Part shown: positions 1 to 64,000 of the stretch, piece after piece
How the letters are laid out: each line of letters begins with the position of its first letter
Position numbering within the stretch: the stretch's first letter is position 1
Source of the DNA: a virus
Lineage: Duplodnaviria > Heunggongvirae > Uroviricota > Caudoviricetes
Length of the DNA stretch: 64,000 bases
Virus record (IMG/VR): IMGVR_UViG_3300042890_004094
Strand: one strand, 5' to 3'
Made by a program: the position numbers and the translations under genes
The notes under the pieces: generated by a model
Seen by the model: the letters and a program-made list of their open reading frames with translations, nothing else
Told to the model about the DNA's origin: nothing
Database searches by the model: none

Positions 1-1
1 C

Positions 2-112
2 CCTGATCAAGTCAATAAAAGTACAGATGGAATGCTCACAGTAAATTACATTGAAGTTCTAGTTGCAAAGATACAGGAACTGGAGAATAGAATAAAACAA
101 TTGGAGAAATAA
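2..112 (+). CDS. C-terminal 36 codons of a gene that starts left of the window (partial)
   Basis: Open frame from position 2 translating ...IQELENRIKQLEK, ending TAA at 110-112 that overlaps the next ATG (TAATG). Confidence 0.4.
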   Translation, partial: PDQVNKSTDGMLTVNYIEVLVAKIQELENRIKQLEK

Positions 113-2028
113 TGGCTTGGATAGATCTTGCAGATAATCAAATGGTAAGCTTTACAGATGCACAAGGTGGTGGTTTTACACTACTTTCAGGTCAAAGTTC
201 GCTGAACTCAAACCAGTGTATGACTAAGGCTGATGCTTTAGGAAAGTATGACTTAGTTACTGCTAGTATGAGTGCATATCAGGACAATCAATTAGTTCCT
301 AAAATTACATGGGTTGCAAATTTGACAAACGGTTTTTGGGAATTAATAATTGATGTCACTAATCCCGGACAAAAATTTGGATTTAACATACCAACTGGTG
401 GATCACCTAGTATTAATATTGATTGGGGAGATACTAATACGTCAAATGTTACAAGTATAGGATTTGTAGAAAATACTTATGCTACACCGGGTACTTATTC
501 AGTAAAAACTTCCGGAAGTGCGTCTAGTATTAGTATTGCTTTAGTAACCGGTAATTGTGGACCATTGGTATTAAGTACATCTAAAATATCTGGAATAAGT
601 GGTTTGGGATCACTGCCAGAGTTATTCAAAGGATGTACTAATTTAACAAGTATTCCTTCAGATTTATTTAGTGATCTTACTGCGGTTCAAAATTTTTATG
701 GAACGTTTGTGGGTTGTACATCTTTAACTAGCATTCCTGGAAACCTATTTACTAACAATGTAAATGCTCTCCTTTTTAATTATACATTCTGGAATTGTAC
801 AGGTTTAACTGGTAGTATACCTGCAGGTTTATTTGATAATTGTCCGTCAGTAAATTCGTTCCAAGCCACATTCTATAATTGTACAGGTTTAACTGGTAGT
901 ATACCTGCAGGTTTATTTGATAATTGTCCGCTTGTTACAAGATTTGATCAAACATTCTCTAATTGTTCAGATTTAACTGGTATACCTACTGGTTTATTTG
1001 ATAATAATGTACTTGTGGAACTTTTTGTTTTGACATTTGCTTATTGTACATCTTTAACTAGTATACCTTCAGGTTTATTTGATAATTGCCCGGCTGTTAC
1101 AATGTTTTCACAAACATTCGCTGGTACAGGTTTAACTGGTAGTATACCTGTCGATTTATTTGATAATAATGTAAACGTTTACACTTTTTCTGGTGCATTC
1201 GCGCAGTGTGTATCTTTAACTAGCATACCTTCAGGTTTATTTGATACTAATTCAAATGTACTCGATTTTAGTTTTTTATTCAATGGTTGTTTCTCATTAG
1301 ATAGCATACCTGGGGGTTTATTTGATAATAATGAACTTGTTACAAATTTTTCTGGTGTATTTCAAAATTGTACATCTTTAACTAGCATCCCTGTGGGCTT
1401 ATTTGATAATAATGTACTTGTGGACAATTTTCAACAAGCATTCTATACTTGTTCAGATTTAACTGGAAGTATACCAACAGGTTTATTTGATAATAATGAA
1501 CTTGTTACAAATTTTTCTGCGACATTCAGGGATTGTACATCTTTAACTAGTATACCTACAGGTTTATTTGATAATAATGAACTTGTTATAAATTTTAGTT
1601 ATACATTTAATAACTGTGCTTCTTTAACTAGTATACCTGCGGGATTATTTGATAATAATGTAAATGTTACAACATTCCTAGCGATATTCTCAAGTTGTGT
1701 AAATTTGACTACAGTTCCTAGTAATTTATTTGTACCACTTTCTTCTTCTTCCATTAATTTTAATAGTGTATTTAGAGATTGCCGTAGCTTGGTACAGACT
1801 CCTGATATATTTGGTACTTCATATTCTACAACGTTCTTAAATAAAAATGTAAACTTCGGATCGGCATTTGAATTAGATAACTCTTACTTGGGTGCTACTA
1901 TTGGAGTAGCACCCGAATTATGGTCATTTGATTATGGTACCGGTTCTGCTACTAAAACTGATTGTTGGCAAGGTCATAGTACATCTTCCGTATCTAATTA
2001 TGCGTCAATACCAGGAGTATGGACATAG
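112..2028 (+). CDS. BspA-type leucine-rich-repeat protein
   Basis: 638-aa ORF with about 16 tandem ~23-aa units of the form C-T-S-L-T-S-I-P-x-G-L-F-D-N-N; near-identical 69-nt DNA repeats, e.g. 799-849 vs 868-918. Confidence 0.8.
   Translation: MAWIDLADNQMVSFTDAQGGGFTLLSGQSSLNSNQCMTKADALGKYDLVTASMSAYQDNQLVPKITWVANLTNGFWELIIDVTNPGQKFGFNIPTGGSPSINIDWGDTNTSNVTSIGFVENTYATPGTYSVKTSGSASSISIALVTGNCGPLVLSTSKISGISGLGSLPELFKGCTNLTSIPSDLFSDLTAVQNFYGTFVGCTSLTSIPGNLFTNNVNALLFNYTFWNCTGLTGSIPAGLFDNCPSVNSFQATFYNCTGLTGSIPAGLFDNCPLVTRFDQTFSNCSDLTGIPTGLFDNNVLVELFVLTFAYCTSLTSIPSGLFDNCPAVTMFSQTFAGTGLTGSIPVDLFDNNVNVYTFSGAFAQCVSLTSIPSGLFDTNSNVLDFSFLFNGCFSLDSIPGGLFDNNELVTNFSGVFQNCTSLTSIPVGLFDNNVLVDNFQQAFYTCSDLTGSIPTGLFDNNELVTNFSATFRDCTSLTSIPTGLFDNNELVINFSYTFNNCASLTSIPAGLFDNNVNVTTFLAIFSSCVNLTTVPSNLFVPLSSSSINFNSVFRDCRSLVQTPDIFGTSYSTTFLNKNVNFGSAFELDNSYLGATIGVAPELWSFDYGTGSATKTDCWQGHSTSSVSNYASIPGVWT
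649..1750 (+). repeat. Tandem ~69-bp coding repeats (LRR units) inside the 112..2028 gene
   Basis: Repeated tgtac/agatttaactggtagtatacctgcaggtttatttgataat... units visible by eye. Confidence 0.7.
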
Positions 2029-2037
2029 AAATTGTTG

Positions 2038-2122
2038 AAGAGAGTAAGGGAATCGAACCCTACCCAGTTTCCCGGGCGTCTCGCTTAGCAGGCGGACCCT
2101 ATCACCATCAAGGTTTACTCTC
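2038..2122 (-). tRNA. tRNA-Ser(GCT), type II (long variable arm)
   Basis: Reverse complement GGAGAGT...GGGTTCGATTCCC...ACTCTCT; anticodon loop CTGCTAA; variable-arm hairpin CCCGG-GAAA-CTGGG. Confidence 0.7.
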
Positions 2123-2133
2123 CATATTTTGTA

Positions 2134-2216
2134 GTGAGCAAGGGAATCGAACCCTATACATCTAAACGTACGCACTGCTTTCCAGGCAGACCCTATCACC
2201 ATCAAGGATTACTCAC
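2134..2216 (-). tRNA. tRNA-Ser(GGA), type II
   Basis: D-arm identical to previous tRNA; anticodon loop CTGGAAA; T-arm GGGTTCGATTCCC. Confidence 0.6.
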
Positions 2217-2226
2217 TATGTTGTTG

Positions 2227-2313
2227 CGGAGAAAACAGGGCTCGAACCTGCACACCAGTTTCCCGATACCGGTTTTCAAGACCGGGGCGATACCAATTAC
2301 GCTTTACTTCTCC
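2227..2313 (-). tRNA. tRNA-Ser(TGA), type II
   Basis: Reverse complement GGAGAAG...CCGGT-CTTGAAA-ACCGG...GGTTCGAGCCC...TTTCTCC. Confidence 0.7.
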
Positions 2314-2324
2314 AAGTAATTTAG

Positions 2325-2408
2325 AAGAGAGTGTGGGACTCGAACCCACAAAGGTATTACCCTTTACTAGTTTTCAAAACTAGGCCTTCATCCAGCCAGT
2401 TACTCTCC
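2325..2408 (-). tRNA. tRNA-Ser(TGA) second copy, type II
   Basis: Reverse complement GGAGAGT...CTAGT-TTTGAAA-ACTAG...GGGTTCGAGTCCCAC...ACTCTCT. Confidence 0.6.
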
Positions 2409-2417
2409 ATATATTTG

Positions 2418-2489
2418 TGATTCCAGAGGGAATCGAACCCCCACCTGATCGTTCGTAGCGACCTATCCTATCCGTTAAACGATGGAACC
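2418..2489 (-). tRNA. tRNA-Arg(ACG)
   Basis: Reverse complement GGTTCCA...GGTCG-CTACGAA-CGATC...GGGGGTTCGATTCCC...TGGAATC. Confidence 0.7.
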
Positions 2490-2496
2490 AATTAAA

Positions 2497-2536
2497 AACA
2501 AAAAACCCACAAACTTTGAAGTCTGTGGGTTTCATA
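2497..2536. terminator. Hairpin with flanking T/A runs (factor-independent terminator candidate; minus-strand reading gives stem then TTTTTTGTTTTT)
   Basis: aacccacaaac-tttgaa-gtctgtgggtt preceded on the plus strand by aaaaacaaaaaa. Confidence 0.5.
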
Positions 2537-2553
2537 CTAATTTTTTATATCAA

Positions 2554-2631
2554 TTATGAACACAACAGAACCTCCCTCAAATTACTTGAGCGACTAGACG
2601 AACTTGACGATGTTGTGATAATTGTTTTCAT
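2554..2631 (-). CDS. Micro-ORF (25 aa, MKTIITTSSSSSSRSSNLREVLLCS) directly fused to the conserved promoter-like motif; may instead be a small RNA
   Basis: ATG immediately follows TTTTAATATATAAATAAT on the minus strand; terminated by the hairpin at 2497-2536; a related copy lies at 3695-3805. Confidence 0.25.
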   Translation of the reverse strand: MKTIITTSSSSSSRSSNLREVLLCS

Positions 2632-2636
2632 ATTAT

Positions 2637-2653
2637 TTATATATTAAAATTTT
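2637..2653 (-). promoter_or_regulatory. Conserved AT-rich promoter-like motif (minus-strand reading AAAATTTTAATATATAA)
   Basis: Member of a TTTTAATATATA family that recurs upstream of at least 10 genes in this window. Confidence 0.45.
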
Positions 2654-2675
2654 ATTCTTTGTTTTTATTTATTTG

Positions 2676-2809
2676 ATAGAAAGGTGGGACTCGAACCCAC
2701 AACCACGGCTTTAACAGAGCGAAGTAACTTATTTCATTGCTACTAAGAGTTTCTTAGAGAAAGACTGACTAAGTATGATTACGTGCTCTACCAATTGAGC
2801 TACTTTCTA
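2676..2809 (-). tRNA. tRNA-like gene interrupted by a ~58-nt insertion (possible intron); anticodon region reads TCATAC (possibly CAT)
   Basis: Canonical 5' half TAGAAAG-TA-GCTC-AATTGGTA-GAGC and canonical 3' half GTGGG-TTCGAGT-CCCAC-CTTTCTA form a perfect 7-bp acceptor, but are separated by about 58 extra nt; no 3' anticodon-stem partner found at the canonical place. Confidence 0.5.
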
Positions 2810-2813
2810 TTTG

Positions 2814-2884
2814 CACGTCGACTAGGGCTCGAACCTAGAACATTGGTTTTGGAGACCAAGATGATACCATTTCACTATCGACGT
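2814..2884 (-). tRNA. tRNA-Trp(CCA)
   Basis: Reverse complement ACGTCGA...TTGGT-CTCCAAA-ACCAA...CTAGGTTCGAGCCCTAG-TCGACGT. Confidence 0.7.
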
Positions 2885-2891
2885 GTTTTGG

Positions 2892-2965
2892 GTTGACAGA
2901 CGGGACTTGAACCCGCAATCCCTTGGTTCACAACCAAGTGCTTTAACCAATTAAGCTACCATCAA
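2892..2965 (-). tRNA. tRNA-His(GTG)
   Basis: Reverse complement TTGATGG...CTTGG-TTGTGAA-CCAAG...GCGGGTTCAAGTCCCGT-CTGTCAA, discriminator C. Confidence 0.65.
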
Positions 2966-2967
2966 AG

Positions 2968-3042
2968 TGACCCCGGTGAGACTCGAACTCACAACCCCCG
3001 CATTAAAAGTGCGGTGCTCTAAACCAATTGAGCTACGAAGTC
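2968..3042 (-). tRNA. tRNA-Lys(TTT)
   Basis: Reverse complement GACTTCG-TAGCTCAATTGG...CCGCA-CTTTTAA-TGCGG...GTGAGTTCGAGTCTCAC-CGGGGTC. Confidence 0.7.
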
Positions 3043-3052
3043 ATTATTATTG

Positions 3053-3124
3053 TGCGGACTGACGGAATCGAACCGACCTCTTAGGGACTTCACTCCTACG
3101 CTAAACCGTCTCAGCTAAATCCGC
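3053..3124 (-). tRNA. tRNA, anticodon uncertain (loop GTGAAGT, possibly GAA/Phe-like; imperfect stems)
   Basis: Reverse complement GCGGATT...GGTTCGATTCC...AGTCCGC has a perfect acceptor and T-loop; the anticodon stem has a mismatch. Confidence 0.5.
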
Positions 3125-3130
3125 AATTTT

Positions 3131-3205
3131 GGGTGAAAGACGGGGATCGAACCCGCGACAACTTGAACCACAATCAAGCACTCTACCACTGAGCTACAAT
3201 CACCA
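3131..3205 (-). tRNA. tRNA-His(GTG)-like second copy (G-1 and C73 present, two T-T mismatches in acceptor stem; possibly degenerate)
   Basis: Reverse complement G-GTGATTG-TAGCTCAGTGGTAGAG...CTTGA-TTGTGGT-TCAAG...GCGGGTTCGATCCCCGT-CTTTCAC-C. Confidence 0.5.
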
Positions 3206-3211
3206 TGTTTG

Positions 3212-3284
3212 TGGACCCTCAGGGAATCGAGCCCTGTCCTTTGGATTTTCAGTCCAACGTACGCACCAGCTATACGAAAGGTCC
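3212..3284 (-). tRNA. tRNA-Phe(GAA)
   Basis: Reverse complement GGACCTT...TTGGA-CTGAAAA-TCCAA...CAGGGCTCGATTCCCTG-AGGGTCC. Confidence 0.65.
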
Positions 3285-3294
3285 ATTATATTTG

Positions 3295-3367
3295 CACAAG
3301 CCAAGGGAGTCGAACCCTTTCCATCCGAGGTTTTGGAGACCTGGTGCATACCATTATGCTGACCTGT
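3295..3367 (-). tRNA. tRNA-Trp(CCA)-like second copy (one mismatched pair in anticodon stem)
   Basis: Reverse complement ACAGGTC...CAGGT-CTCCAAA-ACCTC...AAGGGTTCGACTCCCTT-GGCTTGT; D-loop AATGGTAT shared with the other Trp gene. Confidence 0.5.
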
Positions 3368-3376
3368 ATATATTTG

Positions 3377-3469
3377 AAGAAAGAAGAGTATCGAAACTCT
3401 TAGGGGATATCTCCACGACTAGCCTACCTCTCGGATTCGAACCGAGACCTCTTCAACCTGACTTTCTTT
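3377..3469 (-). tRNA. Aberrant 93-nt tRNA-like element (candidate Ser-CGA type II tRNA with unusually long variable region, or a tRNA remnant)
   Basis: Perfect 7-bp acceptor AAGAAAG/CTTTCTT; internal CTCGG-TTCGAAT-CCGAG stem-loop and a second T-arm-like AAGAG-TTTCGATA-CTCTT; does not fold canonically. Confidence 0.35.
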
Positions 3470-3471
3470 TG

Positions 3472-3544
3472 TGATCCCGGTGGGGCTCGAACCCACAACC
3501 TTCTGATTAAAAGTCAGAAGCTCCACCAATTGAGCTACGAAATC
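3472..3544 (-). tRNA. tRNA-Lys(TTT) second copy
   Basis: Reverse complement GATTTCG-TAGCTCAATTGGTGGAGC...TCTGA-CTTTTAA-TCAGA...GTGGGTTCGAGCCCCAC-CGGGATC. Confidence 0.65.
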
Positions 3545-3549
3545 ATTAG

Positions 3550-3622
3550 TTCCCCCGCCGGGAGTCGAACCCGGCCCCATAGGTTAAAAGCCTATTGCCT
3601 ACTACCAGTTTGCTACGAGGGA
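3550..3622 (-). tRNA. tRNA-Lys(TTT) third copy
   Basis: Reverse complement TCCCTCG...ATAGG-CTTTTAA-CCTAT...GGCCGGGTTCGACTCCCGGC-GGGGGA. Confidence 0.6.
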
Positions 3623-3631
3623 TTATAAAAT

Positions 3632-3670
3632 AAAAAAACCCGAACTTTTTTATAAGTTCGGGTTTACGTT
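3632..3670. terminator. Strong hairpin with flanking A/T runs (bidirectional factor-independent terminator candidate upstream of the tRNA array)
   Basis: aaaaaaacccgaacttttttataagttcgggtttacgttt. Confidence 0.6.
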
Positions 3671-3694
3671 TATGCTTTATTCTCTTTTATGACA

Positions 3695-3805
3695 TTATCC
3701 TATAATAACATCTTCTTTTGAGAACGACATACTCATACATCCGAACTTGTGGCTAAACCACTTGAACGACTTACTAAAGCTTGTATGTTTGAAATTTGTT
3801 CTCAT
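3695..3805 (-). CDS. Micro-ORF (36 aa, MRTNFKHTSFSKSFKWFSHKFGCMSMSFSKEDVIIG), a related copy of 2554..2631; may be a small RNA
   Basis: ATG fused to TTTTAATATATATAACA on the minus strand, followed by the 3632-3670 terminator. Confidence 0.25.
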   Translation of the reverse strand: MRTNFKHTSFSKSFKWFSHKFGCMSMSFSKEDVIIG

Positions 3806-3807
3806 TG

Positions 3808-3826
3808 TTATATATATTAAAAGTTT
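3808..3826 (-). promoter_or_regulatory. Conserved promoter-like motif (minus-strand AAACTTTTAATATATATAA)
   Basis: Same motif family as 2637-2653. Confidence 0.45.
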
Positions 3827-3895
3827 ATTCTCTCTTTTTGTTTTTTTGTTATTTTTATAGTACAAAAGTAATAAAAGTTTACTTATCTACCTAAT

Positions 3896-4090
3896 TTATT
3901 TTAATTTATTTTTAATTTTCTCTGCAATCTTCTCTAAACTTGATTTAGAAGTCTCTTTCTGTTTTGGAAATCTACCATGATTTCCCATACTATCATAGTC
4001 AGTACATTCATACGCACTAGGTGACGGTAGTCCACTATAGTGACAGAATTCTTCTTCACTAAGTATTTCTTTTTTATCTTCTTTTTTCAT
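3896..4090 (-). CDS. Hypothetical small protein (64 aa)
   Basis: ORF only; no recognisable motif. Confidence 0.35.
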   Translation of the reverse strand: MKKEDKKEILSEEEFCHYSGLPSPSAYECTDYDSMGNHGRFPKQKETSKSSLEKIAEKIKNKLK

Positions 4091-4140
4091 ACTATAAATA
4101 TACTACTTTATTTTATTCTACCAAACTTTAATACAAAAAA

Positions 4141-7100
4141 TTATCGTTTTAGTGTAAAATGTCCTTTATGTATTCTACCATCATTTCTGTAAGCAACGAA
4201 CCAGTAATCATTAGAAAATATCTGATTTCCATTGTAGGTTCCATCCCATCCTTGGCTAGTTGAATTAAATGATGTAATTATTTTACCATAACGATCATAA
4301 ATAATAACTTTAAAATCAGGTTCATTTTCAGAATCTTTAATTCTCCAATAATCATTATATCCATCATTATTGGGAGTAAAGAATTTGTCATAGTAAAGCA
4401 GCCAAATAACTTGACTAGTGATCCCACAATTAGCTTTATCTCTTACATAAACAGTGTATAATCCGGTAGTTAAATTATCAAAGTAGTTTTCATTTTGGTA
4501 TGTAACATTATCTAGAGAATATTCAAAGGTTCCATTACCAGATGTAATTACTGTAATAGTGTTTTCTCTAGCGGTCCAATCTGATATTTCAATACTTTCA
4601 ATAACTGGTGGTCCAGAAATGATTACATTAATACTCTGACTATTACTACAAGCCAATCCATTATAAGTATTTGTGGCGGTAACTGTTAGATTTGTTATAC
4701 CAATATCAGTAATACTAATAGATGGAGTTGTTTCACCATTAGACCAAATATAGGTAGTTGAAGACAAATTATTAGATGTAGCATCAATAATAGTAGGATT
4801 GGTTGTGCAATTCAAATAGTTTTGACTTAGATTCAAATTTGGTATTTTTCCCACAATTAAATTAAATGTTCTTAATTCATAGCAATTAGGTAAAGAGTTA
4901 AGTATAATTTTAGCATAAATAAGTTGTGGATTTATAGAAGGATTAAAACTTACTAAGTTTGTAATTTGATTAGTACCACTTTGTGCATCACTTAACGTAG
5001 TATAATAGGTTATAGTATAATTACTTACTATTTGTGTTCCTAGAATTACAGAATTCTGTTGTGATAAATTAAAAGTTTCATTATTAGTAATAATAGTTTT
5101 ACATTGAAGTAAATCACTAGGATTATTTATCAAAATAAAAGACTCAAGTATACTTACATCAAAAAATCGGTTAACTATATTACCACAATTATCTTCTATT
5201 TGAAAAAGGTAAATTGCTGGATCTAAATTAGAAAAAGTATTTGAAGTACCATTATCAAAAAAGAAAGGTAAACCATTTTTTTGTATAAGAGTATATGTCA
5301 ATGGTGCAGTTCCACTTGCCTCAACAAAAACATCTAAAGCACCGTTTGTAGAGCAAGGTAATCGATAAACATCAATAAATTCTAAAGATTCATTATAACT
5401 TAATGGTTCTAATATTTCAATACAATTTTTATCGGCATTATTTACGTCTGTAGAATTCCAGTCACTTCCATTTTGGAATGATAAAAAAGAACGAACAATT
5501 CGAAAATCGCCATTAGAACTAAAATTAAAATTGGTAGTATTGTTTATTAGGACAATTGAGTTATTTGTATTTGGAATAGTACCATCAGTATAAACTAGAT
5601 TTGTACTAGGATTTCCCCAAGTATTAGTAACCGGATCAATCAATTTTTGTAACCAAAAAGTTTCATTTGATGTTCCATTACTCACAAAGTCTAGTGCAAT
5701 ATCAAAAGAACCACAGTTAGGAACCAATGAAAAATTGGAAGAAGTGATTGTATAACCTTGTAAAATTATGTTAGTAGTATTAGTTAAGTTACATTCATCA
5801 GTTCCAATAAAAGTATAATTTCCTGCAGGAAGATTATTCATATAAAAAATACCATCAGGTGCAATGTTATAAGACACATTTAATGGAAGATTAAAATTAA
5901 ACGTACTAGGAGCTGCTGTAATAATAATAGATGTCAATTTTGAATTCAAACTTTCAATTTTAACTGCACTAGTATTCAAGTCACAACCATTTCTTATAGA
6001 ATTAGATAAACCTTTATCTACATAGGCAGGAACAACAACTGTAATAGGTGTTAAAATATCATTACAAGTATTTGTTAATTCAATTATATAATTTCCTAAC
6101 GGAACTGGATTTAATATAATTGTACCATTATTAATTAAAGAGGTTATATTATGTGGTAAAGTGAAAGGATAATCAGATGGTGCAGAGGTTACTAATCCAG
6201 TTGTGATAATATATCCGGGTATGCTTATATTTATCTTTCCTGTTGTAGTCAGACATCCATTGTGTGATCCTGTTACACTTGGAATAGGTGGTCGATTTAT
6301 TATCGTAAAAGAAATATTTTTAGTATTACCACAAGAATCTGTAATAGTAGCATCATAAGTTCCTATGGGTGTAGGTAATGTTGTATTTCCAAAAGACACA
6401 CTGTTTTGATTATAGGGACCTGGATAGGAGTCATTAAAAACTAGAGGATTAAAACCAGTTGGAAAAGAATTAAAGTTTATAGTATAAGGAGGATAAAAAT
6501 TTGAAAGATTAAATGTAAAAAAGTTTTTGTTACAATCTAAACGGGTTGTAGTGTTGGTTAGGTTTATTCCATTGTTTACAACAAAATTTGTTGAAGAATA
6601 GGTTGAATTACATGCATCAGTAATAGATATTGAGTAACTAAAAGTTTGATTAATGTAATTTGTCATGTTTTGTACCAAATTTTGTTGTGTTAAACCTCCA
6701 GAATTTAAAGTACTATTCAATATAATTGGTACACCTCCAGGTGGTAAAATAGTGTAAGTAATGTTTAACGGATAACCAATAACAGTTCCAGTTGCAGCAG
6801 TTAAGGTATTAGTAACTGAAACTAAGTTACAATTAGATAATTGAGTAATTTGAGGTTGTCCAATTGTAATACCAGTTGTGTTTTGAACGGTTGTAAAAGT
6901 TGTTACAACTCCAATTCCACAATTATCAAAAACTCTAATCTTATAAACACCGATAGGTAAATTAGAAAAAGTATTGGAACTCTGTGATGGAAACAATAAA
7001 GGTCCATTAAATATTTCATAAGAAGCAGGTGTTCCGGTCAGTGTATTTACAGTAATTGTACTTGTGTTAGAACATGCTTGATTTAAAGTTTGAATGTTAT

Positions 7101-7422
7101 AAGTTAAGGAAACAACTGAGTTTACTATTGTTACATCTTGTTGTTGCTCTGTAGTGGTTGTTCCGAAAGTTTCTCTTGCAATAACACGGTAGTCTCCTGC
7201 AACTAATCCATTGATAGTTGTAGAATTTGTTGTTGCAAATGGTGTATCTGTATTGGGTAATTTATAGATGATGTACTGAATACTTCCACCAACAATAGTA
7301 TTGGTTGTATTAAATGTTAAACTACCATTACCTGAACAAGTTTCATTGGTAGTTGCTACTGAAAGGTTGAACCCAAAACAAAATTGGGTCATAAAAAAGA
7401 TAAGATAAATTAGGCTTTTCAT
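4141..7422 (-). CDS. Large secreted Asn/Thr-rich repeat protein with N-terminal signal peptide and C-terminal type-B T9SS sorting domain (gliding-motility-associated C-terminal domain)
   Basis: N-terminus MKSLIYLIFFMTQFCFGF; C-terminus ...FFTPNNDGYNDYWRIKD...YDRYGKII...GWDGTYNG...YWFVA...; many C-x-N Ig-like repeats. Confidence 0.8.
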   Translation of the reverse strand: MKSLIYLIFFMTQFCFGFNLSVATTNETCSGNGSLTFNTTNTIVGGSIQYIIYKLPNTDTPFATTNSTTINGLVAGDYRVIARETFGTTTTEQQQDVTIVNSVVSLTYNIQTLNQACSNTSTITVNTLTGTPASYEIFNGPLLFPSQSSNTFSNLPIGVYKIRVFDNCGIGVVTTFTTVQNTTGITIGQPQITQLSNCNLVSVTNTLTAATGTVIGYPLNITYTILPPGGVPIILNSTLNSGGLTQQNLVQNMTNYINQTFSYSISITDACNSTYSSTNFVVNNGINLTNTTTRLDCNKNFFTFNLSNFYPPYTINFNSFPTGFNPLVFNDSYPGPYNQNSVSFGNTTLPTPIGTYDATITDSCGNTKNISFTIINRPPIPSVTGSHNGCLTTTGKINISIPGYIITTGLVTSAPSDYPFTLPHNITSLINNGTIILNPVPLGNYIIELTNTCNDILTPITVVVPAYVDKGLSNSIRNGCDLNTSAVKIESLNSKLTSIIITAAPSTFNFNLPLNVSYNIAPDGIFYMNNLPAGNYTFIGTDECNLTNTTNIILQGYTITSSNFSLVPNCGSFDIALDFVSNGTSNETFWLQKLIDPVTNTWGNPSTNLVYTDGTIPNTNNSIVLINNTTNFNFSSNGDFRIVRSFLSFQNGSDWNSTDVNNADKNCIEILEPLSYNESLEFIDVYRLPCSTNGALDVFVEASGTAPLTYTLIQKNGLPFFFDNGTSNTFSNLDPAIYLFQIEDNCGNIVNRFFDVSILESFILINNPSDLLQCKTIITNNETFNLSQQNSVILGTQIVSNYTITYYTTLSDAQSGTNQITNLVSFNPSINPQLIYAKIILNSLPNCYELRTFNLIVGKIPNLNLSQNYLNCTTNPTIIDATSNNLSSTTYIWSNGETTPSISITDIGITNLTVTATNTYNGLACSNSQSINVIISGPPVIESIEISDWTARENTITVITSGNGTFEYSLDNVTYQNENYFDNLTTGLYTVYVRDKANCGITSQVIWLLYYDKFFTPNNDGYNDYWRIKDSENEPDFKVIIYDRYGKIITSFNSTSQGWDGTYNGNQIFSNDYWFVAYRNDGRIHKGHFTLKR

Positions 7423-7485
7423 ATTATAAACTATTAATTACAAATATACAAATATATTTTAAAATACAATAATTTATAAACATAT

Positions 7486-7752
7486 TTAAAGTCTTTTAAT
7501 ATCTGGTAATGTTTTACTTGAGTTAAGCATATTACGAATTGCTGCTTTCTTTAAGTCAGTCAATTTTTTACCTTTTAGAGATTCTTCTACAATCATATGG
7601 TATGTCAACATTGATATACTATAACTATTGAAGTTTGTTTCTTCATTTTTAATGAGTTCATCATAATTCGCAATAGGCATTGTTTCTTTGAACAATTGTC
7701 TGTGAATATCACGTATTATTTTTTCCTCTTTACTAATTTTGGTCATTTCCAT
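7486..7752 (-). CDS. Hypothetical protein (88 aa)
   Basis: ORF, AT-rich codon usage consistent with neighbours. Confidence 0.5.
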   Translation of the reverse strand: MEMTKISKEEKIIRDIHRQLFKETMPIANYDELIKNEETNFNSYSISMLTYHMIVEESLKGKKLTDLKKAAIRNMLNSSKTLPDIKRL

Positions 7753-7798
7753 AATTGTATTTTGTGTTTTTTATATATAAAATAAAAAATCTTTAAAA

Positions 7799-8002
7799 AT
7801 GCCGGCTCAATCGAAACAGCAACTAAAGTATATTTATGCAATGCGTAATAAATATAAAAACAAGAAAAGTGCTCCTAAACATATGAAGTGGGTATTTAAC
7901 AAAGATTGGACCCAAGACGTTAAAGCCAGTGGGTTACCAACCAAAGTTAAAAGTTTTCAAACTTATGTAAGTGAAAACTATGATGCTTCGACTAAGAAGT
8001 AA
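7799..8002 (+). CDS. Hypothetical small basic protein (67 aa)
   Basis: Lys-rich ORF; 3' end overlaps the convergent tyrS by 25 nt. Confidence 0.4.
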   Translation: MPAQSKQQLKYIYAMRNKYKNKKSAPKHMKWVFNKDWTQDVKASGLPTKVKSFQTYVSENYDASTKK

Positions 8003-9234
8003 CTTTTCTTACCTCTTTGTAGTATGATAAACTTATCATTTATCAAATCAACATCTGTTACGATGTAATCCTCTTCTCTTTTTATTTTATTTATTGCAAC
8101 TGAATTTTCTTTTAAAGCTCTTCTAGCTTCATTATTTGATTTTAAGAAACCTGTTTTAAATAGAATGTCTGTCATTGTAATGCCTACAAGAATTTCTTCC
8201 ATAGGAACTTTCGCTTGTGGTATTCCATTAAATACATCTAAGAATAATTCTTCATCAAGTAAGTTTAAATCTCCACCATTAAATAAAATGTTAGAAGCTT
8301 CTAGTGCTTTTTCAAACTCTTGCTGACCGTGAACCATAATAGTTATTTCTCTTGCTAATTTTTTTTGTAACAAAAATAAGTTCTTTGCTTTATTATGTTC
8401 TTCTATTAAATTATCAATAGTTTCTTTATCTAAAAATGTAAAGATTTTAATGTATTTCTCTGCATCATTATCATCGGTATTTATCCAAAATTGGTAAAAC
8501 TTGTACACAGAGGTCTTATCTTTATCTAACCATATATTTGTACCTCCTTCAGATTTTCCGAACTTAGAACCATCCGATTTAGTTAGTAAAGGACATGTCA
8601 TAGCAAATGCTTCCCTACCAGGATTCATTTTGTGAATTAGTTCAGTTCCTGTTGTAATGTTACCCCATTGATCTGAACCACCCATTTGTAATAAGCAGTT
8701 ATGTTCTTTATTTAGATGGTAGAAATCGTATCCTTGAATCAACTGGTACGTAAATTCTGTGAAAGACATTCCTTCACCTTCAATACGATTTTTCACAGAT
8801 TGTTTAGATAACATGTAATTTACAGTAATTCTTTTACCAATGTCTCTTACAAAGTCTATGAAACTAAATTTTGACATCCAATCGTAGTTATTTACTACAG
8901 GAGTATCACCTAAAAATCTTGTTAGTGTATTTCTAATACCTTCGACATTTTTATTAAGTGTTTCTTCGTCTAATAGATTTCTTTCATTTGACTTACCAGA
9001 GGGGTCACCGATCATACCAGTGGCACCTCCAACAAGTGCGATAGGATTGTGTCCAAAATTCTTCATATGTTTTAAAAGAATGATTGGAACTAAACTACCG
9101 ATATGTAGAGAATCTGACGTTGGATCAAAACCGATATAAGAGGTGGTGGCTTCTTTTAAAAGTTGAGCCTCCGTTCCTGGTATTATATCGTGTACCAACC
9201 CACGCCATTTTAATTCTTCTACTATATTTTTCAT
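7978..9234 (-). CDS. tyrS: Tyrosyl-tRNA synthetase, bacterial type
   Basis: GFDPTSDSLHIGSLVP (HIGH-region), GGATGMIGDP, GGSDQWGNIT and KFGKSEGG (KMSKS-like) motifs; C-terminal S4-like region. Confidence 0.9.
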   Translation of the reverse strand: MKNIVEELKWRGLVHDIIPGTEAQLLKEATTSYIGFDPTSDSLHIGSLVPIILLKHMKNFGHNPIALVGGATGMIGDPSGKSNERNLLDEETLNKNVEGIRNTLTRFLGDTPVVNNYDWMSKFSFIDFVRDIGKRITVNYMLSKQSVKNRIEGEGMSFTEFTYQLIQGYDFYHLNKEHNCLLQMGGSDQWGNITTGTELIHKMNPGREAFAMTCPLLTKSDGSKFGKSEGGTNIWLDKDKTSVYKFYQFWINTDDNDAEKYIKIFTFLDKETIDNLIEEHNKAKNLFLLQKKLAREITIMVHGQQEFEKALEASNILFNGGDLNLLDEELFLDVFNGIPQAKVPMEEILVGITMTDILFKTGFLKSNNEARRALKENSVAINKIKREEDYIVTDVDLINDKFIILQRGKKSYFLVEAS

Positions 9235-9638
9235 TATGCCAATACTTCTTTAATAACTTCTGATACAACTTTTCTGTCTACTTGTAAAGTAGCAAACTCT
9301 TTCATAATTCCACCAACATTGGTAATCCCTGATGCAACAAGTGCACTAACTTTTACAACAACATCTTCTCTTGTCATAGCAGCTGGAAGTAAAGCTTCAA
9401 CCATTTCTAATTGAGTTTTAGATTCTTCGTCACCAGAAGTTGCGATAACTTCTTTAAGAGATTTTGCAGTTTTATTAAGAATTTTAATTACCTCTGCATC
9501 AGAAAGACAATCTACTCCTGTATTTTTTTCAATAGTTTGGATCTCTCCTTTCACTACAGAAAGTAAGTTCTTTGCTACGACATTTCTTTCTTTGAAAGCA
9601 GTCATGTAGTCTTTGCTAATTTGTTCTTTTAAATTCAT
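9234..9638 (-). CDS. YqeY/GatB-domain protein
   Basis: 134 aa, MNLKEQISKDYMTAFKERN... resembles the YqeY family; stop overlaps the tyrS start as TAATG. Confidence 0.65.
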   Translation of the reverse strand: MNLKEQISKDYMTAFKERNVVAKNLLSVVKGEIQTIEKNTGVDCLSDAEVIKILNKTAKSLKEVIATSGDEESKTQLEMVEALLPAAMTREDVVVKVSALVASGITNVGGIMKEFATLQVDRKVVSEVIKEVLA

Positions 9639-9875
9639 AATATTTATTTTTAATAATTTCTAAAAAAAATACCTTTTTCATCTATTTTCTATATTTAATA
9701 TCAAGGTAGTTCACTGTTTTTCATAAAAGGTATTAGAAAATTCATTTACCAGCTACTTACTACCATAAACACTAACTATAACTATGTGACCAAAACTTAT
9801 TCTATAACAGGTCAGTTGTAGTAGCTCATTATTTATTGTGCAAATATACAATAAAGTTTCAATTTAAAAAATATA

Positions 9876-9894
9876 TTTTAATATATAGTTTATG
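9876..9894 (+). promoter_or_regulatory. Conserved promoter-like motif TTTTAATATATAGTTTATG fused to the start codon
   Basis: The 13-mer TATATAGTTTATG, including the ATG, is identical at 9882-9894, 28096-28108, 46307-46319 and, on the minus strand, at 11908-11920. Confidence 0.5.
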
Positions 9895-11565
9895 AAATAC
9901 TTAAAATTATACGAAGGTTTTGAATCTGATAGGATTAGTGCAATACTTTCATTTCTAAATAAAAAGATAAAGAGTGATTATCCAGCAAGAGAGTTTTTAA
10001 AAGTATTAAAAATACTTGCTGATAAATTTGATTTCCCACTAAGTACATTGAGTGATAAAGAAATACAATACCTATCAGTAAATAAAGCTTTAGCTGTTGG
10101 TAAAGGTGAAGAAGCAATGAACCCATCTGGTATTTATTGTATTAAGTATTGGTTTTCATTAGAAAAAGGTTATTTATGTAGTACTGGAACTGGAAATAAA
10201 ACTATGGACTATAATAAGTATAATTCTTATAGTGGTGTTATGATGAGTAATGGTGAAGGTTTAGATCAATCTCATTTAGCTTACTTGACTAGAGAATATA
10301 ATATAAGTGGTGTTATTACTCCGACTAGATTAGGAGATTTAAGAACTGGTGATAAAGTAGTAATGGTTTGTGGTGATGATTTCAATGGAGATCCTGCTTA
10401 TTTAACTTTTGGTGAAATATATGCCGATAATAGAAGAAATGATGATGAAATTCAATATTATTTTTATCAAAATGATCATGAAGGTTCAGATCCTGGTTCA
10501 ACTAGAAATAATATTACATTACCAGATAGATATAATCTTTATGCGGGTAATGCAGCATATCAATATGCTTGGTCATTGGGAAGTTCAGACGATCCATCAG
10601 ATGATCATTGTATGATACATAAAGTAATAATTGATGAAAACCCATTAAGATTTAAAGATGAAGATTTAGATAAAATAAATAAAACAGAAGAATCTGTTTG
10701 GGATTTCAATTTACCATTAGATGGAACTACTTTGGAAGAATGGAATAACAGAAAAACAGGAACTTTTAATAAAGTAAATAAAGAAGCAAACTTTGCAATC
10801 GTTCTTTTTCTCGATGATATAATAATTAAAAATGTTGATGATACTACATCTGATATTATAAAAAGAAGAAAATCTGGTAGAAAAGACGCATTAGCTTTAA
10901 AGAAACCAGAGGATATTAGAAAAGAAAATGTTGAAAGGTATTTAACTACTTTATTTAAAAAATTAGGAATTGAACAAGATAAACAAGAATTTAAAAATCT
11001 TAACTCAGTTGTTTTATCATCAATTATAGGAGATTATTTTATCATTGCACTTTATAATAGTAGTGCTTATATAGATAGATTATCAGACTTTATTACTTAT
11101 TTGTATAGACTTATGTCAGATAGTGAAGATTCATATAATTTTGAAAAAACATATGAATTGTTTAAGACTATTAAGAAAAGACGTTTAAAACAAACTACTG
11201 CTTACTCTAATGGTATTAAAGTTATTAAAGATAGTGATAATCAAAATACAGAAAGAATGTCTAATGTAATTGACAGAATAACTAATATAGGTCAAATTTT
11301 ATCAAATTCAATTAAAAATAGAAATATAGAAACTATTGAAGATCTTAAATCAATACAAGTTAGATTAGCATCATTATATGAATTAGTACAAGATGATATT
11401 TTTATACTTTCTAGAAATACTAAAAATGTTCTTATAAACTTAGATGGTGATACTTCTACATTAAAAGTAATTATGAGTAGATTCAGATATAGTGAAGAAG
11501 AGTATAATAGTGATATTAAAAGATTAGATAAACTTGAAAAGGTATTTAAAGATCTTTTAAGATAA
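9892..11565 (+). CDS. Hypothetical protein (557 aa), N-terminus MKYLKLYEGF
   Basis: Long ORF; shares the MKYLK-x-YE-x-F N-terminal motif with several other ORFs. Confidence 0.6.
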   Translation: MKYLKLYEGFESDRISAILSFLNKKIKSDYPAREFLKVLKILADKFDFPLSTLSDKEIQYLSVNKALAVGKGEEAMNPSGIYCIKYWFSLEKGYLCSTGTGNKTMDYNKYNSYSGVMMSNGEGLDQSHLAYLTREYNISGVITPTRLGDLRTGDKVVMVCGDDFNGDPAYLTFGEIYADNRRNDDEIQYYFYQNDHEGSDPGSTRNNITLPDRYNLYAGNAAYQYAWSLGSSDDPSDDHCMIHKVIIDENPLRFKDEDLDKINKTEESVWDFNLPLDGTTLEEWNNRKTGTFNKVNKEANFAIVLFLDDIIIKNVDDTTSDIIKRRKSGRKDALALKKPEDIRKENVERYLTTLFKKLGIEQDKQEFKNLNSVVLSSIIGDYFIIALYNSSAYIDRLSDFITYLYRLMSDSEDSYNFEKTYELFKTIKKRRLKQTTAYSNGIKVIKDSDNQNTERMSNVIDRITNIGQILSNSIKNRNIETIEDLKSIQVRLASLYELVQDDIFILSRNTKNVLINLDGDTSTLKVIMSRFRYSEEEYNSDIKRLDKLEKVFKDLLR

Positions 11566-11910
11566 TAGATATAAATCATGTTGTCTCGCTTCTAACTCTG
11601 TTAAAAGATGAACACACTCTCTTCTTAGATCCTTTAACTTTAAAAAGTCTTCCGTATTATTAGTTTTATTTAATCGTGAATTAAGATTATCAATTTCAAC
11701 CGTTATTAAATCTTTCATTAAACTCATTTCCTTACTAACCTCTTCTTTTAAATCAAGTGCTAATGATTTAAAATACGGATTCGCCATGATAACACTTTTA
11801 TAATTATTAGAACTAAAGTTCTTCATAAGTCTTTTGAGTGTATCAATAGCTTGTTCCTCAGTAGTTGATAGATGTAGCTTATCGAGATATTCTAACAAGG
11901 TCAATTTCAT
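11557..11910 (-). CDS. Hypothetical protein (117 aa)
   Basis: ORF preceded by the conserved motif. Confidence 0.5.
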   Translation of the reverse strand: MKLTLLEYLDKLHLSTTEEQAIDTLKRLMKNFSSNNYKSVIMANPYFKSLALDLKEEVSKEMSLMKDLITVEIDNLNSRLNKTNNTEDFLKLKDLRRECVHLLTELEARQHDLYLLS

Positions 11911-11921
11911 AAACTATATAT
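11908..11921 (-). promoter_or_regulatory. Conserved motif (minus-strand ATATATAGTTTATG) fused to the start codon; contains the TAG stop of smpB
   Basis: Reverse complement of cataaactatatat. Confidence 0.45.
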
Positions 11922-12345
11922 TTCGTTGCATCTCTCTAGTAAGGTCTCTTTCTTTGATAGTTTCACGTTTATCCCAAGTTTTCTTACCTTTGGCAACAGC
12001 TATTTTAATTTTAATTCTATTATTCTTAATAAACATACCAAGTGGAATTGCAGTTATGCCTTTATCTTCCAGTTTTCTTTTGATACGAGTGATTTCTTTT
12101 TTATTTAAAAGAAGTTTCTTATCACGATTTTCTTCGTGTTTATCTAAAGTATGTGCTGATTTATAAGCTGCAACTTTTAGATTTTTAATCCACACTTCAT
12201 TATCTTTTATGTAAATGAACGCATCAACCATGGTAACATTTCCCATTCTAACGGACTTTACTTCACTACCAACCAATATTATTCCGCAGTCAAATTCCTC
12301 TATAAAAGTATATTCGTAACGGGCTCTTCTATTTAATGCTATCAT
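11914..12345 (-). CDS. smpB: SsrA-binding protein SmpB
   Basis: 143 aa; ALNRRARYEY...GSEVKS...IAVAKGKK..DKR..IKERD pattern aligns with bacterial SmpB. Confidence 0.85.
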   Translation of the reverse strand: MIALNRRARYEYTFIEEFDCGIILVGSEVKSVRMGNVTMVDAFIYIKDNEVWIKNLKVAAYKSAHTLDKHEENRDKKLLLNKKEITRIKRKLEDKGITAIPLGMFIKNNRIKIKIAVAKGKKTWDKRETIKERDLTREMQRNI

Positions 12346-12895
12346 ATTTTATAATTTTATCGGAATCTCCTTTCCTGTTCTTAATGACTTGTATTACTTT
12401 ATCATTACTTTGTTGAGTTATAATCATTGCTAAATCTGCATAATATAAAGGTGTTGAACCACCCATAAAAGAATCATTATCTTTATTTAAACCATTGGTG
12501 TTTAATGGACAGGTAAGTATCAACTTAATGTCACATATATCTTTCCCATTTCTACTATCTCTTAGACAAGATCTTACATCATAGATAACATTTTTTATTA
12601 CACTTGCTCTACTTAAATCCTCGTTAGTAAAATTTCTTTGTTCAATATAAGTATTTCTTATATCATTTATATCTAATAGTAAGTATTCAAACTCTTCTTT
12701 CTCATTTAGAACTTGGTCAATTTTCATATCTCTGATAATTGACTTCATAGAAAAAGATGAACTTAAATCTATTGTCTTGGTTCTCCCAAGATTAGAAATA
12801 ATTTCATCTTTAATTCTTTCATCTGAAAATCGATAACCAATTAAGGTTGTCTCATTTTTACTAATTAGATTATATAAATAATCTATATTTTCCAT
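12329..12895 (-). CDS. Hypothetical protein (188 aa)
   Basis: ORF; overlaps smpB start by 17 nt. Confidence 0.5.
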   Translation of the reverse strand: MENIDYLYNLISKNETTLIGYRFSDERIKDEIISNLGRTKTIDLSSSFSMKSIIRDMKIDQVLNEKEEFEYLLLDINDIRNTYIEQRNFTNEDLSRASVIKNVIYDVRSCLRDSRNGKDICDIKLILTCPLNTNGLNKDNDSFMGGSTPLYYADLAMIITQQSNDKVIQVIKNRKGDSDKIIKYDSIK

Positions 12896-13215
12896 TAGTT
12901 TAAGTATTGCCCAACAAGTTCAGACAATTTTTCTTTAGTTGTCATACCAACACTTCTATCTACAATTTCTCCGTCTTTATAAACCAAGATTGTAGGAATG
13001 TTTCTGATTCCCAACTCTACAACCTTATCTCCATTCGGAGTTGCGTCTAATTTACCAACTGCTACTCTTCCTTGAAAATCAATTGAAAATTCATCTAAAA
13101 TAGGAGCAATTTGTTTGCAGGGGCCGCACCAATTTGCCCAAATGTCAACTAAAACAACTCCAGTTTGTGTAAATTCAGTATAATTAGTTTCTGATAATTC
13201 TGTTATAAATCCCAT
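12895..13215 (-). CDS. trxA: Thioredoxin
   Basis: 106 aa with WCGPCK active site. Confidence 0.85.
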   Translation of the reverse strand: MGFITELSETNYTEFTQTGVVLVDIWANWCGPCKQIAPILDEFSIDFQGRVAVGKLDATPNGDKVVELGIRNIPTILVYKDGEIVDRSVGMTTKEKLSELVGQYLN

Positions 13216-13260
13216 AATTTTATATTTAGTTTTTATTTATATTATATTTTATTGAAAAGT

Positions 13261-14520
13261 TTAATCCGTACAATCTACATAACATGCATCACTATCATCA
13301 TATTCTACCTTAGATAGTATACTTTCGACCATAGAATTATGTCTTTCATCAACTATTTCTTTTCTTACAGAAAGTTCATAAAGAAGTGCAGTTGAATCAT
13401 CAATCTCTTGATTTGGTTCAATCGTATGTTTTTCCAATACTGAAAAAGCAATTGTAGGATCTTCCTTATATCTTTCTAATAGTGATTTAACTATTGAAAC
13501 TTGTTCAGTTAGTTTATAACCTCTTAGATTAAGAATTGTCCTTGGTAAAAACTTTATAGTATTTGATAATAATTTCATATCTTCTACATCAACTCCACCA
13601 TCAACATAATCTTCATTTATGAATAATGGTCTCAGTTGATTCCATATGTTCACTAATTCTGGCTTAGTATAGATATTTCTTACATAAAATAGAAAATCTT
13701 CACCTTTGTGAATACTTAATAAATTATTATCATATGTACCTGACCAAGTTTTCTCACTTTTTGTTTTTAAAGTCCATAGATTTACGTCTTTGTCATATGT
13801 TGTTTTGACGTGTGTCATACAGTCAGTATCTTGTTCTATTGTAAAATAGTCGCTAAGTAATTTATAATTATTGAATAAATTAAAATATCTATCTTGAAAT
13901 CTAACTTTGTAAACATCCTGAAGCTGACGTACTAAAACTCCTTGAATAATCTCTAATTCAAATAAATCCAACTTAACATCTAGTTCTTCAGCTTTCTTTA
14001 CAATTCTAATTGCTGTATGACAAGGTGTTTTCAAATTACTTATTTTTAAGTCTCCAGTTTTTAAGAACTTCTCAAACTCCGGTGTCCAATAAAATTTATC
14101 TTCTTCAATTGAATAACCAACCGCAGTACAGTTTATATCAAATGATTTTATGATAATCTCTGGATTGTGAGTGTTTGACTTGTAACTAACGTAGTTGAAT
14201 ATACCTTCGGTAGTAGATTCACTAATGGAATAATAGTTTTTTGCTCTATCAATAAATCTTAAACCAGAGTAATCATCATACCAAACATTTTCTTCATCTT
14301 CTTTAAATGAAAAAAAGTATTCCTTTTTATCTTCGTTATAACTATCTAGTAGACCATCAAATAAAAAAACATCAATATCATTTATGATTGCTTTTGTACC
14401 TGAAACTTCTTCCCAAATAAGGTTTGAAATAGAACCACCCGCGATAAACCCTTTTTTAGGTAAACCCCAATTTGATTTTATTTTCTCAATCGCATTCTTT
14501 GCCAACTGTTCTACGTTCAT
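13261..14520 (-). CDS. Protein with polymerase-beta-superfamily nucleotidyltransferase motif (function unknown)
   Basis: 419 aa; GFIAGGSISNLIWEEVSGTKAIINDIDVFLF matches the GS-x(n)-DxD nucleotidyltransferase signature. Confidence 0.5.
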   Translation of the reverse strand: MNVEQLAKNAIEKIKSNWGLPKKGFIAGGSISNLIWEEVSGTKAIINDIDVFLFDGLLDSYNEDKKEYFFSFKEDEENVWYDDYSGLRFIDRAKNYYSISESTTEGIFNYVSYKSNTHNPEIIIKSFDINCTAVGYSIEEDKFYWTPEFEKFLKTGDLKISNLKTPCHTAIRIVKKAEELDVKLDLFELEIIQGVLVRQLQDVYKVRFQDRYFNLFNNYKLLSDYFTIEQDTDCMTHVKTTYDKDVNLWTLKTKSEKTWSGTYDNNLLSIHKGEDFLFYVRNIYTKPELVNIWNQLRPLFINEDYVDGGVDVEDMKLLSNTIKFLPRTILNLRGYKLTEQVSIVKSLLERYKEDPTIAFSVLEKHTIEPNQEIDDSTALLYELSVRKEIVDERHNSMVESILSKVEYDDSDACYVDCTD

Positions 14521-14678
14521 TACTTTTCTTTTTTAGTGTTTAAATTTAAAACTTCTGATATGTGATCATTTAATGATCTTCTAACAGAAGAATCAGAAGA
14601 AGTCTGACTTTCATCTTTAACTTCTTCTGATTCTTCTGTTGTTTTTATTTCTTTGTCTTTCATTTCTTTGTATTTCAT
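14520..14678 (-). CDS. Small acidic Ser-rich protein (52 aa) translationally coupled between the sigma factor and the nucleotidyltransferase-like gene; not in the ORF track (below size cutoff)
   Basis: MKYKEMKDKEIKTTEESEEVKDESQTSSDSSVRRSLNDHISEVLNLNTKKEK; TAATG overlaps at both ends. Confidence 0.4.
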   Translation of the reverse strand: MKYKEMKDKEIKTTEESEEVKDESQTSSDSSVRRSLNDHISEVLNLNTKKEK

Positions 14679-15280
14679 TAGTCTAAAAACATTTCATCTA
14701 TCTGTTCAAACTCTTTTTTGGATTGATCCATAAGTATTTGACGTCCATTCCTTATTTGACTTTTAATTGTACTCAAGTTTTTTCCTAATTTATCTGCGAT
14801 GTCTTTGTATTGCATTCTTTCTATCTCTCTCATTATAATAACTGTTTTATACGGCTCTTTTAACTCGTCGATATGTTTCTTCATTACATCAGCTTTCTGT
14901 GTAAAAACATCATAAATGGCCTCATTACTTTCAGTTTCTTGTAAGAAATCTTTTAAGGTAGTACCTTCATCATCAAACTCAATGTCTAACGATATGTTTC
15001 TGTTTTCAAGTTTCTTGTCTTGAAGTGATAAATTTTTTGCAATTGTGAATAACCACGTTGAGAATTGTGATTTTTCTTTTTGATACATTTCTATTTTTTC
15101 CAGAGCTATCATAAATGAGTCTGTCGAAATGTCTTCTGCTTTTTGTACATCATTACAAATTCTTGATGTAAAGTAGATTAGTTTTGGATAATACTTTTGA
15201 TAAAGTGTTGCGAAGTCTTTACCTGTTCTTTCTTTAAAGATTTTCTCTTGTTCAGAGAAGGGAGCTGTGCTTAATTCCAT
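14678..15280 (-). CDS. Sigma-70 family RNA polymerase sigma factor (regions 2 and 4 only, ECF-like size)
   Basis: 200 aa; region 2 ...FSTWLFTIAKNL..., region 4 HTH ...YKDIADKLGKNLSTIKSQIRNGRQIL. Confidence 0.8.
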   Translation of the reverse strand: MELSTAPFSEQEKIFKERTGKDFATLYQKYYPKLIYFTSRICNDVQKAEDISTDSFMIALEKIEMYQKEKSQFSTWLFTIAKNLSLQDKKLENRNISLDIEFDDEGTTLKDFLQETESNEAIYDVFTQKADVMKKHIDELKEPYKTVIIMREIERMQYKDIADKLGKNLSTIKSQIRNGRQILMDQSKKEFEQIDEMFLD

Positions 15281-15324
15281 AGATTGCTTTTGATTTTTCT
15301 TTTTGACATGCCGTCAATTGCTTT

Positions 15325-15350
15325 TGATTGATTGATTTTGATTGATTTTG
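15325..15350. repeat. Short direct repeats TTGATTGATTGATTTTGATTGATTTTG in the sigma-factor upstream region
   Basis: Visible tandem TTGATT(T) units; possible operator. Confidence 0.4.
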
Positions 15351-15388
15351 TTCTTAATTTATTCTAATTGCCGTAATAATATTATATG

Positions 15389-15406
15389 ATATATATATTA
15401 AAAGTT
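15389..15406 (-). promoter_or_regulatory. Conserved promoter-like motif (minus-strand AACTTTTAATATATATAT) about 110 nt upstream of the sigma-factor start
   Basis: Same motif family. Confidence 0.4.
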
Positions 15407-15517
15407 GTCGGGTTCCTTTAAAATTTCTTTTATTTTTATATCTCTAATATACGATTTACTTTCAAATAATTCTTCAATAAGTTCATTCAATTCATTAGAA
15501 TCCCTAACCAAATCATA

Positions 15518-16111
15518 TTATTTTGTTTTACGTTTTTTTCTTAATTGTAACTTTGCCAACTTAAAAGCTTCTTTTAATTCATCACTAGCTTGATTAGTTA
15601 CATACTTTCTTTGAGTGTAATCGTAGTATCTATGAGAACTACAATCTCTAAAATTGTGAATAGTTAAAATTGCTTTCATCCACTCTAAATCAGTAGATAG
15701 ATTTAAAAAGTAAGCTTTATAATCAATAATATATTTTTTGAAATTATCAATCTCAAATTTTACATTGTTTAATCCACGTAAAGTATTTACTCTTTTTCTA
15801 TCATCTTTCTCTAATGTAGGATACATATTGATAATTGTCAATATTGCATTATCCATTGGGTCTAGCTGATCCAGTAAAGACTTTAGTTGAAGATCTCTTT
15901 CATTACTAACTTTAGTTTGATCTACTCTTGCTTTATAATCAACAAGTGTGCCAGACTCACTAACTTCAAAAATTTGATAAGTCATTCTTGCAGCATAACT
16001 GTTTTCAAAATCTTGTCTTGAAATTATTCTTTTTATGTTATTCAAAAAGGTTTTTTCTGATCTATAAACAGAATCACCTAATACGAATATTTTATTTCTC
16101 TTCTTTGCCAT
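15518..16111 (-). CDS. Hypothetical protein (197 aa)
   Basis: ORF; start overlaps the ligA stop region. Confidence 0.55.
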   Translation of the reverse strand: MAKKRNKIFVLGDSVYRSEKTFLNNIKRIISRQDFENSYAARMTYQIFEVSESGTLVDYKARVDQTKVSNERDLQLKSLLDQLDPMDNAILTIINMYPTLEKDDRKRVNTLRGLNNVKFEIDNFKKYIIDYKAYFLNLSTDLEWMKAILTIHNFRDCSSHRYYDYTQRKYVTNQASDELKEAFKLAKLQLRKKRKTK

Positions 16112-17958
16112 TATTTTAATAAGTTTTCTAATTCTTCTACTGTTAAGATTACTACTCCAAGTGAAACTGCTTTTGTTTCTTTACTTGAACCTGAACCTTT
16201 AGCTTTCATTACCAAGTATGTTGTCGTTTTAGATACAGAACCTGCAACTTTACCACCACGTGATTCAATTACTTCTTCTAAATCTTTTCTACGAACTCCT
16301 GTGAATACAAATGATTTACCATCTAAATCTGTACCAACTTTTACTGACTCTACTTTTTTAGCAATCGTTATAGGAAGATTTCCTACAAAGGTAAAGAAAT
16401 TATCGTAATTATCCACAAAAACTTTTGCAGAAATTTCAGCAAAACCTTCAATCTCCATAACTTGGTCAACTGTAGGTTTAGTTATAAAGTGTTCTAATAA
16501 AGCTAACTTCTTACTACCTAGACCTCTAAACAAACCTGTAGCGTGTTGAAGTTTAGATAATTGAACATCTGTAACAGATTTTTGAATTGAGCTATAAACA
16601 ATCTGAGCTTTTCTTTTACCAAATCTGTCAATACTCTCTAATTGAGTAGTAGTAACATTTAAAATATCTTCGATAGTTTTATAACCAGCATCCCATAATT
16701 GAGTGATAATACCTTCTGACACATTGTCTGCTTCTAAGATTTCAAAGAAAGCAACATTTTGTTTCAACTTTTGGTCGTCAGTTTCAGTTAAAGTAACTAA
16801 CTCAATACCATTTTCATTCCATGTATAGTCAATTTCGCCATTTGAATCTGTAAGATATGGATATTGAAATTCAACAGTTTCTAATACTTCAACAATCAAT
16901 GGAATAACCATACCACTTCTTTTAACTACAACTTTCGCACCAATTCCTAAACCCATATCTTTTACGAATTTAGCATTATTACCAGTTACGTTAGAAACAG
17001 TAACACCGTCTAATTTAATTGGAGTAATATGTAAAACAGGTTTTAAGAGTCCATGTTTAGAGATATTCCAAGAAATACCTAATACTGTCGCTTCTGCTTT
17101 TTGTTCAAAACTATCGTGCTTAAATGCTCTTGCGTAACAAGGATTGTTAGAAGATGTTTCTCTTCCTAAACTTTCTTGTAGATTAAGATCATTTACTTCA
17201 AGAATTATACCATCGATTTCATAGTCGGTAGACCATCTTTTAAATAATTCTACTAAAAGGTCTTCGGTAATATCTTTTGCAATGAATAAATGATAGTTTA
17301 CTTTAACTTCCTGACCAGAGTTTAACATATCTAATATGTCTGACTTGGTTTTAAAGTTAAATCCTTCATTTGGTATTGCACCATATTTAATAAATTGTAA
17401 GTCTTTTAGTGGATCTGTTACTTCTTTTGAGTTAAGTAAACCAGCAACTAAGTTTCTTGGATTTGCAAACTCTGTTGAGTATTTATCTAAGAAAACTTGT
17501 TTAGGCATTATAACCTCACCATAAGTATATGTGAATACATCACTTTTTAAAGATAAGTGATTTTGTATTAGTTTGTAGTGTTCGTCTGACTTCTGGCCAA
17601 ATTCACCATCACCTCTAGTCCAGGTGTTTGTATTGATTTCGTCATGACATAAAGAAAGTCCGTCATATTTTGGAGTACATACGATTTCAGTATTTGGATT
17701 GATACCTTTTAATCTTAACCATGTGCGTATGTCTTCAATGGTTTTAATTTTATTCATAGAAGCCATATCAATAGGTAGTTTTGATTTTCTTGTTTCGTCA
17801 AGAACTTCAATACCTACTTTAGAAAATATTTCATTTTCTGGGTCATATGAATATAACAATTCAAGTAATGAATCATACTCTTTATCAGACATAATTTCAT
17901 TACCAGTTCTATAAGCAACATTTGCTTCTTCTAATTTTGCTACTATTTTATCTATCAT
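16111..17958 (-). CDS. ligA: NAD-dependent DNA ligase (no Cys4 zinc finger evident)
   Basis: 615 aa; KYDG adenylation motif, ANPRNLVAG, EIDGIILEVN, C-terminal BRCT (KSFVFTGVRRKDLEEVIESRGGKVAGSVSKTT). Confidence 0.9.
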   Translation of the reverse strand: MIDKIVAKLEEANVAYRTGNEIMSDKEYDSLLELLYSYDPENEIFSKVGIEVLDETRKSKLPIDMASMNKIKTIEDIRTWLRLKGINPNTEIVCTPKYDGLSLCHDEINTNTWTRGDGEFGQKSDEHYKLIQNHLSLKSDVFTYTYGEVIMPKQVFLDKYSTEFANPRNLVAGLLNSKEVTDPLKDLQFIKYGAIPNEGFNFKTKSDILDMLNSGQEVKVNYHLFIAKDITEDLLVELFKRWSTDYEIDGIILEVNDLNLQESLGRETSSNNPCYARAFKHDSFEQKAEATVLGISWNISKHGLLKPVLHITPIKLDGVTVSNVTGNNAKFVKDMGLGIGAKVVVKRSGMVIPLIVEVLETVEFQYPYLTDSNGEIDYTWNENGIELVTLTETDDQKLKQNVAFFEILEADNVSEGIITQLWDAGYKTIEDILNVTTTQLESIDRFGKRKAQIVYSSIQKSVTDVQLSKLQHATGLFRGLGSKKLALLEHFITKPTVDQVMEIEGFAEISAKVFVDNYDNFFTFVGNLPITIAKKVESVKVGTDLDGKSFVFTGVRRKDLEEVIESRGGKVAGSVSKTTTYLVMKAKGSGSSKETKAVSLGVVILTVEELENLLK

Positions 17959-17987
17959 AATTATTATATTTCTACAAATATACGAAG

Positions 17988-18224
17988 TTATATTAGTTTT
18001 TCCAAATTTTTATCTCTGTTATATGATTTTTCATCATAAACTTCGATAACATATCCTTCTATTTTGAATTCGGTTACCCATTTGTCATAACCTGTTTTAT
18101 ATCTTGGATGATTATCCAAAACTTTTTCAATTGCTTCTTCTTTGTTTTCTGCTACTATCTGAAAACTTGGTAGTGGACCACTGTGCCAACCGCCATCATT
18201 AAATGTTACATCATATATTTTCAT
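17988..18224 (-). CDS. Hypothetical protein (78 aa)
   Basis: ORF. Confidence 0.5.
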   Translation of the reverse strand: MKIYDVTFNDGGWHSGPLPSFQIVAENKEEAIEKVLDNHPRYKTGYDKWVTEFKIEGYVIEVYDEKSYNRDKNLEKLI

Positions 18225-18260
18225 TTAACAAATATACAAAATAAAACCTAAAGAATAAAC

Positions 18261-18280
18261 AAAATTTAATATATACTAAA
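18261..18280 (+). promoter_or_regulatory. Conserved promoter-like motif AAAATTTAATATATACTAAA, about 18 nt upstream of the ATG
   Basis: Same motif family. Confidence 0.4.
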
Positions 18281-18297
18281 AAATCAAAAATCATAAA

Positions 18298-21200
18298 ATG
18301 GTTCAAAGTTCATTTCCAAAAGTAGCGGATCAAATAATAACGTATAATAAAAATATTGTTGAGATTTTATCTAAAATCAACTCTCTAACAACAACAACAG
18401 ATTCTTCTGTTACTCTTCAAGTGTATGATGAGAATGGTATATTAAGAAATTTTACATTACCTTCTTTTACATCATTGAAAGCAGATATTGATAGATTAAA
18501 TAATAATATCAATTCACTTTATAGTATTGATGCAGCAGGTGCTCTAATTCAAACCTCAACACAAAATAAATACAAAAAGATTATTACAGTTGATTTGAAT
18601 AGAGATCCTACTCCAATTGGAAGCTTAGGTGCTTTGAGTACTTTTAGATCTTCACCTAATTGGTTTTTTGATTCACTTATGGATCCTATGGTCTCAGTAG
18701 AACTTGATTTATCAGGTAAAATTGAGGATAATGTTAGAAAATGTTTGATAAGAAGATATATTGTTGAATTTGCAAAAAATGCAGATGGTTCTTTTACTAC
18801 ACTAGGTCAATCAGCGTTAAATAGTTATAATCAATTATTTAGAGGTAATCCTAATATTATTATATCAGAATTTGAAAACTGGTATACTACAACTACAGGA
18901 CTATTAAATCCAACTAATCCTAAGTATGATGAACAAATGTTTGATTTGGAGCCTAATAATCTATTATATGATGGTCAATTTAGTGTTTTAAGAATACAAG
19001 AAGATAGATTAAATAGAAAACTTTGGTATGTTTTAGATACATTAGATTACTTAGTAGTTGATGCAAACTCAACTAGAAGATTATCTATTGGAGATGAAGT
19101 TATTATAAATTCAGAAAAAACATCAACAAGATATAAAATATTAGAGGTTTCTACTGCAGAATCTAATCCAAGAATTAGAGTAGAAAGACTTGAAGGTATT
19201 GAACCAATTCCAGTTGGAATTGGAACTTTAAAAGTTTATTCATCTGTTATTTATACTAAGAGGGTTAGAGTAAGTGTTGGTTATAATGAAAGAAATGTTC
19301 TTTTTGTTAAACCAGTAAATGCTGATAATAACTTAGTTGCAAAAAAATGGAGTTTAGGTACGGGTTATTATACAAATGACTTGAGACTTACTTCTGACTC
19401 TAGTGCAAATGGATTATCAATGGAACAATTCTATATTGATTATGTTTATGATTATGGTGTTGTTTTACAAGATTTAGTTGCCAAGAAAACACCAAACTCT
19501 TTGGCAGGTACACCTGGTTCCCCAACATTGGCATTAGATAACTTTAAGGTAGTTCAAATAAATAAACATCTTACTGATACTCCTGATTCTAACTTGGTTA
19601 AACAAAAACATAATTATCAGTTATCTTTAAAATCAGAGATACAACAATTACAAGAAGCTATTATATCAAGAAATAAGGCATCAAAATTTACTAAGTTTAA
19701 ATCAGATTCTGCAAAAAAACAGGCAGACTTAGAAGTTGGAGAACTAACAAATAAGAAAGATAGTAAAAGTAAATTACTTGCATCTGTTACTCAAGAAGTT
19801 ATTGACTTATCTAAAGATCCAAAAAATAAAGTTACTCCTAAATTTAGTGTAAGAGGTTTCTGGCCAATTCCAAGTGCTGTAGTTACTACTGGTACTAAAC
19901 CACAAGAGATTGTACAATTTAGAGTTCAATATAGATATACTAGTAAAGATGGTAGAGAAGCACCGGTAGATACTTTTACAATTACAGATTCTCAAAGTAA
20001 AGCTTCTTTTTCTAACTGGACAGAATTTAAAACTGATGCAAGAAAAAGAGAGTATAATACATCAACTGGTGAATATACTTGGGCAATTGAAGATGTTACT
20101 AATGCAGATACACCAAATATTAATCAAATAGATATTCCAATTCAATCTAATGAAAGAGTTGATATTAGAATAAAATCTATCTCAGAAGTTGGTTGGCCAG
20201 AATCTGCAGTTGAATCTGATTGGTCTGAAATTATTACAATTGATTTCCCGGATGATTTAAACACAATTGCTAATGAAAATGATTTTATTTTAACTGCTGC
20301 AACTAAGGAAGACTTAAAAATAAGTATGAATTCAGAACTATCTGCAAAAGGATTAGATAATCACTTAGCAGACACAGTGACAGTAAATAACGTTACATTC
20401 CATCACGATGCAAAGAAGATTTTATCTGGTTTCCAGGATGAGAATGGAGTTTCATTAGACTTATATACTTATATACAAAATTTGGTAGATAGAATTTCAT
20501 CATTAGAAGAGAAAATTACAAGAGCTAAAGGTGAACTTCAGATTATCATTCTTAGAAATAATCAAGAGTACATAGTAAATAATGGTTCTGAAACAACATT
20601 TAATGTTGAGTGTGAAGATTATTTAACTTTATTCAATGGACAAGGTGCACCAACTGGTAGAGTTTATGAAAACAATATTTATGTTATTAAAGATTTTGTT
20701 ATGAAGATTAAAAATAATGCAAAAGAATCATTATTAGGGTTACTATCTAATAGAACATATTTACAAAGTACTGCAGTATATAATACACAAGCACCTCAAA
20801 GTTTTTGGGTAAATAGTCAAGATGAGCTATTGACAAATGATGTTATTGAAACAGGTCAAACAAGAACTCACTTAGATAACCAATTTATTTGGCAAATGAA
20901 CTATGATTCTATTACACAAAATACTGTGGCAAAATTATCTGAAAATATAGGTAATACATTTGATAATGCTACTGTAAATTCAAACTCTATAACAAATGTA
21001 CTTTCAACCAGTGATTATAATGTTGGTTATAATGAGCCAGCTATATTAAAATTTATTGGTAATAATAAATCTTTATTAGATCCATCAAAATGGAATGATG
21101 TGACTGTTTCAATTGCATCAACAACTAAGTTCTTAACGACTATACATCCAGTAGTTAAAAGTTTAGAAAACATACAAGAAAACAATAGTGATAAGGTTAA

Positions 21201-21504
21201 GACTATAAATGTTGGTGATAAAAGTTCTATTATAGTTCCACTAAATATTTATTTCAAACTTAATTCATTAGATAATAGTCAAACAGGATTAAATTATCAA
21301 TATATTGATCTTAATAATTCAACAAGAACTGTAAAACATGTTAAGAAAATTAAATTTTTCCTAGAAAATGAGTCAGAGAATAGACCATTTATATTTACAT
21401 TAAAATTTAACTTAAATAGAAATAAAGTTATTGTAAGAAAGTTCAACTCAACCGGTGGTAGTCCAGCATATATAGATGATTGGTCAACATCAAGTAAAAA
21501 ATAA
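18298..21504 (+). CDS. Large hypothetical protein (1068 aa), probably structural
   Basis: Long ORF with Asn/Ser/Thr-rich composition; first gene of a plus-strand block of large proteins. Confidence 0.7.
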   Translation: MVQSSFPKVADQIITYNKNIVEILSKINSLTTTTDSSVTLQVYDENGILRNFTLPSFTSLKADIDRLNNNINSLYSIDAAGALIQTSTQNKYKKIITVDLNRDPTPIGSLGALSTFRSSPNWFFDSLMDPMVSVELDLSGKIEDNVRKCLIRRYIVEFAKNADGSFTTLGQSALNSYNQLFRGNPNIIISEFENWYTTTTGLLNPTNPKYDEQMFDLEPNNLLYDGQFSVLRIQEDRLNRKLWYVLDTLDYLVVDANSTRRLSIGDEVIINSEKTSTRYKILEVSTAESNPRIRVERLEGIEPIPVGIGTLKVYSSVIYTKRVRVSVGYNERNVLFVKPVNADNNLVAKKWSLGTGYYTNDLRLTSDSSANGLSMEQFYIDYVYDYGVVLQDLVAKKTPNSLAGTPGSPTLALDNFKVVQINKHLTDTPDSNLVKQKHNYQLSLKSEIQQLQEAIISRNKASKFTKFKSDSAKKQADLEVGELTNKKDSKSKLLASVTQEVIDLSKDPKNKVTPKFSVRGFWPIPSAVVTTGTKPQEIVQFRVQYRYTSKDGREAPVDTFTITDSQSKASFSNWTEFKTDARKREYNTSTGEYTWAIEDVTNADTPNINQIDIPIQSNERVDIRIKSISEVGWPESAVESDWSEIITIDFPDDLNTIANENDFILTAATKEDLKISMNSELSAKGLDNHLADTVTVNNVTFHHDAKKILSGFQDENGVSLDLYTYIQNLVDRISSLEEKITRAKGELQIIILRNNQEYIVNNGSETTFNVECEDYLTLFNGQGAPTGRVYENNIYVIKDFVMKIKNNAKESLLGLLSNRTYLQSTAVYNTQAPQSFWVNSQDELLTNDVIETGQTRTHLDNQFIWQMNYDSITQNTVAKLSENIGNTFDNATVNSNSITNVLSTSDYNVGYNEPAILKFIGNNKSLLDPSKWNDVTVSIASTTKFLTTIHPVVKSLENIQENNSDKVKTINVGDKSSIIVPLNIYFKLNSLDNSQTGLNYQYIDLNNSTRTVKHVKKIKFFLENESENRPFIFTLKFNLNRNKVIVRKFNSTGGSPAYIDDWSTSSKK

Positions 21505-21513
21505 TAGTTTAAA

Positions 21514-24500
21514 TTGAAAAGTTTTGGTTTATTAAGAACAAATGTTGGATTGACAACAAATATTAAGGTTACGATTGATACTAACTATAAATTTAGTTTA
21601 GATAGTATTGAATCTGATCCTAACTTATCTTTTGACAAATTTAAAAAAGTTAGTTTCACTAAAGATAATTACTATGATGAGTTGATTCCATACTTTTACA
21701 AAGATTTACCTGCAGATACCGCATTCTCAATTAAATATGACAATGATGTTGATACAATGTCAAATGATTTCAGAAATCAATATGATGAATTATATAGTTA
21801 CGGTGCACGTAATATAGTTAATAATAAAAACTATAGTGAAGAGTATGAGTATTTTGCACCTTTATACATCACTAAAAATCATTTACCTAAAAAATTTATT
21901 ATTTTTAGAGTTGATGGTTCTGGTATTGGAACAACAGATAGAAGTAATTTTAATGCAGAAATAATTAAGAAACTAAAGACAGTTAAACTATTTGATTTAA
22001 GTAAACAAAGTGTATTAGGTGATTGGTTAGGAAAGAATTTTACAGATAATAAATACTTCCCAGATTCTCCATTGGATATAGATTTTAGAAATTTAGAATT
22101 TTGTAGATGGAATGGTATAGATTATCAGAATGGTGGATATACATATAAATCTTTATTTATTGATGATATATTAGATGAGGAAAAAGAAATATTTGAACTT
22201 GAAAAGTTTATATTTGACTCTTATAAAAATAATAAAGTTGTTTTTCCAAATATAATAAACTTCTCATTTTTATTTGATGATACTCCATCTACTCCAGAAA
22301 TTAAAAAAAAGTGGTCTATAAATAGATATTATGGATTTTATTTAAACGATTTAGAATTGGTTAAAACTGTTTCACCATATTTATCAATACCTTTAAGAAG
22401 TGATATTATTATTCAGAATAATGCTGTAATTGGTGGTGATACAAATTCGGTATCAAATATAATTTACTCACCAAGTAATGAAAATCCATTTCTTCAAGAG
22501 TGGTCAAACAAAAGACCATTTTATGTAGAGTATGATGGAAACTACTATAAAGTAGAAAAATTTACTGAGACTGTTTCAAATCAATTGGTTAAAATTCCTA
22601 ATACATTTACTACTATGGAAAGTAGAATGTCTAAAGACTTAGGATTTAGTTCATCAAAATTTAATAAAAATGCAAGTGTTATTAAAAAATCAGTTACTAC
22701 AAATACTAAATCAGCAGTAGAGGATTTTGGTGATGTTATTGTTACTAAATATAAAATAATAACTAACCTAAATTTGACCGGTTTAACTGCGTCAAGTTTT
22801 AATCAGAACTATGCAGAAATAGATCCTACTAATAAACTAATTACTAGGGATGGTAGTACAATAAAAGATTTTCAGATAGCAGGATTTGACAGTGCAGATG
22901 TTTGGATAATTGAAATTGATGGTATATATCACAATTTAGTTAATATAGATAATTATATAATGCTTAGCACAGACTACTCTTTTATTTTTAACCAAAATGA
23001 TTTCATATATAAAGTTCGTGGAGAATCAAAAAAAGTTAGTACAGTAGTTGATTTTAATAATGCACCTAAAAAGTTTTCAATTTATAAACTTAATTTTTGT
23101 GATATAAAAGATTTTGATACAAGAATTGTTGATACTGATTATTCTAAATATGAATATGAAGAGTCTACAAATATTACTACTACAGATGAGACAAAAATGT
23201 ATTTAGAAGATATAAGAAGTTTAACAGATCCTATAAATTTAGATGATTTTAGCTATCAAAATAGAATAGTTAATATACCAACCTCTTCTGAATATACTGC
23301 TAACTATGAAACATTCAAAATAGATGGTAATGATCTATCTGAGATATGGAGAAAAAATCCTGTTTATTGTAAATGGGGATTTCATAAATCACTTTCAGCA
23401 AATGATTTACCATACACTTTAAATAACTCTTTAATCTTTGAGGATTTTAATAGAACTACTAATGTTTATGAACCGTATCCTAAAAGATCTGAAAGAAATT
23501 TAGATTATTTCTATACAATAAACTCTGCATCGTCATCATATGTTTATCATAGTTTACATATAGAAAATTTAGATAATAATAACAATATAGATACTGAATT
23601 TAAGTTTGAGTTAAATAAGTATTTAAACTTTACCTATTCATATTTTGATAGTATAACATCAACAACACAATCAACATCACCATATCCATATGATTATTTC
23701 ACATATTTATTTGGTAAGTCCAATACTTTCTTTAATGGTAAGATTAAAGAAAACTCTAATAAGTATTCTTATTTTAATGTTGGTGATGAGTCTGTACCAA
23801 ATCATACTTTATTTAGAGGTATAAAATTTGATATTTATGAGGTTAGTAGTATTACAATAAATACAAATAATCAAATTGATAAAATCAATATAAAGTCATC
23901 TAACACATTTGATGATTATAAGTTTTCAGTTTTATTATCAGAAAACAATACTTCACCAATATTTGATACTTTAGATAGTAGTAAAATAACAGGACTTGTA
24001 TATTCACCTAATACTCTTATGTGGTCTGTTATAGATGAGTGGAAAATGAATAAAAGATATGTCGGTGGTACAAGTTGGGCAGGTGCATCAAAAGTTTTAC
24101 ATGATGATATTTTATATGGCAAGTATGGTAATTCAAGTACTACTAATAATCCAATATTTGCAACATATGGTGTTACAATACCTTCTGCACCATATACACA
24201 GGGTTGGACTTTTTTTGTTAGTAATAATGATTCAGTTTTTTGGTCACCTAACTATAATGGTTATACATCATTAGTGGGACCAACTGCAGCAGCCACTGGT
24301 GAGGTTTTACCATTTGGTTATAAATTACAAGAGCCTAATAAACCATCAATTGTATATAATTCTGGTGAATATTACTTTTGTTCATCACAATCTAATGCTA
24401 TTGACTTTTGGAATCCACTAAAATCTATTTCAACTGGTTATATGTCACAGGATACCGTTATTTATAAGAATAATTACTATACATCACTAAAGGATAATAA

Positions 24501-25788
24501 TTACTTTAAACCAACAATGAATACTTGGACTGCATCCACTGGAGTTACATCAGCAAAATGGAAAATAATAGAATCCTGGAATGCAACAAAACAATATTAT
24601 TGGAATGATAATGTTGTTTATAATGAAAGTGTATATAAACTTTATACATCCAATTCAGATAATATTTCTTTATCTGATGGTATTCCTCCAGTTGGTACTG
24701 AACCAGTTAAGTCAAAAGGTTTCTGGTTTAGAAATAATGGAAAGTCATTTAATTCAATAAGTGTAACAAGTTCAATAGTAAAATTTAATAATAAATATAA
24801 TATCTTAGTAGGTGGTGGAAAAACAACAACTAGTAGTCTTAATAATGGCATTATTATTTATATAAATAAAAAGTGGAAAAATATACTAGTAAATATAAAT
24901 ATAAGTGATGGTACAACACCAGATATATCTAACTCAAATAGAGATAGTTTATATAATGATATAAATCAAAAACTAACCGCTGCTAATTTTATAAATGCGA
25001 TCAATGATATTAGTAATAAATATGGTTTTAGTAACTATCTATCATATGTTGTTGTTGATGAAAATAATAATATAAAAAAATATAGTTATTCAGATGTTGA
25101 TGGTGGTAATATTAAAGATCTACCATATTTATTAAGATGTGAAGAACCTGATAAATTAGATATTAAAGTAAATTCATTATTTAAAAGAGCAGTCGAACTT
25201 CCAAATACACTAAATCCAATTAGAAAGTTGGACTCTGGAAGAATAGTAGATATAACTCAACTAAACTACTTCAATAATATTCCAGTTGCTGCGAACATTA
25301 TCGAAAATCAATTTCCACCTAAAGTATTTGAGAATTATCACGGTAATACTAATATTATAAAAAATGAAATTTATAGATATAGTGGATATTATAGTCCGGT
25401 ATTCTATGATGTACAACTATTTGAAAGAGATTCTAATGGAATACCTTCAGGTGGTAATTATAAATTTGATACTTTATTAAATGATTTTGGTATAATGAAA
25501 GAAAGAAAAATTAGAAAAGTAAATAGAAAAGGAAACATACTAAGATTAGGTAATGTAAATGATGAAAAATCAATATATCCTATGTTAGATGAATTTGGAT
25601 ATTCTATCTATGACTTTTTTATATTCTCATCAACCTGGGATTTAAAGTATTATTTAGAAACAGTTTCTGTTAGTAAAAATAAAGATTATTTACAAAGATA
25701 TACTATTGATGAAAATGTAATAAATGCAGTTGATATAGTAACCCCAATTGTAATACCATCTAATATAGGAAAAACACAGGATAATTAA
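21514..25788 (+). CDS. Large hypothetical protein (1424 aa); start codon uncertain (track start is TTG; first ATG is 81 codons in)
   Basis: Very long ORF beginning 10 nt after the TAA-TAG double stop of the upstream gene. Confidence 0.65.
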   Translation: MKSFGLLRTNVGLTTNIKVTIDTNYKFSLDSIESDPNLSFDKFKKVSFTKDNYYDELIPYFYKDLPADTAFSIKYDNDVDTMSNDFRNQYDELYSYGARNIVNNKNYSEEYEYFAPLYITKNHLPKKFIIFRVDGSGIGTTDRSNFNAEIIKKLKTVKLFDLSKQSVLGDWLGKNFTDNKYFPDSPLDIDFRNLEFCRWNGIDYQNGGYTYKSLFIDDILDEEKEIFELEKFIFDSYKNNKVVFPNIINFSFLFDDTPSTPEIKKKWSINRYYGFYLNDLELVKTVSPYLSIPLRSDIIIQNNAVIGGDTNSVSNIIYSPSNENPFLQEWSNKRPFYVEYDGNYYKVEKFTETVSNQLVKIPNTFTTMESRMSKDLGFSSSKFNKNASVIKKSVTTNTKSAVEDFGDVIVTKYKIITNLNLTGLTASSFNQNYAEIDPTNKLITRDGSTIKDFQIAGFDSADVWIIEIDGIYHNLVNIDNYIMLSTDYSFIFNQNDFIYKVRGESKKVSTVVDFNNAPKKFSIYKLNFCDIKDFDTRIVDTDYSKYEYEESTNITTTDETKMYLEDIRSLTDPINLDDFSYQNRIVNIPTSSEYTANYETFKIDGNDLSEIWRKNPVYCKWGFHKSLSANDLPYTLNNSLIFEDFNRTTNVYEPYPKRSERNLDYFYTINSASSSYVYHSLHIENLDNNNNIDTEFKFELNKYLNFTYSYFDSITSTTQSTSPYPYDYFTYLFGKSNTFFNGKIKENSNKYSYFNVGDESVPNHTLFRGIKFDIYEVSSITINTNNQIDKINIKSSNTFDDYKFSVLLSENNTSPIFDTLDSSKITGLVYSPNTLMWSVIDEWKMNKRYVGGTSWAGASKVLHDDILYGKYGNSSTTNNPIFATYGVTIPSAPYTQGWTFFVSNNDSVFWSPNYNGYTSLVGPTAAATGEVLPFGYKLQEPNKPSIVYNSGEYYFCSSQSNAIDFWNPLKSISTGYMSQDTVIYKNNYYTSLKDNNYFKPTMNTWTASTGVTSAKWKIIESWNATKQYYWNDNVVYNESVYKLYTSNSDNISLSDGIPPVGTEPVKSKGFWFRNNGKSFNSISVTSSIVKFNNKYNILVGGGKTTTSSLNNGIIIYINKKWKNILVNINISDGTTPDISNSNRDSLYNDINQKLTAANFINAINDISNKYGFSNYLSYVVVDENNNIKKYSYSDVDGGNIKDLPYLLRCEEPDKLDIKVNSLFKRAVELPNTLNPIRKLDSGRIVDITQLNYFNNIPVAANIIENQFPPKVFENYHGNTNIIKNEIYRYSGYYSPVFYDVQLFERDSNGIPSGGNYKFDTLLNDFGIMKERKIRKVNRKGNILRLGNVNDEKSIYPMLDEFGYSIYDFFIFSSTWDLKYYLETVSVSKNKDYLQRYTIDENVINAVDIVTPIVIPSNIGKTQDN

Positions 25789-25789
25789 A

Positions 25790-26488
25790 ATGAGAAGAAG
25801 CTATATATCACCAGAATATCAAAATAGAGCTGTTTATGGAACATTAAACATGGTTGAAGAAAGTACCTTCTTTGGTGCTAAAATGCTTGAGGTAGAAGAT
25901 ACTATAAGTATAGATAATCAAGATATTATTTACTATCAAAGAACAAGTGGAGAACAATTAGATGTTTCAACTGAAACATCATTAGATTCATATATTTATT
26001 CACCTGGTAGTAATACTGGTGATAAATTTAAAAATCATACTTTGATTATTGATGCGACTCAACCAAATTTTCAATTAGATAACAATACTAAATGGATATT
26101 GACTATTGATCTAAAAACAATACTTACTAATTACTTATTTGCAACACTTAAAAAATATAGAACTTTTGAAGGTGTTAGAAATGATATGACAATGTTTAAT
26201 GATGTAAATGTTGCAGTAACTAGTTATATACGTTCAAATGTTTTAGATAGATATAAGTATAAAGGTGTGGAACTTTATGTAAGATACCAAGATCTAAGAA
26301 ATCAAAATTTACTTAGGTATAATAATACTTGGTCAACTAACATAATAGATCCTACTTATAAAGTAACTAAGATTCAAAGTGAGACAGAGTTTGACCAATC
26401 TTCAATTAAAATAATGTTTAATCAAGAAAAACCAAGTTCTTCTTATAAATTTGAGTATTACTTCAATATTTTATTTGAGAAAATATAA
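25790..26488 (+). CDS. Hypothetical protein (232 aa)
   Basis: ORF starting 2 nt after the previous stop. Confidence 0.6.
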   Translation: MRRSYISPEYQNRAVYGTLNMVEESTFFGAKMLEVEDTISIDNQDIIYYQRTSGEQLDVSTETSLDSYIYSPGSNTGDKFKNHTLIIDATQPNFQLDNNTKWILTIDLKTILTNYLFATLKKYRTFEGVRNDMTMFNDVNVAVTSYIRSNVLDRYKYKGVELYVRYQDLRNQNLLRYNNTWSTNIIDPTYKVTKIQSETEFDQSSIKIMFNQEKPSSSYKFEYYFNILFEKI

Positions 26489-26520
26489 ACCTTATCATTT
26501 AATTACTTATAATATGTAGT

Positions 26521-26886
26521 ATGAATAACGAGGAATTAAATGAAATTTTAGCAAACTTTTTAAAGATGTTTAAGAATAGACCTTATCATCTAGCAAAATA
26601 CCTTATTGAAAACTCTGCTCTAAATAAACCATTCTTAAATAAAATAGCAAAAAGTGCTAAATTAAATAATCCTAAAAATCAGGATGTTTATCTAACTAGT
26701 ATTTCTGAAATGGATGATTTTTACAATTCTATTTTAGATCCGGTAAAAATAGGTAATAAAACTTTAGAAGAAGTTACTAAAGAAGTAAATGATAAAATGG
26801 ATGAGCTTATTAAAAATGAAAAGTTTGAAGAAGCTGCAAAACTTAGAGACTATATGTTAAAAAAATCTATAAAAAGAATTAAATAA
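26521..26886 (+). CDS. Small protein with UVR-like motif (121 aa)
   Basis: ...NEKFEEAAKLRDYM... resembles the UvrB/UvrC UVR domain. Confidence 0.5.
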   Translation: MNNEELNEILANFLKMFKNRPYHLAKYLIENSALNKPFLNKIAKSAKLNNPKNQDVYLTSISEMDDFYNSILDPVKIGNKTLEEVTKEVNDKMDELIKNEKFEEAAKLRDYMLKKSIKRIK

Positions 26887-26937
26887 TTTAAAACTTTTTA
26901 ATAATTCACACTAAAACTTAAACACTAAAAAAAAATT

Positions 26938-28026
26938 ATGACAAACGAAATTTTAAACCCAGAAGTAGGAAACCCAGATTTTGAACTTTTATTTGAAGAA
27001 AAAAGTTACAGAAAGGGTAAGAATATGAGTGATAAAGACTTAGATGCTCTTTATAACTCTATTAAATTAGAAATACCACAAGTAGGTAATGTGGTTAGAT
27101 CTAGTTACCGAGGTATTATGGCTAATCAGTTTGTATTCAGTGTTGACGGATTCAAAGATGATGTCAGAGTTGAAGACAAACCAAATGAGGCCAAGTACCT
27201 TAAAAATTGCAACACTGGAGATGAGGTTGATGTTTTAATTACCGAGATAAATCAAGGTCAATATTTCATCAAAGGAAGCATTGCTTCACTATATGAGTCA
27301 AGAGCTCACGAAAACCTTAAATCTTTAGAGGAAGGAGAATCAGTAACTGCTTATGTAAGATCACTTAACCCAGCAGGTTACGATGTTGAAATCACAAATG
27401 GAGGAGTAACTCTTCCTGGATTTATGCCAAATACCTTAGCAGGTATCAACAAACTTTACGACCCAACTTCAATCGTTGGTGATACATTCCAAGTAATGAT
27501 CGAGTCTTTCTCAGAACATGAAGGAACTTATATCGTAAGTCGTAGAAAGTATCTACAAACATTGATTCCACAAGAAATTGGTAATCTTGAGTTTAACACC
27601 TTATATGGTGGTAGAGTAACTGGAACAACACCATTCGGTATCTTTGTTGAGTTCAACGAGTGCTTAACTGGTATGATTCACAAAGCTAATGTTACAGAAG
27701 AATGGCAAAACAGAATCTCCGAAATTAAACCAGGACAAGAGATTGAGTTCTATATTAAAGAAATCATTAAAGAGAAGATAATTCTTACTCAAGTCTTGAG
27801 AGAAACACTTTGGGATAACATCAAAAACGGTCAAGTTATTGATGGTCGAGTGAAAGATGTAAAACAATTTGGAACTTTAGTAATCTTAGATGATGAAACA
27901 GTTGGACTAATACACACTTCAGAAATGGAGAAATTAGGCAAAAAGTTTGTATCTGGGCAAGACATCAAAGTAAAAGTTCTTTCTGTAGATCGTCAAAGTC
28001 GCAAGATTTTCTTAACGATTGGATAA
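26938..28026 (+). CDS. Multi-S1-domain RNA-binding protein (ribosomal protein S1-like)
   Basis: 362 aa with several S1-like units, e.g. GRVTGTTPFGIFVEFNECLTGMIHKANV and DGRVKDVKQFGTLVILDDETVGLIHTSEM...GQDIKVKVLSVDRQSRKIFLT. Confidence 0.65.
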   Translation: MTNEILNPEVGNPDFELLFEEKSYRKGKNMSDKDLDALYNSIKLEIPQVGNVVRSSYRGIMANQFVFSVDGFKDDVRVEDKPNEAKYLKNCNTGDEVDVLITEINQGQYFIKGSIASLYESRAHENLKSLEEGESVTAYVRSLNPAGYDVEITNGGVTLPGFMPNTLAGINKLYDPTSIVGDTFQVMIESFSEHEGTYIVSRRKYLQTLIPQEIGNLEFNTLYGGRVTGTTPFGIFVEFNECLTGMIHKANVTEEWQNRISEIKPGQEIEFYIKEIIKEKIILTQVLRETLWDNIKNGQVIDGRVKDVKQFGTLVILDDETVGLIHTSEMEKLGKKFVSGQDIKVKVLSVDRQSRKIFLTIG

Positions 28027-28063
28027 TTAAAAACGACCCATTTTTAAATGAAAGAGCAAAAAG

Positions 28064-28090
28064 AACCCTGGAGAAATCTGGGGTTTTTTT
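28064..28090 (+). terminator. Weak hairpin followed by a T7 run
   Basis: aaccc-tggagaaatctg-gggtt-ttttt. Confidence 0.4.
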
Positions 28091-28108
28091 ATTTATATAT
28101 AGTTTATG
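28091..28108 (+). promoter_or_regulatory. Conserved motif ATTTATATATAGTTTATG fused to the start codon
   Basis: Identical 13-mer TATATAGTTTATG. Confidence 0.5.
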
Positions 28109-28567
28109 ATTAAAAATTGGGAAACTTTCTTAGAAGCGAGATTAAGAGATTTGGCAAACTTAAAAGGATTTGACTCAGAAACCAAATCAAGATGGGGTTT
28201 TGATAAAGAGTTTAATCTAGAAGGTAAATTAGTTAAAATTATTACTACTAATAAAAGAATTAGTGGTAAAAAACTTCAATTCAGAGTAACTTACTACAAT
28301 GATACTCATCATAGTATAGTAGATAGAATTCAGAAAAGGACTAATCTAAATGATGTAGAAGAATTTAACTCTATATTAAAAGATACTTTAAATAAATTAG
28401 TTGAAGAAAAAGAAAACTTTATATTTGATCGTAAGTATGCTGTTTATTTAAAAGAGTATAACTTTGCTATTATCTTCACACTAGACTATGAATTAAAGGA
28501 ATTAAATGTTTATACAATTTTACCAGGATCTGGTGTAAATAATGTTAGAAAAGTTTTTGTTTATTAG
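28106..28567 (+). CDS. Hypothetical protein (153 aa)
   Basis: ORF directly behind motif. Confidence 0.55.
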   Translation: MIKNWETFLEARLRDLANLKGFDSETKSRWGFDKEFNLEGKLVKIITTNKRISGKKLQFRVTYYNDTHHSIVDRIQKRTNLNDVEEFNSILKDTLNKLVEEKENFIFDRKYAVYLKEYNFAIIFTLDYELKELNVYTILPGSGVNNVRKVFVY

Positions 28568-28589
28568 AAAAAAGTTGTATCTTTGAAGT

Positions 28590-28814
28590 ATGAAAAATAT
28601 GATAGACAAGTTTGTAGATATGTGTGACTTAATAAGTGTTGACTCGAAAGGTCAATTCTTTTTTGACTCTGTTGATGTAGAATTTACTGAAGTTTATACT
28701 GACGTAGATTATCCTGTACTAGTAGAAAAAATGACTAAACTTATCACTCTTATCAACGAAGATAATTCTTTGATTGAAAAAGATGTTCAAGACGAACTTT
28801 GGTTTATGTTATAA
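28590..28814 (+). CDS. Hypothetical protein (74 aa)
   Basis: ORF. Confidence 0.45.
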   Translation: MKNMIDKFVDMCDLISVDSKGQFFFDSVDVEFTEVYTDVDYPVLVEKMTKLITLINEDNSLIEKDVQDELWFML

Positions 28815-28819
28815 TATAA

Positions 28820-28846
28820 AAAGCTATCAAATGATAGCTTTTTTAT
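28820..28846 (+). terminator. Hairpin plus T run
   Basis: aagctatcaaatgatagcttttttat. Confidence 0.55.
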
Positions 28847-29039
28847 TTAGTATATATTCCAATTTTTAATATGTATAACCCCATTTGAATCTATTGTAGA
28901 ACCTTTATCCTCAATCTCTTCTTCAAAGAAATCAGTATTAAGAACATCATCAATTGTTTTATCAGATAATTCTACTTGTGGTATATCTACTACAAATGCT
29001 TCAAAAAGTTTTAAGTATTTCACTTTTTATATATTATTT

Positions 29040-30224
29040 TTAATCCCAATCATCATCTTGCCACTCTTCATCATCATCATTTTCACTCCATATTATACCT
29101 CTTGATCCAGGAAAACTTCTATTACTAATTTTACCAGTTGTTGGATCCCAATTATTCATATTATCAACTGATGGATATTGATCAAATGTTCCAGGATTTA
29201 TATGTGCCACAAATGTATCTGTATAATTCATTTGTAAGTATCCTTTTGCATTCCCATACTCAATAAACACATTTCTATCAGAATCTTTACTAGTGTAAAT
29301 AGTATCCATTACTTGTCTACCATCATCTAATGTCCAAAGAAGTGCTCTACCAATAATTTTATCATCATGATTTTCTGACTTTAACATAAGTAGTTTAACT
29401 GTTTGTGGATTTTTAATATAAATTTCTAACCAATTAAGATTTCCAACTGCTTGACAAGAACCGCCTAATGTACCTTGATGTGGAAATTCATAGTTTCTTC
29501 TGTTATACCAGAATCCTAAGTCGTCTCCTTCAACGATCTCAAATCGAGAGAATACATCATTCATAATTGATAAGACTGCTCTAAACTCATTTACAAATGT
29601 TTCTATCGCTGCATCGTTTGTATTGAAGTTGTAAGCAGTCAATAGAAGTCTAACTGCTCTACCAATTCTTATTTCCTGTCTACTTTTAGTAAATACTATC
29701 TTTTGTTTATCATCAACAATAGTTCTTAGTTTTTCTCTATTGTAAACACCTTCTCCAGTTGGGAACTTAACATAACACCAAGTTTTACCAGTTTTTTCAG
29801 AAGTTACCTCACTAATTACTTCACCAATGGCATTATTATTTGGATGAAATACTTCTTCTGTTGTAGGAGTAAATCCAAGTCTTGCAAAGATAGCACCATT
29901 AGTTCTAACATTATTAGTCAACCAACCACCTCTACGGCCTATGTAATTTACATATTCTCTAGTATCCCCAAGTATTTGTTGAGCAACTCTGTCAGGAGTA
30001 AACGTCAATATATTATCATTGTCGATTTTTATATCAAAAAAGTTAGAAACTACGTCTAAATCTTGATTTTCTATTTCTAATAACTTTTGTGCTATTTCAT
30101 TATCAGGTAATTTTGTAAGTGCTTTTTTAAACTTACTAGAATAAATTACATTAGACTCTAATAAGAGTTGTTCTAATATAAGTTTCTCTACAATAAACTC
30201 TCCATACTTTGTTAGACTTCTCAT
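29040..30224 (-). CDS. Hypothetical protein (394 aa) with highly acidic C-terminal tail
   Basis: ORF ending ...ENDDDEEWQDDDWD; N-terminus MRSLTKYGEF resembles the MKYLK-x-YE-x-F family. Confidence 0.6.
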   Translation of the reverse strand: MRSLTKYGEFIVEKLILEQLLLESNVIYSSKFKKALTKLPDNEIAQKLLEIENQDLDVVSNFFDIKIDNDNILTFTPDRVAQQILGDTREYVNYIGRRGGWLTNNVRTNGAIFARLGFTPTTEEVFHPNNNAIGEVISEVTSEKTGKTWCYVKFPTGEGVYNREKLRTIVDDKQKIVFTKSRQEIRIGRAVRLLLTAYNFNTNDAAIETFVNEFRAVLSIMNDVFSRFEIVEGDDLGFWYNRRNYEFPHQGTLGGSCQAVGNLNWLEIYIKNPQTVKLLMLKSENHDDKIIGRALLWTLDDGRQVMDTIYTSKDSDRNVFIEYGNAKGYLQMNYTDTFVAHINPGTFDQYPSVDNMNNWDPTTGKISNRSFPGSRGIIWSENDDDEEWQDDDWD

Positions 30225-30971
30225 TTAATATGTTAATATTTTTAAAACAACATCTTCAACAAACTCTTTCATATCTGTTGGGTCAATTGTTGCAATCGTG
30301 TCTTTTGATGAATGACAATTAAATAACATTGAGTAATCTAAATATGTATTTTCATCCCATTTGACATTTGTTTTACCCTCTAAAACAGGAGGTAAAGGAT
30401 TTATAACTACTGAGTCAATTCCATTTCTTCTAAATGTAACCGAATCATTGAAAGGTGTTCTAACTATTGGACAATCAAAAAGAGTTTTAATATGATCTGT
30501 TAAAGGTCCTGGATAATCTCCAATAAAAAAGTGTTTACCACCTTTACCACTTAACTCTAAATTAAGTACCCACTCTATATCACCAAACTTACCATTATTG
30601 ATTAGTTCTGATGCTCTATTAGAGCCTACACCACCAACTTCTTCACCATCTAATAGAATTACATTCATTGTTGGTAAAAGCTTCTTAATCATCATCGCAT
30701 TGATTACTGATGCACTATTATCATTCGCATTATCTATATTAGGATTACTTACATCATGATGTGCAACAACCATTCTGTTTGATGATCCTTGTAGAATAAG
30801 ATTATACCCTGTTACCTCAGCAGTATAGAATTTATCTAATTCATATTTAATACCTTCTGATTCTAAAAGTTCCATTAGAAATTGAACTCTTGGAGGTGGC
30901 GTTTGTGAATTATTATCATAGATAGTTCCTTCATTTCTTACTTTACAGAAGTCGTATATTTTATTGTACAT
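30225..30971 (-). CDS. M28/M42-like metallopeptidase-fold protein (putative)
   Basis: VAHHDVSNP...NANDNSASV...LLDGEEVGG resemble the His/Asp, Asp and Glu-Glu metal ligands of M28/M42 peptidases. Confidence 0.5.
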   Translation of the reverse strand: MYNKIYDFCKVRNEGTIYDNNSQTPPPRVQFLMELLESEGIKYELDKFYTAEVTGYNLILQGSSNRMVVAHHDVSNPNIDNANDNSASVINAMMIKKLLPTMNVILLDGEEVGGVGSNRASELINNGKFGDIEWVLNLELSGKGGKHFFIGDYPGPLTDHIKTLFDCPIVRTPFNDSVTFRRNGIDSVVINPLPPVLEGKTNVKWDENTYLDYSMLFNCHSSKDTIATIDPTDMKEFVEDVVLKILTY

Positions 30972-31002
30972 AATTGTATATATTAAAAAATTATAAATAA
31001 AA

Positions 31003-31037
31003 ACACCCCTATTAGAAAATAGGGGTGTGATTTTTTA
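31003..31037. terminator. Strong bidirectional hairpin terminator candidate
   Basis: acacccctatt-agaaa-ataggggtgt followed by gatttttt and preceded by an A-rich run. Confidence 0.6.
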
Positions 31038-31049
31038 AAAAAGGTTTTA

Positions 31050-32945
31050 TTATTTTTTTCCTTTTTTATCTTCTACTACAACTTCAGCAGGAACTTCGAT
31101 AGTTTCATTTTCAATATTTTTGAAACCTTTACCCATCATATTCATGATTTGAACTCCAAGTAATCCATCTAACGAACCATTTCCGCCTTGACCACTACCG
31201 TTGATAAGTAAGTCTGGCATAATTTTCACATTACCTTTACCGATTTCTTCTGTTACTTTATAAGTCGTGAAGTTATCTTGACCCATTGCATCAACAGCCA
31301 ATCTATAAGATTCTGCGGTTGATTTACCCACTGCTAAGATAGCATTTGCTTCAGCGTCTCCAATAAGAGTTTTTCTTGTAGCTTCTGCTTTAGCATTCAA
31401 TGTTGTGGCTTCTGCGTTTGCTTCTGCTTCAATTTTCACTGAACGAGCTTTACCGGTTGCATCTTTAACTGCAGAGTCTGCAAGTCTTTCAGAGATCTGA
31501 ACACCTTGGTCTGCTTTTACAACTTCACCTTGCATATCAGCAATTGCGGTTTCTTTTTCCAAAGTTTGTCTTTGAATTTGAGCCATTTTTTGTGTCTCGT
31601 AAGTTACCTTTTGTTCTTCTGCAATTTTACGATCAGTCAATGTTTTCATTAATGATTCTGGTGGAGTAATATCTCCAATTAGAGTATCTACAGCGTGTAC
31701 GTTATACTCTTCAAGTACTGATGAAATAGCTTCTTTAGCAGCATCTTGTCTTGATTGACGAGTAGATAAGAAAGCAATAACGTCTGAATTTTGTGCAGAG
31801 TTACGGAAGTAGTTACCAATTGTTGGCTCTAATACTTGTGATACAAGTGCTTGTGTAGAACCGAAACGAGCGATTACTTTTGGAGCTTCTGCCATTGGAA
31901 TGTGAATGATTTGAGAAACGTCTAAGTTAAATGGGAAACCATCTTTAGAACGTACTGTAATCGTACTCAATCCTTTATCTAAGTTGTGAGACTCTGTTCT
32001 AGCATTTGCCCAGTTAAGTACAAGGTTAGTTGTTGGAACAATCTCAATTGTATTAGTATATTTATTAATCGCATACTTACCTGGTCCTAGTGGCTCAGCC
32101 CAAACACCTTTTTGTCCTTTAGATACTAAGTTACCATGCTTAAATCCAGCACCAGTTACATCAACACCATCAGCACCAACATAAGAAATAACAACACCAC
32201 AGTGACCAATAGGAATTTCTGTCATTTGTACTTCCTCAACTTGAACCGCCCATGGGTTTAGGTTATAAGATCCTGCTTGAATAACTTGTGTTTGTAAACC
32301 TCTATTTCCACCATTTGATAAAAATGCATCAAAATCTTGGAAGTTATTGTGACCTTCAATTTTCTCACCAGCAATTTGATCTTTGCTAAGTGGTTCACCA
32401 TCTAATGTAGTAACAATACCCACCATATTTTCTTGTACACTTACTTGTTTAACAGCAGATACTTCAAATAAGAATGTATTGATTTTATAACTACCGTTTG
32501 TAATATAAGCAGACTGACGTCCTTTTTGACCTCCATTATTAAGGAAACCTACCGCATCTTGGAAGTTATCACACTCAACTCTACGTCCTAAGATACGTCC
32601 TGTTTGTGGAACTTTACCATCTTTAGATGAAACTAATCCAATATGTCCCTCTGGAATAACTATAAATCCTTGCATATCAACAGAGTATTGCCAAGGCCAC
32701 ATCCACCAGTGTAAACCAGTTTCTAACATTTTTGCTTGTAAGCCTGCTTCTCCGTTTACTGCGATGATTCTATCACCACTAAGTTCTTTATTTTCTCCAA
32801 AAAGAACGAATTTTTTCGTTACTAAACCAATTTTGTTCTCAGGAACAATAACTAGTCCAAAAAATACACGAAAAATGAATTTGTACATAAGTACGGCTAC
32901 TACTAAGAGCATCCAAGGCCAATTGGCCAAAATCTGTGTTACCAT
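31050..32945 (-). CDS. SPFH/band-7 (flotillin-like) membrane protein
   Basis: 631 aa; N-terminal hydrophobic segment, SPFH-like core, C-terminal Ala/Glu-rich coiled coil (AEANAEATTLNAKAEATRKTLIGDAEANAILAVGKSTAESYRLAVDAMG) typical of bacterial flotillins. Confidence 0.75.
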   Translation of the reverse strand: MVTQILANWPWMLLVVAVLMYKFIFRVFFGLVIVPENKIGLVTKKFVLFGENKELSGDRIIAVNGEAGLQAKMLETGLHWWMWPWQYSVDMQGFIVIPEGHIGLVSSKDGKVPQTGRILGRRVECDNFQDAVGFLNNGGQKGRQSAYITNGSYKINTFLFEVSAVKQVSVQENMVGIVTTLDGEPLSKDQIAGEKIEGHNNFQDFDAFLSNGGNRGLQTQVIQAGSYNLNPWAVQVEEVQMTEIPIGHCGVVISYVGADGVDVTGAGFKHGNLVSKGQKGVWAEPLGPGKYAINKYTNTIEIVPTTNLVLNWANARTESHNLDKGLSTITVRSKDGFPFNLDVSQIIHIPMAEAPKVIARFGSTQALVSQVLEPTIGNYFRNSAQNSDVIAFLSTRQSRQDAAKEAISSVLEEYNVHAVDTLIGDITPPESLMKTLTDRKIAEEQKVTYETQKMAQIQRQTLEKETAIADMQGEVVKADQGVQISERLADSAVKDATGKARSVKIEAEANAEATTLNAKAEATRKTLIGDAEANAILAVGKSTAESYRLAVDAMGQDNFTTYKVTEEIGKGNVKIMPDLLINGSGQGGNGSLDGLLGVQIMNMMGKGFKNIENETIEVPAEVVVEDKKGKK

Positions 32946-32991
32946 AATTTAATTGTTTTTAATTGTTTGTTTTTAATTCTATTACTAATTT

Positions 32992-33720
32992 CTAATTTGT
33001 TTCGATTAAATCTAATATATCTTTTAAAGACATATTTAAAAGTGCTTCATAATCATCTACACTTACTTCTGTTTTCTTCGATACTTGTTGAATACCCCAA
33101 TCAAGTATTTTTAAACCGTGTCTGTTTGGATCTAAAATGGATTTTGATACAATCTTCACTAACTCCAAGTTTTTATCTTTAACTAAATCAATCTTTCTCG
33201 TATCATTAGTTGTGATTAGACCTGTTTCTTCATCAAATAGTAATTGGTTTAAAGCTAATTCTCTCGCTTCAGCAGTTGTCAGTTTTCTAAAACACCAACC
33301 ATTGAGTTTTAGCTTTCTTTTAACTCCTTGAAACTTAATAAAGTATTCTATAGATGGTTGTAATACAGTACCACTATAAGAAGTTCTTGGTGTTACTTTA
33401 CGAGTAATTTCTTCAACACGATACATACCATCTTTTACTAAAGACTTATAGTTATCTTGTTTACAAACGATTATATCACCTTTGGTAACATCTTCACCTT
33501 TTAATAATTCATATCTATTATAGAAGTTTGTTGGTAATGGAATGTCAATCTCTGGAAGAGGTTTGCCATCCATTGTAGTGAAGTTTTTTACAGAGTATGT
33601 ACCAAAATCTTTTAAGCGAACACTTTTGTATACACTTGATGAACTATTATTCATAGAAACTACTTCATAGGAATGTCCTTTTACTAATTTTGTACTACCT
33701 TTTTTACAAATTACATTCAT
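32992..33720 (-). CDS. Hypothetical protein (242 aa)
   Basis: ORF. Confidence 0.55.
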   Translation of the reverse strand: MNVICKKGSTKLVKGHSYEVVSMNNSSSSVYKSVRLKDFGTYSVKNFTTMDGKPLPEIDIPLPTNFYNRYELLKGEDVTKGDIIVCKQDNYKSLVKDGMYRVEEITRKVTPRTSYSGTVLQPSIEYFIKFQGVKRKLKLNGWCFRKLTTAEARELALNQLLFDEETGLITTNDTRKIDLVKDKNLELVKIVSKSILDPNRHGLKILDWGIQQVSKKTEVSVDDYEALLNMSLKDILDLIETN

Positions 33721-33721
33721 A

Positions 33722-34138
33722 TTAATCTAAAATTGTGTTACTTGGACTTGGTATTTGTCCTGATTTATTTTTTTGTGTAATTTTTATTGCAGAAGATGGA
33801 TTATCTTTTAATCCATTTTGCATCCATTCTTTGAATTCTAAATTCTCAAGGTAATCTTGTGCAGTTGGAATGAATCTCATTCCAAAGTCTTCTAGTATAT
33901 GTTGTTCACATATATCTTTTACAGATACAGTTTTATCATCTGAGTTTGTGATTGTGTATCCGAATATAGGTATCATCACCTCGTGTATCCAAAAACCGTG
34001 GTGAGTTAATGCTCTATGTCTATTATCTGATAGATAAGCCTTAGAGCAATCCATTTTTATATGTATTGTTAAGTAATCTTCTGGTTGTCCACCAAATCTA
34101 CGAGCGGAAGATACTGAATGTATATGTGCGTTTGCCAT
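33722..34138 (-). CDS. Hypothetical protein (138 aa)
   Basis: ORF, 1-nt spacing to neighbour. Confidence 0.55.
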   Translation of the reverse strand: MANAHIHSVSSARRFGGQPEDYLTIHIKMDCSKAYLSDNRHRALTHHGFWIHEVMIPIFGYTITNSDDKTVSVKDICEQHILEDFGMRFIPTAQDYLENLEFKEWMQNGLKDNPSSAIKITQKNKSGQIPSPSNTILD

Positions 34139-34591
34139 TTAATATTCTATTTTTTCTAATGTTTCTTTTAATTGTTCGTCTGATAGTTTATTGAGTACAA
34201 ATGTAATCAATTGTTCTGAGTTACCAAAATTTGTTTGAATAGATTGTTTAATAAAGTCTAAATAATCTTGTCTTGTACCTATTCCTAATTTTAACATATT
34301 CGCTTCTCTCTGCCATTGTACACCACCATTGATTTCATAGTTATAAAATGACATTTCATCCTCACCAGATATGTTAGTCCAAGATAAATCATCTAAAAGT
34401 TTTTTTACATCAGAGATACTCTTATTCATTGGAATTTCAAACTCAACATACTTAAATGGTTGATTACATATATTATCAACAATATCTTTAGAACTTCTTA
34501 AATCTAAATCTAGAAGTTCTTTTACACTTTTGACAAATTGTAATTTACCCGCACATTGGTTGATAAGTTTTATTTTTACTGTATTTTTCAT
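34139..34591 (-). CDS. Hypothetical protein (150 aa)
   Basis: ORF contiguous with neighbours. Confidence 0.55.
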   Translation of the reverse strand: MKNTVKIKLINQCAGKLQFVKSVKELLDLDLRSSKDIVDNICNQPFKYVEFEIPMNKSISDVKKLLDDLSWTNISGEDEMSFYNYEINGGVQWQREANMLKLGIGTRQDYLDFIKQSIQTNFGNSEQLITFVLNKLSDEQLKETLEKIEY

Positions 34592-35239
34592 TTATACACA
34601 AAGTATTAGGCTTTCTTTATATAAGTATTCGTCAATAACTTTTTGATCAATTTGATTTACTTGTTTTACTAAGTTTGGTAACTTTGTAGGTTGTAAACCA
34701 ATGTGTCCTACGACTTCACCATTATTATAATTGTTTATAATATAGTCTGCCATTTGATTTTTTTGTAGTGGATCCATTTCTGTTTTCATTCTATCTCTAA
34801 TGTTTAGTAAACCTTCATTAGTTTGATAACGAGCTCTTTTTAATCTATCTCCCTCTGGTGAGAATACAGTGATACTTAAATCAACTTTCTTATCCCACTC
34901 TCTTTCAAATAAAAGTGATGAATGAAAGATTGTATAGATAGCACCTTTTCGCTCATATCTATCACAGAACTTATTAAAAGCATTGAAAAGATCATCTTCA
35001 ACAACATCAAGAACTTTATCAAAGGTAGATTTCTTTAGTCTACGAAAATCTAATTGATGATTTAAAAATAAGTCAGAACCAATTTCTCTTCTTACATCAC
35101 TTAATAACTCATGATTATGATTTAAGATAAACTTTAAAATAAGGTCTGCATCAAAAACAGGTATACCTATTCTCTTGAATACCTCAACAGTTGTTTTTTT
35201 TCCTGAGTATCTACTACCTGATAATCCTAATGTAATCAT
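34592..35239 (-). CDS. coaE: Dephospho-CoA kinase-like P-loop kinase
   Basis: GLSGSRYSGKKTTVEVFKRIGIPVFDADLI aligns with the CoaE N-terminal P-loop region (GLTGGIGSGKST...VIDADII). Confidence 0.7.
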   Translation of the reverse strand: MITLGLSGSRYSGKKTTVEVFKRIGIPVFDADLILKFILNHNHELLSDVRREIGSDLFLNHQLDFRRLKKSTFDKVLDVVEDDLFNAFNKFCDRYERKGAIYTIFHSSLLFEREWDKKVDLSITVFSPEGDRLKRARYQTNEGLLNIRDRMKTEMDPLQKNQMADYIINNYNNGEVVGHIGLQPTKLPNLVKQVNQIDQKVIDEYLYKESLILCV

Positions 35240-35343
35240 ATTTCGTCTTTATATTTTGAAATACAAATATACAACTATTTTTTAGTAAAACAAAACTAAA
35301 CTAATAAAAATTTAGTGATATAAATAAATAAAACAATTAAAAT

Positions 35344-36453
35344 ATGATAATAAATTTAAAAAGTCAAACAGATCTTTCAGGGTTTTATGTAGTTTATGAG
35401 GGTTCAACAAACTTAGAAAAACCAGGATGGTATGGAATTACACACCTAATGGAACACTTAGTTTGTAAATCATTTGACCACTTACAAGAAGACTTTGATA
35501 GAGACGGTATTGATTGGAATGCTTATACTTCATCAAATGAGATAGTATTCTATTTAACAGGACTAGATGAAAAAGTAAATAAATATAAAAATCAATTTGT
35601 TGATTTACTAACTTCTTTTAAAGTTACTAAAGAAGAATTTGAAAACGAAAGAAAAATAGTTCTTGAAGAGTATATGGATTGTTTCAATGATCAATCACAA
35701 TCACATATGTTAAATCTTTCTAGAAAATTATTTAATGATTATGATCCAATTGGATTGAAGAAGGATTTAGAGAATCTAAAATTTATGGATTGTCTTAACT
35801 TCTTTGAGTTACAATATGCAAAACCAACTAAAATTATCAATGTATCTAAAAACAAAGATTATAAAAATAAAGCGGTTGAATTTCAAGAAAGAAAAATCGT
35901 AACTAATTTAAGTTTTGGTAATCACGATACCGATTTAGAATTAAATAATGATTTTAAAGATAAAACGTCTGTTGTAATTCTTTCACCAGTAATCGAAGAA
36001 GATTTTGCTTATGTTCATTTTATCAATGCAATGTTATCTTTAGGATTAAAATCTCCATTATATCAAGAAATTAGAGAGAAAAAAGGATTAGTTTATTTTA
36101 TTCACTGTTATCAGTCAAGAGTAAATGATAAAGGTTTAAACTCTATATCAACTTTGACTTCAAATAAGAATTTTAATGAAGTTGTAGAAGCAGTTAAGAA
36201 AGTAATTACAAATCCTGATAAATTTTTAACTAAAGAAAGATTTAATCTTGTTAAAGAATACTATGGTGTTAGAAAACAAAAAGATGAAATCAATAGATAT
36301 GCATCAGTAAATCAATGGATAAACCCTAATGGTTGGTCAGTGTATGATATATTAGAGGATGTTACTTTGAAAAAGATTAAAGAAGTTTATGCTAAGTATT
36401 ATGACTTTGATAAGTTTTACATTTCTTCTGATAAAAAAGAATTTAAAAAGTAA
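35344..36453 (+). CDS. M16-family (insulinase-like) zinc peptidase homologue
   Basis: 369 aa with inverted zinc motif HLMEHL near the N-terminus. Confidence 0.55.
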   Translation: MIINLKSQTDLSGFYVVYEGSTNLEKPGWYGITHLMEHLVCKSFDHLQEDFDRDGIDWNAYTSSNEIVFYLTGLDEKVNKYKNQFVDLLTSFKVTKEEFENERKIVLEEYMDCFNDQSQSHMLNLSRKLFNDYDPIGLKKDLENLKFMDCLNFFELQYAKPTKIINVSKNKDYKNKAVEFQERKIVTNLSFGNHDTDLELNNDFKDKTSVVILSPVIEEDFAYVHFINAMLSLGLKSPLYQEIREKKGLVYFIHCYQSRVNDKGLNSISTLTSNKNFNEVVEAVKKVITNPDKFLTKERFNLVKEYYGVRKQKDEINRYASVNQWINPNGWSVYDILEDVTLKKIKEVYAKYYDFDKFYISSDKKEFKK

Positions 36454-36457
36454 ATAA

Positions 36458-36488
36458 AAAAAACCACTCAAATGAGTGGTTTTTTTAT
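36458..36488. terminator. Bidirectional hairpin terminator candidate
   Basis: aaaaaaaccactcaaatgagtggttttttttatttt. Confidence 0.6.
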
Positions 36489-36489
36489 T

Positions 36490-37047
36490 TTAGTAGTTTT
36501 CTTTTACCCAGTCAACTAATTTTAATAAGTTTTCTGTATTGTTTGGATATCTATCTAACATAGATTCTAAGAATTTTAATCTTCCATCTTTGTATAAGTC
36601 ACCATATGCTTTATACTCATTAAAAATTCCATTCTCCCATTCTAATAATTGTTCGAAATCTCTTTCAACAATATTCATATCATAGTAGTTAAATGATTCA
36701 GATAAGTTTGTAGTAGCTTCATGTGTTTTAGTATCTAAAATCATTTGTCTAATATCTTTATTATCTTTACTATCTTTATCTTGACAACATTCCGTAAAGA
36801 AGTCTGCGGATTTTTCTTCGTTATCAGTTTTCATTGGATCATAAACACAATCATGAAAAAGTGCAGTAATTAGTAATTTCTCATATTCTTTTTGAGAGTA
36901 TTTAGATTTTCCCTCATTTATTTGTTCAATTAAATCGTTTAAGTGATTTAAAGTGTGATAAGATCTGTGTGATTCATTCCACATAGCAAGTAATGTAGTA
37001 ACGTCACATTTAATATTCCATTCGTTTAATAGTTCTTGTAAATCCAT
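36490..37047 (-). CDS. HD-domain phosphohydrolase-like protein (putative)
   Basis: 185 aa with H...HD...D pattern (SYHTLNHLNDL...ALFHDCVYDP). Confidence 0.5.
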   Translation of the reverse strand: MDLQELLNEWNIKCDVTTLLAMWNESHRSYHTLNHLNDLIEQINEGKSKYSQKEYEKLLITALFHDCVYDPMKTDNEEKSADFFTECCQDKDSKDNKDIRQMILDTKTHEATTNLSESFNYYDMNIVERDFEQLLEWENGIFNEYKAYGDLYKDGRLKFLESMLDRYPNNTENLLKLVDWVKENY

Positions 37048-37065
37048 TTATTTAATTATTTTTGA

Positions 37066-37083
37066 TAAACTATATATTAAATA
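37066..37083 (-). promoter_or_regulatory. Conserved motif (minus-strand ATTTAATATATAGTTTAT) 18 nt upstream of the start of 36490..37047
   Basis: Same motif family; shows the motif is not always fused to the ATG. Confidence 0.45.
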
Positions 37084-37296
37084 TTTTTTTTATACTTTCT
37101 TTACGAGAATATCTCTTATATGACTTATATGAATCTATTATCTTTTTTATGTTCATATAAGTACTACCTGTTCTCCTTTGCTTTAATAAGTACATTCTGT
37201 ATTATCTTTTTCCTTTTAATGGGTCTCATTAAAACATTTATTGTTGAATAATAATTTCTTATAACATCATTGTAAGTAGTTGCTCCACTATCCATA

Positions 37297-37551
37297 CTAT
37301 TTTTTAAGTATTTGATCAATTTTAGCTTCTCTAGCTTCTGCTTTTTCTCTTAATAAACGAGATTCTCTTTCTTGTGGAGTTTCTTCTCGCTTTTCTGACT
37401 TATCTGCTTTATATCTCAAAAGATCGTCAAAGATTCCATAATAGTCAGTGTTACCATATTTATCTACTTTCATATAACTACCTAAATCGTAGTATTTATC
37501 ATGAGTACTTTTATAAGATTTAAAGTCGTCGAAAATGTATTTCTCTTTCAT
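37297..37551 (-). CDS. Hypothetical protein (84 aa), charged C-terminal helix
   Basis: ORF ending 1 nt before the next start. Confidence 0.45.
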   Translation of the reverse strand: MKEKYIFDDFKSYKSTHDKYYDLGSYMKVDKYGNTDYYGIFDDLLRYKADKSEKREETPQERESRLLREKAEAREAKIDQILKK

Positions 37552-37552
37552 A

Positions 37553-38272
37553 TTATTTGTTTAATTGGTTAAAAATATATTGCATTCCTTTTGTGGCTAC
37601 CTTTTTCACGTGGTGAAAATAAGGTAATTTATAATCTGGTATATCATACATAACCATATCTATATTAGATGGTTCAATGTAATATACCGGCACTTTTTCG
37701 TCTACTAAAAATGGAATTTCATTTGCAGGAGAAACTTGTAAAGAAGTTCCAACTATTATACAATAGTCACATTGTTCTGCTGCTTTTACTGCTTTATTTA
37801 TATAATCTTGATTTAACATTTCTCCAAACCAAACAATGTGGGGTCTTAGTTGAGATCCCTTATCACATTTATCTCCTATATTTACGTCTTCTGTCCAATC
37901 ATAGATTAGTCTTGGATCTAATGTTGAACGTACTTTGGTTAGTTCACCGTGTAAGTGTATTATATTAGTAGAGCCTGATCTTTCGTGTAAGTCGTCAACA
38001 TTTTGTGTAACTACGGTTACATCAAATTCATTTTCTAATTCTGCTATAAGTCTATGTGCTAGGTTTGGTTGTACTTCTTTTAATTGAGCTCTACGTTCAT
38101 TGTAGAATTTTAGTACTAATTCTTTATCTTTTCTCCATGCATCGATAGTGGCAACATCTTCAATCTTGAAATTGTTCCATAAACTTTCTTTAGAGTCTCT
38201 AAAGGTTTCTATTCCACTTTCCTTGGAAACACCTGCTCCAGAGAATACTAATATTTTTTTTCGGTTATTCAT
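37553..38272 (-). CDS. Sir2-family NAD-dependent protein deacylase/ADP-ribosyltransferase lacking the usual Cys4 zinc ribbon
   Basis: GAGVSKESGIETFR, QNVDDLHERSGS, HLHG catalytic His present; only one Cys where the two CxxC pairs normally lie. Confidence 0.75.
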   Translation of the reverse strand: MNNRKKILVFSGAGVSKESGIETFRDSKESLWNNFKIEDVATIDAWRKDKELVLKFYNERRAQLKEVQPNLAHRLIAELENEFDVTVVTQNVDDLHERSGSTNIIHLHGELTKVRSTLDPRLIYDWTEDVNIGDKCDKGSQLRPHIVWFGEMLNQDYINKAVKAAEQCDYCIIVGTSLQVSPANEIPFLVDEKVPVYYIEPSNIDMVMYDIPDYKLPYFHHVKKVATKGMQYIFNQLNK

Positions 38273-38316
38273 ATTTAATTATAGTTAAAAGGGTAAAATT
38301 AGTTTAGATACTATTA

Positions 38317-38340
38317 ATAAATTTATATATAGATAAAAAC
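38317..38340 (+). promoter_or_regulatory. Conserved motif AATAAATTTATATATAGATAAAAAC upstream of the 1911-aa gene
   Basis: Same motif family. Confidence 0.4.
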
Positions 38341-38352
38341 TAAACCGTTTTA

Positions 38353-41300
38353 ATGAGTTCAACAAATTTAGTGAAAAAGAATTTATTCACCAAACCTTAT
38401 TTAATAACCTTAGATGAATTAAATCAAATTGGCCAAGATATTAATTTAGTAGGATATGATCCCCAATTAAATCTAACAAGTGATGATACAAATGTCGTTT
38501 TAAAATATGGTATACCTTGTAGTCCTAAACTTTTAAATTGGGTTGAACCTTATAAAGTTGCAGGTATTGATTATACATTATTCTATACAGAAGTTAACTC
38601 TGGATTTAGTATAGGAGATAGAGTATTTATAATTAATGGTACTTATGATAGTAATTTACTAATAACAAGTGATAAGTATAAAAAGGGTCATGATGGTTAT
38701 AAAGTTCTGTTTGTAGATAAATGTCAAGTTGTATTAGATATAGAATTTAATGGTAGTTTACCAAGTAACGAAGGAACAGAACCAAGTGATGACTTAGATA
38801 ATCTAATTAAAGTTTATTATATTAAAGATCAGAATGATTTTATTCATGTAAATAGACAAATTACAACTCGTGGTGGTGATTTTGATTATAGATTTAATAA
38901 GAATCAAAATAATATAATATTTGCACCAGCACAGAGTTATAATGTAACTGGTGCTTGGGGTGAATCATTAGGTTTAACTGGTGGTCCTGGATTTTTTATT
39001 AAAAATGGAACTTCGAGTTGGATAAATATAAGTAATGGCTTTATAATTGGTTCCTATTCTATTGCGGCTACTGCAAGTGCCAACAAAATACTGATATTAA
39101 ATAATAGTTTTGATTATTCAGGTGTAAGTTTTCTAGAAAATTTAGTTTATAGTTACGAAACAACAGGTACTTTTTCTGGTTGGCAAGTAAATGTAAAACA
39201 TGAAAATAAAAATGTTCCTTTAATATCTAAATCTAATTTTAGAAATGGTACATTTAATGGAAATTGGAATGGTGGTATTTATGGTAGTAATGATAAAAGA
39301 ATTACTTGGGGTTCTACCTCATCTATTTGGAACTCAGGTACTTTATTAAATACTATTTGGGAAAATGGTATAATGGAATCTAAACAAAGTCAACCACAAA
39401 GTTTTGTTGCAGAATTTGATAATATTGTGGGTACTTTTGGTGCACCATACCAAAAATCAACTAATCCAGATAATGACGGATATGGTTATAACTTTGTTAT
39501 AAACTCAGAAATAAGAAATGCAATTATCAATAATGCAAATGTTAGTAATTCAATACTAGGTACATCATCTACCTCAATTTCAATTGTAGAGAAACATTTG
39601 GAAGGAACATTGACACCGCAGTTTATTCAAACTTACTTTAACGATACTCTTATAAATAAGGCTTATTTTGAAAGTTGTGGTATTCAAAATGCAAATATAC
39701 AAAACTCTGTTGTAAAAAATTCAAGAGTAGAAAATAGTAGATTTTATAATGTTAAGTCAATAAATACACAATATAAAAAATCTTTATTTAAAAACTCTAA
39801 TTATATTAGTGATAATTCAATAAGAATATTACACTTTGAGGAAACAGATTTTGCAGAAGGTAATTTACCAACTAGTCCTAGAACCCATAAAATTTATAAA
39901 TTTTATATAAATAAAAGAAGTTATGAGAAGTTTAAATTTAAGGACTCTTTTTATATAAAGGGATTAAAAATAAATAGTAATACTACTTCATTACTTAACT
40001 TCTTTGATAAGAAGTTTAAAATGGGTCCATATATTGATTATATTGATCAATTTGATAGTTTTTCTAAAAAATGGTATAAAAGAGGATTTGAGTATAACTG
40101 TATGATTTCAACTCCCAAAGATAATGATTATTTATCAGATGTTAATACAACTAGTCCTTTAAATTCAAATATTGTGACCATTAAAGATAATTTTGGTTAT
40201 TCTATTGATATTTTTGTTAAGATTGCAGATATTAAAAATTTTAATATTACATTACCTAGTTATACAACCCCAGATGTTATTATTGATTATTCAGATGCTT
40301 ATATTTTAAACTCTGATTTTGAAAGTGGTATCTTTGAAAATTCTAATTGGAATAGTGGAAATCATTTTAATTTTAGTAATGATGTGAATATAAAAATTGG
40401 TGATAATTATGTTGAACCGATTTGGAATTTGGATAATAAGTTTGGAAATCTTTCAGATAGTGGTGGATATTATAATATGTCATTAGTTGACGGAACATCA
40501 TCTATAAATGTTAAAACTCTTTATTCAGTTAATGATAGTCAGAGCAATGACTTGTATATAAATGGTAGATATCCTGAATTGGAAGAAGATTACTTGGCGT
40601 TAAACGAAATAGTATTTTTAAATGCAGTCGATTATGATACTAGAGGAAAAGTAACTGGTATTTCTTTCTCTGGCACTGGATCAAATTATACAGTTGCTAC
40701 TGAACTAGCAACTGCATATACTGGAGAAGGAACAGGACTAACTGTTGATATTACTGCAAGTACTATTGGTCAGGTAACAGGTTTCGGCATACTATCTGAA
40801 GGTTCTGGACACCCAAATGATAATACCTACGATTATGAAACCTATAATGCAACCTCTCCAGGATTTGGATTACAATTTAGTATGTATGCGGGAAATACTT
40901 CTTCTATAACGATTGTAAATGGTGGTCAAAATTATACGGTAGGTGCTACAGTATCTATGTTAAGAGATGAATTGACCCCTACCGCAACTAATGATATTCT
41001 TCTTATTACTTCAGTAAATAATGGTGCTGTTTTATCGGTGAATATTAATTATCCTGGCTTGGGTTATTCAAATGGTGATATACTAACGATTATTCAACCC
41101 CCATTAGGAGGTAATGCAACATTTTCAGTAACTGGTATAACAGGATCTTTAACTAGATTACCGGATCAATATAAAATAGTAGAAGAACAATCAAGAGGTA
41201 GTTATAAATTACAAGAAATTATTGCAACTGGCTCAACTAGTATTTTACCTGGATTAACTGCAGGTGGTAAATTTAGTTCTTATGATGCAAATAATAGATA

Positions 41301-44088
41301 TGGTTATTTACATAAAACTAAATTTTATAGATCAAAAATATTATCTGGTATATTTAAAAAAGCATATTTTAATACATCTTTAATAAAAAATGAGTTATAT
41401 GATGTTAGTGATAGAGATTTTAATAATGTTGAAAAAATAAAAATCTTACTAATAGTAGATTCAATATTTTCTAAAAATTCAAATATTCTATCTAAGGCAA
41501 CTTATATGAATTCATTTTTTGTGGGTGGTAGTGATATATGGGAAAATGGTATTTTATATGATTCTATTTGGAATGGTATGACATTTAATGATGGTTTGGT
41601 TAAATCTTCAACTTGGTTAGATGGTATATTTAATAATGGATTATTCTATAGTTCAAATTCTTTTGATGGTAATATTGATAATTTCTCATATAATGAAAAT
41701 AATATAAATTCTTTTTATAGAAGTGGTTTAACTTTTGTAATTATAGAAGACAATTCATCTTCACAGGCTAGAGCAGCACTCAAATTAGTATATAATAATA
41801 GACACTCTTGGCAAAAAGGTACATTTATAAATGGTGAATTTTATAAAAGTGATTGGGAAGGTGGAAATTTCAATGGTGGTAAATTCTACTATTCAAAATT
41901 CTATGATGGTATAATAAATGGTGGTATAATAGGAGATTTATCAACATCTACTGGATATACTAAAATTTATAATGGTGTTATAAATTATACAACTGTTGAA
42001 AATGCAGAACTTATTGCACAGACTAATCTAAAATTATTACCTCCGGACTTTTTAAATAGTAATGGTAATATAAGATGGTTAAATGGTATATTCAACGGTG
42101 GTGTTTTTAGTACATATAACAATCTTAATTTTGCCACTTGGAGTAATGGTATATTCAACGGTGGTGATTTTACAGGAACTGCTAAATGGTTAAATGGTGT
42201 ATTTAATGGTGGTAAATTTACATCATATTATAATTCGTCACAGCTTATATTATATTCACCATCAGATATTAGACAAAACTATTCTTGGGAATATGGCGTA
42301 TTTAATGGTGGTGAGTTCGGAACTGGTGATTTAATAAATAATTCTGGACAAAGAACTTCTTCTGTTGTAAATAATTCAAGTTGGTTTGATGGTGAGTTTA
42401 ATGGAGGTTATTTTAGTGGTAAAGTTTGGAATAATGGTGTATTTACAGCTGGAGAGTTTAACGGATCAGGTAAAACACAATCTGATTATTTTGCAATAGG
42501 CGGTACTGAATCAAATAATGCAAAAATATTTGTATTATCTTTTGGAATAAATATAAATAGTTATGGTATTTGGAAAAGTGGATTTGTAACGGATACTAAA
42601 GATAGATACATTACTAGAGGGGTATACATTGATTCAAAAAGAGTAAGTGATACAAATAGAAATTTAAAAACTGTTGTACTAAGAGATATGCTTTGGATGA
42701 GTGGAACATTTAGTCATCCAAGTGGAACTATACAAAATTCTGTTTGGATAGATGGAACATTTGAAAATGGTACATTTAAGTCAAGTTCATTTAATCCATA
42801 TGTAAATAGAAATGTATTTCTATCATCTGGTTCAAGACTTTTGCCACCATCTTTTAGTATTAGTGATACCTGTATTTGGAAAAATGGTACACTTATAGAT
42901 AGTGATTTTTATATATCAAAATGGGAAAATGGTAACTTTATATCTGGTAATGGATATGGTATGATTTGGAAAAATGGTATTGTAAGTTATATGAATGCTT
43001 ATAATATTTTTTGGGAAAATGGTCTTTGGAGAAATGGTAACTGGTATGGTTCTAGTTTTAATCTAAATAATGATGGTTCCTTAACTAATGATTTTGAAAG
43101 ACAGATTTTATTCAGAGGTATGAATTGGGGAGGTACATCATCATCTCATGTTTGGAATGTTTTTAATAGAGAGTCACTATCTGATGTTAATAATTCTATA
43201 TCTGCATCTGCATCAGTAATAACATATGATCCTAATAGTACTATTGATGAAACCACAATCAATTTACCACCATTTTGGTCATCGAACTCTTCATTTGGTG
43301 TGAATACACCAGTTGTACCACCGCCACCTGTTTTTACTATTACTATAGTTTGGACTTCTACAAATAATGATGATGATATAGCAGTTTCGGGAGATATAAA
43401 TGAAACAATTACTATAACAAGTGACTTACAAATTCTTGTTACTAATGCTGCAGAATTACAAAGTTCTAGTGATGGTACAAATTGGCTTTTTACAAATATA
43501 ACTATTCAAAATTCACCATTCTCACCAAGCTTTATAATTTATGAAAGTTTACCTGATAATTATTTTAGAATATTTGATCCTGTAAGAAATATCTATTCAA
43601 ATGTTCTAAAAATCACAAAATTATTTCCAGAAGAAGAAGATATTGCACCAGGTAAAGCTTTAATTTCACAGATCACATTTGGTCCTTATACTGGTGTAAA
43701 TTATATAATAAGTCGTACAAGAAGTGGAACGATATCAAATTTAGGAGGTAGACAATTTGATGGTACGAGTCCATATATTGCTGTCGGAATTCCTAACAAC
43801 GCGGATGATGGTTATGATTCATTCGGGATCGGAAATGATCTGAATCAATTAGTAAATGGTGATCAAATTTCTATAGGATGTTATGCTGAAGATCAGGTTC
43901 CATTAGCTACAGTTAATGTTACTGTAGAATTGATTTTAGAAAGATCTTTAAGAACTTTAGAAAGCTATGTTGAGATAGATTCTGATTCTGAAACTGGTCA
44001 AACTGTTTCAACAAATATTCCTCTTTACACTATTACTGATTTAGAAACATATGTATATAGGGTAAGAGTTAGTGTTGTTTTAGTTTAA
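38353..44088 (+). CDS. Giant repeat protein (1911 aa), fibre/adhesin-like
   Basis: Dozens of W-x-N-G-x-F-N-G-G-x-F repeats (e.g. WLNGIFNGGVFS, WSNGIFNGGDFT, WLNGVFNGGKFT), Asn/Ser-rich. Confidence 0.75.
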   Translation: MSSTNLVKKNLFTKPYLITLDELNQIGQDINLVGYDPQLNLTSDDTNVVLKYGIPCSPKLLNWVEPYKVAGIDYTLFYTEVNSGFSIGDRVFIINGTYDSNLLITSDKYKKGHDGYKVLFVDKCQVVLDIEFNGSLPSNEGTEPSDDLDNLIKVYYIKDQNDFIHVNRQITTRGGDFDYRFNKNQNNIIFAPAQSYNVTGAWGESLGLTGGPGFFIKNGTSSWINISNGFIIGSYSIAATASANKILILNNSFDYSGVSFLENLVYSYETTGTFSGWQVNVKHENKNVPLISKSNFRNGTFNGNWNGGIYGSNDKRITWGSTSSIWNSGTLLNTIWENGIMESKQSQPQSFVAEFDNIVGTFGAPYQKSTNPDNDGYGYNFVINSEIRNAIINNANVSNSILGTSSTSISIVEKHLEGTLTPQFIQTYFNDTLINKAYFESCGIQNANIQNSVVKNSRVENSRFYNVKSINTQYKKSLFKNSNYISDNSIRILHFEETDFAEGNLPTSPRTHKIYKFYINKRSYEKFKFKDSFYIKGLKINSNTTSLLNFFDKKFKMGPYIDYIDQFDSFSKKWYKRGFEYNCMISTPKDNDYLSDVNTTSPLNSNIVTIKDNFGYSIDIFVKIADIKNFNITLPSYTTPDVIIDYSDAYILNSDFESGIFENSNWNSGNHFNFSNDVNIKIGDNYVEPIWNLDNKFGNLSDSGGYYNMSLVDGTSSINVKTLYSVNDSQSNDLYINGRYPELEEDYLALNEIVFLNAVDYDTRGKVTGISFSGTGSNYTVATELATAYTGEGTGLTVDITASTIGQVTGFGILSEGSGHPNDNTYDYETYNATSPGFGLQFSMYAGNTSSITIVNGGQNYTVGATVSMLRDELTPTATNDILLITSVNNGAVLSVNINYPGLGYSNGDILTIIQPPLGGNATFSVTGITGSLTRLPDQYKIVEEQSRGSYKLQEIIATGSTSILPGLTAGGKFSSYDANNRYGYLHKTKFYRSKILSGIFKKAYFNTSLIKNELYDVSDRDFNNVEKIKILLIVDSIFSKNSNILSKATYMNSFFVGGSDIWENGILYDSIWNGMTFNDGLVKSSTWLDGIFNNGLFYSSNSFDGNIDNFSYNENNINSFYRSGLTFVIIEDNSSSQARAALKLVYNNRHSWQKGTFINGEFYKSDWEGGNFNGGKFYYSKFYDGIINGGIIGDLSTSTGYTKIYNGVINYTTVENAELIAQTNLKLLPPDFLNSNGNIRWLNGIFNGGVFSTYNNLNFATWSNGIFNGGDFTGTAKWLNGVFNGGKFTSYYNSSQLILYSPSDIRQNYSWEYGVFNGGEFGTGDLINNSGQRTSSVVNNSSWFDGEFNGGYFSGKVWNNGVFTAGEFNGSGKTQSDYFAIGGTESNNAKIFVLSFGININSYGIWKSGFVTDTKDRYITRGVYIDSKRVSDTNRNLKTVVLRDMLWMSGTFSHPSGTIQNSVWIDGTFENGTFKSSSFNPYVNRNVFLSSGSRLLPPSFSISDTCIWKNGTLIDSDFYISKWENGNFISGNGYGMIWKNGIVSYMNAYNIFWENGLWRNGNWYGSSFNLNNDGSLTNDFERQILFRGMNWGGTSSSHVWNVFNRESLSDVNNSISASASVITYDPNSTIDETTINLPPFWSSNSSFGVNTPVVPPPPVFTITIVWTSTNNDDDIAVSGDINETITITSDLQILVTNAAELQSSSDGTNWLFTNITIQNSPFSPSFIIYESLPDNYFRIFDPVRNIYSNVLKITKLFPEEEDIAPGKALISQITFGPYTGVNYIISRTRSGTISNLGGRQFDGTSPYIAVGIPNNADDGYDSFGIGNDLNQLVNGDQISIGCYAEDQVPLATVNVTVELILERSLRTLESYVEIDSDSETGQTVSTNIPLYTITDLETYVYRVRVSVVLV

Positions 44089-44147
44089 TAGCCACATATG
44101 AATAAAATTAATTTAAAGTAAAGAATAATAAAAATATAAAATAAAAT

Positions 44148-46289
44148 ATGACACCAATAACAATTTTAAGTAGAACTGTAGTAACGGATTCAGGTTTAGG
44201 TTTAACTAGGTGGAGATTCTACATATCTCAAACAGCGTATGAAGCAATAAATGAAGATCATTTTTCATTGACTTTAACACTTCTTTTATTTGACGATCAA
44301 GTTCGGCCATCATTGCCATCAGCACCATGGAGTGAAATATATGGCGATTCAGAGAATCCGATTACTTTTGATCCTTATGGTGTGGCTTGGTTTGTAGAGG
44401 AGGATACTGATACTGTTGCTGGTGGTTGGTATATAAGATTTAATGTGCCAGATGGTAATTCAAAGTTTACAGATATTGATCAATGGGATTTCTTTGAATT
44501 AAATGCAACAAGTGGATCATCTGGGACTAGTGGATCTTCGGGAACTAGTGGATCTTCGGGAACTAGTGGATCAGGAACTAGTGGAACAAGTGGATCAGGA
44601 ACTAGTGGAACAAGTGGATCAGGAACTAGTGGATCTTCGGGAACTAGTGGAACAAGTGGATCAGGAACAAGTGGATCATCAGGAACTAGTGGATCATCAG
44701 GAACTACAACTCCAACAAATTCATTAATACTATTAGAATGGAGTGGTGCATCTGATTTAGATGGTACTGTAGTGGGATATCAACTATCATATAAAACAAC
44801 AGGACCTTCTTTTATAAATATAGCTACTGTACCAGCCAATCTTAATGACCCATCTCATGGTAGTTATAGTTATACTCCAATACAACAAATTGCACATACA
44901 TTTAGAATAATAGCAGTTGATAATCTCGGAGCAGTTAGTGTACCCAAATATTATCAGCATCAGATTGTTGCAAACTATCAAATATCGAATTTATTTGACA
45001 CACAAACTACTACTAGTGCTTGTCAAATTACACAAGAAGGTGGTGCATATAGTTCTATTTTTCTTAGTGCAACTCCGATTGCAGTAGGTGTTATTGTTTT
45101 TACAAATGCGGAAAAGACAATTAGATATGCAGGAGGTAATAATTGTTGGATAATTAAAACTCCTGGAGGATTAGAATATTCTTGTAGAATAAATGGGTCT
45201 GGGGGCTCAACAGGTGGTGAAATAATCGAATTATACTTATGTAGTGGTGGTGGTGGTGTTGGTGATAATAGTGGTCTTATAACATTAGGCAGATCAAGTA
45301 TTCAAGGTGGTAATGGAGTTTGTTCATTGGGTTGGGATGTTCCTAAATACTGGCAAGATACATTAGCAATAGATACAATAATATATAATGATCCTGCATA
45401 TACTTCATTTTTTATTGGAAATTTAAAATATTACATTATCCAATATTTCAATGAGTTTGATTTGACAGTTGAGAATGTTGTACAAATAAATAATTTAGGT
45501 AAAATAACTTATATAAATAATAGAATTAATGCGTGTTCGTCTATTAAAACTGCACGAAGATCATTTGCATCCGGCATCTTCCCGGGAAATGACTCATGTA
45601 CTCTATCTACAGTTGGATGTTATATAAGAACAGTTGATGCTTATATTATTAATAATGGAGATATAGTATATAATGATATTCTTGGTGCAAGTGCATTTAA
45701 TGGAGGTGATCAATACTATAGATTATATCTAAACTCAAATTTGGGTGCTACTAGTGTAGCAGATTTAACTAATGCAATTGCAAAAGTTGGTATAAATGGA
45801 TTAGTAACAATATCTGGATATTGTGGTCTTTCTACTGAAGGTGGTTGCCCAGTACCAGAAACATTAATATTGCTAGCAAATGGTAAACAGATACCGGCAG
45901 GTGATGTAATGGTTGGTGATAAGGTATTTACATTACATGAGATTACATTTGAATTAGGTGAGTATGAGGTAAAAGAAAAAGAAATACTATATCAAGATAG
46001 ACTTCAGATAACATTTGAAGATGAGTCTATAATTAAAGTATCAGATACACATAAATTTTTAATGATTGATAAATCTTGGAAGAGTTCATATAAATTGGAG
46101 AACGGTGACATTATTAAAGGATTAGATATTGATAAAAAGATTATATCAATTGAGAAAATAGGTATTGGTGAAGTAGTTAGATTTAATATAATTGATGCAC
46201 ACACATATATTTCGGAAGGACTAATATCACATAACAAAGGTATAGATGATTATAATACTTATACACCTAATTTTACTAATAATCCATAA
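44148..46289 (+). CDS. Structural-like protein with Ser/Gly/Thr linker and C-terminal Hint (intein-like) domain
   Basis: 713 aa; (SGT)n low-complexity block; C-terminal C-PVPETLILLANGKQIPAGDVMVGDKVF...IIDAHTYISEGLISHN with only 17 aa after HN. Confidence 0.75.
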   Translation: MTPITILSRTVVTDSGLGLTRWRFYISQTAYEAINEDHFSLTLTLLLFDDQVRPSLPSAPWSEIYGDSENPITFDPYGVAWFVEEDTDTVAGGWYIRFNVPDGNSKFTDIDQWDFFELNATSGSSGTSGSSGTSGSSGTSGSGTSGTSGSGTSGTSGSGTSGSSGTSGTSGSGTSGSSGTSGSSGTTTPTNSLILLEWSGASDLDGTVVGYQLSYKTTGPSFINIATVPANLNDPSHGSYSYTPIQQIAHTFRIIAVDNLGAVSVPKYYQHQIVANYQISNLFDTQTTTSACQITQEGGAYSSIFLSATPIAVGVIVFTNAEKTIRYAGGNNCWIIKTPGGLEYSCRINGSGGSTGGEIIELYLCSGGGGVGDNSGLITLGRSSIQGGNGVCSLGWDVPKYWQDTLAIDTIIYNDPAYTSFFIGNLKYYIIQYFNEFDLTVENVVQINNLGKITYINNRINACSSIKTARRSFASGIFPGNDSCTLSTVGCYIRTVDAYIINNGDIVYNDILGASAFNGGDQYYRLYLNSNLGATSVADLTNAIAKVGINGLVTISGYCGLSTEGGCPVPETLILLANGKQIPAGDVMVGDKVFTLHEITFELGEYEVKEKEILYQDRLQITFEDESIIKVSDTHKFLMIDKSWKSSYKLENGDIIKGLDIDKKIISIEKIGIGEVVRFNIIDAHTYISEGLISHNKGIDDYNTYTPNFTNNP
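44508..44705 (+). repeat. Tandem 9/18-nt repeats encoding (S-G-T/S)n linker
   Basis: Repeated ggaactagtggatc(t/a)tc(g/a) units. Confidence 0.8.
45846..46235 (+). other. Hint/intein-like domain coding region within 44148..46289
   Basis: Starts at Cys of GGCPVPETLIL, ends at His-Asn of ISHN. Confidence 0.55.
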
Positions 46290-46298
46290 GTAGTATAA

Positions 46299-46319
46299 AA
46301 ATTTAATATATAGTTTATG
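46299..46319 (+). promoter_or_regulatory. Conserved motif AAATTTAATATATAGTTTATG fused to the start codon
   Basis: Identical 13-mer TATATAGTTTATG. Confidence 0.5.
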
Positions 46320-49300
46320 CCATTTATAGATACAAACTTAATACAGTCTTGGACTACATCAAATATACAATCACAGGTTGGTATTAACAGAAATGATTAC
46401 CAGGGTTTGTTCTATATTGATAATAGAACAAACGATAGTTTTCCTTATCCAACTGGATATACTTACACACAAGGTAAAAATTATCAAATAGTTACAACTG
46501 TGTTAAGTTCAAATTCAACAATTGGTGCGGAATTGTCTATTAAATTTGCCGCACCTTTTAAGAGTACAGTCGCTGCAACTACACCAGATGTGAATACTAC
46601 ATCATCTGGTGTAGAATTTTATACTTATGCAACACCTTTATCTACATTAAAATCAAAATCAATAGTCAGATATGGTGCTACCGAAGCTTTTACACAGTCA
46701 ATAATTACAAAATCTGTATTAAATGAAATTGACTTTTTAATAAATGGATTTAGAGAATATAGTGATTTATCAATGGCAATAGATGATATTTCACAACCAA
46801 ATGGTTGGTATTTTAACGAAATTAGTGGCTCATATAGGTACCATTGGCTTAATAATGGAGGTAGTTCTGCACCAGCATATTCAACATTTGGATCCGGATT
46901 AGATACTATAGTTAATCAAAATTTTATAGCAAAACCAATTGAATATGATGTTTTTGGGTTAGAGTTAAATTATAATTTTATAAACCGTACAGATCCAAGT
47001 GATGGTATGAATATTTATATAGTAAGAAGTGATTTATTAAAAGACCCAACAAGTTGGGGTCCTTCTATAGCAAATCTAACCGCAGCAAATACAGTATTTG
47101 CAACTAACAGTTTGCCAGGAATAAGTTCAAATGGTTCTAGAAACTATTTAGTTATTTCTGCATTAAGTGTTGGAACCTATTCTGCTTATTTAGATAATAT
47201 TTATATCTACGGTGCTTATCATAAAGATAACAATAGATTACAATTACCAACTGATAGTATATCATATTCAAATCCAACTTTATTGAATATTTCTATGATT
47301 TCTGCTACTTATTCACATGTACTACTACAAAATGGAACTCCTTATACACTAACATCTAGAATTGGTAATGGTTTATTTAGGTCAGGTATTTGGGAGAATG
47401 GTGTTTGGAATAGTGGTTGGAGGGATGATGAAGAAGCAAGAGACTTTGATGATGTTGCATTTTCAGTTTTAACTGAGTCTGATATTTCATGGAAAATTGA
47501 AATTAGGGGATCTACATACTCAATTGCAAATTTTGCAACTGGATCTGCAGTATCTATTGGTAATATTGTTGCAATAGATATAAATGATAATAGAAAACTT
47601 CTGGGAGACTATTATAAAATTGAAGACTTGGGTATTGGTTATAACTATTCACCAAGTGGTTCAACACAATCCACATATGGTTGGATTAGAGTAAATTTGA
47701 ATACTACTTTCCCTTATAGAAGAATTGAGAAGGATTCACAAAATCATAAGATAAAAGTAACTAAGAATATTTGGTTATCTGGTGGCTTCTTTAATGGTTA
47801 TTTCTCTGGTGTTTGGAACAATGGATTATTCAAAGGATATCCACTTATAACAGAGATGTTTAATACACACTGGATTGATGGATTCTTTAATGGAGGTCAT
47901 TTCAATTCTATCTATTCAGAGACTTATGAATTCACTAATTTGAATCCTCGTGAGGCGTGTACAAACGGTTATATAAATCTTACATTTGAGACACAACATA
48001 CATCATTTTTACCTGGAGATTATATCATGATTACCTTTGGAAGTGCAGTTCTTAATAGTGCTGGATATGGAGGAGTTGCACAAATTATCGCAATTGAACA
48101 TGTGGTTGATTCATCCGGTTCATTTAGAGATATTATTACAATTGATAAAATATTTACTGGTGATAGTATTATTACCGCAGCCGGTACTAATCTAGGTGTA
48201 ACTGTATTGGGATCGGTAGTAAGATATACTGGAACAGGTTTAATACAGAATTTTAAATTTTATGATAATAATAGATCTAAAATAAAATCTATTGATAATA
48301 TATTATCTACTGCAGTATTTAGTTTTAATTCCTGGATTGATGTAAATTACGATGAAACTAGAGCAGTAACTTTAGGTAGAGATTTTAGAATGTATGAACC
48401 ACTTACTAAAAAATCTATAAATAGAAATAATTTATATGGTTATCCAACATATGATGTTCTATCATCTTTATCACGTTTTAGAGATAGTAATACATTAGAT
48501 TATAAATTATATAAATTAGGTACTAAATATAAATTATTTACTGATTTTATTGGAAGTGCATCAGGTTTTAATGAGCCATTTAATGAGTTAGATTTTAGTA
48601 GCTTTACAAATGCAGGTTGGACTTCATCATATAATAATATAAATAACTTTTCTTTAAAAAGAACAGAAAATATAATATCATTAAACAATCAACTATCTAC
48701 TGATTTTTTAAATTCCGGTGTAACTGGTGATGAGTTACATGTATTGGCAAGTAATACTGGATTTATATTAAATAATAATAATATAAATATTTCAAAATCT
48801 AGGTATTCAGTTGTAGAGTTTGATGTAATAACACATAGTAGTGTAACTACTTTTAATTATAAAAATCCAGATATTTACATAATTAAAAGTATCAATAGTA
48901 TTGGTCTGACATTTAGCGAAACAATATTTGCAGGTGATGGTTCTACATCAAATAATAGTATAACAAGTGTTTATAATATAACTGGTCCAGTCACTATAAA
49001 TACCAATGATAGACCAATTGATGATATTTTGGTTATGGTTGATATTTATGGAGATGTTTCTGCAACAACAATTAATTTAGTTGCACCTAATGGTAAAATA
49101 ATAAATATTAAAAGAAATGGAAGTGGTTTAGGTACAAGATTATCAAATACTAAGTTTAGTTTAAGAGACGTATATACTAAATTTTCATCAATTACAACAC
49201 CATATAGTTTAAATAATACAACTACTTCTTATGCTGATACATATTTAATGGATAAAGAACTTGGACAAGGTGATGTGAATTCAACTCCCTCTCCACAATT

Positions 49301-50960
49301 TTTATCAGATAGTAATAAATTATCTGACCTTATTACTTTACCATACGGTGATTGGATCTTATACATTAAGTATAATCCAAATTCTGTAATTCCGTTTGAT
49401 TTAGTAAATTGGTCAATAGAAATTCAATATAGAGAGACTGTTAGTGTAGATACTGAACCAATTTCAACATTGCCGGTATTAAATTTATCTAACCTTAACT
49501 ATGATATTACTACACAATTATCAGGTTATGATAATGTACAGATTTATAAACAAATGAATTATCTACCAATACGACAAAATGTCAATCATTTAAAAGTGAG
49601 TAATACATTTAGATTAGACTCAATTGAGGACTCTAGACCTAGTAGATGGGGTGGTTTTGGGAAAAATCAACCAACTAAAAAGTATGAATATTTCTATAAT
49701 AAAACTGATATGATGTTAAATATCAATGGTAATGGTGTAACTGGAGCAAGTACATCAATGTTAGTATTGGATAATCTTAATATGTATGAAGTAGATATGA
49801 TTCCATTCTTTAAATACTTTGATGAGGTGAATATTTACAAAGGAATACAAATTCCTTATATCGGTGAAGCACCTAATATTGATTATTTAAACTCAGATTT
49901 TGTATTTGTTGATAATATTACAGTTGGTGTTGATGCAATTGATGCAAATGGTAATAATACTTTTTCTACAAATTGTGACCCTGTTATTGTAGTTGCTGCA
50001 ACACCGGTAGCTAGTACAACACCAATATTTAGAGTATATACAAATCCTGGTCAACCAACAAATCAAAATCCTTTTAATATAACACAAAATAATACTAATG
50101 CGATTCAACTATCTGCATATATATATGCAAATGGTATAAGTGATATTCCTTCATCAATTAGTTGGGCGATAATAACTGGCCCGGGTGCTAGTTTGAATAC
50201 TAGTTCTTCTCTAACGCCTATTATATCAGGATTAGTATCTGGTACTTATGTATTACGTGTTAGAGCAGTATCTGCTACTTATAGTAATGTGAATGGAGTA
50301 ATTGACTCTATATCCTGGGAAGCATTTATTAATATTGGTATTAGTGTACCTGTTGTACCAGGACCTGTTATAAATACCGGTAATCAAAATAAATTTAAAG
50401 GTATTACTTATAGTGTGGATGATATTAATTTACAAGCCTTTGCAAAAAGTTTTACATCTCCTGAGATAATAGGTGCATATAGTACTAGTGTGCCAGGTGG
50501 TGCAAGTACTATAAAAATTCTATCATTGCCATCAGTTGGAAAATTAGTTTTTGCTGGTGCCTCAGAATATGATAATTTATCAGTAAATAGTGTTGTTTTT
50601 GTATCTGATATAACTGATACTAGAATGGCTTATTCGGCGTGGGGTAATCCTCCAACTAATGATGGTATATCATTGGCATCAACTACACCAGAAGGTCAGT
50701 TCTATAGTACATCGTTTAAATATGTGATTATTGATACTGCAGGTAATCAATCTCTAGATATTACTATGACACTAACATGTACTAAAGGTGTTGTTTCTGT
50801 AACAACAATTGGTGGAAATACTGGGACAGGACCTTCACCAGGACAAGGACAAGAACAAGAAACTCCAGATCCTGAGCAGCCTGATCAACAATATGAACCA
50901 GGTGAAGAACAAGGATCACAAGAAGGGCAAGAAGGACCAGAGAATGATGGTTGGTGTTAA
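46317..50960 (+). CDS. Giant repeat protein (1547 aa), fibre/adhesin-like, acidic Gln/Glu/Pro-rich C-terminal tail
   Basis: W-x-N-G-x-W/F repeats (IWENGVWNSGW, WLSGGFFNGYFSGVWNNGLFKGY, HWIDGFFNGGHFNS); a short region (about 49000-49260) loosely resembles a proprotein-convertase P-domain; tail GPSPGQGQEQETPDPEQPDQQYEPGEEQGSQEGQEGPENDGWC. Confidence 0.75.
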   Translation: MPFIDTNLIQSWTTSNIQSQVGINRNDYQGLFYIDNRTNDSFPYPTGYTYTQGKNYQIVTTVLSSNSTIGAELSIKFAAPFKSTVAATTPDVNTTSSGVEFYTYATPLSTLKSKSIVRYGATEAFTQSIITKSVLNEIDFLINGFREYSDLSMAIDDISQPNGWYFNEISGSYRYHWLNNGGSSAPAYSTFGSGLDTIVNQNFIAKPIEYDVFGLELNYNFINRTDPSDGMNIYIVRSDLLKDPTSWGPSIANLTAANTVFATNSLPGISSNGSRNYLVISALSVGTYSAYLDNIYIYGAYHKDNNRLQLPTDSISYSNPTLLNISMISATYSHVLLQNGTPYTLTSRIGNGLFRSGIWENGVWNSGWRDDEEARDFDDVAFSVLTESDISWKIEIRGSTYSIANFATGSAVSIGNIVAIDINDNRKLLGDYYKIEDLGIGYNYSPSGSTQSTYGWIRVNLNTTFPYRRIEKDSQNHKIKVTKNIWLSGGFFNGYFSGVWNNGLFKGYPLITEMFNTHWIDGFFNGGHFNSIYSETYEFTNLNPREACTNGYINLTFETQHTSFLPGDYIMITFGSAVLNSAGYGGVAQIIAIEHVVDSSGSFRDIITIDKIFTGDSIITAAGTNLGVTVLGSVVRYTGTGLIQNFKFYDNNRSKIKSIDNILSTAVFSFNSWIDVNYDETRAVTLGRDFRMYEPLTKKSINRNNLYGYPTYDVLSSLSRFRDSNTLDYKLYKLGTKYKLFTDFIGSASGFNEPFNELDFSSFTNAGWTSSYNNINNFSLKRTENIISLNNQLSTDFLNSGVTGDELHVLASNTGFILNNNNINISKSRYSVVEFDVITHSSVTTFNYKNPDIYIIKSINSIGLTFSETIFAGDGSTSNNSITSVYNITGPVTINTNDRPIDDILVMVDIYGDVSATTINLVAPNGKIINIKRNGSGLGTRLSNTKFSLRDVYTKFSSITTPYSLNNTTTSYADTYLMDKELGQGDVNSTPSPQFLSDSNKLSDLITLPYGDWILYIKYNPNSVIPFDLVNWSIEIQYRETVSVDTEPISTLPVLNLSNLNYDITTQLSGYDNVQIYKQMNYLPIRQNVNHLKVSNTFRLDSIEDSRPSRWGGFGKNQPTKKYEYFYNKTDMMLNINGNGVTGASTSMLVLDNLNMYEVDMIPFFKYFDEVNIYKGIQIPYIGEAPNIDYLNSDFVFVDNITVGVDAIDANGNNTFSTNCDPVIVVAATPVASTTPIFRVYTNPGQPTNQNPFNITQNNTNAIQLSAYIYANGISDIPSSISWAIITGPGASLNTSSSLTPIISGLVSGTYVLRVRAVSATYSNVNGVIDSISWEAFINIGISVPVVPGPVINTGNQNKFKGITYSVDDINLQAFAKSFTSPEIIGAYSTSVPGGASTIKILSLPSVGKLVFAGASEYDNLSVNSVVFVSDITDTRMAYSAWGNPPTNDGISLASTTPEGQFYSTSFKYVIIDTAGNQSLDITMTLTCTKGVVSVTTIGGNTGTGPSPGQGQEQETPDPEQPDQQYEPGEEQGSQEGQEGPENDGWC

Positions 50961-50973
50961 AATAAAATATATT

Positions 50974-51504
50974 ATGAATATAAAATATGGTAAAATAGAA
51001 ATAGATATAGATATAGAGGATTGGAATGTTCCGGATGTAGTATCATTTTTTAGTTGGAGAGATGACTTCTTTAAAATACCTAATTCTGAAAAGTTTGATG
51101 TTTATTTACTTGGTAGTTTTTTACATAAATTACTTGATAATGTTGGTACTCCTAATGATATTGATATTATTTTGACGGGAAATCATAATATAGAGGATAT
51201 TGAAAATGTAATTTACCAAGGTATAAAAATAGGTATAGAGAAGTATGGTATATTCTTTGATATTCATTGGAATGAGGAAATACGTTATAATCCATATACT
51301 GCTGAAGAAACTAAATATTATGAATTCTATTCACATGGTAATAAGTTTATGAAAGATGGTAAAATTATAACAAGTTATAAATCTACAGTAAAGGTATCTG
51401 ATAGTTTATATAAAATTACTATAGATGGAAAAGTAGGTAAAAAACACACGGCTAGAATGAAAAGTGGTTATATTTATAAAGAACCACTTTTAATTAACTA
51501 CTAA
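50974..51504 (+). CDS. Small nucleotidyltransferase-motif protein, paralogue 1 (start set at first ATG after upstream stop; track ORF 50809 is a TTG-extended version)
   Basis: MNIKYGKIEIDID...LGSFLHKLLDNVGTPNDIDIILTGNHNIEDIENVIYQGIKIGIEKYGI...SGYIYKEPLLINY. Confidence 0.6.
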   Translation: MNIKYGKIEIDIDIEDWNVPDVVSFFSWRDDFFKIPNSEKFDVYLLGSFLHKLLDNVGTPNDIDIILTGNHNIEDIENVIYQGIKIGIEKYGIFFDIHWNEEIRYNPYTAEETKYYEFYSHGNKFMKDGKIITSYKSTVKVSDSLYKITIDGKVGKKHTARMKSGYIYKEPLLINY

Positions 51505-51521
51505 AAAATATATACTATTAT

Positions 51522-52094
51522 ATGAATATAAAATATGGTAAAATAGATATAGATATAGATAATTTGTGTGCACCAGATGTAGTATCATTTTTTAGTTGGA
51601 GAGATGACTTCTTTAAAATACCTAATTCTGAAAAGTTTGATGTTTATCTACATGGTAGCTTTTTACATAAATTACTTGATAATGTTGGTAATCCTAATGA
51701 TATTGATATTATTTTGACGGGAAATCATAATATAGAGGACATTGAAAATGTAATTTACCAAGGTATAAAAATAGGTATAGAGAAGTATGGTATCTTAATT
51801 GATATTCGTTGGGATGATAAGATAAACTATCTTTCTCCCGGATTAGCAAGTATTTGCGGATTTGATACATCTAAATCACTTGAAAATTCCTCTAATTCTG
51901 TAAACAATTATGAATTTTATGTACATGGTGATAAGTTGATAATTGATGGTAAAAACTGGAGGGGATATAAATCTACAATAAAGTTAGCAGATAGTTTATA
52001 CAAAGTTACCTACCTTGGAGAAGTAAGTGAAAAACACACAGCTAAAGCGAAAAGTGGTTATATTTACAAAGAACCACTTTTAATTAACTATTAA
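51522..52094 (+). CDS. Small nucleotidyltransferase-motif protein, paralogue 2 (tandem duplicate)
   Basis: Near-identical N-terminal 110 aa and C-terminal SGYIYKEPLLINY to paralogue 1; upstream DNA also duplicated. Confidence 0.65.
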   Translation: MNIKYGKIDIDIDNLCAPDVVSFFSWRDDFFKIPNSEKFDVYLHGSFLHKLLDNVGNPNDIDIILTGNHNIEDIENVIYQGIKIGIEKYGILIDIRWDDKINYLSPGLASICGFDTSKSLENSSNSVNNYEFYVHGDKLIIDGKNWRGYKSTIKLADSLYKVTYLGEVSEKHTAKAKSGYIYKEPLLINY

Positions 52095-52791
52095 TAATTA
52101 GTAAATATCCTACTTTACCAGGTTCATTTTTAGAACAATGACCCATTGCATCAATCTTAGTTTCATCACCAGTTAGTTTTATCTTAGTAAGTTTTTGTTT
52201 TCCTAAAATACGTTTTTCTCCTTTACAAGTTGTACAAGGATTTAAACCTACTTTACCTTTACCAAAACAAAATGGACAATCTTGATCTCTATATTTTCCA
52301 GTTCCTTCACATAAATCACATCCATCCTCAGAATCAAATATCTTTAGAATATTACCATCATTATCTTTGATAACAATTTTAGAAGAAAGATCTTTACCAG
52401 TACCATCACAAGGTTTACAACGAACCCATCTTTCATATTCTAATGTACCATCAAAAGTATCATCAACTTTAATATAAATATTATAGACTTCATTCTTTTT
52501 AAACTTTTCATATTTATCTTTAGTATCATCATATGAGTAGTCAAAGTTTGTTTCAAAAAGTTCAAAGTATTCGTTATAACAATTACCAAACTTACTTTTC
52601 TTGTCGTAGTCTTCTCTTTCTTCACCACAAAGGATATCATATGCTTCAGTTATTTCACCGAAGATAATTGGATCACCACCTTTGTCTGGGTGGTTAGTAA
52701 AAGAAAGTTTATAGTAAGCTTTCTTAATTTCTTTTTCAGTTGATGTATTTAAAACTCCAAGTAGTGCATAATAATTTTTATTTAGATTCAT
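52084..52791 (-). CDS. DnaJ-like protein (J domain plus CxxCxGxG zinc-finger repeats)
   Basis: YYALLGV...KAYYKLSFTNHPDKGGD (HPD motif); CKPCDGTGK, CDLCEGTGK, CPFCFGKGK, CTTCKGEKR. Confidence 0.8.
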   Translation of the reverse strand: MNLNKNYYALLGVLNTSTEKEIKKAYYKLSFTNHPDKGGDPIIFGEITEAYDILCGEEREDYDKKSKFGNCYNEYFELFETNFDYSYDDTKDKYEKFKKNEVYNIYIKVDDTFDGTLEYERWVRCKPCDGTGKDLSSKIVIKDNDGNILKIFDSEDGCDLCEGTGKYRDQDCPFCFGKGKVGLNPCTTCKGEKRILGKQKLTKIKLTGDETKIDAMGHCSKNEPGKVGYLLIINS

Positions 52792-52984
52792 CTAGTAATT
52801 CATTTATTTTTTCTTGTAGAATTGGGAAATCATAATTTAGAACTATATCTGACATTTCTTCTGAAAATTCATCTTCAAATATTAAACAATCACTATTCTC
52901 AATAAATTGAACTAAACTTGTTAATCCACTACTGTAAACATTTAAAATTTTTTCCTTACTTAAATAACGCTTATTAAATCCCAT
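52778..52984 (-). CDS. Hypothetical protein (68 aa)
   Basis: ORF overlapping the DnaJ start by 14 nt. Confidence 0.4.
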   Translation of the reverse strand: MGFNKRYLSKEKILNVYSSGLTSLVQFIENSDCLIFEDEFSEEMSDIVLNYDFPILQEKINELLDESK

Positions 52985-53111
52985 ATTTTTCTTAATTTAT
53001 TTATTTTTATTACTCTATTCCAAATTCTGTTTTGTATTCCGTTTACTCCAATTGTTCCGGACATTCCAGTAGGTCCAAATGTTATACTATTATTCATATT
53101 TTCTAAAAAGT

Positions 53112-54809
53112 TTAGTTATCATATTCTACTTCTTCAATAGAAGAAAAAACTTCCTTATTTATCTTAATTATTCTATCAAACATTTCTTGATTCAAAATTG
53201 CATGATGAACAACAAATATATTGATGTTATAATCATTTGCGAACGATTTAAGAAGTAATAGTATAGAATCGATACCTTCGATGTCAATTGATGAAAACAC
53301 CTCATCCAAGAACAGAATATTGATATGTTTCTTAGTTCTGATTAGTTTTAAATAAGCAATTAAGATGGCTATATTTACTTTTTTAGATTCACCAGTAGAT
53401 AATGAATCATGTTCAACAACAGAGCCTAATGTTTTAATTTCTGAACTAAATGTCTCATCTAATTTTACATCAAATGGTAGACCCATTTTCTTAATATTTT
53501 CTGCAATAAAATGATTTATTGGTTTAATAATACCTGCAATGATTGATTTCTTAGCACCATCTTCACTGAATACTCTTGTAAGTTCTTTATAGAATAATTC
53601 TTTCTCTTTACATATAGTTATATGATCTTGACTAACAGTTTTTTTAGAATCTAATTCACCAATAGTATTTTGAAATTCTTGTACATTTACTGACTCACCA
53701 GTTTCTTTTGATTTCTTTGTATTAAGAGCATCAATTTGAGACTTATAATTTCTAAGAAGATAGTTTAGATCATTAAATGAAGTTGTTGTACTATCTGCAA
53801 TAGTTTTTAACTTTGTTTGTTTTAATTTAATTGAAGTAATATTATCATTTATTTCTGACAATACTGACTCAAAACTTTCCTTCTTTTCAACTAAAGTAGC
53901 TCTTAATGAAATAAAGTGGTCTGAATTAAAATCGGTACTACATGTAGGACATTTACCAGAATCATAAAGACTTATTTCTCGTTGAACATTTCTTACTTCA
54001 TTCTGAGTATTACTTAATTGTCTTTTCTCAACATCTAACTCATCAGTAAGTATTTTATCTTTTTCTTTAATCTTATCTACTTTTTCTTTAAGAAGTTTAT
54101 AGTCTTCTTTTTTAGAATTCATTTCTTCAGTAAGAGTTTCAATTTCCTGTTGTATATTCTCTTTTGCTTTTTCAATTGCTTTCTCAATAGATTTCTTTAT
54201 TGAACCAATAGAATCTTCTAATGTTCTAATCTCAGAATCTAACGAAGCCATTCTAAGTTTGTTATTCTTATTTATATCTTTAAGAATACCATTTAGAATA
54301 TTGATAACTTCTAAATTAAATAATTTATCTAATAGTAATTGTTTCTCTTCATTTGTTAAAGAGATAAAGTTTTTAAAGTCATTGATAGACATTGAGATAA
54401 ATGATTTGAATGTTTCTATATCTAAACCGATATACTTTTCAATTTTATCATCTATGTTTGCTTTACCAGCTCTTTCATTTGGAATACCGTTTTCAATCAA
54501 TTCTAATACACCAGGAGAAATACCTCTTTTGATTTCTACATCTGTTCCATTTGAAATAAATTTTATACGATTTAATAGTTCACCGTTTATACGGTTTGGC
54601 AACGAAGAAAGTTTGTGCCATTTTTTTGCTTTACCAGATTTTACTTTTCCGTAAATAGCATATTCAAAAGATTCAAGTAATGAAGATTTACCATTACCAT
54701 TGTTTCCTACAAGAAGAACCAATTCTCCTTTTTCTGTGTTTAATTTTAATACTTGTTCATTATTTCCAAAGGATTTATATCCTCTGATTCCTATCTCACT
54801 AATTAGCAT
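53112..54809 (-). CDS. Rad50/SbcC-like SMC-family ATPase with CxxC zinc hook
   Basis: Walker A LLVGNNGNGKSSLLESF, long coiled coil with central DSGKCPTCSTDF hook, C-terminal LFLDEVFSSID Walker B/D-loop. Confidence 0.8.
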   Translation of the reverse strand: MLISEIGIRGYKSFGNNEQVLKLNTEKGELVLLVGNNGNGKSSLLESFEYAIYGKVKSGKAKKWHKLSSLPNRINGELLNRIKFISNGTDVEIKRGISPGVLELIENGIPNERAGKANIDDKIEKYIGLDIETFKSFISMSINDFKNFISLTNEEKQLLLDKLFNLEVINILNGILKDINKNNKLRMASLDSEIRTLEDSIGSIKKSIEKAIEKAKENIQQEIETLTEEMNSKKEDYKLLKEKVDKIKEKDKILTDELDVEKRQLSNTQNEVRNVQREISLYDSGKCPTCSTDFNSDHFISLRATLVEKKESFESVLSEINDNITSIKLKQTKLKTIADSTTTSFNDLNYLLRNYKSQIDALNTKKSKETGESVNVQEFQNTIGELDSKKTVSQDHITICKEKELFYKELTRVFSEDGAKKSIIAGIIKPINHFIAENIKKMGLPFDVKLDETFSSEIKTLGSVVEHDSLSTGESKKVNIAILIAYLKLIRTKKHINILFLDEVFSSIDIEGIDSILLLLKSFANDYNINIFVVHHAILNQEMFDRIIKINKEVFSSIEEVEYDN

Positions 54810-54857
54810 TTAATATAATAATTTCTTATTTATATAGTAAATACTTATATAAGTTGA

Positions 54858-55142
54858 TTATTCTTCATCAAAGAAACCTGAGAAATCAAGTTCGTCTAAT
54901 CTTCCTAAAATTTCATCCCCGGGAATAACTTTTTTCATTATATCTAAGACTAAATTATTATAACCTGACCATAGTTCTACCTGACCTATAATTTGTTCTA
55001 AATCATCATCTATTGTTAGTGTTACAAAATTATCTTTATAATAAAAAGTGGTGTCATAGTAGTTATCTTCATAATTTAATGAAATAAGTACTAAAACACC
55101 ATCTTCAAATTTTCCTAAATATTCAATTATATCAAAGGTCAT
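54858..55142 (-). CDS. Hypothetical acidic protein (94 aa)
   Basis: ORF. Confidence 0.45.
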   Translation of the reverse strand: MTFDIIEYLGKFEDGVLVLISLNYEDNYYDTTFYYKDNFVTLTIDDDLEQIIGQVELWSGYNNLVLDIMKKVIPGDEILGRLDELDFSGFFDEE

Positions 55143-55366
55143 TATCCTAATATAGTTTCAATTTTTTCCTCTCTTTCTTCTTGGGTTACATTTTTCAAAA
55201 ATCCACCTCTTACTAATGTATTCATAATACTTTGAGCTTGATCATATCTTTTCTCAGCAACTGCATACATCATATCTCTATAATAATTATGTATATACTG
55301 TCTTTCGTCTTCTGTGTTTAGAGTTGATACTTTATCAAGATCTAAATAGTAATCTTCTATGTTCAT
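55142..55366 (-). CDS. Hypothetical protein (74 aa)
   Basis: ORF, 1-nt overlap with neighbour. Confidence 0.45.
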   Translation of the reverse strand: MNIEDYYLDLDKVSTLNTEDERQYIHNYYRDMMYAVAEKRYDQAQSIMNTLVRGGFLKNVTQEEREEKIETILG

Positions 55367-55373
55367 GCTTCAA

Positions 55374-55646
55374 TTATATTTTTTGTCCAACAACAAATTC
55401 AATTTTTTTGAATTTATCATCAGTATCGGTAAAAACGATTTGTATCTTATCCACATCAACAAATTCTTTTGCTTCTCCAGAAAATTCGTTTACCATTACG
55501 TCTTTTTTATAGATTACATCAATTCCAGGCTCTTCTCCTAAAAATCTACGCATATCTTCTTTAATTTGTGAGATTTTCCAATCATCATTTATAAAGTCAA
55601 TTTTTGAAATATATTCTCTAATTGAAAATTCTTTAAGTGAACTCAT
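55374..55646 (-). CDS. Hypothetical protein (90 aa)
   Basis: ORF. Confidence 0.45.
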   Translation of the reverse strand: MSSLKEFSIREYISKIDFINDDWKISQIKEDMRRFLGEEPGIDVIYKKDVMVNEFSGEAKEFVDVDKIQIVFTDTDDKFKKIEFVVGQKI

Positions 55647-55679
55647 ACTTATATTTTATTTTTTATATCTTATTTATTA

Positions 55680-56012
55680 CTAAAAGTTGGGTTTATCTAA
55701 GTAGTATGTATTGTGTTCAGTAATAAATTCAAAGTTATCGTGTAATGTTTGACAATATCCATTAAATGAGTGAACATCTTCTTGTGTTAGATTAAACCAT
55801 TCACCTCTAACTCTTTTACTTCTAAATATTCTGTGAAGACTTGATTCTATTTTAGTTCCCCATTTTGATGTAAATGAGTCAACTAAATAAAGATCTGCTG
55901 CATTTCCAGTCTTAAACTCTTTAAGACGTTTTTCAATCTTTCTTTTAGTGAAACCTATTTTATGTAATTTTTCACCTTCTATATCCGCACAAATTAAATA
56001 TATGTTTGTCAT
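55680..56012 (-). CDS. T5orf172/GIY-YIG-like domain protein
   Basis: 110 aa; NIYLICADIEGEKLHKIGFTKRKIEKRLKEFKTGN...GEWFNL resembles the T5orf172 (MUG113) domain. Confidence 0.55.
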   Translation of the reverse strand: MTNIYLICADIEGEKLHKIGFTKRKIEKRLKEFKTGNAADLYLVDSFTSKWGTKIESSLHRIFRSKRVRGEWFNLTQEDVHSFNGYCQTLHDNFEFITEHNTYYLDKPNF

Positions 56013-56055
56013 AGAAGTATATATTACTTCTTCTAAACCCTCTTTTTTAATTTTT

Positions 56056-56427
56056 TTAAGATTTAACTACTGGTTTTTTATAGATTTCAATTAAAGTATC
56101 ACCATATTTTATCTTTTCATAGTAGTATTTAATAGATACTAAATTATGTTTTCTATCTATTCTTAGTCTACCAAAGACTTTAGCACTTTTAATATTTACT
56201 ATATAAGGTCCATTTTTAAGTTTTTTATAGTTTTTTAGAATAGTATCACAAACCTCTCTTCTTATAAGAGGTCTTGATCTATAATTAGAATAAACAACCA
56301 TTGAATCAGAACCTCTAACCATACTTATACTTTCCATTCCATCATAACCATAGTTATAGTAAACAGTCTTTTGTTGTGAATAAACAAAAGTAGCTAGAAA
56401 TAGAAGTAAGATTTTTATTATTTTCAT
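56056..56427 (-). CDS. Small secreted protein (123 aa, signal peptide)
   Basis: MKIIKILLLFLATFVYSQQ hydrophobic N-terminus. Confidence 0.5.
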   Translation of the reverse strand: MKIIKILLLFLATFVYSQQKTVYYNYGYDGMESISMVRGSDSMVVYSNYRSRPLIRREVCDTILKNYKKLKNGPYIVNIKSAKVFGRLRIDRKHNLVSIKYYYEKIKYGDTLIEIYKKPVVKS

Positions 56428-56451
56428 TTAGAAGATTTTAATAGTGTAAAG

Positions 56452-56613
56452 TCAGTCATGCTCTTGAACATAAACTCCAGGGCTAATATACATATTCTTT
56501 TCCGGTAGACCTAATAATCTTCTTAATTTTTTTAAACGATTGTATTTTCTAAGTCTTTTATCCATTATATCTTTTTCATAAAGATTGACTCCAGGTGGTA
56601 CATATCTACTCAT
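56452..56613 (-). CDS. Possible small ORF (53 aa) in the 56428-56605 gap, not in the track
   Basis: MSRYVPPGVNLYEKDIMDKRLRKYNRLKKLRRLLGLPEKNMYISPGVYVQEHD. Confidence 0.25.
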   Translation of the reverse strand: MSRYVPPGVNLYEKDIMDKRLRKYNRLKKLRRLLGLPEKNMYISPGVYVQEHD

Positions 56614-56929
56614 TGACTTTAAATATATTATTGATTTTTCTTTTTCTTATTGTATGTTTTGTATTACCATATTGATAATCTGCATAAAATAATTGACCAC
56701 TAGGAGCAGGTAATGGTTTAACGGATACTAGATCTAATCCTACAGTTTGTGCAGCCACTTTCATAGCGATTGGAAACATACTAGGAAAATTTGATTGTGT
56801 TATTGATTGTGATTGTAAACCAGCATACTGAGACATCCAGGTGGCTTTAGATCCAGTTAGACCCATATTTCCAATAAGATTATCCCATTTATTTTGAGTA
56901 TCTTTTCTGGTATTTTTTAAATTTTTCAT
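56606..56929 (-). CDS. Hypothetical protein (107 aa)
   Basis: ORF. Confidence 0.45.
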   Translation of the reverse strand: MKNLKNTRKDTQNKWDNLIGNMGLTGSKATWMSQYAGLQSQSITQSNFPSMFPIAMKVAAQTVGLDLVSVKPLPAPSGQLFYADYQYGNTKHTIRKRKINNIFKVNE

Positions 56930-56964
56930 AATAAAAATTTGTTTATTATAGAAAAATTATCATG

Positions 56965-57252
56965 TTAGTTTAGAGTTTTGTATTCTTGTTTAAGAGCATT
57001 TTCTAGTTGAGTTTCTTGTTGTTCGTCTAATTGTTTATTAAACTCTTTTTTATACCAAGAAATTAGTTGATGTATAATGATTTCTTCTGCTTCACCATTA
57101 CTGACTGCATTATAATCACCTTCTTCAACCCATTCTTTTACTTCATCAGCAAGCATTTCAGAAACAGTTTCTTCTGTGAACTGTTCTTTAATCTTTACAA
57201 TCGCATGATGTTTATCAAAAGTATTCTCGTTATATTTTTTTAAATATCTCAT
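56965..57252 (-). CDS. Hypothetical protein (95 aa), N-terminus MRYLKKYNEN
   Basis: ORF. Confidence 0.45.
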   Translation of the reverse strand: MRYLKKYNENTFDKHHAIVKIKEQFTEETVSEMLADEVKEWVEEGDYNAVSNGEAEEIIIHQLISWYKKEFNKQLDEQQETQLENALKQEYKTLN

Positions 57253-57677
57253 ATCTCATTATTATATTTTACATAAATGCTTATTCCTGAAATCTCTTCT
57301 ATAGTATGTGATTTTAATTCCTCTATTGTAAATGGAGTACTTTCATAATTAAGATCCCATACTAATATAATTTGTTCATCATCCAATCTATCGTCTAGAT
57401 TATAAGGTCCAAAAGCAGGAACTAATTTATACTTTTTATTTAAAATCTCTATAAATGGAATTAAATGATCTTTAACATCAATCCATTTAATATTTTGATG
57501 ATTATCTGTATGAACCTCTATTGCTACACAACTATCTTCATAAGTATATACAGAAACTTTAATATTATCATCATCTAATAAGTAAGCCAGATACATCTCA
57601 CTAACTTCCTTTAGTTCATTTATAAAGTCTTCAATATAAAAATTTTCAAATAATTTATAAAACTTCAAATATTTCAT
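57249..57677 (-). CDS. Hypothetical protein (142 aa), N-terminus MKYLKFYKLFENF
   Basis: ORF, 4-nt overlap with downstream gene. Confidence 0.5.
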   Translation of the reverse strand: MKYLKFYKLFENFYIEDFINELKEVSEMYLAYLLDDDNIKVSVYTYEDSCVAIEVHTDNHQNIKWIDVKDHLIPFIEILNKKYKLVPAFGPYNLDDRLDDEQIILVWDLNYESTPFTIEELKSHTIEEISGISIYVKYNNEI

Positions 57678-58630
57678 TACTTTAATTTAATATGTACATA
57701 TAACCAAAATGAGTGTGGTTTAACACTAATCAGAACTTTTTGACCCCATTTTTTAGTCATAACCCAAGTAGTGAAATTGTTTTTAATATTCAATAATTCA
57801 CCTTCATCTAATTTACCATTATCCCATTTACCAATACCATAGTATCCAAATGAAATTACTTTATCAGAAATTGTTGGTTTTGATTCTTTCTCAAAATATC
57901 CAGGTTTAAAATCTTTCATATCGGTTTTAATCTTACCAAGAAGTAACATATCAGTATTTGATATATTTACTATTTCCTTTTTCAAAGAAGCTGCAGATTT
58001 AGATTCAATAGTTACTAACCATCTTACAACTGAAGGAGTTAGTTTGAATTGTCCAATTGGATTTAATTTATCATAAGTAACACCATATTCAAATGTACCA
58101 TCACATTTAATACCAAAGTAAAGACCACATTCATTTTTACCATAATCAATCATATCTAAATATCTTGTCAATGATTTGAATCTACTAAATACCGATTTAA
58201 CATCTTCTGATGATAGGTCTGGATAATAATAAAATAATAAGAAATGAGAAGGACATTTTTCAACATTTGAACCTTTCTCTTTTTGACCTAGTGCGGTCAA
58301 TGATTTTAAAAATGAATTAAAGATTGATTTACCAGCAATTGTAATTTCTGCAGACTCATTGATTTCAGTTGAAACTAAAATCTCTGGTTCTTTTTCTTCA
58401 ATACCATTTTGAAGATAAGTATCAATTTGTAATTTAATGTCATCTTGTTCAGATTGCTCTAATGTATTTATGGCATTAGACAATCTTATATTAGAAGTGA
58501 TATCCCCTAAAAATCGATTTACTATGTTTTTAACATATTCATCATCATACAAAGACTCAACCCACTCTCCAAGTGAGTTGAAGTCTTGTAATTCAGATTC
58601 TTTAATAAACTCTAAATACTTTTTTATCAT
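57677..58630 (-). CDS. Hypothetical protein (317 aa), N-terminus MIKKYLEFIKE
   Basis: ORF, 1-nt overlap. Confidence 0.55.
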   Translation of the reverse strand: MIKKYLEFIKESELQDFNSLGEWVESLYDDEYVKNIVNRFLGDITSNIRLSNAINTLEQSEQDDIKLQIDTYLQNGIEEKEPEILVSTEINESAEITIAGKSIFNSFLKSLTALGQKEKGSNVEKCPSHFLLFYYYPDLSSEDVKSVFSRFKSLTRYLDMIDYGKNECGLYFGIKCDGTFEYGVTYDKLNPIGQFKLTPSVVRWLVTIESKSAASLKKEIVNISNTDMLLLGKIKTDMKDFKPGYFEKESKPTISDKVISFGYYGIGKWDNGKLDEGELLNIKNNFTTWVMTKKWGQKVLISVKPHSFWLYVHIKLK

Positions 58631-58658
58631 AGAGTATATATTAAAAATATATTTTACT

Positions 58659-61600
58659 TTATTTAATTTTTCTATTTACTAATATACCCAATCCGTAAGA
58701 TTCTTTGTAGTTATAAAACTCTAAATCATAATTATATGATAATTCATGACAAGCTCTCTTTACCTCAGCATAAGACTCTGTATCATGAAAAACAGTAACT
58801 CTACTATGTTGTACTGCCCACTCACCACACTCATAGGTATGTTTAAAATCATGAACTATATCAATATGTGTTAGACCGTATATATCACTATTTTCTTTAA
58901 TAAAGTCTTTATAATCAGATTTTAGTAAAGTTATATTTTTATAAGGTTCTAAATAACTTTTAGTTTGTTCTAAATGATCATCTTTTAATCCACTGTGTAT
59001 ATCACCAGTAAAAATGTCTACTCCTAAAACATTACTAAAATAGTTTGATAGAGCTGACGTTGAATAGCCATATTCTACACCAAATTCTAATGCGTTAGTT
59101 GTATCGACATCAAATCTTTCAATAATATCCTTTAAAATTGTTGGTATATTACCCCATGCAGAAGGATGAGGTTGTTCAGCCAATATTGGAAAGTCTCTAT
59201 TTTTCGGAATAAATTCTATTTCACTGTTATTTCTATACTGTAGAGTTTTATCAGATTCTATTATAGAGATTACTTGTTTAGATGTAATTGATTTACTACA
59301 TTCAAATTGTTTATCAGTTCCTTTATTAACAGGACACCAGTTCCAATCACCAGCATCTAATCTATGAGTATTGAAACATCCATTACAAACAGATTCATTA
59401 ATTATTCTAATAATATTATCATCTAATGGTTCCGTAATAGGTTTACTAAATCCAGATATAATTACTGTTGGTTTACTTAAAGCCCAAGATAACCAACTGA
59501 TACCTGAACTTATACCAATAAACATATCACAATTATATAAATATGTAATTAAGCTATCCATAGAACTATCTTTCATATAAATAACACCTTCTGGATTTTT
59601 ATTACCCATATATCCATCTGATTCTGAACTTACAATAACTACATCATAACCATTTAATTTATAATGATCTACAATATCTTGCCAACCGGTTGGGTTATTC
59701 CAATACTTTGCTTGTGCAGTTGAGTGTATTGCAATACAGATATATTTATTATCTAAAGGTCTACTTATATCATTTATCTTAATAAGTGGTTTTAAACAAC
59801 TCTGGTAAAGTCCTAGAATGTCTGTTGTGACTGCTTGTAATGGAATATTTTTAAAATCTCTTGGATTTTTAAATTTATTAAAAACATTATTATCATAGAA
59901 CCAACCAATATTATATGTTGTGTAAGTATTAAAATCTTGACCAGGATTTACAAATGTTAATCTTGGATATTTTTCGAGATCAAATAGAAAGTTTTTAAAG
60001 GTACTTAATATTACACTACAGTTATTTTTCTCAGCGAACTCGTTAACATGAGGTACCCATGCTAAAGTATCACCTAAAGATGATGACTCTAATTTTACTC
60101 GGACAATTTTATTATCAAGATTAAAGTTATCAATTACTAACTCATTTGTAGTTAAGTTATAAATTTCTATTCTCCACTTAATATAATAAGTAATTGAGCA
60201 TTTAGTCCAACAGTTTTTACCTATTGTAGTTTCATATAATATTTCATTAGTGTCATTATTTATAAACTTCACATTATATTTAAAATCTTCACCACCAATA
60301 ATTTCAACAAATGGACCATCATTATAATCTATGTTATATGTTTCCTTTTCTATTTCAACTTTATTGTCATTAATATCTCTTAATATATTTCTATTTTTAA
60401 CTTTAAAACTAGCGATTGAATTATCAATATTAAATTTATCGATAAATGTTTTTTCTTTATCGTATATTTCTATACCGTTTATTAGATCATTATAATCAAT
60501 TTTTACTAACTTATATCCTAAAGTAGAACTAATTATGTATTCATTATCTTTTGTTTTAATAAATAAATCATTTTTATTATTAAAGAATACATAATAGTCA
60601 CTATTAAACTTTCCTGATATACAACCAGAGTTACTTAACCATCTGTTATTTATTTCAAATTTATTAATGATATTATTATCATTTTTAATATCATTAATAT
60701 TAAAAATTTTATAATTTATATTATTTTGTATAATTGATGTACCTATAACATCTTCTAAAATAACCTTATTATTATATTTAAAATAGTTTTTCTTTGAATT
60801 TAACTCTTTAATAACACTACCAAATTTACAATTTGTAGAAAAGAATCCAGTATTAACTGATAAGTCTTTGTTATAACTATCCCAATTATATCCAATTAAA
60901 TCATAACTTTCTAATAGATTGGAATTATTATTTAATGTATCATAATCTATGATATAATCATAATTTATAAAGTGTATTTTTTCAAAACCATTATATTCCG
61001 CGATTGCAAAGCCATTCCTTATTAATTTAAGTGCGGCATAACTATGATTGAATCTAAAAGGCAAATTAATATCACAATAATTATAATTCCAAAAAGTGAA
61101 TAGTGAATGACTTGTATAAACTTTACTTTCTTTATATGAAATTATTGGATTATCCTTATCAATTATAACATAATCACATAATTCTGTTATGTTTTTTGGA
61201 ACTTCAATATGTGATGTTAAAATTACACTAAATCCATTATCTATTGAGTTAACTACATTTTTTCTCAGGATATCTAATTTTTCATCATTGTCACAGTGTG
61301 ACATTATTACAACAACCTCTTTCTTATTTAAAGATCTTTTTAATTCTTTAAATCCATCTTGGCCTATCTTCTCCCAATTAAACTTTTCTTTAATTATTTT
61401 AGCATCTTTTAAGGCAACTTCTTTCTTTTGTTGATAGTTATCATAACAATCAATTAAAACTCGTTGTAAGTCGTTATAATCAGGTTCTGCATATAGTCCA
61501 GGTGTATCACTGGCAAATCCTAGATCTTTACCTATATTAGCGGGTAGTTCAGTTCTTATAGCTACTGGATTTCCTAATCCTTTTGCAAATTCTAATTGAG

Positions 61601-62474
61601 CTCCCCAATTTGAGTATGTTGTAGGTGTTCCTGCTGCCATAGCTTCAATTAAAGGAATATTCCATCCTTCACTACGAGCACAAGTAATTAAGACATTACC
61701 AGTTTTAATATAATTTACATACTCTTCGTATTTAGGAAAATGAAGAACCTTTATTCGATCATCATTAAAGTTATAATGTTTTAATCTTTCCTCAGTTGAA
61801 TTGAATCCATCTACTGAATAAGGATTGTCTGCACTTAATATAAGTTCGACATTATCATTATTAGTAAATGATTTCAAGAAAGTATCAATTATTTCAGGAA
61901 CTGCTTTTCTATAGTCCCATCTACCAAAGAACATAAACTTGAACTTGTCATTATTACTTTCGACATGATCAAAAAAGATAGAGTTAACACCTTCATTTAC
62001 AATAGCTACTCTATCTTCTGGATAGCCTTGTTTAATAATCATATCTTTGTGCCATTGTGTAACAACCCAAAGATAATCAAACTTTAGAAGTTGATTAAAA
62101 AATCCTTCTTCTAGTTCGGTACTTTCCCAAACAGTATAAGCTATTTTAATAGGTGCTGTATATTCTTGGTAAAAATAATTGTGACGCATATCCATAAGTA
62201 CAATATCAACATCTTGTTTAAAATCTTCTTTATGCTTCCAAGGTAAATTTGGAAATGAGTGTGATATAGGATAATCGGAATATTTATTATCTGAATTACT
62301 TAATGTAATTTTATCTAAAATTGAATAATCAATTTCATCTAACTGTGGATTAGGATCCCAGGTATAGTTTCTAACTCTTAAATCAACGTGTTTTGATAAT
62401 TCTCTAAAAAAATTTCTTGCATGTGCTGCAAAACCAGTATGACCTAAGTAACAGGTGTGTGCTCTAACTTTCAT
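58659..62474 (-). CDS. Multidomain glycosyltransferase (GT4-like E-x7-E domain plus further GT-like region) with C-terminal class-I SAM methyltransferase-like domain
   Basis: 1271 aa; ...CARSEGWNIPLIEAMAAGTP... (GT4 signature); C-terminal ...LEFGVEYGYSTSALSNYF... Rossmann-like motif. Confidence 0.65.
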   Translation of the reverse strand: MKVRAHTCYLGHTGFAAHARNFFRELSKHVDLRVRNYTWDPNPQLDEIDYSILDKITLSNSDNKYSDYPISHSFPNLPWKHKEDFKQDVDIVLMDMRHNYFYQEYTAPIKIAYTVWESTELEEGFFNQLLKFDYLWVVTQWHKDMIIKQGYPEDRVAIVNEGVNSIFFDHVESNNDKFKFMFFGRWDYRKAVPEIIDTFLKSFTNNDNVELILSADNPYSVDGFNSTEERLKHYNFNDDRIKVLHFPKYEEYVNYIKTGNVLITCARSEGWNIPLIEAMAAGTPTTYSNWGAQLEFAKGLGNPVAIRTELPANIGKDLGFASDTPGLYAEPDYNDLQRVLIDCYDNYQQKKEVALKDAKIIKEKFNWEKIGQDGFKELKRSLNKKEVVVIMSHCDNDEKLDILRKNVVNSIDNGFSVILTSHIEVPKNITELCDYVIIDKDNPIISYKESKVYTSHSLFTFWNYNYCDINLPFRFNHSYAALKLIRNGFAIAEYNGFEKIHFINYDYIIDYDTLNNNSNLLESYDLIGYNWDSYNKDLSVNTGFFSTNCKFGSVIKELNSKKNYFKYNNKVILEDVIGTSIIQNNINYKIFNINDIKNDNNIINKFEINNRWLSNSGCISGKFNSDYYVFFNNKNDLFIKTKDNEYIISSTLGYKLVKIDYNDLINGIEIYDKEKTFIDKFNIDNSIASFKVKNRNILRDINDNKVEIEKETYNIDYNDGPFVEIIGGEDFKYNVKFINNDTNEILYETTIGKNCWTKCSITYYIKWRIEIYNLTTNELVIDNFNLDNKIVRVKLESSSLGDTLAWVPHVNEFAEKNNCSVILSTFKNFLFDLEKYPRLTFVNPGQDFNTYTTYNIGWFYDNNVFNKFKNPRDFKNIPLQAVTTDILGLYQSCLKPLIKINDISRPLDNKYICIAIHSTAQAKYWNNPTGWQDIVDHYKLNGYDVVIVSSESDGYMGNKNPEGVIYMKDSSMDSLITYLYNCDMFIGISSGISWLSWALSKPTVIISGFSKPITEPLDDNIIRIINESVCNGCFNTHRLDAGDWNWCPVNKGTDKQFECSKSITSKQVISIIESDKTLQYRNNSEIEFIPKNRDFPILAEQPHPSAWGNIPTILKDIIERFDVDTTNALEFGVEYGYSTSALSNYFSNVLGVDIFTGDIHSGLKDDHLEQTKSYLEPYKNITLLKSDYKDFIKENSDIYGLTHIDIVHDFKHTYECGEWAVQHSRVTVFHDTESYAEVKRACHELSYNYDLEFYNYKESYGLGILVNRKIK

Positions 62475-62516
62475 CTAATTTATAGAGAAATCTTTGTAAA
62501 GAGTTTATTTTTGTAA

Positions 62517-62765
62517 TTAGTTTATTTCCCAACCTAAAACTACCATTTCTTCCTCAGATTTAAGTTGTAGTATTTCTGAGTCTTCTAACAAGTATTCATA
62601 ATCTTCTGGAATAATCAATGCACCTATTGTAACATCAGTTGGATGATTTAATATACCAAAAAATTGATACGTTTCATCATTAGGATTTAACCCACAACCC
62701 ATTGATATAGCAATTTCAGTTGTAATCTTTTTACAGATAATTAAATTTTCTATTAAGTATTTCAT
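62517..62765 (-). CDS. Hypothetical protein (82 aa)
   Basis: ORF; TAATG overlap with upstream gene. Confidence 0.45.
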   Translation of the reverse strand: MKYLIENLIICKKITTEIAISMGCGLNPNDETYQFFGILNHPTDVTIGALIIPEDYEYLLEDSEILQLKSEEEMVVLGWEIN

Positions 62766-64000
62766 TATAATTTATAATATTGCATTATATTATTTTCCAT
62801 TGCTGCTCTATACATTTGACAATCCTCTGGAATAATTATTACTTCTGATATAGTCCTATCCCAAGCACTTACTGCGTTTGGAGTAATAGCTCCTATACAT
62901 CCTTGAACACTATTAGTATTAGATGTTCTAGTACCTGTCGATTGTCCATTAATACCTAATAATCTTTGGATACTATTTTCTCTATGGTCAACAAAATTAT
63001 TCCTATAATCTAAATAAACACTATATAAAAAGTTTCCAGCTCTAAGAGGTCTAGAAACTGCTGACGTAAATGATTGACCATCTATTCTGGTATAGTCAAT
63101 CAATACATTATTAGTGGTTACTTGGTTGCTTATTCTAAACCTAGGATTAGTAGATGTTGAAGAAGGAATATTTATTACACCTCTTTGATTATAATAACTA
63201 GTACTCGATTGATTAACCACCGCAAAGCAAGTAACACCTTCAACATTTCTAAGTAAATCAGTTGGTGAAAATAATAAACTTCTAGAAACATTAGAGGTAA
63301 TAGTATTACTAGTTGGAAAACCACCTAGTAGCTCTAGTAAACCACCCCACATAATTCTTGGTTGATTTATTAAAGTTGGTTGCGTTGCATGTCTATCATT
63401 AAATTGGTCATACAATGTTGTAATATACCCACTTCCTGTCATATCTATTGTGGTTGAAGTATATGATTTTGAAATATGGTCACGGTAAACTTGAACACCA
63501 TATAAATAAAAAGAAGAACCATTACCCACATAGCTTAAATAATTAGTAGCGGTAGTTGATGTATAAAAATTTAAAAGCAGACCAGTATCAAGTCTACCTC
63601 CAATTATAGGTGAAAAATTCTCTTCAATTAAAAACCACCCATCTGGTAATGTGGTTACAGTTATCACTGAGTTTGAACCCCAGTTAGTGTTAACTTGTGT
63701 AACAACTCCTGTGGTAAAATTTAAAGATCTATAACAAAATTGTCCACTTGGACTAAAAAATAATCTATATGTCATAAAACTAGACACATTTGCTTTTACA
63801 TAAAATTTTAATGTACTTTTACCAAAATTTAGTGGTATGGTTCCACTGTAAAATATTAAAGAATTTGCTGATATGTTATGATTAGTTGTTCCCGTAACAT
63901 CAGTAAGTAAAGATGCTGTTATGGCACCATTAATTGGGTTAGCGATAACATTATCAGTTACGGTAATATTAGTTTTTGTCCAATTAGTATTATTATAAGC
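62765..64000 (-). CDS. Hypothetical Asn/Ser/Thr-rich protein, 5'-partial (reading frame stays open to the window edge; the track start at 63787 is an internal GTG)
   Basis: Translating the minus strand from 64000 in the same frame gives 71 stop-free codons (AYNNTNWTKTNITVTDNVIANPING...) before the annotated start. Confidence 0.6.
   Translation of the reverse strand, partial: AYNNTNWTKTNITVTDNVIANPINGAITASLLTDVTGTTNHNISANSLIFYSGTIPLNFGKSTLKFYVKANVSSFMTYRLFFSPSGQFCYRSLNFTTGVVTQVNTNWGSNSVITVTTLPDGWFLIEENFSPIIGGRLDTGLLLNFYTSTTATNYLSYVGNGSSFYLYGVQVYRDHISKSYTSTTIDMTGSGYITTLYDQFNDRHATQPTLINQPRIMWGGLLELLGGFPTSNTITSNVSRSLLFSPTDLLRNVEGVTCFAVVNQSSTSYYNQRGVINIPSSTSTNPRFRISNQVTTNNVLIDYTRIDGQSFTSAVSRPLRAGNFLYSVYLDYRNNFVDHRENSIQRLLGINGQSTGTRTSNTNSVQGCIGAITPNAVSAWDRTISEVIIIPEDCQMYRAAMENNIMQYYKL

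What the first reader, a model, noticed from the sequence alone, without database searches (positions are those of the whole stretch)
9876..9894. Conserved TTTTAATATATAG(TTT)ATG motif upstream of at least ten genes, often fused to the start codon
The 13-mer TATATAGTTTATG, including the ATG, is identical at 9882, 28096, 46307 and, on the minus strand, 11908. Close variants (TTTTAATATATA plus a 3-7-nt spacer, or a longer one, before the ATG) occur at 2637, 3808, 15389, 18261, 37066 and 38317. This looks like an element-specific AT-rich promoter, comparable in logic to the T4 late TATAAATA, giving leaderless or very short-leader mRNAs. There are no Shine-Dalgarno sequences anywhere, which is consistent with a Bacteroidota translation system. 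The phage-encoded sigma factor at 14678..15280 is an obvious candidate reader.
Basis: partly seen in the sequence, partly recalled or inferred. Interest (0 to 1): 0.7.

Follow-up and report, generated by a model that had tools for sequence, protein, structure and literature searches.

The report
Start-codon-fused promoter of huge phages
An 8-base AT-rich box (AATATATA) placed exactly four bases before the start codon of many genes in this huge Bacteroidota phage and its relatives is most likely a phage promoter that makes leaderless messages. I found no earlier description of it, and it also drives two short leader ORFs that may gate the phage's tRNA genes.

Summary
TATATAGTTTATG occurs four times (0 expected). 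AATATATA is the top 8-mer upstream of genes, and 14 of its 16 copies lie in the 8.8% of the window that is intergenic.

The window comes from a Mahaphage-clade huge phage of Bacteroidota. The motif is not element-specific. It recurs in the 634-735 kb relatives and in more than 100 IMG/VR contigs, and it is kept before orthologues at 43-49% identity.

Spacing to the start codon is bimodal: 4 nt (sharp peak) or about 19-28 nt. The host sigma-A box TAnnTTTG, mapped at -12..-5, shows the same 4-nt peak. The fifth base after the motif is usually A. The box therefore behaves as a -10-region element with +1 at the A of ATG, giving a leaderless mRNA or a 15-24 nt leader.

No -35 element exists. That fits a T4-late-type promoter (WATAAATA, one base different) better than the ECF sigma in the window.

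By-product: two motif copies drive short ORFs rich in Phe/Lys/His/Trp or Ser/Arg codons. Each is followed by a terminator, a covarying antiterminator and tRNA genes for those same amino acids.

The parts
9876..9894 (+). TTTT-AATATATA-GTTT-ATG; the box is 4 nt before the ATG of the 557-aa ORF 9892-11565, which heads a divergent unit
   Evidence: orthologue in L058 keeps it, and the LR745206 orthologue has AATATATAatgtGTG
11908..11922 (-). AATATATA-GTTT-ATG; start of the 117-aa ORF 11557-11910. The box overlaps the last codons and TAG stop of the upstream ORF 11914-12345
   Evidence: L058 orthologue keeps AATATATAatatATG
28093..28108 (+). Variant TTATATATA-GTTT-ATG, lying 3 nt after the intrinsic terminator 28059-28090; start of ORF 28106-28567
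46301..46319 (+). ATTT-AATATATA-GTTT-ATG; start of the 1547-aa ORF 46317-50960
   Evidence: orthologues at 40-69% aa identity (L111, L024, L067, L037) carry the identical 17-mer
58628..58646 (-). TTTT-AATATATA-CTCT-ATG; start of the 317-aa ORF 57677-58630
   Evidence: L005 orthologue (43% aa identity) keeps TTTTAATATATAtaatATG
29021..29036 (-). TAATATATA-AAAA-GTG; start of the 58-aa ORF 28847-29023 (N-terminus MKYLKLFE, a paralogue of the N-terminus of the 9892 gene)
30969..30988 (-). TTTT-AATATATA-CAATT-ATG (5-nt spacer) just after terminator 31003-31028; start of the M28-peptidase ORF 30225-30971
   Evidence: LR745206 orthologue has AATATATAcaatATG
56010..56026 (-). TAATATATA-CTTCT-ATG; start of the 110-aa ORF 55680-56012
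   Evidence: L024 orthologue keeps TAATATATAccttATG
51507..51524 (+). AATATATA-CTATTAT-ATG (7-nt spacer); start of the 190-aa ORF 51522-52094
18264..18275 (+). ATTT-AATATATA, 22 nt before the ATG of the 1068-aa structural-module ORF 18298-21504 (long-leader class)
   Evidence: LR745206 orthologue keeps TTAATATATA 21 nt upstream while the flanks diverge
38320..38331 (+). Variant TTTATATATA(G), 21 nt before the ATG of the 1911-aa ORF 38353-44088. It is the only promoter-like element on the + strand of an 80-nt divergent spacer
   Evidence: L113 orthologue (49% aa identity) has AATATATA 22 nt upstream
37071..37082 (-). ATTT-AATATATA-GTTTATC, 23 nt before the ATG of the phosphohydrolase ORF 36490-37047. 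The 12 bases following match the start-codon-fused copies, but the ATG is replaced by ATC
15392..15403 (-). TTTT-AATATATA, 111 nt upstream of the sigma-factor ORF
   Evidence: conserved with its flanks in LR745206
14678..15280 (-). ECF-type sigma factor (regions 2 and 4), one candidate reader of the box
   Evidence: Pfam Sigma70_r2 6.6e-13 and r4_2 4.5e-11; PHROG 1740; TIGR02985/TIGR02937; orthologues in Mahaphage and Lak genomes
3803..3822 (-). TTTT-AATATATA-TAACA-ATG; drives leader ORF 1
3695..3805 (-). Leader ORF 1 (36 aa, MRTNFKHTSFSKSFKWFSHKFGCMSMSFSKEDVIIG; F+K+H+W = 14 of 35). It contains AAGTTCGG (3741-3748), complementary to the terminator 5' arm
3632..3665 (-). Intrinsic terminator AAACCCGAACTT-ATAAAA-AAGTTCGGGTTT plus a T-run, between leader ORF 1 and the tRNA-Lys/Trp/Phe/His block (3622..2813)
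2629..2649 (-). TTTT-AATATATA-AATAAT-ATG; drives leader ORF 2
2554..2631 (-). Leader ORF 2 (25 aa, MKTIITTSSSSSSRSSNLREVLLCS; S+R = 11 of 24)
2500..2532 (-). Intrinsic terminator AAACCCACAGAC..GTTTGTGGGTTT plus a T-run, between leader ORF 2 and tRNA-Arg(acg)/Ser(tga)x2/Ser(gga) (2489..2131)
7441..7456 (-). Second promoter class for comparison: two overlapping host-type sigma-A -7 boxes TATATTTG before the T9SS-CTD protein ORF 4141-7422. Others lie at 17975-17982(-), 18229-18236(-; then 4 nt and the ATG of a 78-aa ORF), 35264-35271(-), 9841-9848(-) and 28578-28585(+; then 4 nt and ATG 28590)

Best explanation
(T)TT-AATATATA is the single recognition element of a promoter class without a -35 element. 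It is used by a clade of huge and jumbo Bacteroidota phages: the environmental Mahaphages and many IMG/VR relatives.

The 8-mer occupies the position of the -10/'-7' box, about -12 to -5. Transcription starts at the fifth nucleotide downstream, normally an A. In about a third of units that A is the A of the ATG, so the mRNA is leaderless or has 1-3 extra nucleotides. In the rest the transcript has an A-rich leader of 15-24 nt, the usual 5'-UTR length in Bacteroidota. The trough at intermediate lengths fits what translation initiation can use.

The enzyme is most likely host core RNA polymerase carrying a phage-encoded sigma-like factor. On promoter architecture, a T4 gp55/gp33-type apparatus is favoured over the ECF sigma at 14678-15280.

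Shown here: the motif, its positional and orientation bias, its spacing law, its conservation before orthologues, and the absence of a -35 element. Inferred: that it is a promoter, where +1 lies, that the mRNAs are leaderless, and who reads it.
For: (1) Positional bias. 14 of 16 AATATATA copies are intergenic (p=1.6e-13). All high-scoring copies point at a gene start. It is the top upstream 8-mer in the window and among the top four in LR745206, LR756502, LR756501 and LR756504.

(2) Spacing law. The test used 1.1 Mb of related loci and excluded the 17-mer used for retrieval. Of 417 AATATATA copies, 56 have a start codon opening an ORF of at least 60 aa exactly 4 nt downstream, 19 at 5 nt and 8 at 6 nt. 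There is a trough at 7-15 nt and a broad peak at 19-28 nt. The reverse complement and four AT-matched 8-mers give flat distributions.

(3) Same geometry as the host promoter. TAnnTTTG also peaks at 4-5 nt before start codons. It is mapped at -12..-5 in Flavobacterium psychrophilum (PMC9723704), which places +1 on the A of ATG. Host 5'-UTR mode and median are 23-24 nt, matching the second peak.

(4) Composition step. In 117 long-leader instances, A content rises from about 46% at positions 1-4 to 74% at position 5 and stays high.

(5) Transcription-unit boundaries. 28 of 281 motif instances follow a terminator-like hairpin within 60 nt, against 12 of 638 control gene starts. In the window these are terminators 28059-28090 and 31003-31028. 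The motif is the only candidate signal on its strand in the divergent spacers before 9892, 18298 and 38353.

(6) Conservation before orthologues at 43-49% aa identity while the flanks diverge.

(7) At an orthologous site (leader ORF 2) the box is replaced by a host-type TATATTTG box in LR756502 and L265. The two elements are therefore interchangeable.

(8) No -35 element. The box differs at one position from the T4-like late consensus WATAAATA (PMC1524935). The lineage is classed with T4-like 'group 2' jumbo phages, which lack an RNAP and encode sigma factors plus a gp33 orthologue (PMC7824862). T4-like genes (UvsX, RnlA-like ligase, PhoH, terminase, portal) follow the motif.
Against: No transcription start site has been mapped for any of these phages, so every step beyond sequence statistics is inference.

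Gene starts are ORF-based. GTG starts occur at the 4-nt spacing (29023, and the LR745206 orthologue of 9892), which is unusual for leaderless translation.

In T4 the box lies at -13..-6. That would put +1 on the U of AUG, so the geometry here must be 1 nt shorter.

The genes served are functionally mixed, not late-only.

No gp55- or gp33-like protein was found in the window. T4 gp55 tblastn did not visibly reach this clade.

The base after the box is often C or G, and the N4 stretch is T-rich. This hints at additional recognition that is not explained.
Confidence: 0.7

Rival explanations
1. One reading: the box is the promoter read specifically by the phage ECF-type sigma factor encoded at 14678-15280.
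For: The sigma gene carries the box 111 nt upstream, as expected for an autoregulated ECF sigma, and this is conserved in LR745206. Sigma orthologues at 37-75% identity are present in the four environmental Mahaphages that use the box. It is the only transcription protein found in the window.
Against: ECF sigmas recognise bipartite -35/-10 promoters, and this protein has a clear region 4. No -35 element is conserved, either across 55 diverse instances or across 46 instances from the sigma-bearing clade. The box has no 'CGT'-type ECF -10 (compare SM6 in PMC9723704). Lak phages have a 27%-identical homologue but do not use the box. No sigma homologue occurs in 1.09 Mb of motif-bearing loci, though this is weak evidence because only about 2 would be expected.
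Confidence: 0.3
2. The box is a translation-initiation signal, a substitute for Shine-Dalgarno pairing in an SD-less host. It would act on the mRNA, not as a promoter.
For: It lies at a fixed, very short distance from the start codon in many genes. The host phylum lacks SD sequences (PMC6847099 listed).
Against: - Spacing is bimodal (4 nt or 19-28 nt), which no ribosome-contact signal would tolerate.
- The box is absent from most operon-internal genes: only 16 of 50 genes have it, mainly at the heads of units.
- It directly follows terminators.
- It is the only signal on its strand in divergent spacers.
- It is interchangeable with a host promoter box at an orthologous site.
- A host promoter box shows the same 4-nt spacing.
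Confidence: 0.07
3. The box marks an RNA-processing site. A phage or host endoribonuclease would cut polycistronic transcripts just upstream of AUG and so create leaderless mRNAs.
For: Some copies are operon-internal with tiny intergenic gaps (11908-11922 and 46301-46319). The predicted product, a leaderless mRNA, would be the same.
Against: Copies at the heads of divergent units and directly after terminators have no upstream transcript to process. The long-leader class would gain nothing from cleavage. The positional equivalence to the sigma-A box is unexplained under this model.
Confidence: 0.06
4. The box is read by the unmodified or phage-modified host sigma-A holoenzyme, as in Thermus phage P23-45. 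There, phage proteins displace sigma region 4 and favour promoters that lack a -35 element.
For: The box sits where the sigma-A -7 box sits. Its use across many phages would be easy to explain with a host reader. There is precedent in PMC5758890, and crAss-like phi14:2 middle promoters are read by host RNAP.
Against: AATATATA lacks the TTTG that defines the Bacteroidota -7 box; only 3 of 6 specified positions match. Bona fide TAnnTTTG promoters coexist in the same genomes as a separate class. Exact-match hits in 596 Gb of bacterial genomes are scattered over all phyla, and only 28% open an ORF, against 75% in viral contigs. Hosts therefore do not appear to use it.
Confidence: 0.15
5. The box is the promoter of a phage-encoded RNA polymerase, either T7-like single-subunit or phiKZ-like multisubunit, encoded outside the window.
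For: It is a compact AT-rich motif close to +1. The ...TATAG ending of the commonest variant recalls T7-type promoters (from memory).
Against: No RNAP was found in the window. The lineage is classed among jumbo phages without an RNAP (PMC7824862). Only about 11 bp are conserved, and the 4 nt before +1 vary, unlike the contiguous promoters of single-subunit RNAPs.
Confidence: 0.05

Closest known systems
T4-type late promoter (TATAAATA at -13..-6; gp55 sigma, gp33, gp45 clamp)
   Same: A single 8-bp AT-rich box in the -10 region with no -35 element. The consensus in T4 relatives is WATAAATA, with lineage variants such as CTAAATA in Aeh1 (PMC1524935). AATATATA differs from it at one position. The phage lineage is grouped with T4-like jumbo phages that carry sigma and gp33 genes (PMC7824862).
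   Different: The sequence is not identical. The inferred position is one nucleotide closer to +1. Many copies are fused to the start codon, whereas T4 late mRNAs have SD-containing leaders (from memory). The genes served include replication and nucleotide-metabolism genes and tRNA leader ORFs. No gp55 or gp33 homologue was identified here.
Bacteroidota sigma-A promoter (-33 TTTG, -7 TAnnTTTG at -12..-5)
   Same: It has the same distance to start codons in the leaderless class. It is interchangeable with the box at an orthologous site. It coexists in the same genomes as a second promoter class.
   Different: The defining TTTG is absent from the box and there is no -33 element. Hosts have only 3.7-5.5% leaderless mRNAs. 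Among box-associated genes in the related loci, about 22% have the start codon at exactly 4 nt and about 32% at 4-6 nt.
Thermus phage P23-45 middle/late promoters
   Same: A phage promoter class lacking a -35 element, favoured because phage proteins disable sigma region 4 (PMC5758890). From memory, many of those transcripts are reported to be leaderless.
   Different: Those are extended -10 (TGTG-TATAAT) promoters read by host sigma-A. The host phylum is different.
crAss-like phage phi14:2 middle promoters
   Same: A conserved phage-specific promoter motif in a Bacteroidota phage group, found before structural genes and often before tRNA genes (bioRxiv 10.1101/2020.03.07.982082).
   Different: That motif is tripartite, with -35- and -10-like blocks, and is transcribed by sigma-70-type holoenzyme. 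Here there is a single block.
Poxvirus late promoter TAAATG (from memory)
   Same: The promoter core overlaps the ATG of the gene it serves.
   Different: It is a eukaryotic virus with its own RNAP and poly(A) leaders. The resemblance is one of logic only.
Leader-peptide transcription attenuators (trp, his, pheA, pheST)
   Same: This applies to the by-product at 2500-3822. It has a short ORF enriched in particular codons, a downstream intrinsic terminator, and an alternative pairing between the ORF and the terminator 5' arm that covaries.
   Different: The genes downstream are tRNA genes for the same amino acids, not biosynthetic or synthetase genes. The leader ORF starts 5-7 nt after the box in the window and most relatives, up to 11 nt in LR745206, so it has a leader of at most a few nucleotides. 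The direction of regulation is unresolved.

Membership tests
T4-type late promoter | 8-bp box TATAAATA (WATAAATA in relatives) | tested here: inconclusive
   AATATATA matches 7 of 8 positions of WATAAATA (PMC1524935). The canonical TATAAATA itself is only weakly enriched upstream of genes here (8 of 35 copies intergenic, p=0.009, against 14 of 16 for AATATATA).
T4-type late promoter | No -35 element | tested here: met
   No information content upstream of the T-tract in 55 non-redundant instances or in 46 clade instances.
T4-type late promoter | Box at -13..-6 relative to a mapped start | not testable with these tools
   No TSS data exist. Spacing and the composition step suggest -12..-5.
T4-type late promoter | Genome encodes a gp55-like sigma and gp33 | tested here: inconclusive
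   None was found among window proteins by Pfam or PHROGs, but the window is roughly a tenth of such a genome. Their presence in the group is a literature statement. T4 gp55 tblastn was uninformative.
T4-type late promoter | Serves late (virion, lysis) genes | tested here: not met
   150 motif-led proteins include terminase, portal, tail fibre and endolysin. They also include RNR, UvsX, PhoH, homing endonucleases and Nudix, plus the tRNA leader ORFs.
Bacteroidota sigma-A promoter | -7 box TAnnTTTG | tested here: not met
   AATATATA lacks TTTG. True TAnnTTTG boxes form a separate class in the window.
Bacteroidota sigma-A promoter | Box position -12..-5 | tested here: met
   Indirect: both boxes peak at 4 nt before start codons. 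The position is taken from PMC9723704.
ECF sigma-dependent promoter | Bipartite -35/-10 with fixed spacer and a CGT-type -10 | tested here: not met
ECF sigma-dependent promoter | The sigma gene is preceded by its own target promoter | tested here: met
   Box at 15392-15403, 111 nt upstream of the sigma ORF, conserved in LR745206.
Single-subunit (T7-like) RNAP promoter | About 18-23 bp contiguous conservation through +1, and a phage-encoded RNAP | tested here: not met
   Only about 11 bp are conserved and the N4 stretch varies. No RNAP is in the window, and the lineage is classed as RNAP-less.
Leaderless genes | -10-type box at a fixed 5-8 nt before the start codon, with ATG predominant | tested here: met
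   Sharp peak at 4 nt after an 8-mer ending at -5. 56 of 58 unbiased instances start with ATG and 2 with GTG.
Leaderless genes | Primary 5' end coincides with the start codon | not testable with these tools
   Needs RNA data.
Leader-peptide attenuator (by-product, 2500-3822) | Short ORF enriched in the regulatory codons | tested here: met
   F+K+H+W = 14 of 35 (p=2e-4) and S+R = 11 of 24 (p=2e-5). The families have 16 and 7 variants.
Leader-peptide attenuator (by-product, 2500-3822) | Terminator plus a mutually exclusive antiterminator | tested here: met
   For leader family 1 a terminator was found in 14 of 16 variants, and in 14 of 14 the ORF holds a 6-8 nt complement of the 5' arm at a conserved site, with two independently covarying lineages. 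A truncated-transcript fold makes the pairing. For leader family 2 a comparable covarying pairing was seen only by eye in a three-sequence alignment and was not counted.
Leader-peptide attenuator (by-product, 2500-3822) | Controls amino-acid biosynthesis or synthetase genes | tested here: not met
   The downstream genes are tRNA-Phe/His/Lys/Trp or tRNA-Arg/Ser.

The most novel reading that the evidence does not exclude
A large clade of huge Bacteroidota phages runs much of its gene expression through one 8-bp box. A phage sigma-like factor would read the box and place +1 on the A of AUG, so leaderless translation would be a main route of expression in a phylum that lacks Shine-Dalgarno pairing. 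The same box also launches nearly leaderless 'leader peptides' whose Phe/Lys/His/Trp or Ser/Arg codons sense the supply of the tRNAs encoded just downstream. That would be leader-peptide transcription attenuation controlling tRNA genes, which I could not find described.
Probability: 0.35. Interest if true: 0.85.

Novelty: new variant of a known kind. Interest (0 to 1): 0.62.

Why it matters
Nothing is known experimentally about how the largest known phages (Mahaphage/Lak clade) organise transcription.

- A simple rule (AATATATA, four bases, then the start codon) gives a testable promoter model. It also gives a way to fix gene starts and transcription units in hundreds of uncultured genomes, and a marker for recognising fragments of this clade.
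- If the mRNAs are leaderless, these phages rely far more on leaderless translation than their hosts do (3.7-5.5% of host mRNAs). This bears on how translation starts in the SD-less Bacteroidota.
- The interchangeable host-type and phage-type boxes suggest a two-class temporal programme.
- The leader-ORF/terminator/tRNA modules suggest that phage tRNA supply is feedback-regulated by translation. This would be a new use of attenuation.

Tried and rejected
- Search for a -35 element. Information profiles of 55 diverse and 46 clade-restricted instances showed nothing beyond a T-tract.
- Host-promoter idea. An exact 17-mer scan of 596 Gb of bacterial and archaeal genomes gave single hits scattered over all phyla. 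Only 28% open an ORF, against 75% in viral contigs. A few hits are probably misbinned phage contigs.
- Late-only regulon. Rejected by a PHROG scan of 150 motif-led proteins.
- tRNA genes as direct targets of the box. Rejected: each copy in the tRNA region is followed by a small ORF and a terminator first.
  - Pfam, PHROG and NCBIfam scans of essentially all window proteins found only the ECF sigma.
  - T4 gp55 tblastn found about 2,000 T4-like records; none of the 60 rows shown, nor the ten commonest organism names, belongs to this clade.
  - 100 kb of PTm1 annotation names no sigma.
  - The sigma is absent from 1.09 Mb of motif loci.
- PTm1 and Lak-A1 do not use the box.
- Literature searches for the motif string, for Bacteroidota or jumbo-phage promoters and for tRNA-operon attenuation found nothing specific.
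- Solved-structure search for the 1068-aa protein: no match.
Full report
**What the window is**

- GC content is 26-32% apart from the tRNA-rich first 4 kb.
- Thirteen tRNA genes lie on the minus strand at 2131-3622.
- No gene has a Shine-Dalgarno sequence (0 of 50).
- A 1093-aa protein carries a type-IX-secretion C-terminal domain, which points to a Bacteroidota host.
- Other genes include TyrRS, NAD-dependent ligase, SbcC, Sir2, a large glycosyltransferase and an ECF-type sigma factor.
- The 1068-aa protein at 18298-21504 is 74% and 68% identical to proteins of the 634- and 642-kb uncultured phages LR745206 and LR756502. Identity is lower to the 735-kb phage, the Lak megaphages and Tenacibaculum phage PTm1, where the homologue sits next to neck and head-completion genes.

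The window therefore comes from a Mahaphage-clade huge phage. Al-Shayeb et al. assign that clade to Bacteroidetes hosts.

**The observation**

The 13-mer TATATAGTTTATG is present four times at the stated coordinates, with none expected. The variants exist, with small coordinate offsets, and five more copies were missed.

The core is not over-represented in raw number, but it is very unevenly placed. Fourteen of 16 AATATATA copies lie in the 8.8% of the window that is intergenic (p=1.6e-13). AT-matched 8-mers show 0-22%.

An unbiased ranking of 8-mers in the 40 nt before ORFs of at least 100 aa puts AATATATA first, with 9 of 43 genes. In all, 16 of 50 protein genes and two small ORFs have the box upstream, always in the sense orientation.

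**The motif is not element-specific**

In 93 of 123 instances the ATG opens an ORF of at least 60 aa. The same scan of 596 Gb of cellular genomes gave 28%.

Ninety-six of 123 loci form one protein-sharing component that includes the window, by permissive single linkage.

The box ranks among the top four upstream 8-mers in four environmental Mahaphage genomes. It is not used in Lak-A1 or PTm1.

Orthologue checks that were not biased by the retrieval pattern show the box retained while the flanks diverge:
- 55680-56012 against L024.
- 57677-58630 against L005 (43% identity).
- 38353 against L113 (49% identity, same long spacing).
- 11557-11910 against L058.
- 18298 and 30971 against LR745206.

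**The spacing law**

The 17-mer used for retrieval was excluded from this test. In 1.1 Mb of related DNA, 417 AATATATA copies show:
- a sharp peak with a start codon exactly 4 nt downstream (56 cases), falling to 19 at 5 nt and 8 at 6 nt;
- a trough at 7-15 nt;
- a broad second peak at 19-28 nt.

The reverse complement and four AT-matched 8-mers are flat.

The host-type sigma-A box TAnnTTTG, which is also present in these genomes, shows the same 4-5 nt peak. That box was mapped at -12..-5 in Flavobacterium psychrophilum (PMC9723704). An 8-mer followed by four bases therefore puts +1 on the A of ATG. The second peak then corresponds to leaders of 15-24 nt, and host 5'-UTRs have a mode or median of 23-24 nt.

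In the long-leader class, A content jumps from about 46% to 74% at the fifth base after the box and stays high. This is as expected if the transcript, with its A-rich Bacteroidota-type leader, begins there. Among unbiased 4-nt instances, 56 of 58 start with ATG.

**Why a promoter and not a translation or processing signal**

- The box heads divergent units in which nothing else on that strand could serve (9892, 18298, 38353).
- It directly follows intrinsic terminators: 28059-28090 and 31003-31028 in the window, and 10% of instances against 1.9% of control gene starts elsewhere.
- It is missing from most operon-internal genes.
- It tolerates two spacing classes.
- At one orthologous site it is replaced by a host-type TATATTTG box.

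**Who reads it**

There is no -35 element. Only TTT-AATATATA is conserved, followed by a non-T base and a T-rich N4.

The sigma in the window is an ECF type with regions 2 and 4, and such sigmas need bipartite promoters. Its own gene does carry the box, and its orthologues co-occur with box use. It therefore stays a candidate at about 0.3.

The architecture is closer to T4 late promoters. Those are TATAAATA at -13..-6, with the first T often A or T in relatives and lineage variants such as CTAAATA (PMC1524935). AATATATA differs at one position.

PTm1 shows an orientation-specific ATACATA before genes: 17 of 43 copies precede an ORF start, against 3 of 43 for the reverse complement. It differs from the T4-like consensus at the same position.

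Iyer et al. place Lak and PTm1 in the T4-like 'group 2' jumbo phages. These have no RNAP but encode sigma factors and a gp33 orthologue (PMC7824862). T4-like genes follow the box.

I could not find a gp55- or gp33-like gene in the window or reach one by BLAST. The genes served are mixed, so 'late promoter' is too narrow.

**By-product: the tRNA modules**

The two copies in the tRNA region do not abut tRNA genes. Each is followed by a short ORF, a strong terminator and then a tRNA block.

- *Leader 1.* MRTNFKHTSFSKSFKWFSHKFG... is enriched in F, K, H and W (14 of 35, p=2e-4). It precedes tRNA-Lys, Trp, Phe and His genes only.
- *Leader 2.* MKTIITTSSSSSSRSSNL... is enriched in S and R (11 of 24, p=2e-5). 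It precedes tRNA-Arg and three tRNA-Ser genes.

Pattern scans recovered 16 variants of leader 1 and 7 of leader 2, in LR745206, LR756502 and IMG/VR contigs. All have the same tRNA identities downstream, and 15 of 16 leader-1 variants are preceded by the box.

In 14 of 14 leader-1 loci with a detected terminator, the ORF contains a 6-8 nt exact complement of the terminator 5' arm at a conserved place. Two lineages have changed the terminator stem and the leader copy together: TCGAAT/ATTCGA and CCAAGTT/AACTTGG, against the common CCGAAC/GTTCGG.

On a four-sequence alignment the antiterminator is 96.9% paired with 3 compensatory pairs. The terminator is 93.8% paired with 5 compensatory pairs. RNAfold of the transcript truncated before the 3' arm makes this pairing.

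This has the anatomy of leader-peptide attenuation, applied to tRNA genes. Which ribosome position favours read-through is not resolved. I found no description of such a system.

**Verdict**

The box is best read as a clade-wide phage promoter without a -35 element, of T4-late-like design, placed so that many mRNAs are leaderless. All of this rests on sequence statistics and comparative evidence. No start site has been mapped.

Noticed in passing
window 2500-3822 (-); also L121 1388-2794, L248 2368-5017, L249-L270: Two conserved modules of the form box, short ORF, terminator, tRNA cluster. The ORFs are rich in Phe/Lys/His/Trp codons (before tRNA-Lys/Trp/Phe/His) or Ser/Arg codons (before tRNA-Arg/Ser). 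A segment inside the leader-1 ORF is complementary to the terminator 5' arm and covaries with it. This looks like leader-peptide attenuation of tRNA genes.
   Followed up: partly
window 18229-18236 (-) then ATG 18224; 28578-28585 (+) then ATG 28590: Host-type -7 boxes (TATATTTG, TATCTTTG) also sit exactly 4 nt before the ATG of small ORFs (78 aa and 74 aa). Across relatives TAnnTTTG shows the same 4-5 nt peak, so leaderless design is not limited to the phage-type box.
   Followed up: partly
L248 (LR756502) about 2510-2545 and L265, against window 2638-2649: At the orthologous leader-2 site the AATATATA box is replaced by a host-type TATATTTG box in two relatives. One further relative (L267) shows neither box.
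   Followed up: partly
L122/L244 (Tenacibaculum phage PTm1, 1-100 kb): PTm1 does not use AATATATA. It has an orientation-specific ATACATA 12-28 nt before many genes, several right after terminators: 17 of 43 copies against 3 of 43 for the reverse complement. This may be a lineage variant of the same promoter family.
   Followed up: partly
window 9892-11565 (+), 28847-29023 (-); many IMG/VR loci: Many motif-led genes begin MK[YF][IL]K.[FY]E (for example MKYLKLYEGF and MKYLKLFEAF). This is a widespread N-terminal signature or paralogue family of unknown function. The 394-aa ORF 29040-30224 belongs to a family with 7-15 copies per Mahaphage genome.
   Followed up: no
window 4141-7422 (-): A phage-encoded 1093-aa protein with a CHU_C type-IX-secretion signal domain, sitting behind tandem host-type promoters. 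It could be a secreted or surface protein expressed from the phage.
   Followed up: no
window 3367-3374 (-) and 3368-3470: One AATATATA copy ends on the first base of tRNA-Trp (3294-3367), so it cannot work with the proposed geometry. It lies in a 103-nt gap of the tRNA array that has no detected tRNA and may be a decayed tRNA or a chance copy.
   Followed up: no
window 18226-21440: The 1068-aa gene is the only stretch of window 4000-28000 (the only part searched at DNA level) that is similar to a GenBank phage (75.7% to LR745206). It matches PHROG 29329, has no solved-structure relative, and is split into two ORFs in PTm1 next to the neck genes.
   Followed up: partly
L008, L022, L062 (IMG/VR 'GVMAG' contigs); L151, L158, L193, L207 ('Ca. 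Muiribacterium' MAG contigs): Contigs labelled as giant-virus MAGs or binned into a bacterial MAG carry the motif. The MAG contigs have 22-23% GC and several box copies, and one (L158) opens an MKYI-type ORF. They are probably misassigned fragments of this phage clade.
   Followed up: no
window 44148-46289 (+), 55680-56012 (-): There is a weak Pretoxin-HINT match at the C-terminus of a 713-aa protein inside the large structural operon. A 110-aa motif-led ORF has weak homing-endonuclease-like PHROG hits. Homing and HNH endonuclease genes are also among the motif-led genes in relatives.
   Followed up: no

Follow-up and report, generated by a model that had tools for sequence, protein, structure and literature searches.

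A short peptide at the start of unrelated proteins

Why do otherwise unrelated proteins of one phage begin with the same few residues? The question is raised by the 64-kb stretch of viral DNA (64,000 nucleotides) that was analyzed here as a whole and is hereafter called the window, in which a first-pass annotation had noticed a short motif shared by the N-termini of several unrelated ORFs. In this phage and its relatives, otherwise unrelated proteins carry an N-terminal tag of ~11 residues, MKYLK-x-F/Y-E-x-F-E, which comes in two forms: class A, M-K/R-Y/H-L/I-K-x-F/Y-(E/K/N)-x-F-E, and class B, M-(I)-K-K/R-Y-L/I-E/D-F-I-K-E. In the window, six ORFs open with MKYLKx(F/Y)ExF or with the variant M(I)KKYLEFIKE, and the six N-termini noticed at first are thereby confirmed, at a frequency far above chance. 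They are given below with three weaker candidates; the scores in bits come from a weight matrix trained on the tags of the relative LR745206, with which ORFs 9892, 28847, 56965, and 57249 reach 17–20 bits.

9892..11565, + strand: tagged protein of 557 aa, kept across the lineage, no Pfam or PHROG family
9892..9930, + strand: class-A tag MKYLKLYEGFESD of ORF 9892-11565, L-Y-E at residues 6-8, 20.2 bits
28847..29023, - strand: acidic tagged ORF of 58 aa initiated by GTG, VKYLKLFEAFVVD, tag encoded at 28985-29023, 20.4 bits
29040..30224, - strand: protein of 394 aa with a degenerate class-B tag, MRSLTKYGEFIVE, its C-terminus acidic and its gene immediately 3′ of the one for the M28 peptidase
56965..57252, - strand: acidic tagged ORF of 95 aa, MRYLKKYNENTF, 17.5 bits, orthologue LR291084-291374 at 40% identity
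57249..57677, - strand: tagged ORF of 142 aa, MKYLKFYKLFENF, L-F-E at residues 9-11, 17.6 bits
57677..58630, - strand: class-B tagged protein of 317 aa, MIKKYLEFIKESE, I-K-E at residues 9-11, 6.8 bits
62517..62765, - strand: weak candidate, ORF of 82 aa with a partial tag, MKYLIENL, under the weight-matrix threshold
28106, + strand: weaker look-alike, MIKNWETFLEA
37164-37319, - strand: doubtful candidate with a TTG start, LIKYLKNS

Five of the six ORFs lie where they had first been placed, and the GTG-initiated one, initially given as 28852-29028, was 5 nt off. Judged by its orthologue in the relative (LR315068-315259), which is 59% identical and likewise starts with GTG, this ORF is genuine. 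ORFs 57677, 57249, and 56965 form a three-gene run (58630 to 56965) headed by 57677..58630. The degenerate tag of ORF 29040, MRSLTKYGEFIVE, reads Y-x-E-F-I-x-E, comparable to YQEFIAE in phage T4; the ORF fails the weight matrix, its orthologue LR90898 opens with MIKKYLDFIKES, and its family is multicopy in LR745206, with at least eight copies. None of the tagged proteins of the window matched a family in Pfam or PHROGs.

Selection on the peptide

Within the window, KYL is found six times in the first five positions of 58 proteins against four times in 19,449 internal positions, an excess of ~90-fold (Poisson p ~6e-11, as estimated from the window counts), and [KR]YL[KE] occurs six times at N-termini versus once internally. 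The similarity that had also been reported at the DNA level is present, but it is explained by the peptide together with AT-rich codon usage, as synonymous positions vary: the AAA:AAG ratio of Lys codons is 39:13 in the tags (74:26% genome-wide), and Leu codons are divided among TTA, CTA, TTG, and CTT. The somewhat over-used TAC codon of Tyr at tag position 3 (43% vs 15%) aside, synonymous codons thus vary freely and close to genome usage, which implies that selection on the tag operates at the level of the peptide.

The distribution of the tag points in the same direction. The first 99 kb of PTm1, a phage of Bacteroidota with the same host phylum and an equal AT-richness, hold no tag, and a scan of 596 Gb of cellular genomes returned just 30 single matches, when at least 120 loci with the tag were found in the viral collection. 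AT-rich codon bias had been named in the first-pass annotation as the explanation that could undo the motif; it does not account for the tag in any of four tests (N-terminal vs internal counts, synonymous codons, PTm1 as control, and the cellular-genome scan) and is rejected. The tag is specific to the N-terminus, selected at the peptide level, and specific to phages and to a lineage.

Three tagged starts of the window are preceded by a promoter-like box:

9880..9887, + strand: AATATATA, 4 nt before the ATG of tagged gene 9892
29028..29035, - strand: AATATATA, 4 nt ahead of the GTG start
58635..58642, - strand: AATATATA, 4 nt ahead of the ATG that opens the run of three tagged genes

In LR745206, this box precedes all T4-type structural genes and is commoner before tagged genes (36% vs 13%), just as the tag is commoner in boxed genes (19% vs 5%, p = 3e-5). 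From this perspective, the tag might be viewed, in line with another initial suggestion, as an optimum for translation initiation or early elongation (a “ramp” or a feature demanded by leaderless mRNAs) produced by AT-rich bias and 5′ selection, the peptide itself having no function. The enrichment among boxed genes speaks for this view, as do the over-used TAC codon and the position of the box 4–5 nt from the start of many tagged genes, which suggests leaderless transcripts; moreover, expression in Escherichia coli is reportedly boosted by Lys-Tyr-type codons at positions 3–5. However, the association with the box is only partial (37 of 59 tagged genes lack it, and the N-termini of most boxed genes are unrelated to the tag), on which ground the leaderless-mRNA explanation was rejected. 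Besides, conservation extends to F7, E8, F10, and E11, the late genes of highest expression are untagged, synonymous sites otherwise follow genome usage, and the tag is missing from AT-rich PTm1 and nearly so from cellular genomes. The translation-initiation reading is thus disfavored, to the point that we hold it as highly improbable.

Spread of the tag over a phage lineage

The window is collinear with LR745206, a 634-kb huge phage of the Mahaphage clade. A strict regular expression gave 59 tagged genes, a count that was raised by the weight matrix and by the correction of start codons: the matrix has 96 N-terminal matches in LR745206 (0.8 expected), to which ~13 mis-called starts are added, and tagged genes amount to ~100 of the 905 ORFs of this genome (~11%). 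The extent initially perceived, six ORFs, was therefore too small, since the tag concerns ~10% of the proteome across the whole phage lineage.

The carriers are diverse. Once the tag had been trimmed, 71 tagged proteins of LR745206 fell into 64 BLAST components and 268 unique tagged proteins from IMG/VR into 145, one IMG/VR family comprising 46 of the 268 proteins (6 of 9 in locus L122). Tagged proteins range from 50 to 557 aa and are mostly acidic (median pI 4.95). Their genes cluster (11 adjacent pairs vs 3.8 expected), and some tandem arrays consist of evident paralogues. Recognizable domains are rare among tagged proteins and belong to effector-like proteins or cell-wall hydrolases (lysozyme, M15 peptidase, LRR, ankyrin, Zeta-toxin-like kinase, NUDIX, and methyltransferase). 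A lineage-specific variant of the tag, MNKLKTYKTFEN, was observed in a 735-kb genome.

In the sampled regions of PTm1 (the nearest cultured phage, with 29% MCP identity), of Lak-A1, and of a 462-kb genome, all of which have T4-type MCPs, the tag is absent, which implies that it is not required for this type of head. The tag is apparently undescribed: no phage-related paper with “MKYLK” came up in the literature, and the huge-phage paper makes no reference to an N-terminal tag, which is weak evidence given that subscription journals were thinly covered.

A conserved segment predicted to lie outside the fold

Two tagged families of the window were analyzed for conservation and predicted structure. 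Most full-length homologues of 9892, down to ~25% identity, open with MK[YH][LI]K[LF][FY]E[AG]F, and a few have diverged N-termini, such as MRFIKSRLQFINES and MKYLKYNNQFINER. In this orthologue family, the one in which the comparison was made, residues 1–12 are the most conserved 12-mer (75% vs a mean of 27%, rank 1 of 546). The family of 57677 counts 779 homologues; among the 120 listed, almost all start with MIK[RK]Y[LI][ED]FI[KNS]E, with few variants such as MFKYLEFLKE.

The AF2 models have a mean pLDDT of 79.8 for 9892, with an average of 33 over residues 1–12, and of 81.7 for 57677, with values below 50 over residues 1–14; the folded domain starts at residue ~13 in the former and ~20 in the latter, and neither predicted structure gave a fold match. 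In both modeled families, the tag is thus predicted to stand outside the fold. A Sec, Tat, or lipoprotein signal peptide was considered and rejected, since the sequence logo alternates charged and aromatic residues and then turns acidic and polar, with no hydrophobic stretch.

A putative capsid-targeting propeptide

LR745206 encodes T4-type gp17 (4e-50), gp20 (Pfam Portal_T4, 3e-57), and gp23 (Pfam Gp23, 2e-26), as well as T4-type gp4, gp18, and gp19. Just upstream of the MCP gene lies a fusion of protease and scaffold of 707 aa, whose scaffold part has ~12 repeats of YSEY(L/I)AE, that is, of (L/I)-x-E sites. The assignment of its protease part as gp21-like is weak, with low direct scores (Pfam Peptidase_S77 at E = 0.005, below the curated cut-off, and blastp at 1e-3) and a transitive match, T4 gp21 matching the IMG/VR homologue L056 at 1e-9 and L056 matching the LR745206 protein at 4e-49. 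The tag-rich IMG/VR loci encode the same T4-type head genes; the head module, which was seen in these loci and in LR745206, is absent from the 64-kb window itself, and its presence in the phage of the window is predicted from collinearity. Among the protein-database matches listed for a T4-type MCP, the 415-kb contig to which the window belongs did not appear. Within the module, a tagged gene sits between portal and protease-scaffold, the slot used in T4 for gp67/gp68, and a small tagged gene is found immediately 3′ of the MCP gene, when the MCP, sheath, tube, portal, and protease-scaffold genes have no tag.

The tags of LR745206 also all contain a Glu by residue 14, the first being at position 8, 9, or 11, when a Glu by residue 16 is found in 64% of untagged proteins. 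Within 16 residues, 46% of tags have the strict T4 cleavage motif, (L/I)-x-E, for a background of 23%, and (L/I)-x-E falls within 23 residues in all six window tags. As far as can be judged from such sequences, the tag resembles a short, cleavable N-terminal address peptide.

On this basis, our leading reading, tentative and with a chance somewhat short of even, is that the tag is a prohead-targeting propeptide analogous to the T4 CTS, used at an unprecedented scale. The amphipathic N-terminal peptide, outside the protein's fold, would dock on the scaffolding core while the T4-type prohead assembles, whereby the tagged protein would be enclosed within the head; the putative gp21-like prohead protease, fused to the scaffold, would probably cleave behind the conserved Glu at positions 8–11 and so remove the peptide, and the mature proteins would be ejected with the DNA into the Bacteroidota host. 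Scaffold binding, packaging, cleavage, and ejection of the tagged proteins are all steps that we infer. Virion packaging or localization, as the motif had first been interpreted, is the best fit to the T4-type head, the T4 CTS precedent, the head synteny, and the fold-free tag; the support that these provide for packaging is circumstantial. Several observations count against packaging: ~100 packaged proteins per genome would far exceed any characterized phage, the carriers are mostly acidic when T4 internal proteins are basic, the strict cleavage site is limited to 46% of the tags, the protease scores are weak, the head module is outside the window, and relatives with T4-type MCPs lack the tag.

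In a broader formulation, a single presequence of 11 residues would route ~100 different acidic proteins, mostly ORFans, which represent ~10% of the proteome in a megaphage lineage, something unprecedented in phages; we regard this proposition as doubtful. The destination of such a sorting system may be the capsid, with a “starter proteome” co-injected with the DNA, or a phage-built intracellular site where the conserved M16 peptidase, in place of the prohead protease, would remove the presequence.

Other readings of the tag

Two peptidases of the window may be relevant to a destination other than the head:

30225..30971, - strand: Peptidase M28, encoded just 5′ of tagged genes, with 69% identity to its counterpart in the relative
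35344..36453, + strand: Peptidase M16, insulinase family (Pfam Peptidase_M16, M16_C), 77% identical to LR310766-311875

The tag could indeed be a short linear motif for another partner or destination, such as recognition and processing by the M16 (mitochondrial-processing-peptidase family) or M28 peptidases, a DnaJ-like chaperone, or an intracellular structure, since selection on the peptide, a position free of the fold, and unrelated carriers would suit any docking motif equally well. The M28 gene adjoins tagged genes in both genomes (a tagged GTG ORF in the relative), the M16 and M28 peptidases are conserved in the relative at the identities given above, as is a J-domain protein, and some 100 tagged proteins would be handled more easily by cytoplasmic sorting or processing than as capsid cargo; as a speculative extension, the M16 peptidase of the window is a candidate alternative enzyme for tag processing. 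Against this, no compartment or receptor was identified, homologues of M16 and M28 were not found in ~1 Mb of tag-rich IMG/VR loci (a partial sample), and the synteny with portal, protease-scaffold, and MCP, along with the T4 precedent, favors the head, hence our view that a non-head partner is unlikely.

Destinations of a different nature fare less well. With hydrophobic residues at 3, 4, 7, 10, and 11 and Lys at 2 and 5, the wheel deduced from the logo is amphipathic, and a tag predicted to be free of the fold might accordingly act as an uncleaved N-terminal amphipathic helix, a peripheral anchor of proteins on the host membrane or another surface through a Lys-flanked face of Y3, L4, F7, and F10. 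Nonetheless, AF2 predicts no stable helix at the tag, acidic polar linkers and mostly acidic carriers are poorly suited to anionic membranes, membrane-related domains are not enriched among tagged proteins, and the invariant Glu is left unexplained, making such an anchor very unlikely. As for the possibility that all tagged proteins descend, as diverged paralogues, from a single ancient family, the N-terminus being its slowest-evolving remnant without targeting function, it would be in keeping with the clustered genes, the tandem arrays, the IMG/VR family of 46 proteins, and the multicopy family of ORF 29040. But the 64 and 145 BLAST-unrelated components, the range of sizes and of Pfam domains (lysozyme, LRR, NUDIX, kinase), and the position of the tag outside two unrelated predicted folds are at odds with a common ancestry, and purifying selection on a disordered 11-mer would require a function even so; we give this possibility a very slim chance.

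Significance

If the tag, as in our leading reading, were a packaging signal, it would provide a sequence-only readout of the proteins injected by uncultured huge phages, with ~100 candidates in each genome and thousands in metagenomes as a whole, and thereby a source of candidates for anti-defense and host-takeover functions. It would also mean that the largest known phages have extended the T4 CTS principle more than tenfold, and it would offer a portable tag to load cargo into these capsids. Whatever the destination, a strongly selected peptide on 10% of the proteome denotes an undescribed and testable sorting or processing pathway in megaphage infection.

Comparison with known systems

Short or N-terminal peptides shared by many proteins are known from several systems. 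Outside phages, RxLR and PEXEL are short N-terminal host-targeting motifs carried by hundreds of small, tandemly arrayed, fast-diversifying ORFan effectors of eukaryotic pathogens, in which they mark a delivery route and not a biochemical function; the analogy is conceptual only, as organisms, sequences, and machinery differ entirely. Encapsulin cargo-loading peptides are short disordered terminal peptides by which unrelated cargo is directed into an HK97-fold shell, and the likeness lies in this short conserved peptide on unrelated proteins; they sit as a rule at the C-terminus, attach to the shell protein, and stay uncleaved, and the tag system has no encapsulin.

Among giant phages, the phiKZ-like SPN3US, phiKZ, and 201phi2-1 have long N-terminal propeptides on head and ejection proteins, which are cut after Glu by a gp21-related prohead protease and are thought to target ~50 proteins to the head, and the first 15 residues are identical between the paralogues gp53 and gp54 (PMC5694885). 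The parallel with the tag is that of N-terminal peptides putatively directing many proteins of a giant phage to its head. However, these propeptides are mostly 80–160 residues long, with A/S/G-x-E sites and no genome-wide consensus, whereas the tag has ~11 residues and one consensus; a long propeptide of the phiKZ/SPN3US type (>80 aa) was rejected for the tag, given a conserved segment of ~11 residues and folds that begin at ~13 and ~20.

In T4, the CTS is a 10-residue N-terminal sequence on unrelated internal proteins, diverse anti-defense proteins that have the CTS alone in common, and the first 10 residues of IPIII are sufficient for packaging (work of Mullaney and Black 1996, as reviewed in PMC9026906, PMC3012670). 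IPII and IPIII of T4 start with MKTYQEFIAE and IPI with MKTFKEF. The system described here departs from T4 by its ~100 carriers per genome (3 IPs in T4), a protease fused to the scaffold, tags that often miss (L/I)-x-E, and, as mentioned above, carriers that are mostly acidic rather than basic. For class A, the dominant form, homology with the T4 CTS is unsupported, the weight matrix giving p 0.07–0.22 per position on T4 IPs, which is not significant, and in terms of sequence, it is only the class-B tag that resembles the T4 CTS: (K)Y-L-E-F-I-K-E matches (T)Y-Q-E-F-I-A-E of T4, the I-x-E cleavage site included, and Y-x-E-F-I-x-E occurs four times at N-termini of LR745206 versus three times internally in 180,413 positions. 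Beyond sequence, the T4 CTS and the tag are alike in having ~10 residues, an MK start, aromatic or aliphatic residues ~3 apart, and a Glu, in standing outside the mature protein, as predicted for the tag, and in being borne by otherwise unrelated, fast-evolving carriers in phages with a gp23/gp20/gp21-type head.

A recurrent N-terminal peptide

Six ORFs of the window start with the same kind of peptide of about 11 residues, hereafter the tag, and all six N-termini quoted in the first-pass annotation are present in the sequence:

start 9892, + strand: N-terminus MKYLKLYEGFESD
28847-29023, - strand: GTG start, N-terminus VKYLKLFEAFVVD
29040-30224, - strand: N-terminus MRSLTKYGEFIVE
56965-57252, - strand: N-terminus MRYLKKYNENTF
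57249-57677, - strand: N-terminus MKYLKFYKLFENF
57677-58630, - strand: N-terminus MIKKYLEFIKESE

The GTG-initiated ORF, hitherto unannotated, is a real gene, since its 59%-identical orthologue in the huge phage LR745206 likewise starts with GTG. Within the 58-gene window set (19,739 residues), the first five positions hold KYL 6 times and the 19,449 internal positions 4 times; for [KR]YL[KE] the counts are 6 N-terminal and 1 internal, an enrichment of about 90- to 270-fold (Poisson p of about 6e-11 for KYL, estimated from window counts). All six tags have an (L/I)-x-E site at most 23 residues from the N-terminus (LYE, LFE, IVE, LFE, IKE, and a later IKE). A 51-aa look-alike with a TTG start (37164-37319, - strand; LIKYLKNS) falls under the weight-matrix threshold, overlaps the end of the upstream gene's reading context, and is probably spurious.

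Among annotated phages, LR745206.1 (634,780 bp, "huge phage") is the sole near DNA match of the window, whose 9.2-58.6 kb are collinear, in inverted orientation, with its 290-336 kb; 35 of the 58 window ORFs have homologues there (median identity 55%). In the huge-phage study, genomes of at least 634 kb fall in the Mahaphage clade, with Bacteroidetes as predicted hosts (PMC7162821). A 415-kb ENA metagenome contig also encodes a protein 98% identical to one from the window.

Once LR745206 was pieced together from 13 fetched segments (905 ORFs), the pattern ^M[KR][YHF][LI][KT] fitted 59 ORFs, and a weight matrix (positions 2-12, at least 6 bits) gave 96 N-terminal matches versus 0.8 expected from internal positions. 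Most strong "internal" matches, having Met or GTG immediately ahead of the tag, are mis-called starts; the number of tagged genes is therefore about 100-110 (11-12%), in agreement with 6 of 58 in the window. Class A reads M1, K/R2, Y/H3, L/I4, K5, x6, F/Y7, K/E/N8, x9, F10, E11 and is followed by an S/D/E/N-rich stretch; the second form, class B, reads M(I)KK/RY(L/I)(E/D)FI(K/N)E. One strong internal match without a preceding start codon (KILKTFESFVS, 18 bits, residue ~383 of an 806-aa protein at LR745206 172579-174999, - strand, whose gene adjoins the tail-sheath gene) may reflect a fusion or an internal start, or may be due to chance.

Across 120 IMG/VR loci (~1 Mb, 17-36% G+C, contigs of 4-501 kb), 307 of 1,520 ORFs are tagged, often in tandem (9 of 13 in L122, 10 of 14 in L093). 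The class-A tag was not found in ~42 kb around the MCP gene of a 735-kb genome, a 462-kb genome, and Lak-A1. Several ORFs of the 735-kb genome (LR756501.1, 56427-98160) start with a looser, shifted variant (MNKLKTYKTFENA, MEKFRKLKTFENY, MENLNDYKQFNEN, MIKRFNNFVKES), which suggests that this kind of tag has drifted lineage by lineage.

Selection on the peptide rather than on the DNA

AT-rich codon bias, which the first-pass annotation named as what would refute the motif, does not account for the tag: composition is already controlled for when N-terminal positions are compared with internal ones, and synonymous codons, a phage control, and cellular genomes agree. At tag positions, synonymous codons track genome usage (Lys AAA:AAG 39:13 versus 74:26% in the genome; Leu TTA 27, CTA 11, TTG 4, CTT 2), a somewhat high Tyr TAC being the only deviation. 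Selection thus acts on the peptide, and the DNA-level conservation noticed earlier is a by-product. The Tenacibaculum jumbo phage PTm1, distantly T4-like, infecting Bacteroidota, and as AT-rich as the window (29-31% G+C), shows no N-terminus of this kind in the first 99 kb of its genome. The exact pattern ATGAAATAYTTAAAANNNTTTGAA has only 30 matches, all single, across 596 Gb of genomes from bacteria and archaea, versus at least 120 loci, many with multiple matches, in the viral-contig collection.

The T4 late promoter is TATAAATA. In LR745206, a AATATATA box lies ~20-25 nt before the ATG of all the T4-type structural genes and only 3-7 nt before the start codon of 79 genes, which by analogy with that promoter suggests leaderless late-type transcripts. 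In the window, the box stands 4-5 nt before the starts at 9892, 29023 (GTG), 58630, 30971, 56012, 11910, 46317, and 51522:

9880-9887, 46305-46312, 51507-51514, + strand: AATATATA boxes by these starts
58635-58642, 56018-56025, 30977-30984, 29028-29035, 11915-11922, - strand: AATATATA boxes by these starts
18268-18275, + strand: AATATATA box 22 nt before an ATG

The boxes at 4-5 nt probably mark a phage late-type promoter yielding leaderless or near-leaderless mRNAs. In LR745206, TAATATATA precedes 36% of tagged versus 13% of other genes, and of the genes with the box at 3-7 nt 19% are tagged, versus 5% (p = 3e-5). Of the 59 tagged genes, 37 lack a box, and the N-termini of most boxed genes are unrelated to the tag, so the tag is not required by that initiation mode. 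Together with the genome-like codon usage, this tells against the earlier suggestion of a conserved translation-initiation region.

Tagged proteins share little but the tag

With their first 16 residues removed, the 71 tagged proteins of the window and LR745206 fall into 64 BLAST-unrelated components; 268 unique tagged IMG/VR proteins form 145, the largest with 46 members, so that some arrays are paralogous expansions. Despite these arrays, the tag spans many unrelated families. Its carriers are 50-557 aa long (median 153 aa) and more acidic than other proteins (median pI 4.95; pI below 6 in 80% versus 56%). Only ~10 of 150 have any Pfam domain, among them phage lysozyme, M15 cell-wall peptidase, LRR, ankyrin, Zeta-toxin/AAA_33 kinase, NUDIX, methyltransferase, and a putative metallopeptidase.

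The 557-aa protein starting at 9892 has 109 homologues, and its tag is near-unchanged in most full-length ones down to ~25% identity, a few having diverged N-termini. In the 29 homologues with identity under 40%, no 12-residue stretch is better conserved than residues 1-12 (75% versus a mean of 27%; rank 1 of 546). For the 317-aa class-B protein (57677-58630), with 779 homologues, nearly all of the 120 matches listed start with MIK[RK]Y[LI][ED]FI[KNS]E, a few being variant. In AlphaFold models of the two families, each confident as a whole (mean pLDDT 79.8 and 81.7, respectively), tag residues 1-12 and 1-14 have a pLDDT of ~33. Being the most conserved segment of the first family yet outside the predicted fold, the tag bears, on these models, the hallmark of a short linear motif for docking or processing.

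A T4-type head module

Queried with T4 proteins (AF158101), LR745206 reveals a T4-type morphogenesis module: terminase gp17 (4e-50), portal gp20 (5e-23; Pfam Portal_T4 3e-57), MCP gp23 (Pfam Gp23 2e-26), gp4, sheath, and tube. Tag-rich IMG/VR loci encode the same structural genes.

LR745206 198546-200669 (L005:2546-4669): putative protease-scaffold ORF, 707 aa, directly 5' of the Gp23-type MCP gene
L056:1938-3872 and L085:3798-5888: its counterparts in two IMG/VR loci

The N-terminus of the 707-aa ORF resembles the prohead protease gp21 (...NRNERIYTADKF...GEFDHPD; blastp 1e-3; Pfam Peptidase_S77 E = 0.005, under the curated cut-off), and T4 gp21 retrieves an IMG/VR homologue (1e-9) that in turn retrieves the LR745206 protein (4e-49). 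Its remainder contains ~12 tandem 14-residue repeats, YSEY(L/I)AENLDKNI, carrying (L/I/V)-x-E sites. The ORF thus resembles a protease fused to a scaffold, with numerous (L/I)-x-E sites of the T4 type. The repeat also resembles the core YQEFIAE of the T4 capsid-targeting sequence (CTS).

Between portal and protease-scaffold, the slot of prohead-core genes 67 and 68 in T4, L056 has a tagged 283-aa gene, and in L085, L091, and LR745206 a small tagged gene lies directly 3' of the MCP gene. All tagged LR745206 proteins have a Glu by residue 14 (first at 8, 9, or 11); 64% of untagged ones have one by residue 16. An (L/I)-x-E site occurs within 16 residues in 46% of tagged proteins versus a background of 23%.

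Other genes of the window

2039-3622, - strand: array of 13-14 tRNA genes
4141-7422, - strand: 1093-aa protein, hydrophobic N-terminus, C-terminal CHU_C type-IX-secretion sorting domain
18298-25788, + strand: very large ORFs (1068 and 1424 aa), 74% and 52% identical in LR745206
38353-50960, + strand: very large ORFs (1911, 713, and 1547 aa)
58659-62474, - strand: 1271-aa protein with GT1-type, GT9 heptosyltransferase/TibC-like, and methyltransferase domains, directly 5' of the three-gene tagged run

The window has 28% G+C and its tRNA array 37%, with duplicates (Ser x3, Lys x3, His x2, Phe x2, Trp x2), Arg, and an extra element at 2039-2122 matched in Rfam only. The window also encodes TyrRS, YqeY, SmpB, an S1-domain protein, an NAD-dependent ligase, Sir2, an SbcC-like ATPase, an SPFH protein, and M16 and M28 peptidases. 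The CHU_C protein fits a Bacteroidota host and the export of a phage protein via the host T9SS. Both large-ORF blocks, near-empty in Pfam (sole matches: a weak pentapeptide-repeat and a weak PT-HINT), may be virion or tail-fibre components.

What the tag may do

The first-pass annotation proposed, as one of two readings, a virion-packaging or localization signal. The tag's nature, distribution, conservation, position outside the predicted fold, and co-occurrence and synteny with a T4-type head module fit a packaging signal best, though circumstantially. Tentatively the most likely mechanism, at a little short of an even chance, is a CTS-like prohead-targeting propeptide. On this model, the tag would dock on the core of the scaffold as a free N-terminal peptide, its protein would become enclosed in the prohead, and the gp21-like protease would then cut behind the conserved Glu, leaving mature proteins to exit with the DNA at infection. 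Against such a propeptide stand the very many, mostly acidic carriers, the imperfect cleavage motif, and the weak direct protease score. Rather unlikely, but next in rank, the tag may serve another docking or processing pathway, for which two conserved phage peptidases were considered as alternative processing enzymes:

35344-36453, + strand: M16 (insulinase/processing-peptidase family) peptidase, 77% identical in LR745206
30225-30971, - strand: M28 peptidase, 69% identical in LR745206, its gene adjoining tagged genes in both genomes

We find it improbable that the tag is a membrane-binding amphipathic helix. A translational effect, with codon usage and unboxed genes against it, is slightly more improbable, and least credible of all is a mere relic of paralogy, given how many unrelated families carry the tag.

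That an N-terminal peptide can target proteins to the capsid is already known from T4 (PMC9026906, PMC3012670). In a literature search covering few subscription journals, we found no description of one 11-residue consensus shared by ~10% of genes in a lineage of megaphages, of its spread over more than 100 environmental contigs, or of its two sequence classes. Through the tag, the putative "injected proteome" of uncultured huge phages becomes open to direct testing.

The 10 N-terminal residues of T4 IPIII are enough to direct proteins, foreign ones included, to the core of the prohead; residues 4 and 7 are important in targeting and 8 and 10 in gp21 cleavage, and T-even internal proteins are diverse anti-restriction proteins with the CTS alone in common (PMC9026906, PMC3012670, PMC5694885). 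Class A shows no significant similarity to this CTS, a further point against the propeptide: its matrix scores T4 N-termini at p 0.07-0.22 per position, and we therefore claim functional analogy, not membership by homology. T4 IPII and IPIII start with MKTYQEFIAE and IPI with MKTFKEF (the string also appears in PMC8442874), and the T4 heptad Y-x-E-F-I-x-E is matched by class-B tags (KYLEFIKE, KYGEFIVE), the relaxed pattern occurring at 4 N-termini versus 3 of 180,413 internal positions in LR745206.

What the first reader, a model, noticed from the sequence alone, without database searches (positions are those of the whole stretch)
14520..15280. Sigma-70 family factor translationally coupled to a 52-aa acidic protein and a nucleotidyltransferase-motif protein
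The sigma factor stop overlaps the ATG of an unannotated 52-aa acidic/Ser-rich ORF (TAATG). That ORF's stop in turn overlaps the ATG of the 419-aa GS...NDID protein. Small acidic proteins directly downstream of sigma factors are classic anti-sigma or sigma-modulating partners, so a three-gene regulatory cassette is plausible. The upstream region carries TTGATT tandem repeats and a copy of the conserved promoter motif.
Basis: inference. Interest (0 to 1): 0.55.

Follow-up and report, generated by a model that had tools for sequence, protein, structure and literature searches.

The report
Huge-phage sigma and Gad2-like operon
A giant-phage operon packs together a phage-specific sigma factor, a tiny fast-evolving dispensable protein and a nucleotidyltransferase distantly related to the anti-defence protein Gad2, but comparison with about 100 related loci does not support the proposed sigma/anti-sigma regulatory cassette.

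Summary
On the minus strand, an ECF-type sigma gene (14678-15280), a 52-aa ORF (14520-14678) and a 419-aa nucleotidyltransferase-motif gene (13261-14520) are chained by two TAATG stop/start overlaps. A TTGATT-type tandem repeat and a promoter-like motif lie upstream.

The interpretation mostly fails. Across about 100 related loci from "Mahaphage"-like huge phages, the sigma is always present and strongly constrained (pN/pS 0.07-0.19). The small ORF occurs only where the sigma is at least 78% identical. It is weakly constrained (0.47-0.67), has three unrelated N-termini (acidic, transmembrane, Asn-rich) on one conserved C-terminal amphipathic helix, and has been deleted at least twice. Other lineages have nothing, a ClpP-like gene or another small ORF at that position, and about 15% lack the 419-aa gene. 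No anti-sigma domain was found, and a natural sigma-small-ORF fusion gave no docking signal.

The upstream motif AACTTT-N14/15-TATAA is real: 79 of 84 loci have it.

Verdict: an ordinary, tightly packed phage operon with a variable insertion slot. These are new members of known kinds.

The parts
15382..15406 (-). Promoter-like element AACTTTTAATATATATATCATATAA (AACTTT-N14-TATAA with an ATATATA block in the spacer), about 100 nt upstream of the sigma ATG
   Evidence: The loose form is present upstream of the sigma in 79 of 84 unique related loci, and the strict form in 74. Background in random 263-nt windows is 5.5%. It always lies 44-107 nt before the ATG. The strict form has 5 copies in the window against 1.1 expected. 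It is not a sigma-70 TTGACA/TATAAT match.
15281..15381 (-). Long 5' leader of the sigma gene. It holds ACGGCAAT (15367-15374), a tandem repeat (15317-15350; AATCAA / CAATCAAAA units on the coding strand), the palindrome TTGAC-N5-GTCAA (15303-15317), and AAAGCAAT copies (15317-15324 and 15283-15290, the latter 2 nt from the ATG)
   Evidence: Tandem Repeats Finder. The motif family A(A/C)(A/G)GCAAT is repeated 2-3 times in this leader in all lineages, with the last copy abutting the ATG, and repeat copy number varies between relatives. ACGGCAAT occurs only twice in the whole 64 kb. No Rfam family matches.
14678..15280 (-). Phage-specific ECF-type (group 4) sigma-70 family factor, 200 aa
   Evidence: Pfam r2 plus r4_2. 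TIGR02937 is above its cut-off, and the best subfamily is Sig70_bacteroi1, below its cut-off. PHROG 1740. There are 1582 homologues, on contigs up to 640 kb. Mean column identity across lineages is 74%. pN/pS is 0.07-0.19. It is essentially absent from cellular genomes.
14520..14678 (-). Small ORF, 52 aa (47 aa if started at Met6, 14661-14663). It has a charged Ser/Thr-rich N-part and a conserved C-terminal amphipathic helix plus Lys-rich tail (RRSLNDHISEVLNLNTKKEK)
   Evidence: It matches no family apart from one weak hit attributed to composition. There are 15 protein clusters of 43-69 aa, and their indels preserve the frame. The C-terminal module is shared by acidic, TM and Asn-rich N-terminal types, with N and H each encoded by both of their codons; pN/pS is 0.42-0.66 at pS 0.58-0.82. 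Whole-ORF pN/pS is 0.47-0.67. It is deleted in L024 and L006.
13261..14520 (-). Gad2-family (PF26128) nucleotidyltransferase, 419 aa. The head and neck resemble class-II CCA-adding enzymes and poly(A) polymerase, and the helical C-terminal half matches nothing
13237..13261 (-). Second copy of the promoter-like element (AACTTTTCAATAAAATATAATATAA), 21 nt upstream of the thioredoxin ATG and overlapping the stop of the 419-aa gene
   Evidence: A loose-form copy lies within 120 nt upstream of thioredoxin in 43 of 58 unique loci.
12895..13215 (-). Thioredoxin, 106 aa, a conserved downstream operon member
   Evidence: Pfam PF00085, 2.2e-24. It is syntenic in nearly all loci.
12329..12895 (-). 188-aa protein of unknown function whose start overlaps the thioredoxin stop
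   Evidence: No family hit. It is syntenic in most loci at 28-83% identity.
11914..12345 (-). SmpB (tmRNA-binding protein), 143 aa, overlapping the end of the 188-aa gene
   Evidence: Pfam PF01668, 2.3e-51. It holds the same position in L001, L002 and L170.

Best explanation
The region is one tightly packed transcription unit of a Mahaphage-like huge phage. The host is predicted to be Bacteroidota, by relationship to LR745206 and LR756502.

The gene order is: conserved promoter-like element and a long repeat-bearing leader, then a phage-specific ECF-type sigma factor, then a variable insertion slot, then a Gad2-family nucleotidyltransferase, then thioredoxin, then a 188-aa protein, then SmpB.

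- The sigma is the conserved core gene. By analogy with other phage-encoded sigma factors (inferred), it redirects host RNA polymerase core to phage promoters. The AACTTT-N14/15-TATAA class may be its target; its AAC -35-like element is the hallmark of ECF promoters.
- The 52-aa ORF is a real but lineage-restricted, weakly constrained and dispensable accessory gene that occupies the slot between the sigma and the nucleotidyltransferase. Only its C-terminal amphipathic helix of about 18 aa is conserved. Its N-terminus has been swapped between acidic, transmembrane and Asn-rich versions.
- The 419-aa protein is a template-independent nucleotidyltransferase whose catalytic head and neck resemble a CCA-adding enzyme. 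It is distantly homologous to the anti-Gabija protein Gad2. It most likely modifies an RNA 3' end or a nucleotide as part of host take-over or counter-defence (inferred; substrate unknown).

The three genes are co-expressed and translationally chained. They do not form a sigma/anti-sigma/effector regulatory cassette.
For: Shown:
- Anatomy and overlaps.
- ECF assignment.
- Relationship to the 634-kb and 642-kb huge phages, which belong to the Mahaphage clade with predicted Bacteroidetes hosts (PMC7162821).
- Classification of about 100 sigma loci. The small ORF is present only where the sigma is at least 78% identical. L024 and L006 carry independent deletions. About 30 loci have a ClpP-like gene in the slot (Pfam 2e-26). 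About 18 loci have direct sigma-NTase abutment. About 14 loci have no NTase gene. L170 has an extra 53-aa ORF.
- Selection: sigma 0.07-0.19, NTase 0.17-0.54, small ORF 0.47-0.67. The C-terminal module is kept through synonymous changes, and it is kept in L170 even though there it does not abut the NTase start.
- NTase identity. Gad2 function: 10.1101/2023.05.01.538930.
- Promoter element.
- No terminator on the coding strand between the sigma and the thioredoxin gene; the only coding-strand terminator-like hit is a weak one (5 pairs) inside the 188-aa gene.
- The sigma family is absent from cellular genomes.
Against: - There are no expression or binding data. A short helix could still contact the sigma or the NTase.
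- One natural stop-loss fusion of the sigma to the TM-type small ORF exists (P0204).
- The small ORF is found only where the NTase gene is also present, which would be compatible with a functional link. However, this is confounded by phylogeny.
- The link to Gad2 rests on a profile comparison covering only the N-terminal 194 columns, plus a precomputed Pfam tag. Direct BLASTP (E 0.014), the shallow-profile hhalign (4.8%), phmmer and hmmsearch all fail.
- Which holoenzyme reads the AACTTT-TATAA promoters is unknown.
Confidence: 0.6

Rival explanations
1. The small protein is a minimal anti-sigma or sigma-modulating factor for the upstream ECF sigma. Its C-terminal helix would bind sigma domain 2 or 4, and the TM-type variants would tether the sigma to the membrane in the way classic ECF anti-sigmas do.
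For: - Its position immediately downstream of an ECF sigma, with stop/start overlap or abutment.
- The TM-type variants (KD hydropathy 2.1-2.4) have more Lys after the helix than before it. By the positive-inside rule, which is general knowledge and not a test run here, this predicts a cytoplasmic C-terminus.
- One natural sigma-small-ORF fusion exists (P0204).
- The C-terminal helix is amphipathic (muH 0.45-0.72).
Against: - No anti-sigma domain was found in Pfam, NCBIfam or PHROGs.
- At 43-86 aa it has only about 18 conserved residues.
- It is absent from about 80% of loci that carry a 63-77% identical sigma, and it was deleted twice within its own clade.
- Its constraint is weak compared with the strong constraint on the sigma.
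- The AF2 model of the fusion gives the small-ORF part pLDDT 38-45, with pTM 0.34.
- The order TM-then-cytoplasmic-tail is the reverse of classical ECF anti-sigmas.
Confidence: 0.1
2. The small protein is a partner of the downstream Gad2-family nucleotidyltransferase, for example a neutraliser, chaperone or specificity factor for an enzyme that can be toxic. It would not be a partner of the sigma.
For: - The small ORF occurs only in loci that also have the NTase gene.
- Its stop overlaps the NTase ATG in most of those loci.
- Gad2 of SPbetaL7 was toxic when expressed alone.
- NTase toxins with small antitoxins are a known theme (general knowledge).
Against: - Most NTase-bearing loci lack the small ORF.
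- In L170 another ORF separates the two genes.
- Deletion variants keep the NTase gene intact.
- The small ORF upstream of gad2 in SPbetaL7 is unrelated.
- There are no PADLOC or toxin-antitoxin family hits.
- The fold search does not place the enzyme with MenT or AbiEii toxins.
Confidence: 0.12
3. The small ORF is kept open mainly so that ribosomes can relay from the sigma to the NTase gene through translational coupling. On this reading the peptide itself has little or no function.
For: - Every junction in the chain overlaps or abuts, including those in L170.
- The N-terminal sequence and length vary freely.
- Clean deletions leave the NTase start within 18-45 nt of the sigma stop, while keeping the last 20-30 nt before the NTase ATG.
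- pN/pS is high.
Against: - The C-terminal module is conserved at the amino-acid level through synonymous changes, with pN/pS 0.42-0.66 at near-saturated pS.
- That module is conserved in L170, where it is not adjacent to the NTase start.
- pN/pS is below 1 throughout.
Confidence: 0.12
4. The 419-aa enzyme is a tRNA 3'-end (CCA-adding or repair) nucleotidyltransferase that serves the phage's own tRNA set, and is not a counter-defence protein.
For: - The best structural matches are class-II CCA-adding and A-adding enzymes.
- None of the 13 tRNA genes found by ARAGORN in the window's array (2131-3622) encodes CCA.
- The neighbourhood is rich in translation genes: SmpB, TyrRS, YqeY and an S1-domain protein.
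- Huge phages are reported to encode CCA-adding enzymes (PMC7162821).
Against: - No member hits the PolyA_pol family PF01743.
- Only the head and neck align, about 175 residues. The C-terminal half matches no tRNA-binding body or tail domain.
- The neck motif reads TPxHTAIR. From memory, the templating motif of CCA enzymes is EDxxR.
- The family is tagged and profile-linked to Gad2.
- The gene is missing in about 15% of related loci.
Confidence: 0.2
5. The 52-aa ORF is a chance open frame in an intergenic spacer.
For: It is short, has a low-complexity composition, and has no family hit.
Against: - The chance probability is about 0.01.
- It is open in at least 12 distinct relatives, with only in-frame indels.
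- pN/pS is below 1.
- It was called as a gene by several pipelines.
Confidence: 0.02

Closest known systems
ECF (group 4) sigma-70 family factors, and phage-encoded sigma factors that redirect host RNA polymerase (for example phiEco32 gp36 and SPO1 gp28/gp34, cited from memory; the general point for jumbo phages is in PMC7824862)
   Same: - Two-domain sigma2 plus sigma4 architecture of about 200 aa, scoring above the ECF superfamily cut-off.
- A conserved upstream element with an AAC-containing -35-like box at ECF-like spacing to an AT-rich -10-like box.
- It is encoded by a phage in which no RNA polymerase gene was detected among the window proteins scanned. This is a limited sample.
   Different: - No close cellular relative: at most 33% identity to cellular ECF sigmas.
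- The sigma2-sigma4 linker is unusually conserved (DxEFDDEGTTxKDF).
- There is no conserved cognate anti-sigma gene.
- Some relatives carry a 69-aa insertion inside the sigma4 helix-turn-helix.
- The promoter specificity has not been determined.
Gad2 (Gabija anti-defence 2), Pfam PF26128; validated in Bacillus phage SPbetaL7 and a Brevibacillus prophage (10.1101/2023.05.01.538930)
   Same: - A phage protein of about 400 aa with a predicted nucleotidyltransferase domain.
- A shared flavour of motif A (IAGGxIxxL...INDxDxx), a shared FDxxxC/T motif and a shared neck helix.
- hhalign probability 87.6% over 194 columns.
- Close homologues carry the PF26128 tag.
   Different: - No BLAST-level or HMMER-level similarity.
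- The C-terminal halves do not align.
- The host phylum and the genomic context differ: here it is a conserved operon next to a sigma, thioredoxin and SmpB, not the SPbeta anti-Gabija locus.
- Anti-Gabija activity has not been tested for this branch, and the mechanism of Gad2 itself is still unknown (PMC12904381).
Class-II tRNA nucleotidyltransferases and poly(A) polymerase (CCA-adding and A-adding enzymes, E. coli PAP I), and the PF06042 head-domain protein 2LA3
   Same: - The hGGS...DxD catalytic motif.
- The overall length is similar.
   Different: - No PF01743 match.
- The C-terminal helical half has no counterpart in the body and tail domains.
- The templating motif does not appear to be conserved (a reading from memory).
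Anti-sigma factors: class I-III anti-sigma domains of ECF systems, and T4 AsiA
   Same: It is a small protein encoded directly downstream of a sigma gene, and some variants are single-pass membrane proteins.
   Different: - No anti-sigma domain or AsiA similarity.
- Far shorter than known anti-sigma domains.
- Not co-conserved with the sigma.
- The TM-to-tail order is reversed.
- Dispensable in nature.

Membership tests
ECF (group 4) sigma-70 factor | Only sigma regions 2 and 4 are present, with no regions 1.1 or 3 | tested here: met
   Pfam Sigma70_r2 (aa 26-87) and Sigma70_r4_2 (aa 137-181) in a 200-aa protein. The AF2 model of a homologue shows two helical domains joined by a low-confidence linker.
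ECF (group 4) sigma-70 factor | Scores above the curated ECF model threshold | tested here: met
   TIGR02937 scores 67.7 bits against a cut-off of 42.9. No equivalog or subfamily cut-off is reached.
ECF (group 4) sigma-70 factor | A co-transcribed cognate anti-sigma factor (typical of the family but not universal) | tested here: not met
   No conserved downstream partner was found across about 100 loci, and no anti-sigma domain.
ECF (group 4) sigma-70 factor | An autoregulated promoter with an AAC -35 element | tested here: inconclusive
   AACTTT-N14/15-TATAA is conserved upstream of the sigma in 79 of 84 loci. Which sigma recognises it cannot be determined from sequence.
Anti-sigma factor (small ORF) | A recognisable anti-sigma domain (ZAS, RskA, NepR, CnrY or AsiA type) | tested here: not met
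   No hits in Pfam or NCBIfam. The single PHROG hit is a weak match to an Rz-like spanin (E 0.008), attributed to composition.
Anti-sigma factor (small ORF) | Co-conservation with its sigma | tested here: not met
   It is present only where the sigma is at least 78% identical, and it is deleted in L024 and L006.
Anti-sigma factor (small ORF) | Physical binding to sigma domains 2 or 4 | tested here: inconclusive
   Only a proxy was possible, an AF2 model of the natural fusion P0204. The tail has pLDDT 38-45 and pTM is 0.34. True multimer prediction and experiments were not available.
Gad2 (PF26128) | Match to the family model | tested here: met
   The precomputed PF26128 tag is on nearly all of the 120 closest homologues (85-93% identical to the window protein) and on the L170 orthologue. 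The local Pfam copy lacks this model, so the window protein itself could not be scored.
Gad2 (PF26128) | Demonstrable homology to experimentally validated Gad2 (SPbetaL7 WIT28108.1) | tested here: met
   A deep profile of 119 sequences against Gad2 gives probability 87.6%, E 3.5e-6, over 194 columns, N-terminal half only. Weaker methods fail.
Gad2 (PF26128) | A conserved nucleotidyltransferase catalytic motif | tested here: met
   G28, G29, D48, D50 and D128 are invariant in 28 homologues.
Gad2 (PF26128) | Inhibition of Gabija defence | not testable with these tools
   This needs an infection assay. It has been shown for only two distant members.
Class-II CCA-adding enzyme / poly(A) polymerase | The head and neck fold of the pol-beta-type NTase | tested here: met
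   [not shown]
Class-II CCA-adding enzyme / poly(A) polymerase | Sequence membership (PF01743 PolyA_pol) and body and tail domains that bind tRNA | tested here: not met
   No PF01743 hit in any of 28 members. Residues from about 230 to 419 have no structural match.

The most novel reading that the evidence does not exclude
The conserved C-terminal helix (R-x-[LIV]-N-[DEQ]-H-x-x-x-[VI]-x-N plus a Lys-rich tail) is a new minimal regulatory module. It would dock onto either the phage ECF sigma or the Gad2-like nucleotidyltransferase. Its interchangeable N-termini (soluble acidic, membrane anchor, Asn-rich) would set where or when that partner is active. An example would be membrane sequestration of the sigma or the enzyme early in infection. 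This would be a previously undescribed class of very small phage modulators attached to a megaphage takeover operon.
Probability: 0.12. Interest if true: 0.55.

Novelty: new member of a known kind. Interest (0 to 1): 0.3.

Why it matters
- It removes a tempting but unsupported annotation: small ORF downstream of a sigma taken to mean anti-sigma.
- It shows that the junction between the sigma and the next gene is a variable insertion slot in a very large, environmentally widespread group of huge phages.
- It places a conserved megaphage gene in the Gad2 family. It also shows that this family's catalytic core is built like a CCA-adding enzyme or poly(A) polymerase. That is a concrete lead for the still-unknown mechanism of Gad2, pointing to nucleotide transfer onto an RNA 3' end or a nucleotide.
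- It defines a conserved promoter-type motif (AACTTT-N14/15-TATAA) and a peculiar repeat-bearing leader for the phage sigma gene. Both could be tested directly with recombinant sigma and Bacteroidota core polymerase.

Tried and rejected
1. Small ORF as a partial duplication of the sigma gene. MAFFT placed it on the sigma linker and region 4.1. Local-alignment shuffles give p = 0.25-0.6 for the window's type, so this was rejected.
2. Weak PHROG hit of the small ORF to an Rz-like spanin (E 0.008). It is attributed to charged low-complexity composition. The window version has no TM segment or lipobox and the context is not a lysis cassette, so this was rejected.
3. Phage-encoded RNA polymerase next door. 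The 1068-aa and 1424-aa ORFs at 18298-25788 have no Pfam hit, so this is not supported.
4. Known RNA element in the sigma leader. Rfam finds only tRNAs in the window.
5. Sigma-70-type promoters. There are 30 against 24.8 expected, so no enrichment, and none coincides with the conserved element.
6. Defence or toxin-antitoxin assignment. There are no PADLOC hits for six operon proteins.
7. Relatedness of the small ORF to the ORF upstream of gad2 in SPbetaL7. None was found.
8. Direct similarity to Gad2 by BLASTP, shallow hhalign, phmmer and hmmsearch. All were negative or marginal. Only the deep profile worked.
9. AFDB fold search. The library was unavailable.
10. Public names for the proteins. 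Apart from the sigma, which JGI/IMG names an ECF-subfamily sigma-70 factor, the only name given is "hypothetical protein".
11. Literature search for PF26128 by accession. Nothing was found.
12. AF2 of the natural fusion as a pseudo-complex. There was no docking signal, but the test is weak.
Full report
**1. What is there**

All the features lie on the minus strand. A 200-aa ORF runs from 14678 to 15280. A 52-aa ORF runs from 14520 to 14678. A 419-aa ORF runs from 13261 to 14520. They are chained by two TAATG overlaps, at 14676-14680 and at 14518-22.

Further downstream come thioredoxin (12895-13215), a 188-aa protein (12329-12895) and SmpB (11914-12345). No terminator-like site lies on the coding strand between the sigma and the thioredoxin gene. 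The only coding-strand hit in the scanned stretch is a weak one, with 5 pairs, inside the 188-aa gene. The window is about 28% G+C.

An open 51-codon frame at this composition has p about 0.01, and conservation in relatives settles that the ORF is real (see section 4).

**2. Where it comes from**

The only DNA relatives among 50,697 phage records are LR745206.1 (634,780 bp) and LR756502.1 (642,428 bp), at about 70% identity. These sizes match the 634-kb and 642-kb "Mahaphage" genomes with predicted Bacteroidetes hosts described by Al-Shayeb et al. (PMC7162821).

The window also carries other translation-related features:
- a tRNA array: 13 genes at 2131-3622 by ARAGORN, plus one further Rfam tRNA match at 2039-2122
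- TyrRS
- YqeY
- an S1-domain protein

**3. The sigma**

The protein has Pfam regions 2 and 4_2 only. It passes the NCBIfam ECF superfamily cut-off. Its best subfamily model is the Bacteroidetes one, but it scores below that cut-off.

The family is large, with 1582 hits on contigs up to 640 kb, and it is strongly conserved:
- 74% mean column identity across lineages, including an unusually conserved sigma2-sigma4 linker
- pN/pS of 0.07-0.19

A scan of one genome per GTDB species found a single 59% hit. That hit is on a 25% G+C MAG contig that also carries the phage-type ligase, so the contig is probably a mis-binned phage sequence. Every other hit was at most 33% identical. The sigma therefore does not cluster with host ECF sigmas.

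**4. The small ORF**

It has no hit in Pfam, NCBIfam or PADLOC, and only one weak PHROG hit attributed to composition. The protein database holds 15 clusters of 43-69 aa. All of their indels preserve the frame, and the stretch LNDHISEVL is nearly invariant in them: 13 of the 15 have it exactly, and the other two differ only at the leading L (FNDHISEVL). The commonest form is 47 aa. The window's 52-aa form, and its TAATG overlap with the sigma, arise from a 15-nt tandem duplication of the ORF's 5' end.

I classified about 100 sigma loci from viral and metagenome contigs. The small ORF occurs only where the sigma is at least 78% identical to the window's. It comes in three N-terminal versions:
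- acidic and Ser/Thr-rich, in the window's lineage
- a transmembrane-grade helix (KD 2.1-2.4), in the L005, L007, L028 and L031 types
- Asn-rich, in L032 and L033

All three share one C-terminal module, R-x-[LIV]-N-[DEQ]-H-x-x-x-[VI]-x-N, followed by a Lys-rich tail. The module is amphipathic (muH 0.45-0.72).

Evidence that the peptide is under selection:
- The invariant N and H are each encoded by both of their codons.
- Between the three types, the module has pS 0.58-0.82 but pN/pS 0.42-0.66.
- In L170 the module is retained even though another 53-aa ORF separates it from the next gene.

Evidence that the selection is weak:
- Whole-ORF pN/pS is 0.47-0.67.
- The ORF has been destroyed by internal deletion in L024 (sigma 97% identical) and in L006 (82%).

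**5. What sits at that position elsewhere**

- About 18 loci: nothing. The sigma stop and the start of the 419-aa gene are -1 to 49 nt apart.
- About 30 loci: a ClpP-like gene (PF00574, 2e-26).
- About 14 loci: the 419-aa gene is missing and thioredoxin follows the sigma directly.
- L017 and L018: unrelated genes.

The junction is therefore a variable insertion slot, and the triad is not a conserved unit.

**6. Tests of the anti-sigma idea**

- No anti-sigma domain is present.
- The ORF is not co-conserved with the sigma.
- An apparent similarity to the sigma's own linker and region 4.1 is not significant.
- One natural in-frame fusion of the sigma with the TM-type small ORF exists (P0204). 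Its AF2 model gives the small-ORF part pLDDT 38-45 and pTM 0.34. The module is predicted helical but is not confidently placed.

This is a weak test. It gives no support for binding, and it does not exclude it.

**7. The 419-aa protein**

At sequence level only motif A matches a known family. PF06042 is hit at E 2.7e-5, and 26 of 28 family members hit it.

An AF2 model built from a 28-sequence alignment is good, with pLDDT 80.8 and pTM 0.74. The structural comparisons agree:
- Foldseek against the PDB returns class-II CCA-adding and A-adding enzymes and poly(A) polymerase, with probability up to 1.0.
- BFVD returns viral proteins annotated as tRNA nucleotidyltransferase/poly(A) polymerase.

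The C-terminal helical half matches nothing.

Nearly all close homologues carry a precomputed Pfam tag, PF26128, and that family is named Gad2. Gad2 is an anti-Gabija protein of about 400 aa with a predicted nucleotidyltransferase domain. It is necessary in phage SPbetaL7, and a Brevibacillus prophage homologue is sufficient (10.1101/2023.05.01.538930). Its mechanism was still described as unknown in 2026 (PMC12904381).

I retrieved SPbetaL7 Gad2 (OQ921347.1, WIT28108.1) and tested the link directly:
- BLASTP aligns only motif A, at E 0.014.
- The shallow profile gives 4.8% probability.
- phmmer and hmmsearch find nothing.
- A deep profile of 119 divergent relatives gives hhalign probability 87.6%, E 3.5e-6, over 194 columns. 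The alignment covers motif A, the FDxxxC/T motif and the neck helix.

The protein is therefore a distant Gad2-family member through its N-terminal catalytic half.

Whether it counters Gabija, repairs or matures tRNA 3' ends, or does something else cannot be decided here. None of the 13 tRNA genes found by ARAGORN in the window encodes CCA.

**8. Upstream region**

The TTGATT-type repeat is real (15317-15350). Its copy number varies between relatives.

The "conserved promoter motif" is also real:
- The loose form of AACTTT-N14/15-TATAA lies 44-107 nt upstream of the sigma ATG in 79 of 84 unique loci, and the strict form in 74. Background is 5.5%.
- It also lies upstream of thioredoxin in 43 of 58 loci.
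- The strict form has 5 copies in the window against 1.1 expected.
- Gene-proximal copies in the window lie before thioredoxin, the ligase, the S1-domain gene, a 90-aa gene and the tRNA-array leader.

Only the sigma copy has an ATATATA block in its spacer and a long leader. That leader carries 2-3 copies of A(A/C)(A/G)GCAAT, the last one abutting the ATG, and a TTGAC-N5-GTCAA palindrome.

The AAC box and its spacing resemble ECF-type promoters. This is a comparison with general knowledge. The sigma may therefore read this promoter class and autoregulate, but that is inference.

**9. Verdict**

- The most likely reading is an ordinary, tightly packed operon of a huge phage. A conserved phage ECF-type sigma and a Gad2-family nucleotidyltransferase flank a variable slot. 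In this lineage the slot holds a small, weakly constrained, dispensable accessory gene.
- These are new members of known kinds, of modest interest.

Noticed in passing
Relatives of window 14678-15280: P0176, P0177, P0224; L170:2598-3407: Some sigma orthologues (91% identical outside the insertion) carry an in-frame insertion of about 69 aa exactly in the turn of the sigma4 helix-turn-helix, between YKDIAxKMG and LSTIKSQIRNGR. It has no intein hallmarks and no significant Pfam or PDB match. It occurs in three protein clusters, on contigs up to 23 kb.
   Followed up: partly
P0204 (263 aa, 1134-bp contig): A natural in-frame fusion of the sigma to the TM-type small ORF, in which the stop is replaced by Gln. 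It could be a real membrane-tethered sigma, a stop-loss variant or a sequencing error.
   Followed up: partly
window 15281-15381 (-), and the equivalent leaders in L001-L019: The sigma 5' leader carries 2-3 direct copies of A(A/C)(A/G)GCAAT in every lineage, the last one abutting the ATG, together with small hairpins or palindromes. ACGGCAAT occurs only twice in the 64-kb window, so this looks like a sigma-specific cis-regulatory element acting on translation or as an operator.
   Followed up: partly
window 2039-3622 (-): An array of 13-14 tRNA genes: Ser x3, Arg, Trp x2, His x2, Lys x3 and Phe x2, plus one found by Rfam only. None of the 13 ARAGORN genes encodes its 3' CCA.
   Followed up: partly
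window 3640-3879 (-): Two copies of the promoter-like motif (3809-3825 and 3853-3879) are followed by about 150 nt and a strong hairpin-plus-T-run terminator (AAACCCGAACTT...AAGTTCGGGTTTTTTT, about 3632-3664), just upstream of the tRNA array. This may be a small RNA or a short leader ORF.
   Followed up: no
window 50809-52094 (+): Two adjacent ORFs (231 and 190 aa) appear to be tandem paralogues. Windows of 300 nt offset by 542 nt are 84% identical, with an exact 31-nt repeat at 51118-51148 and 51660-51690.
   Followed up: partly
window 18298-25788 (+): Two very large adjacent ORFs (1068 and 1424 aa), transcribed divergently from the sigma operon, have no Pfam hit at E of 0.001 or better.
   Followed up: partly
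L009:6626-7192, and about 30 other loci: A 188-aa ClpP-like protease gene occupies the same slot between the sigma and the nucleotidyltransferase in a large sister clade (sigma 66-77.5% identical). L002 has an additional 117-aa ORF there.
   Followed up: partly
L102 (JALOAD010000029.1, MAG 'Candidatus Muiribacterium halophilum'): A 43-kb contig with 25% G+C carries the phage-type ligase (51%) and sigma (59%) in the same order as the window. It is probably a huge-phage contig binned into a bacterial MAG. Its sigma upstream region does not show an obvious AACTTT-TATAA element.
   Followed up: partly
window 11914-12345, 7978-9638, 26938-28026: Several translation-related genes lie around the operon: SmpB, TyrRS, a YqeY-like protein and an S1-domain protein. 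This matches what has been reported for huge phages.
   Followed up: partly
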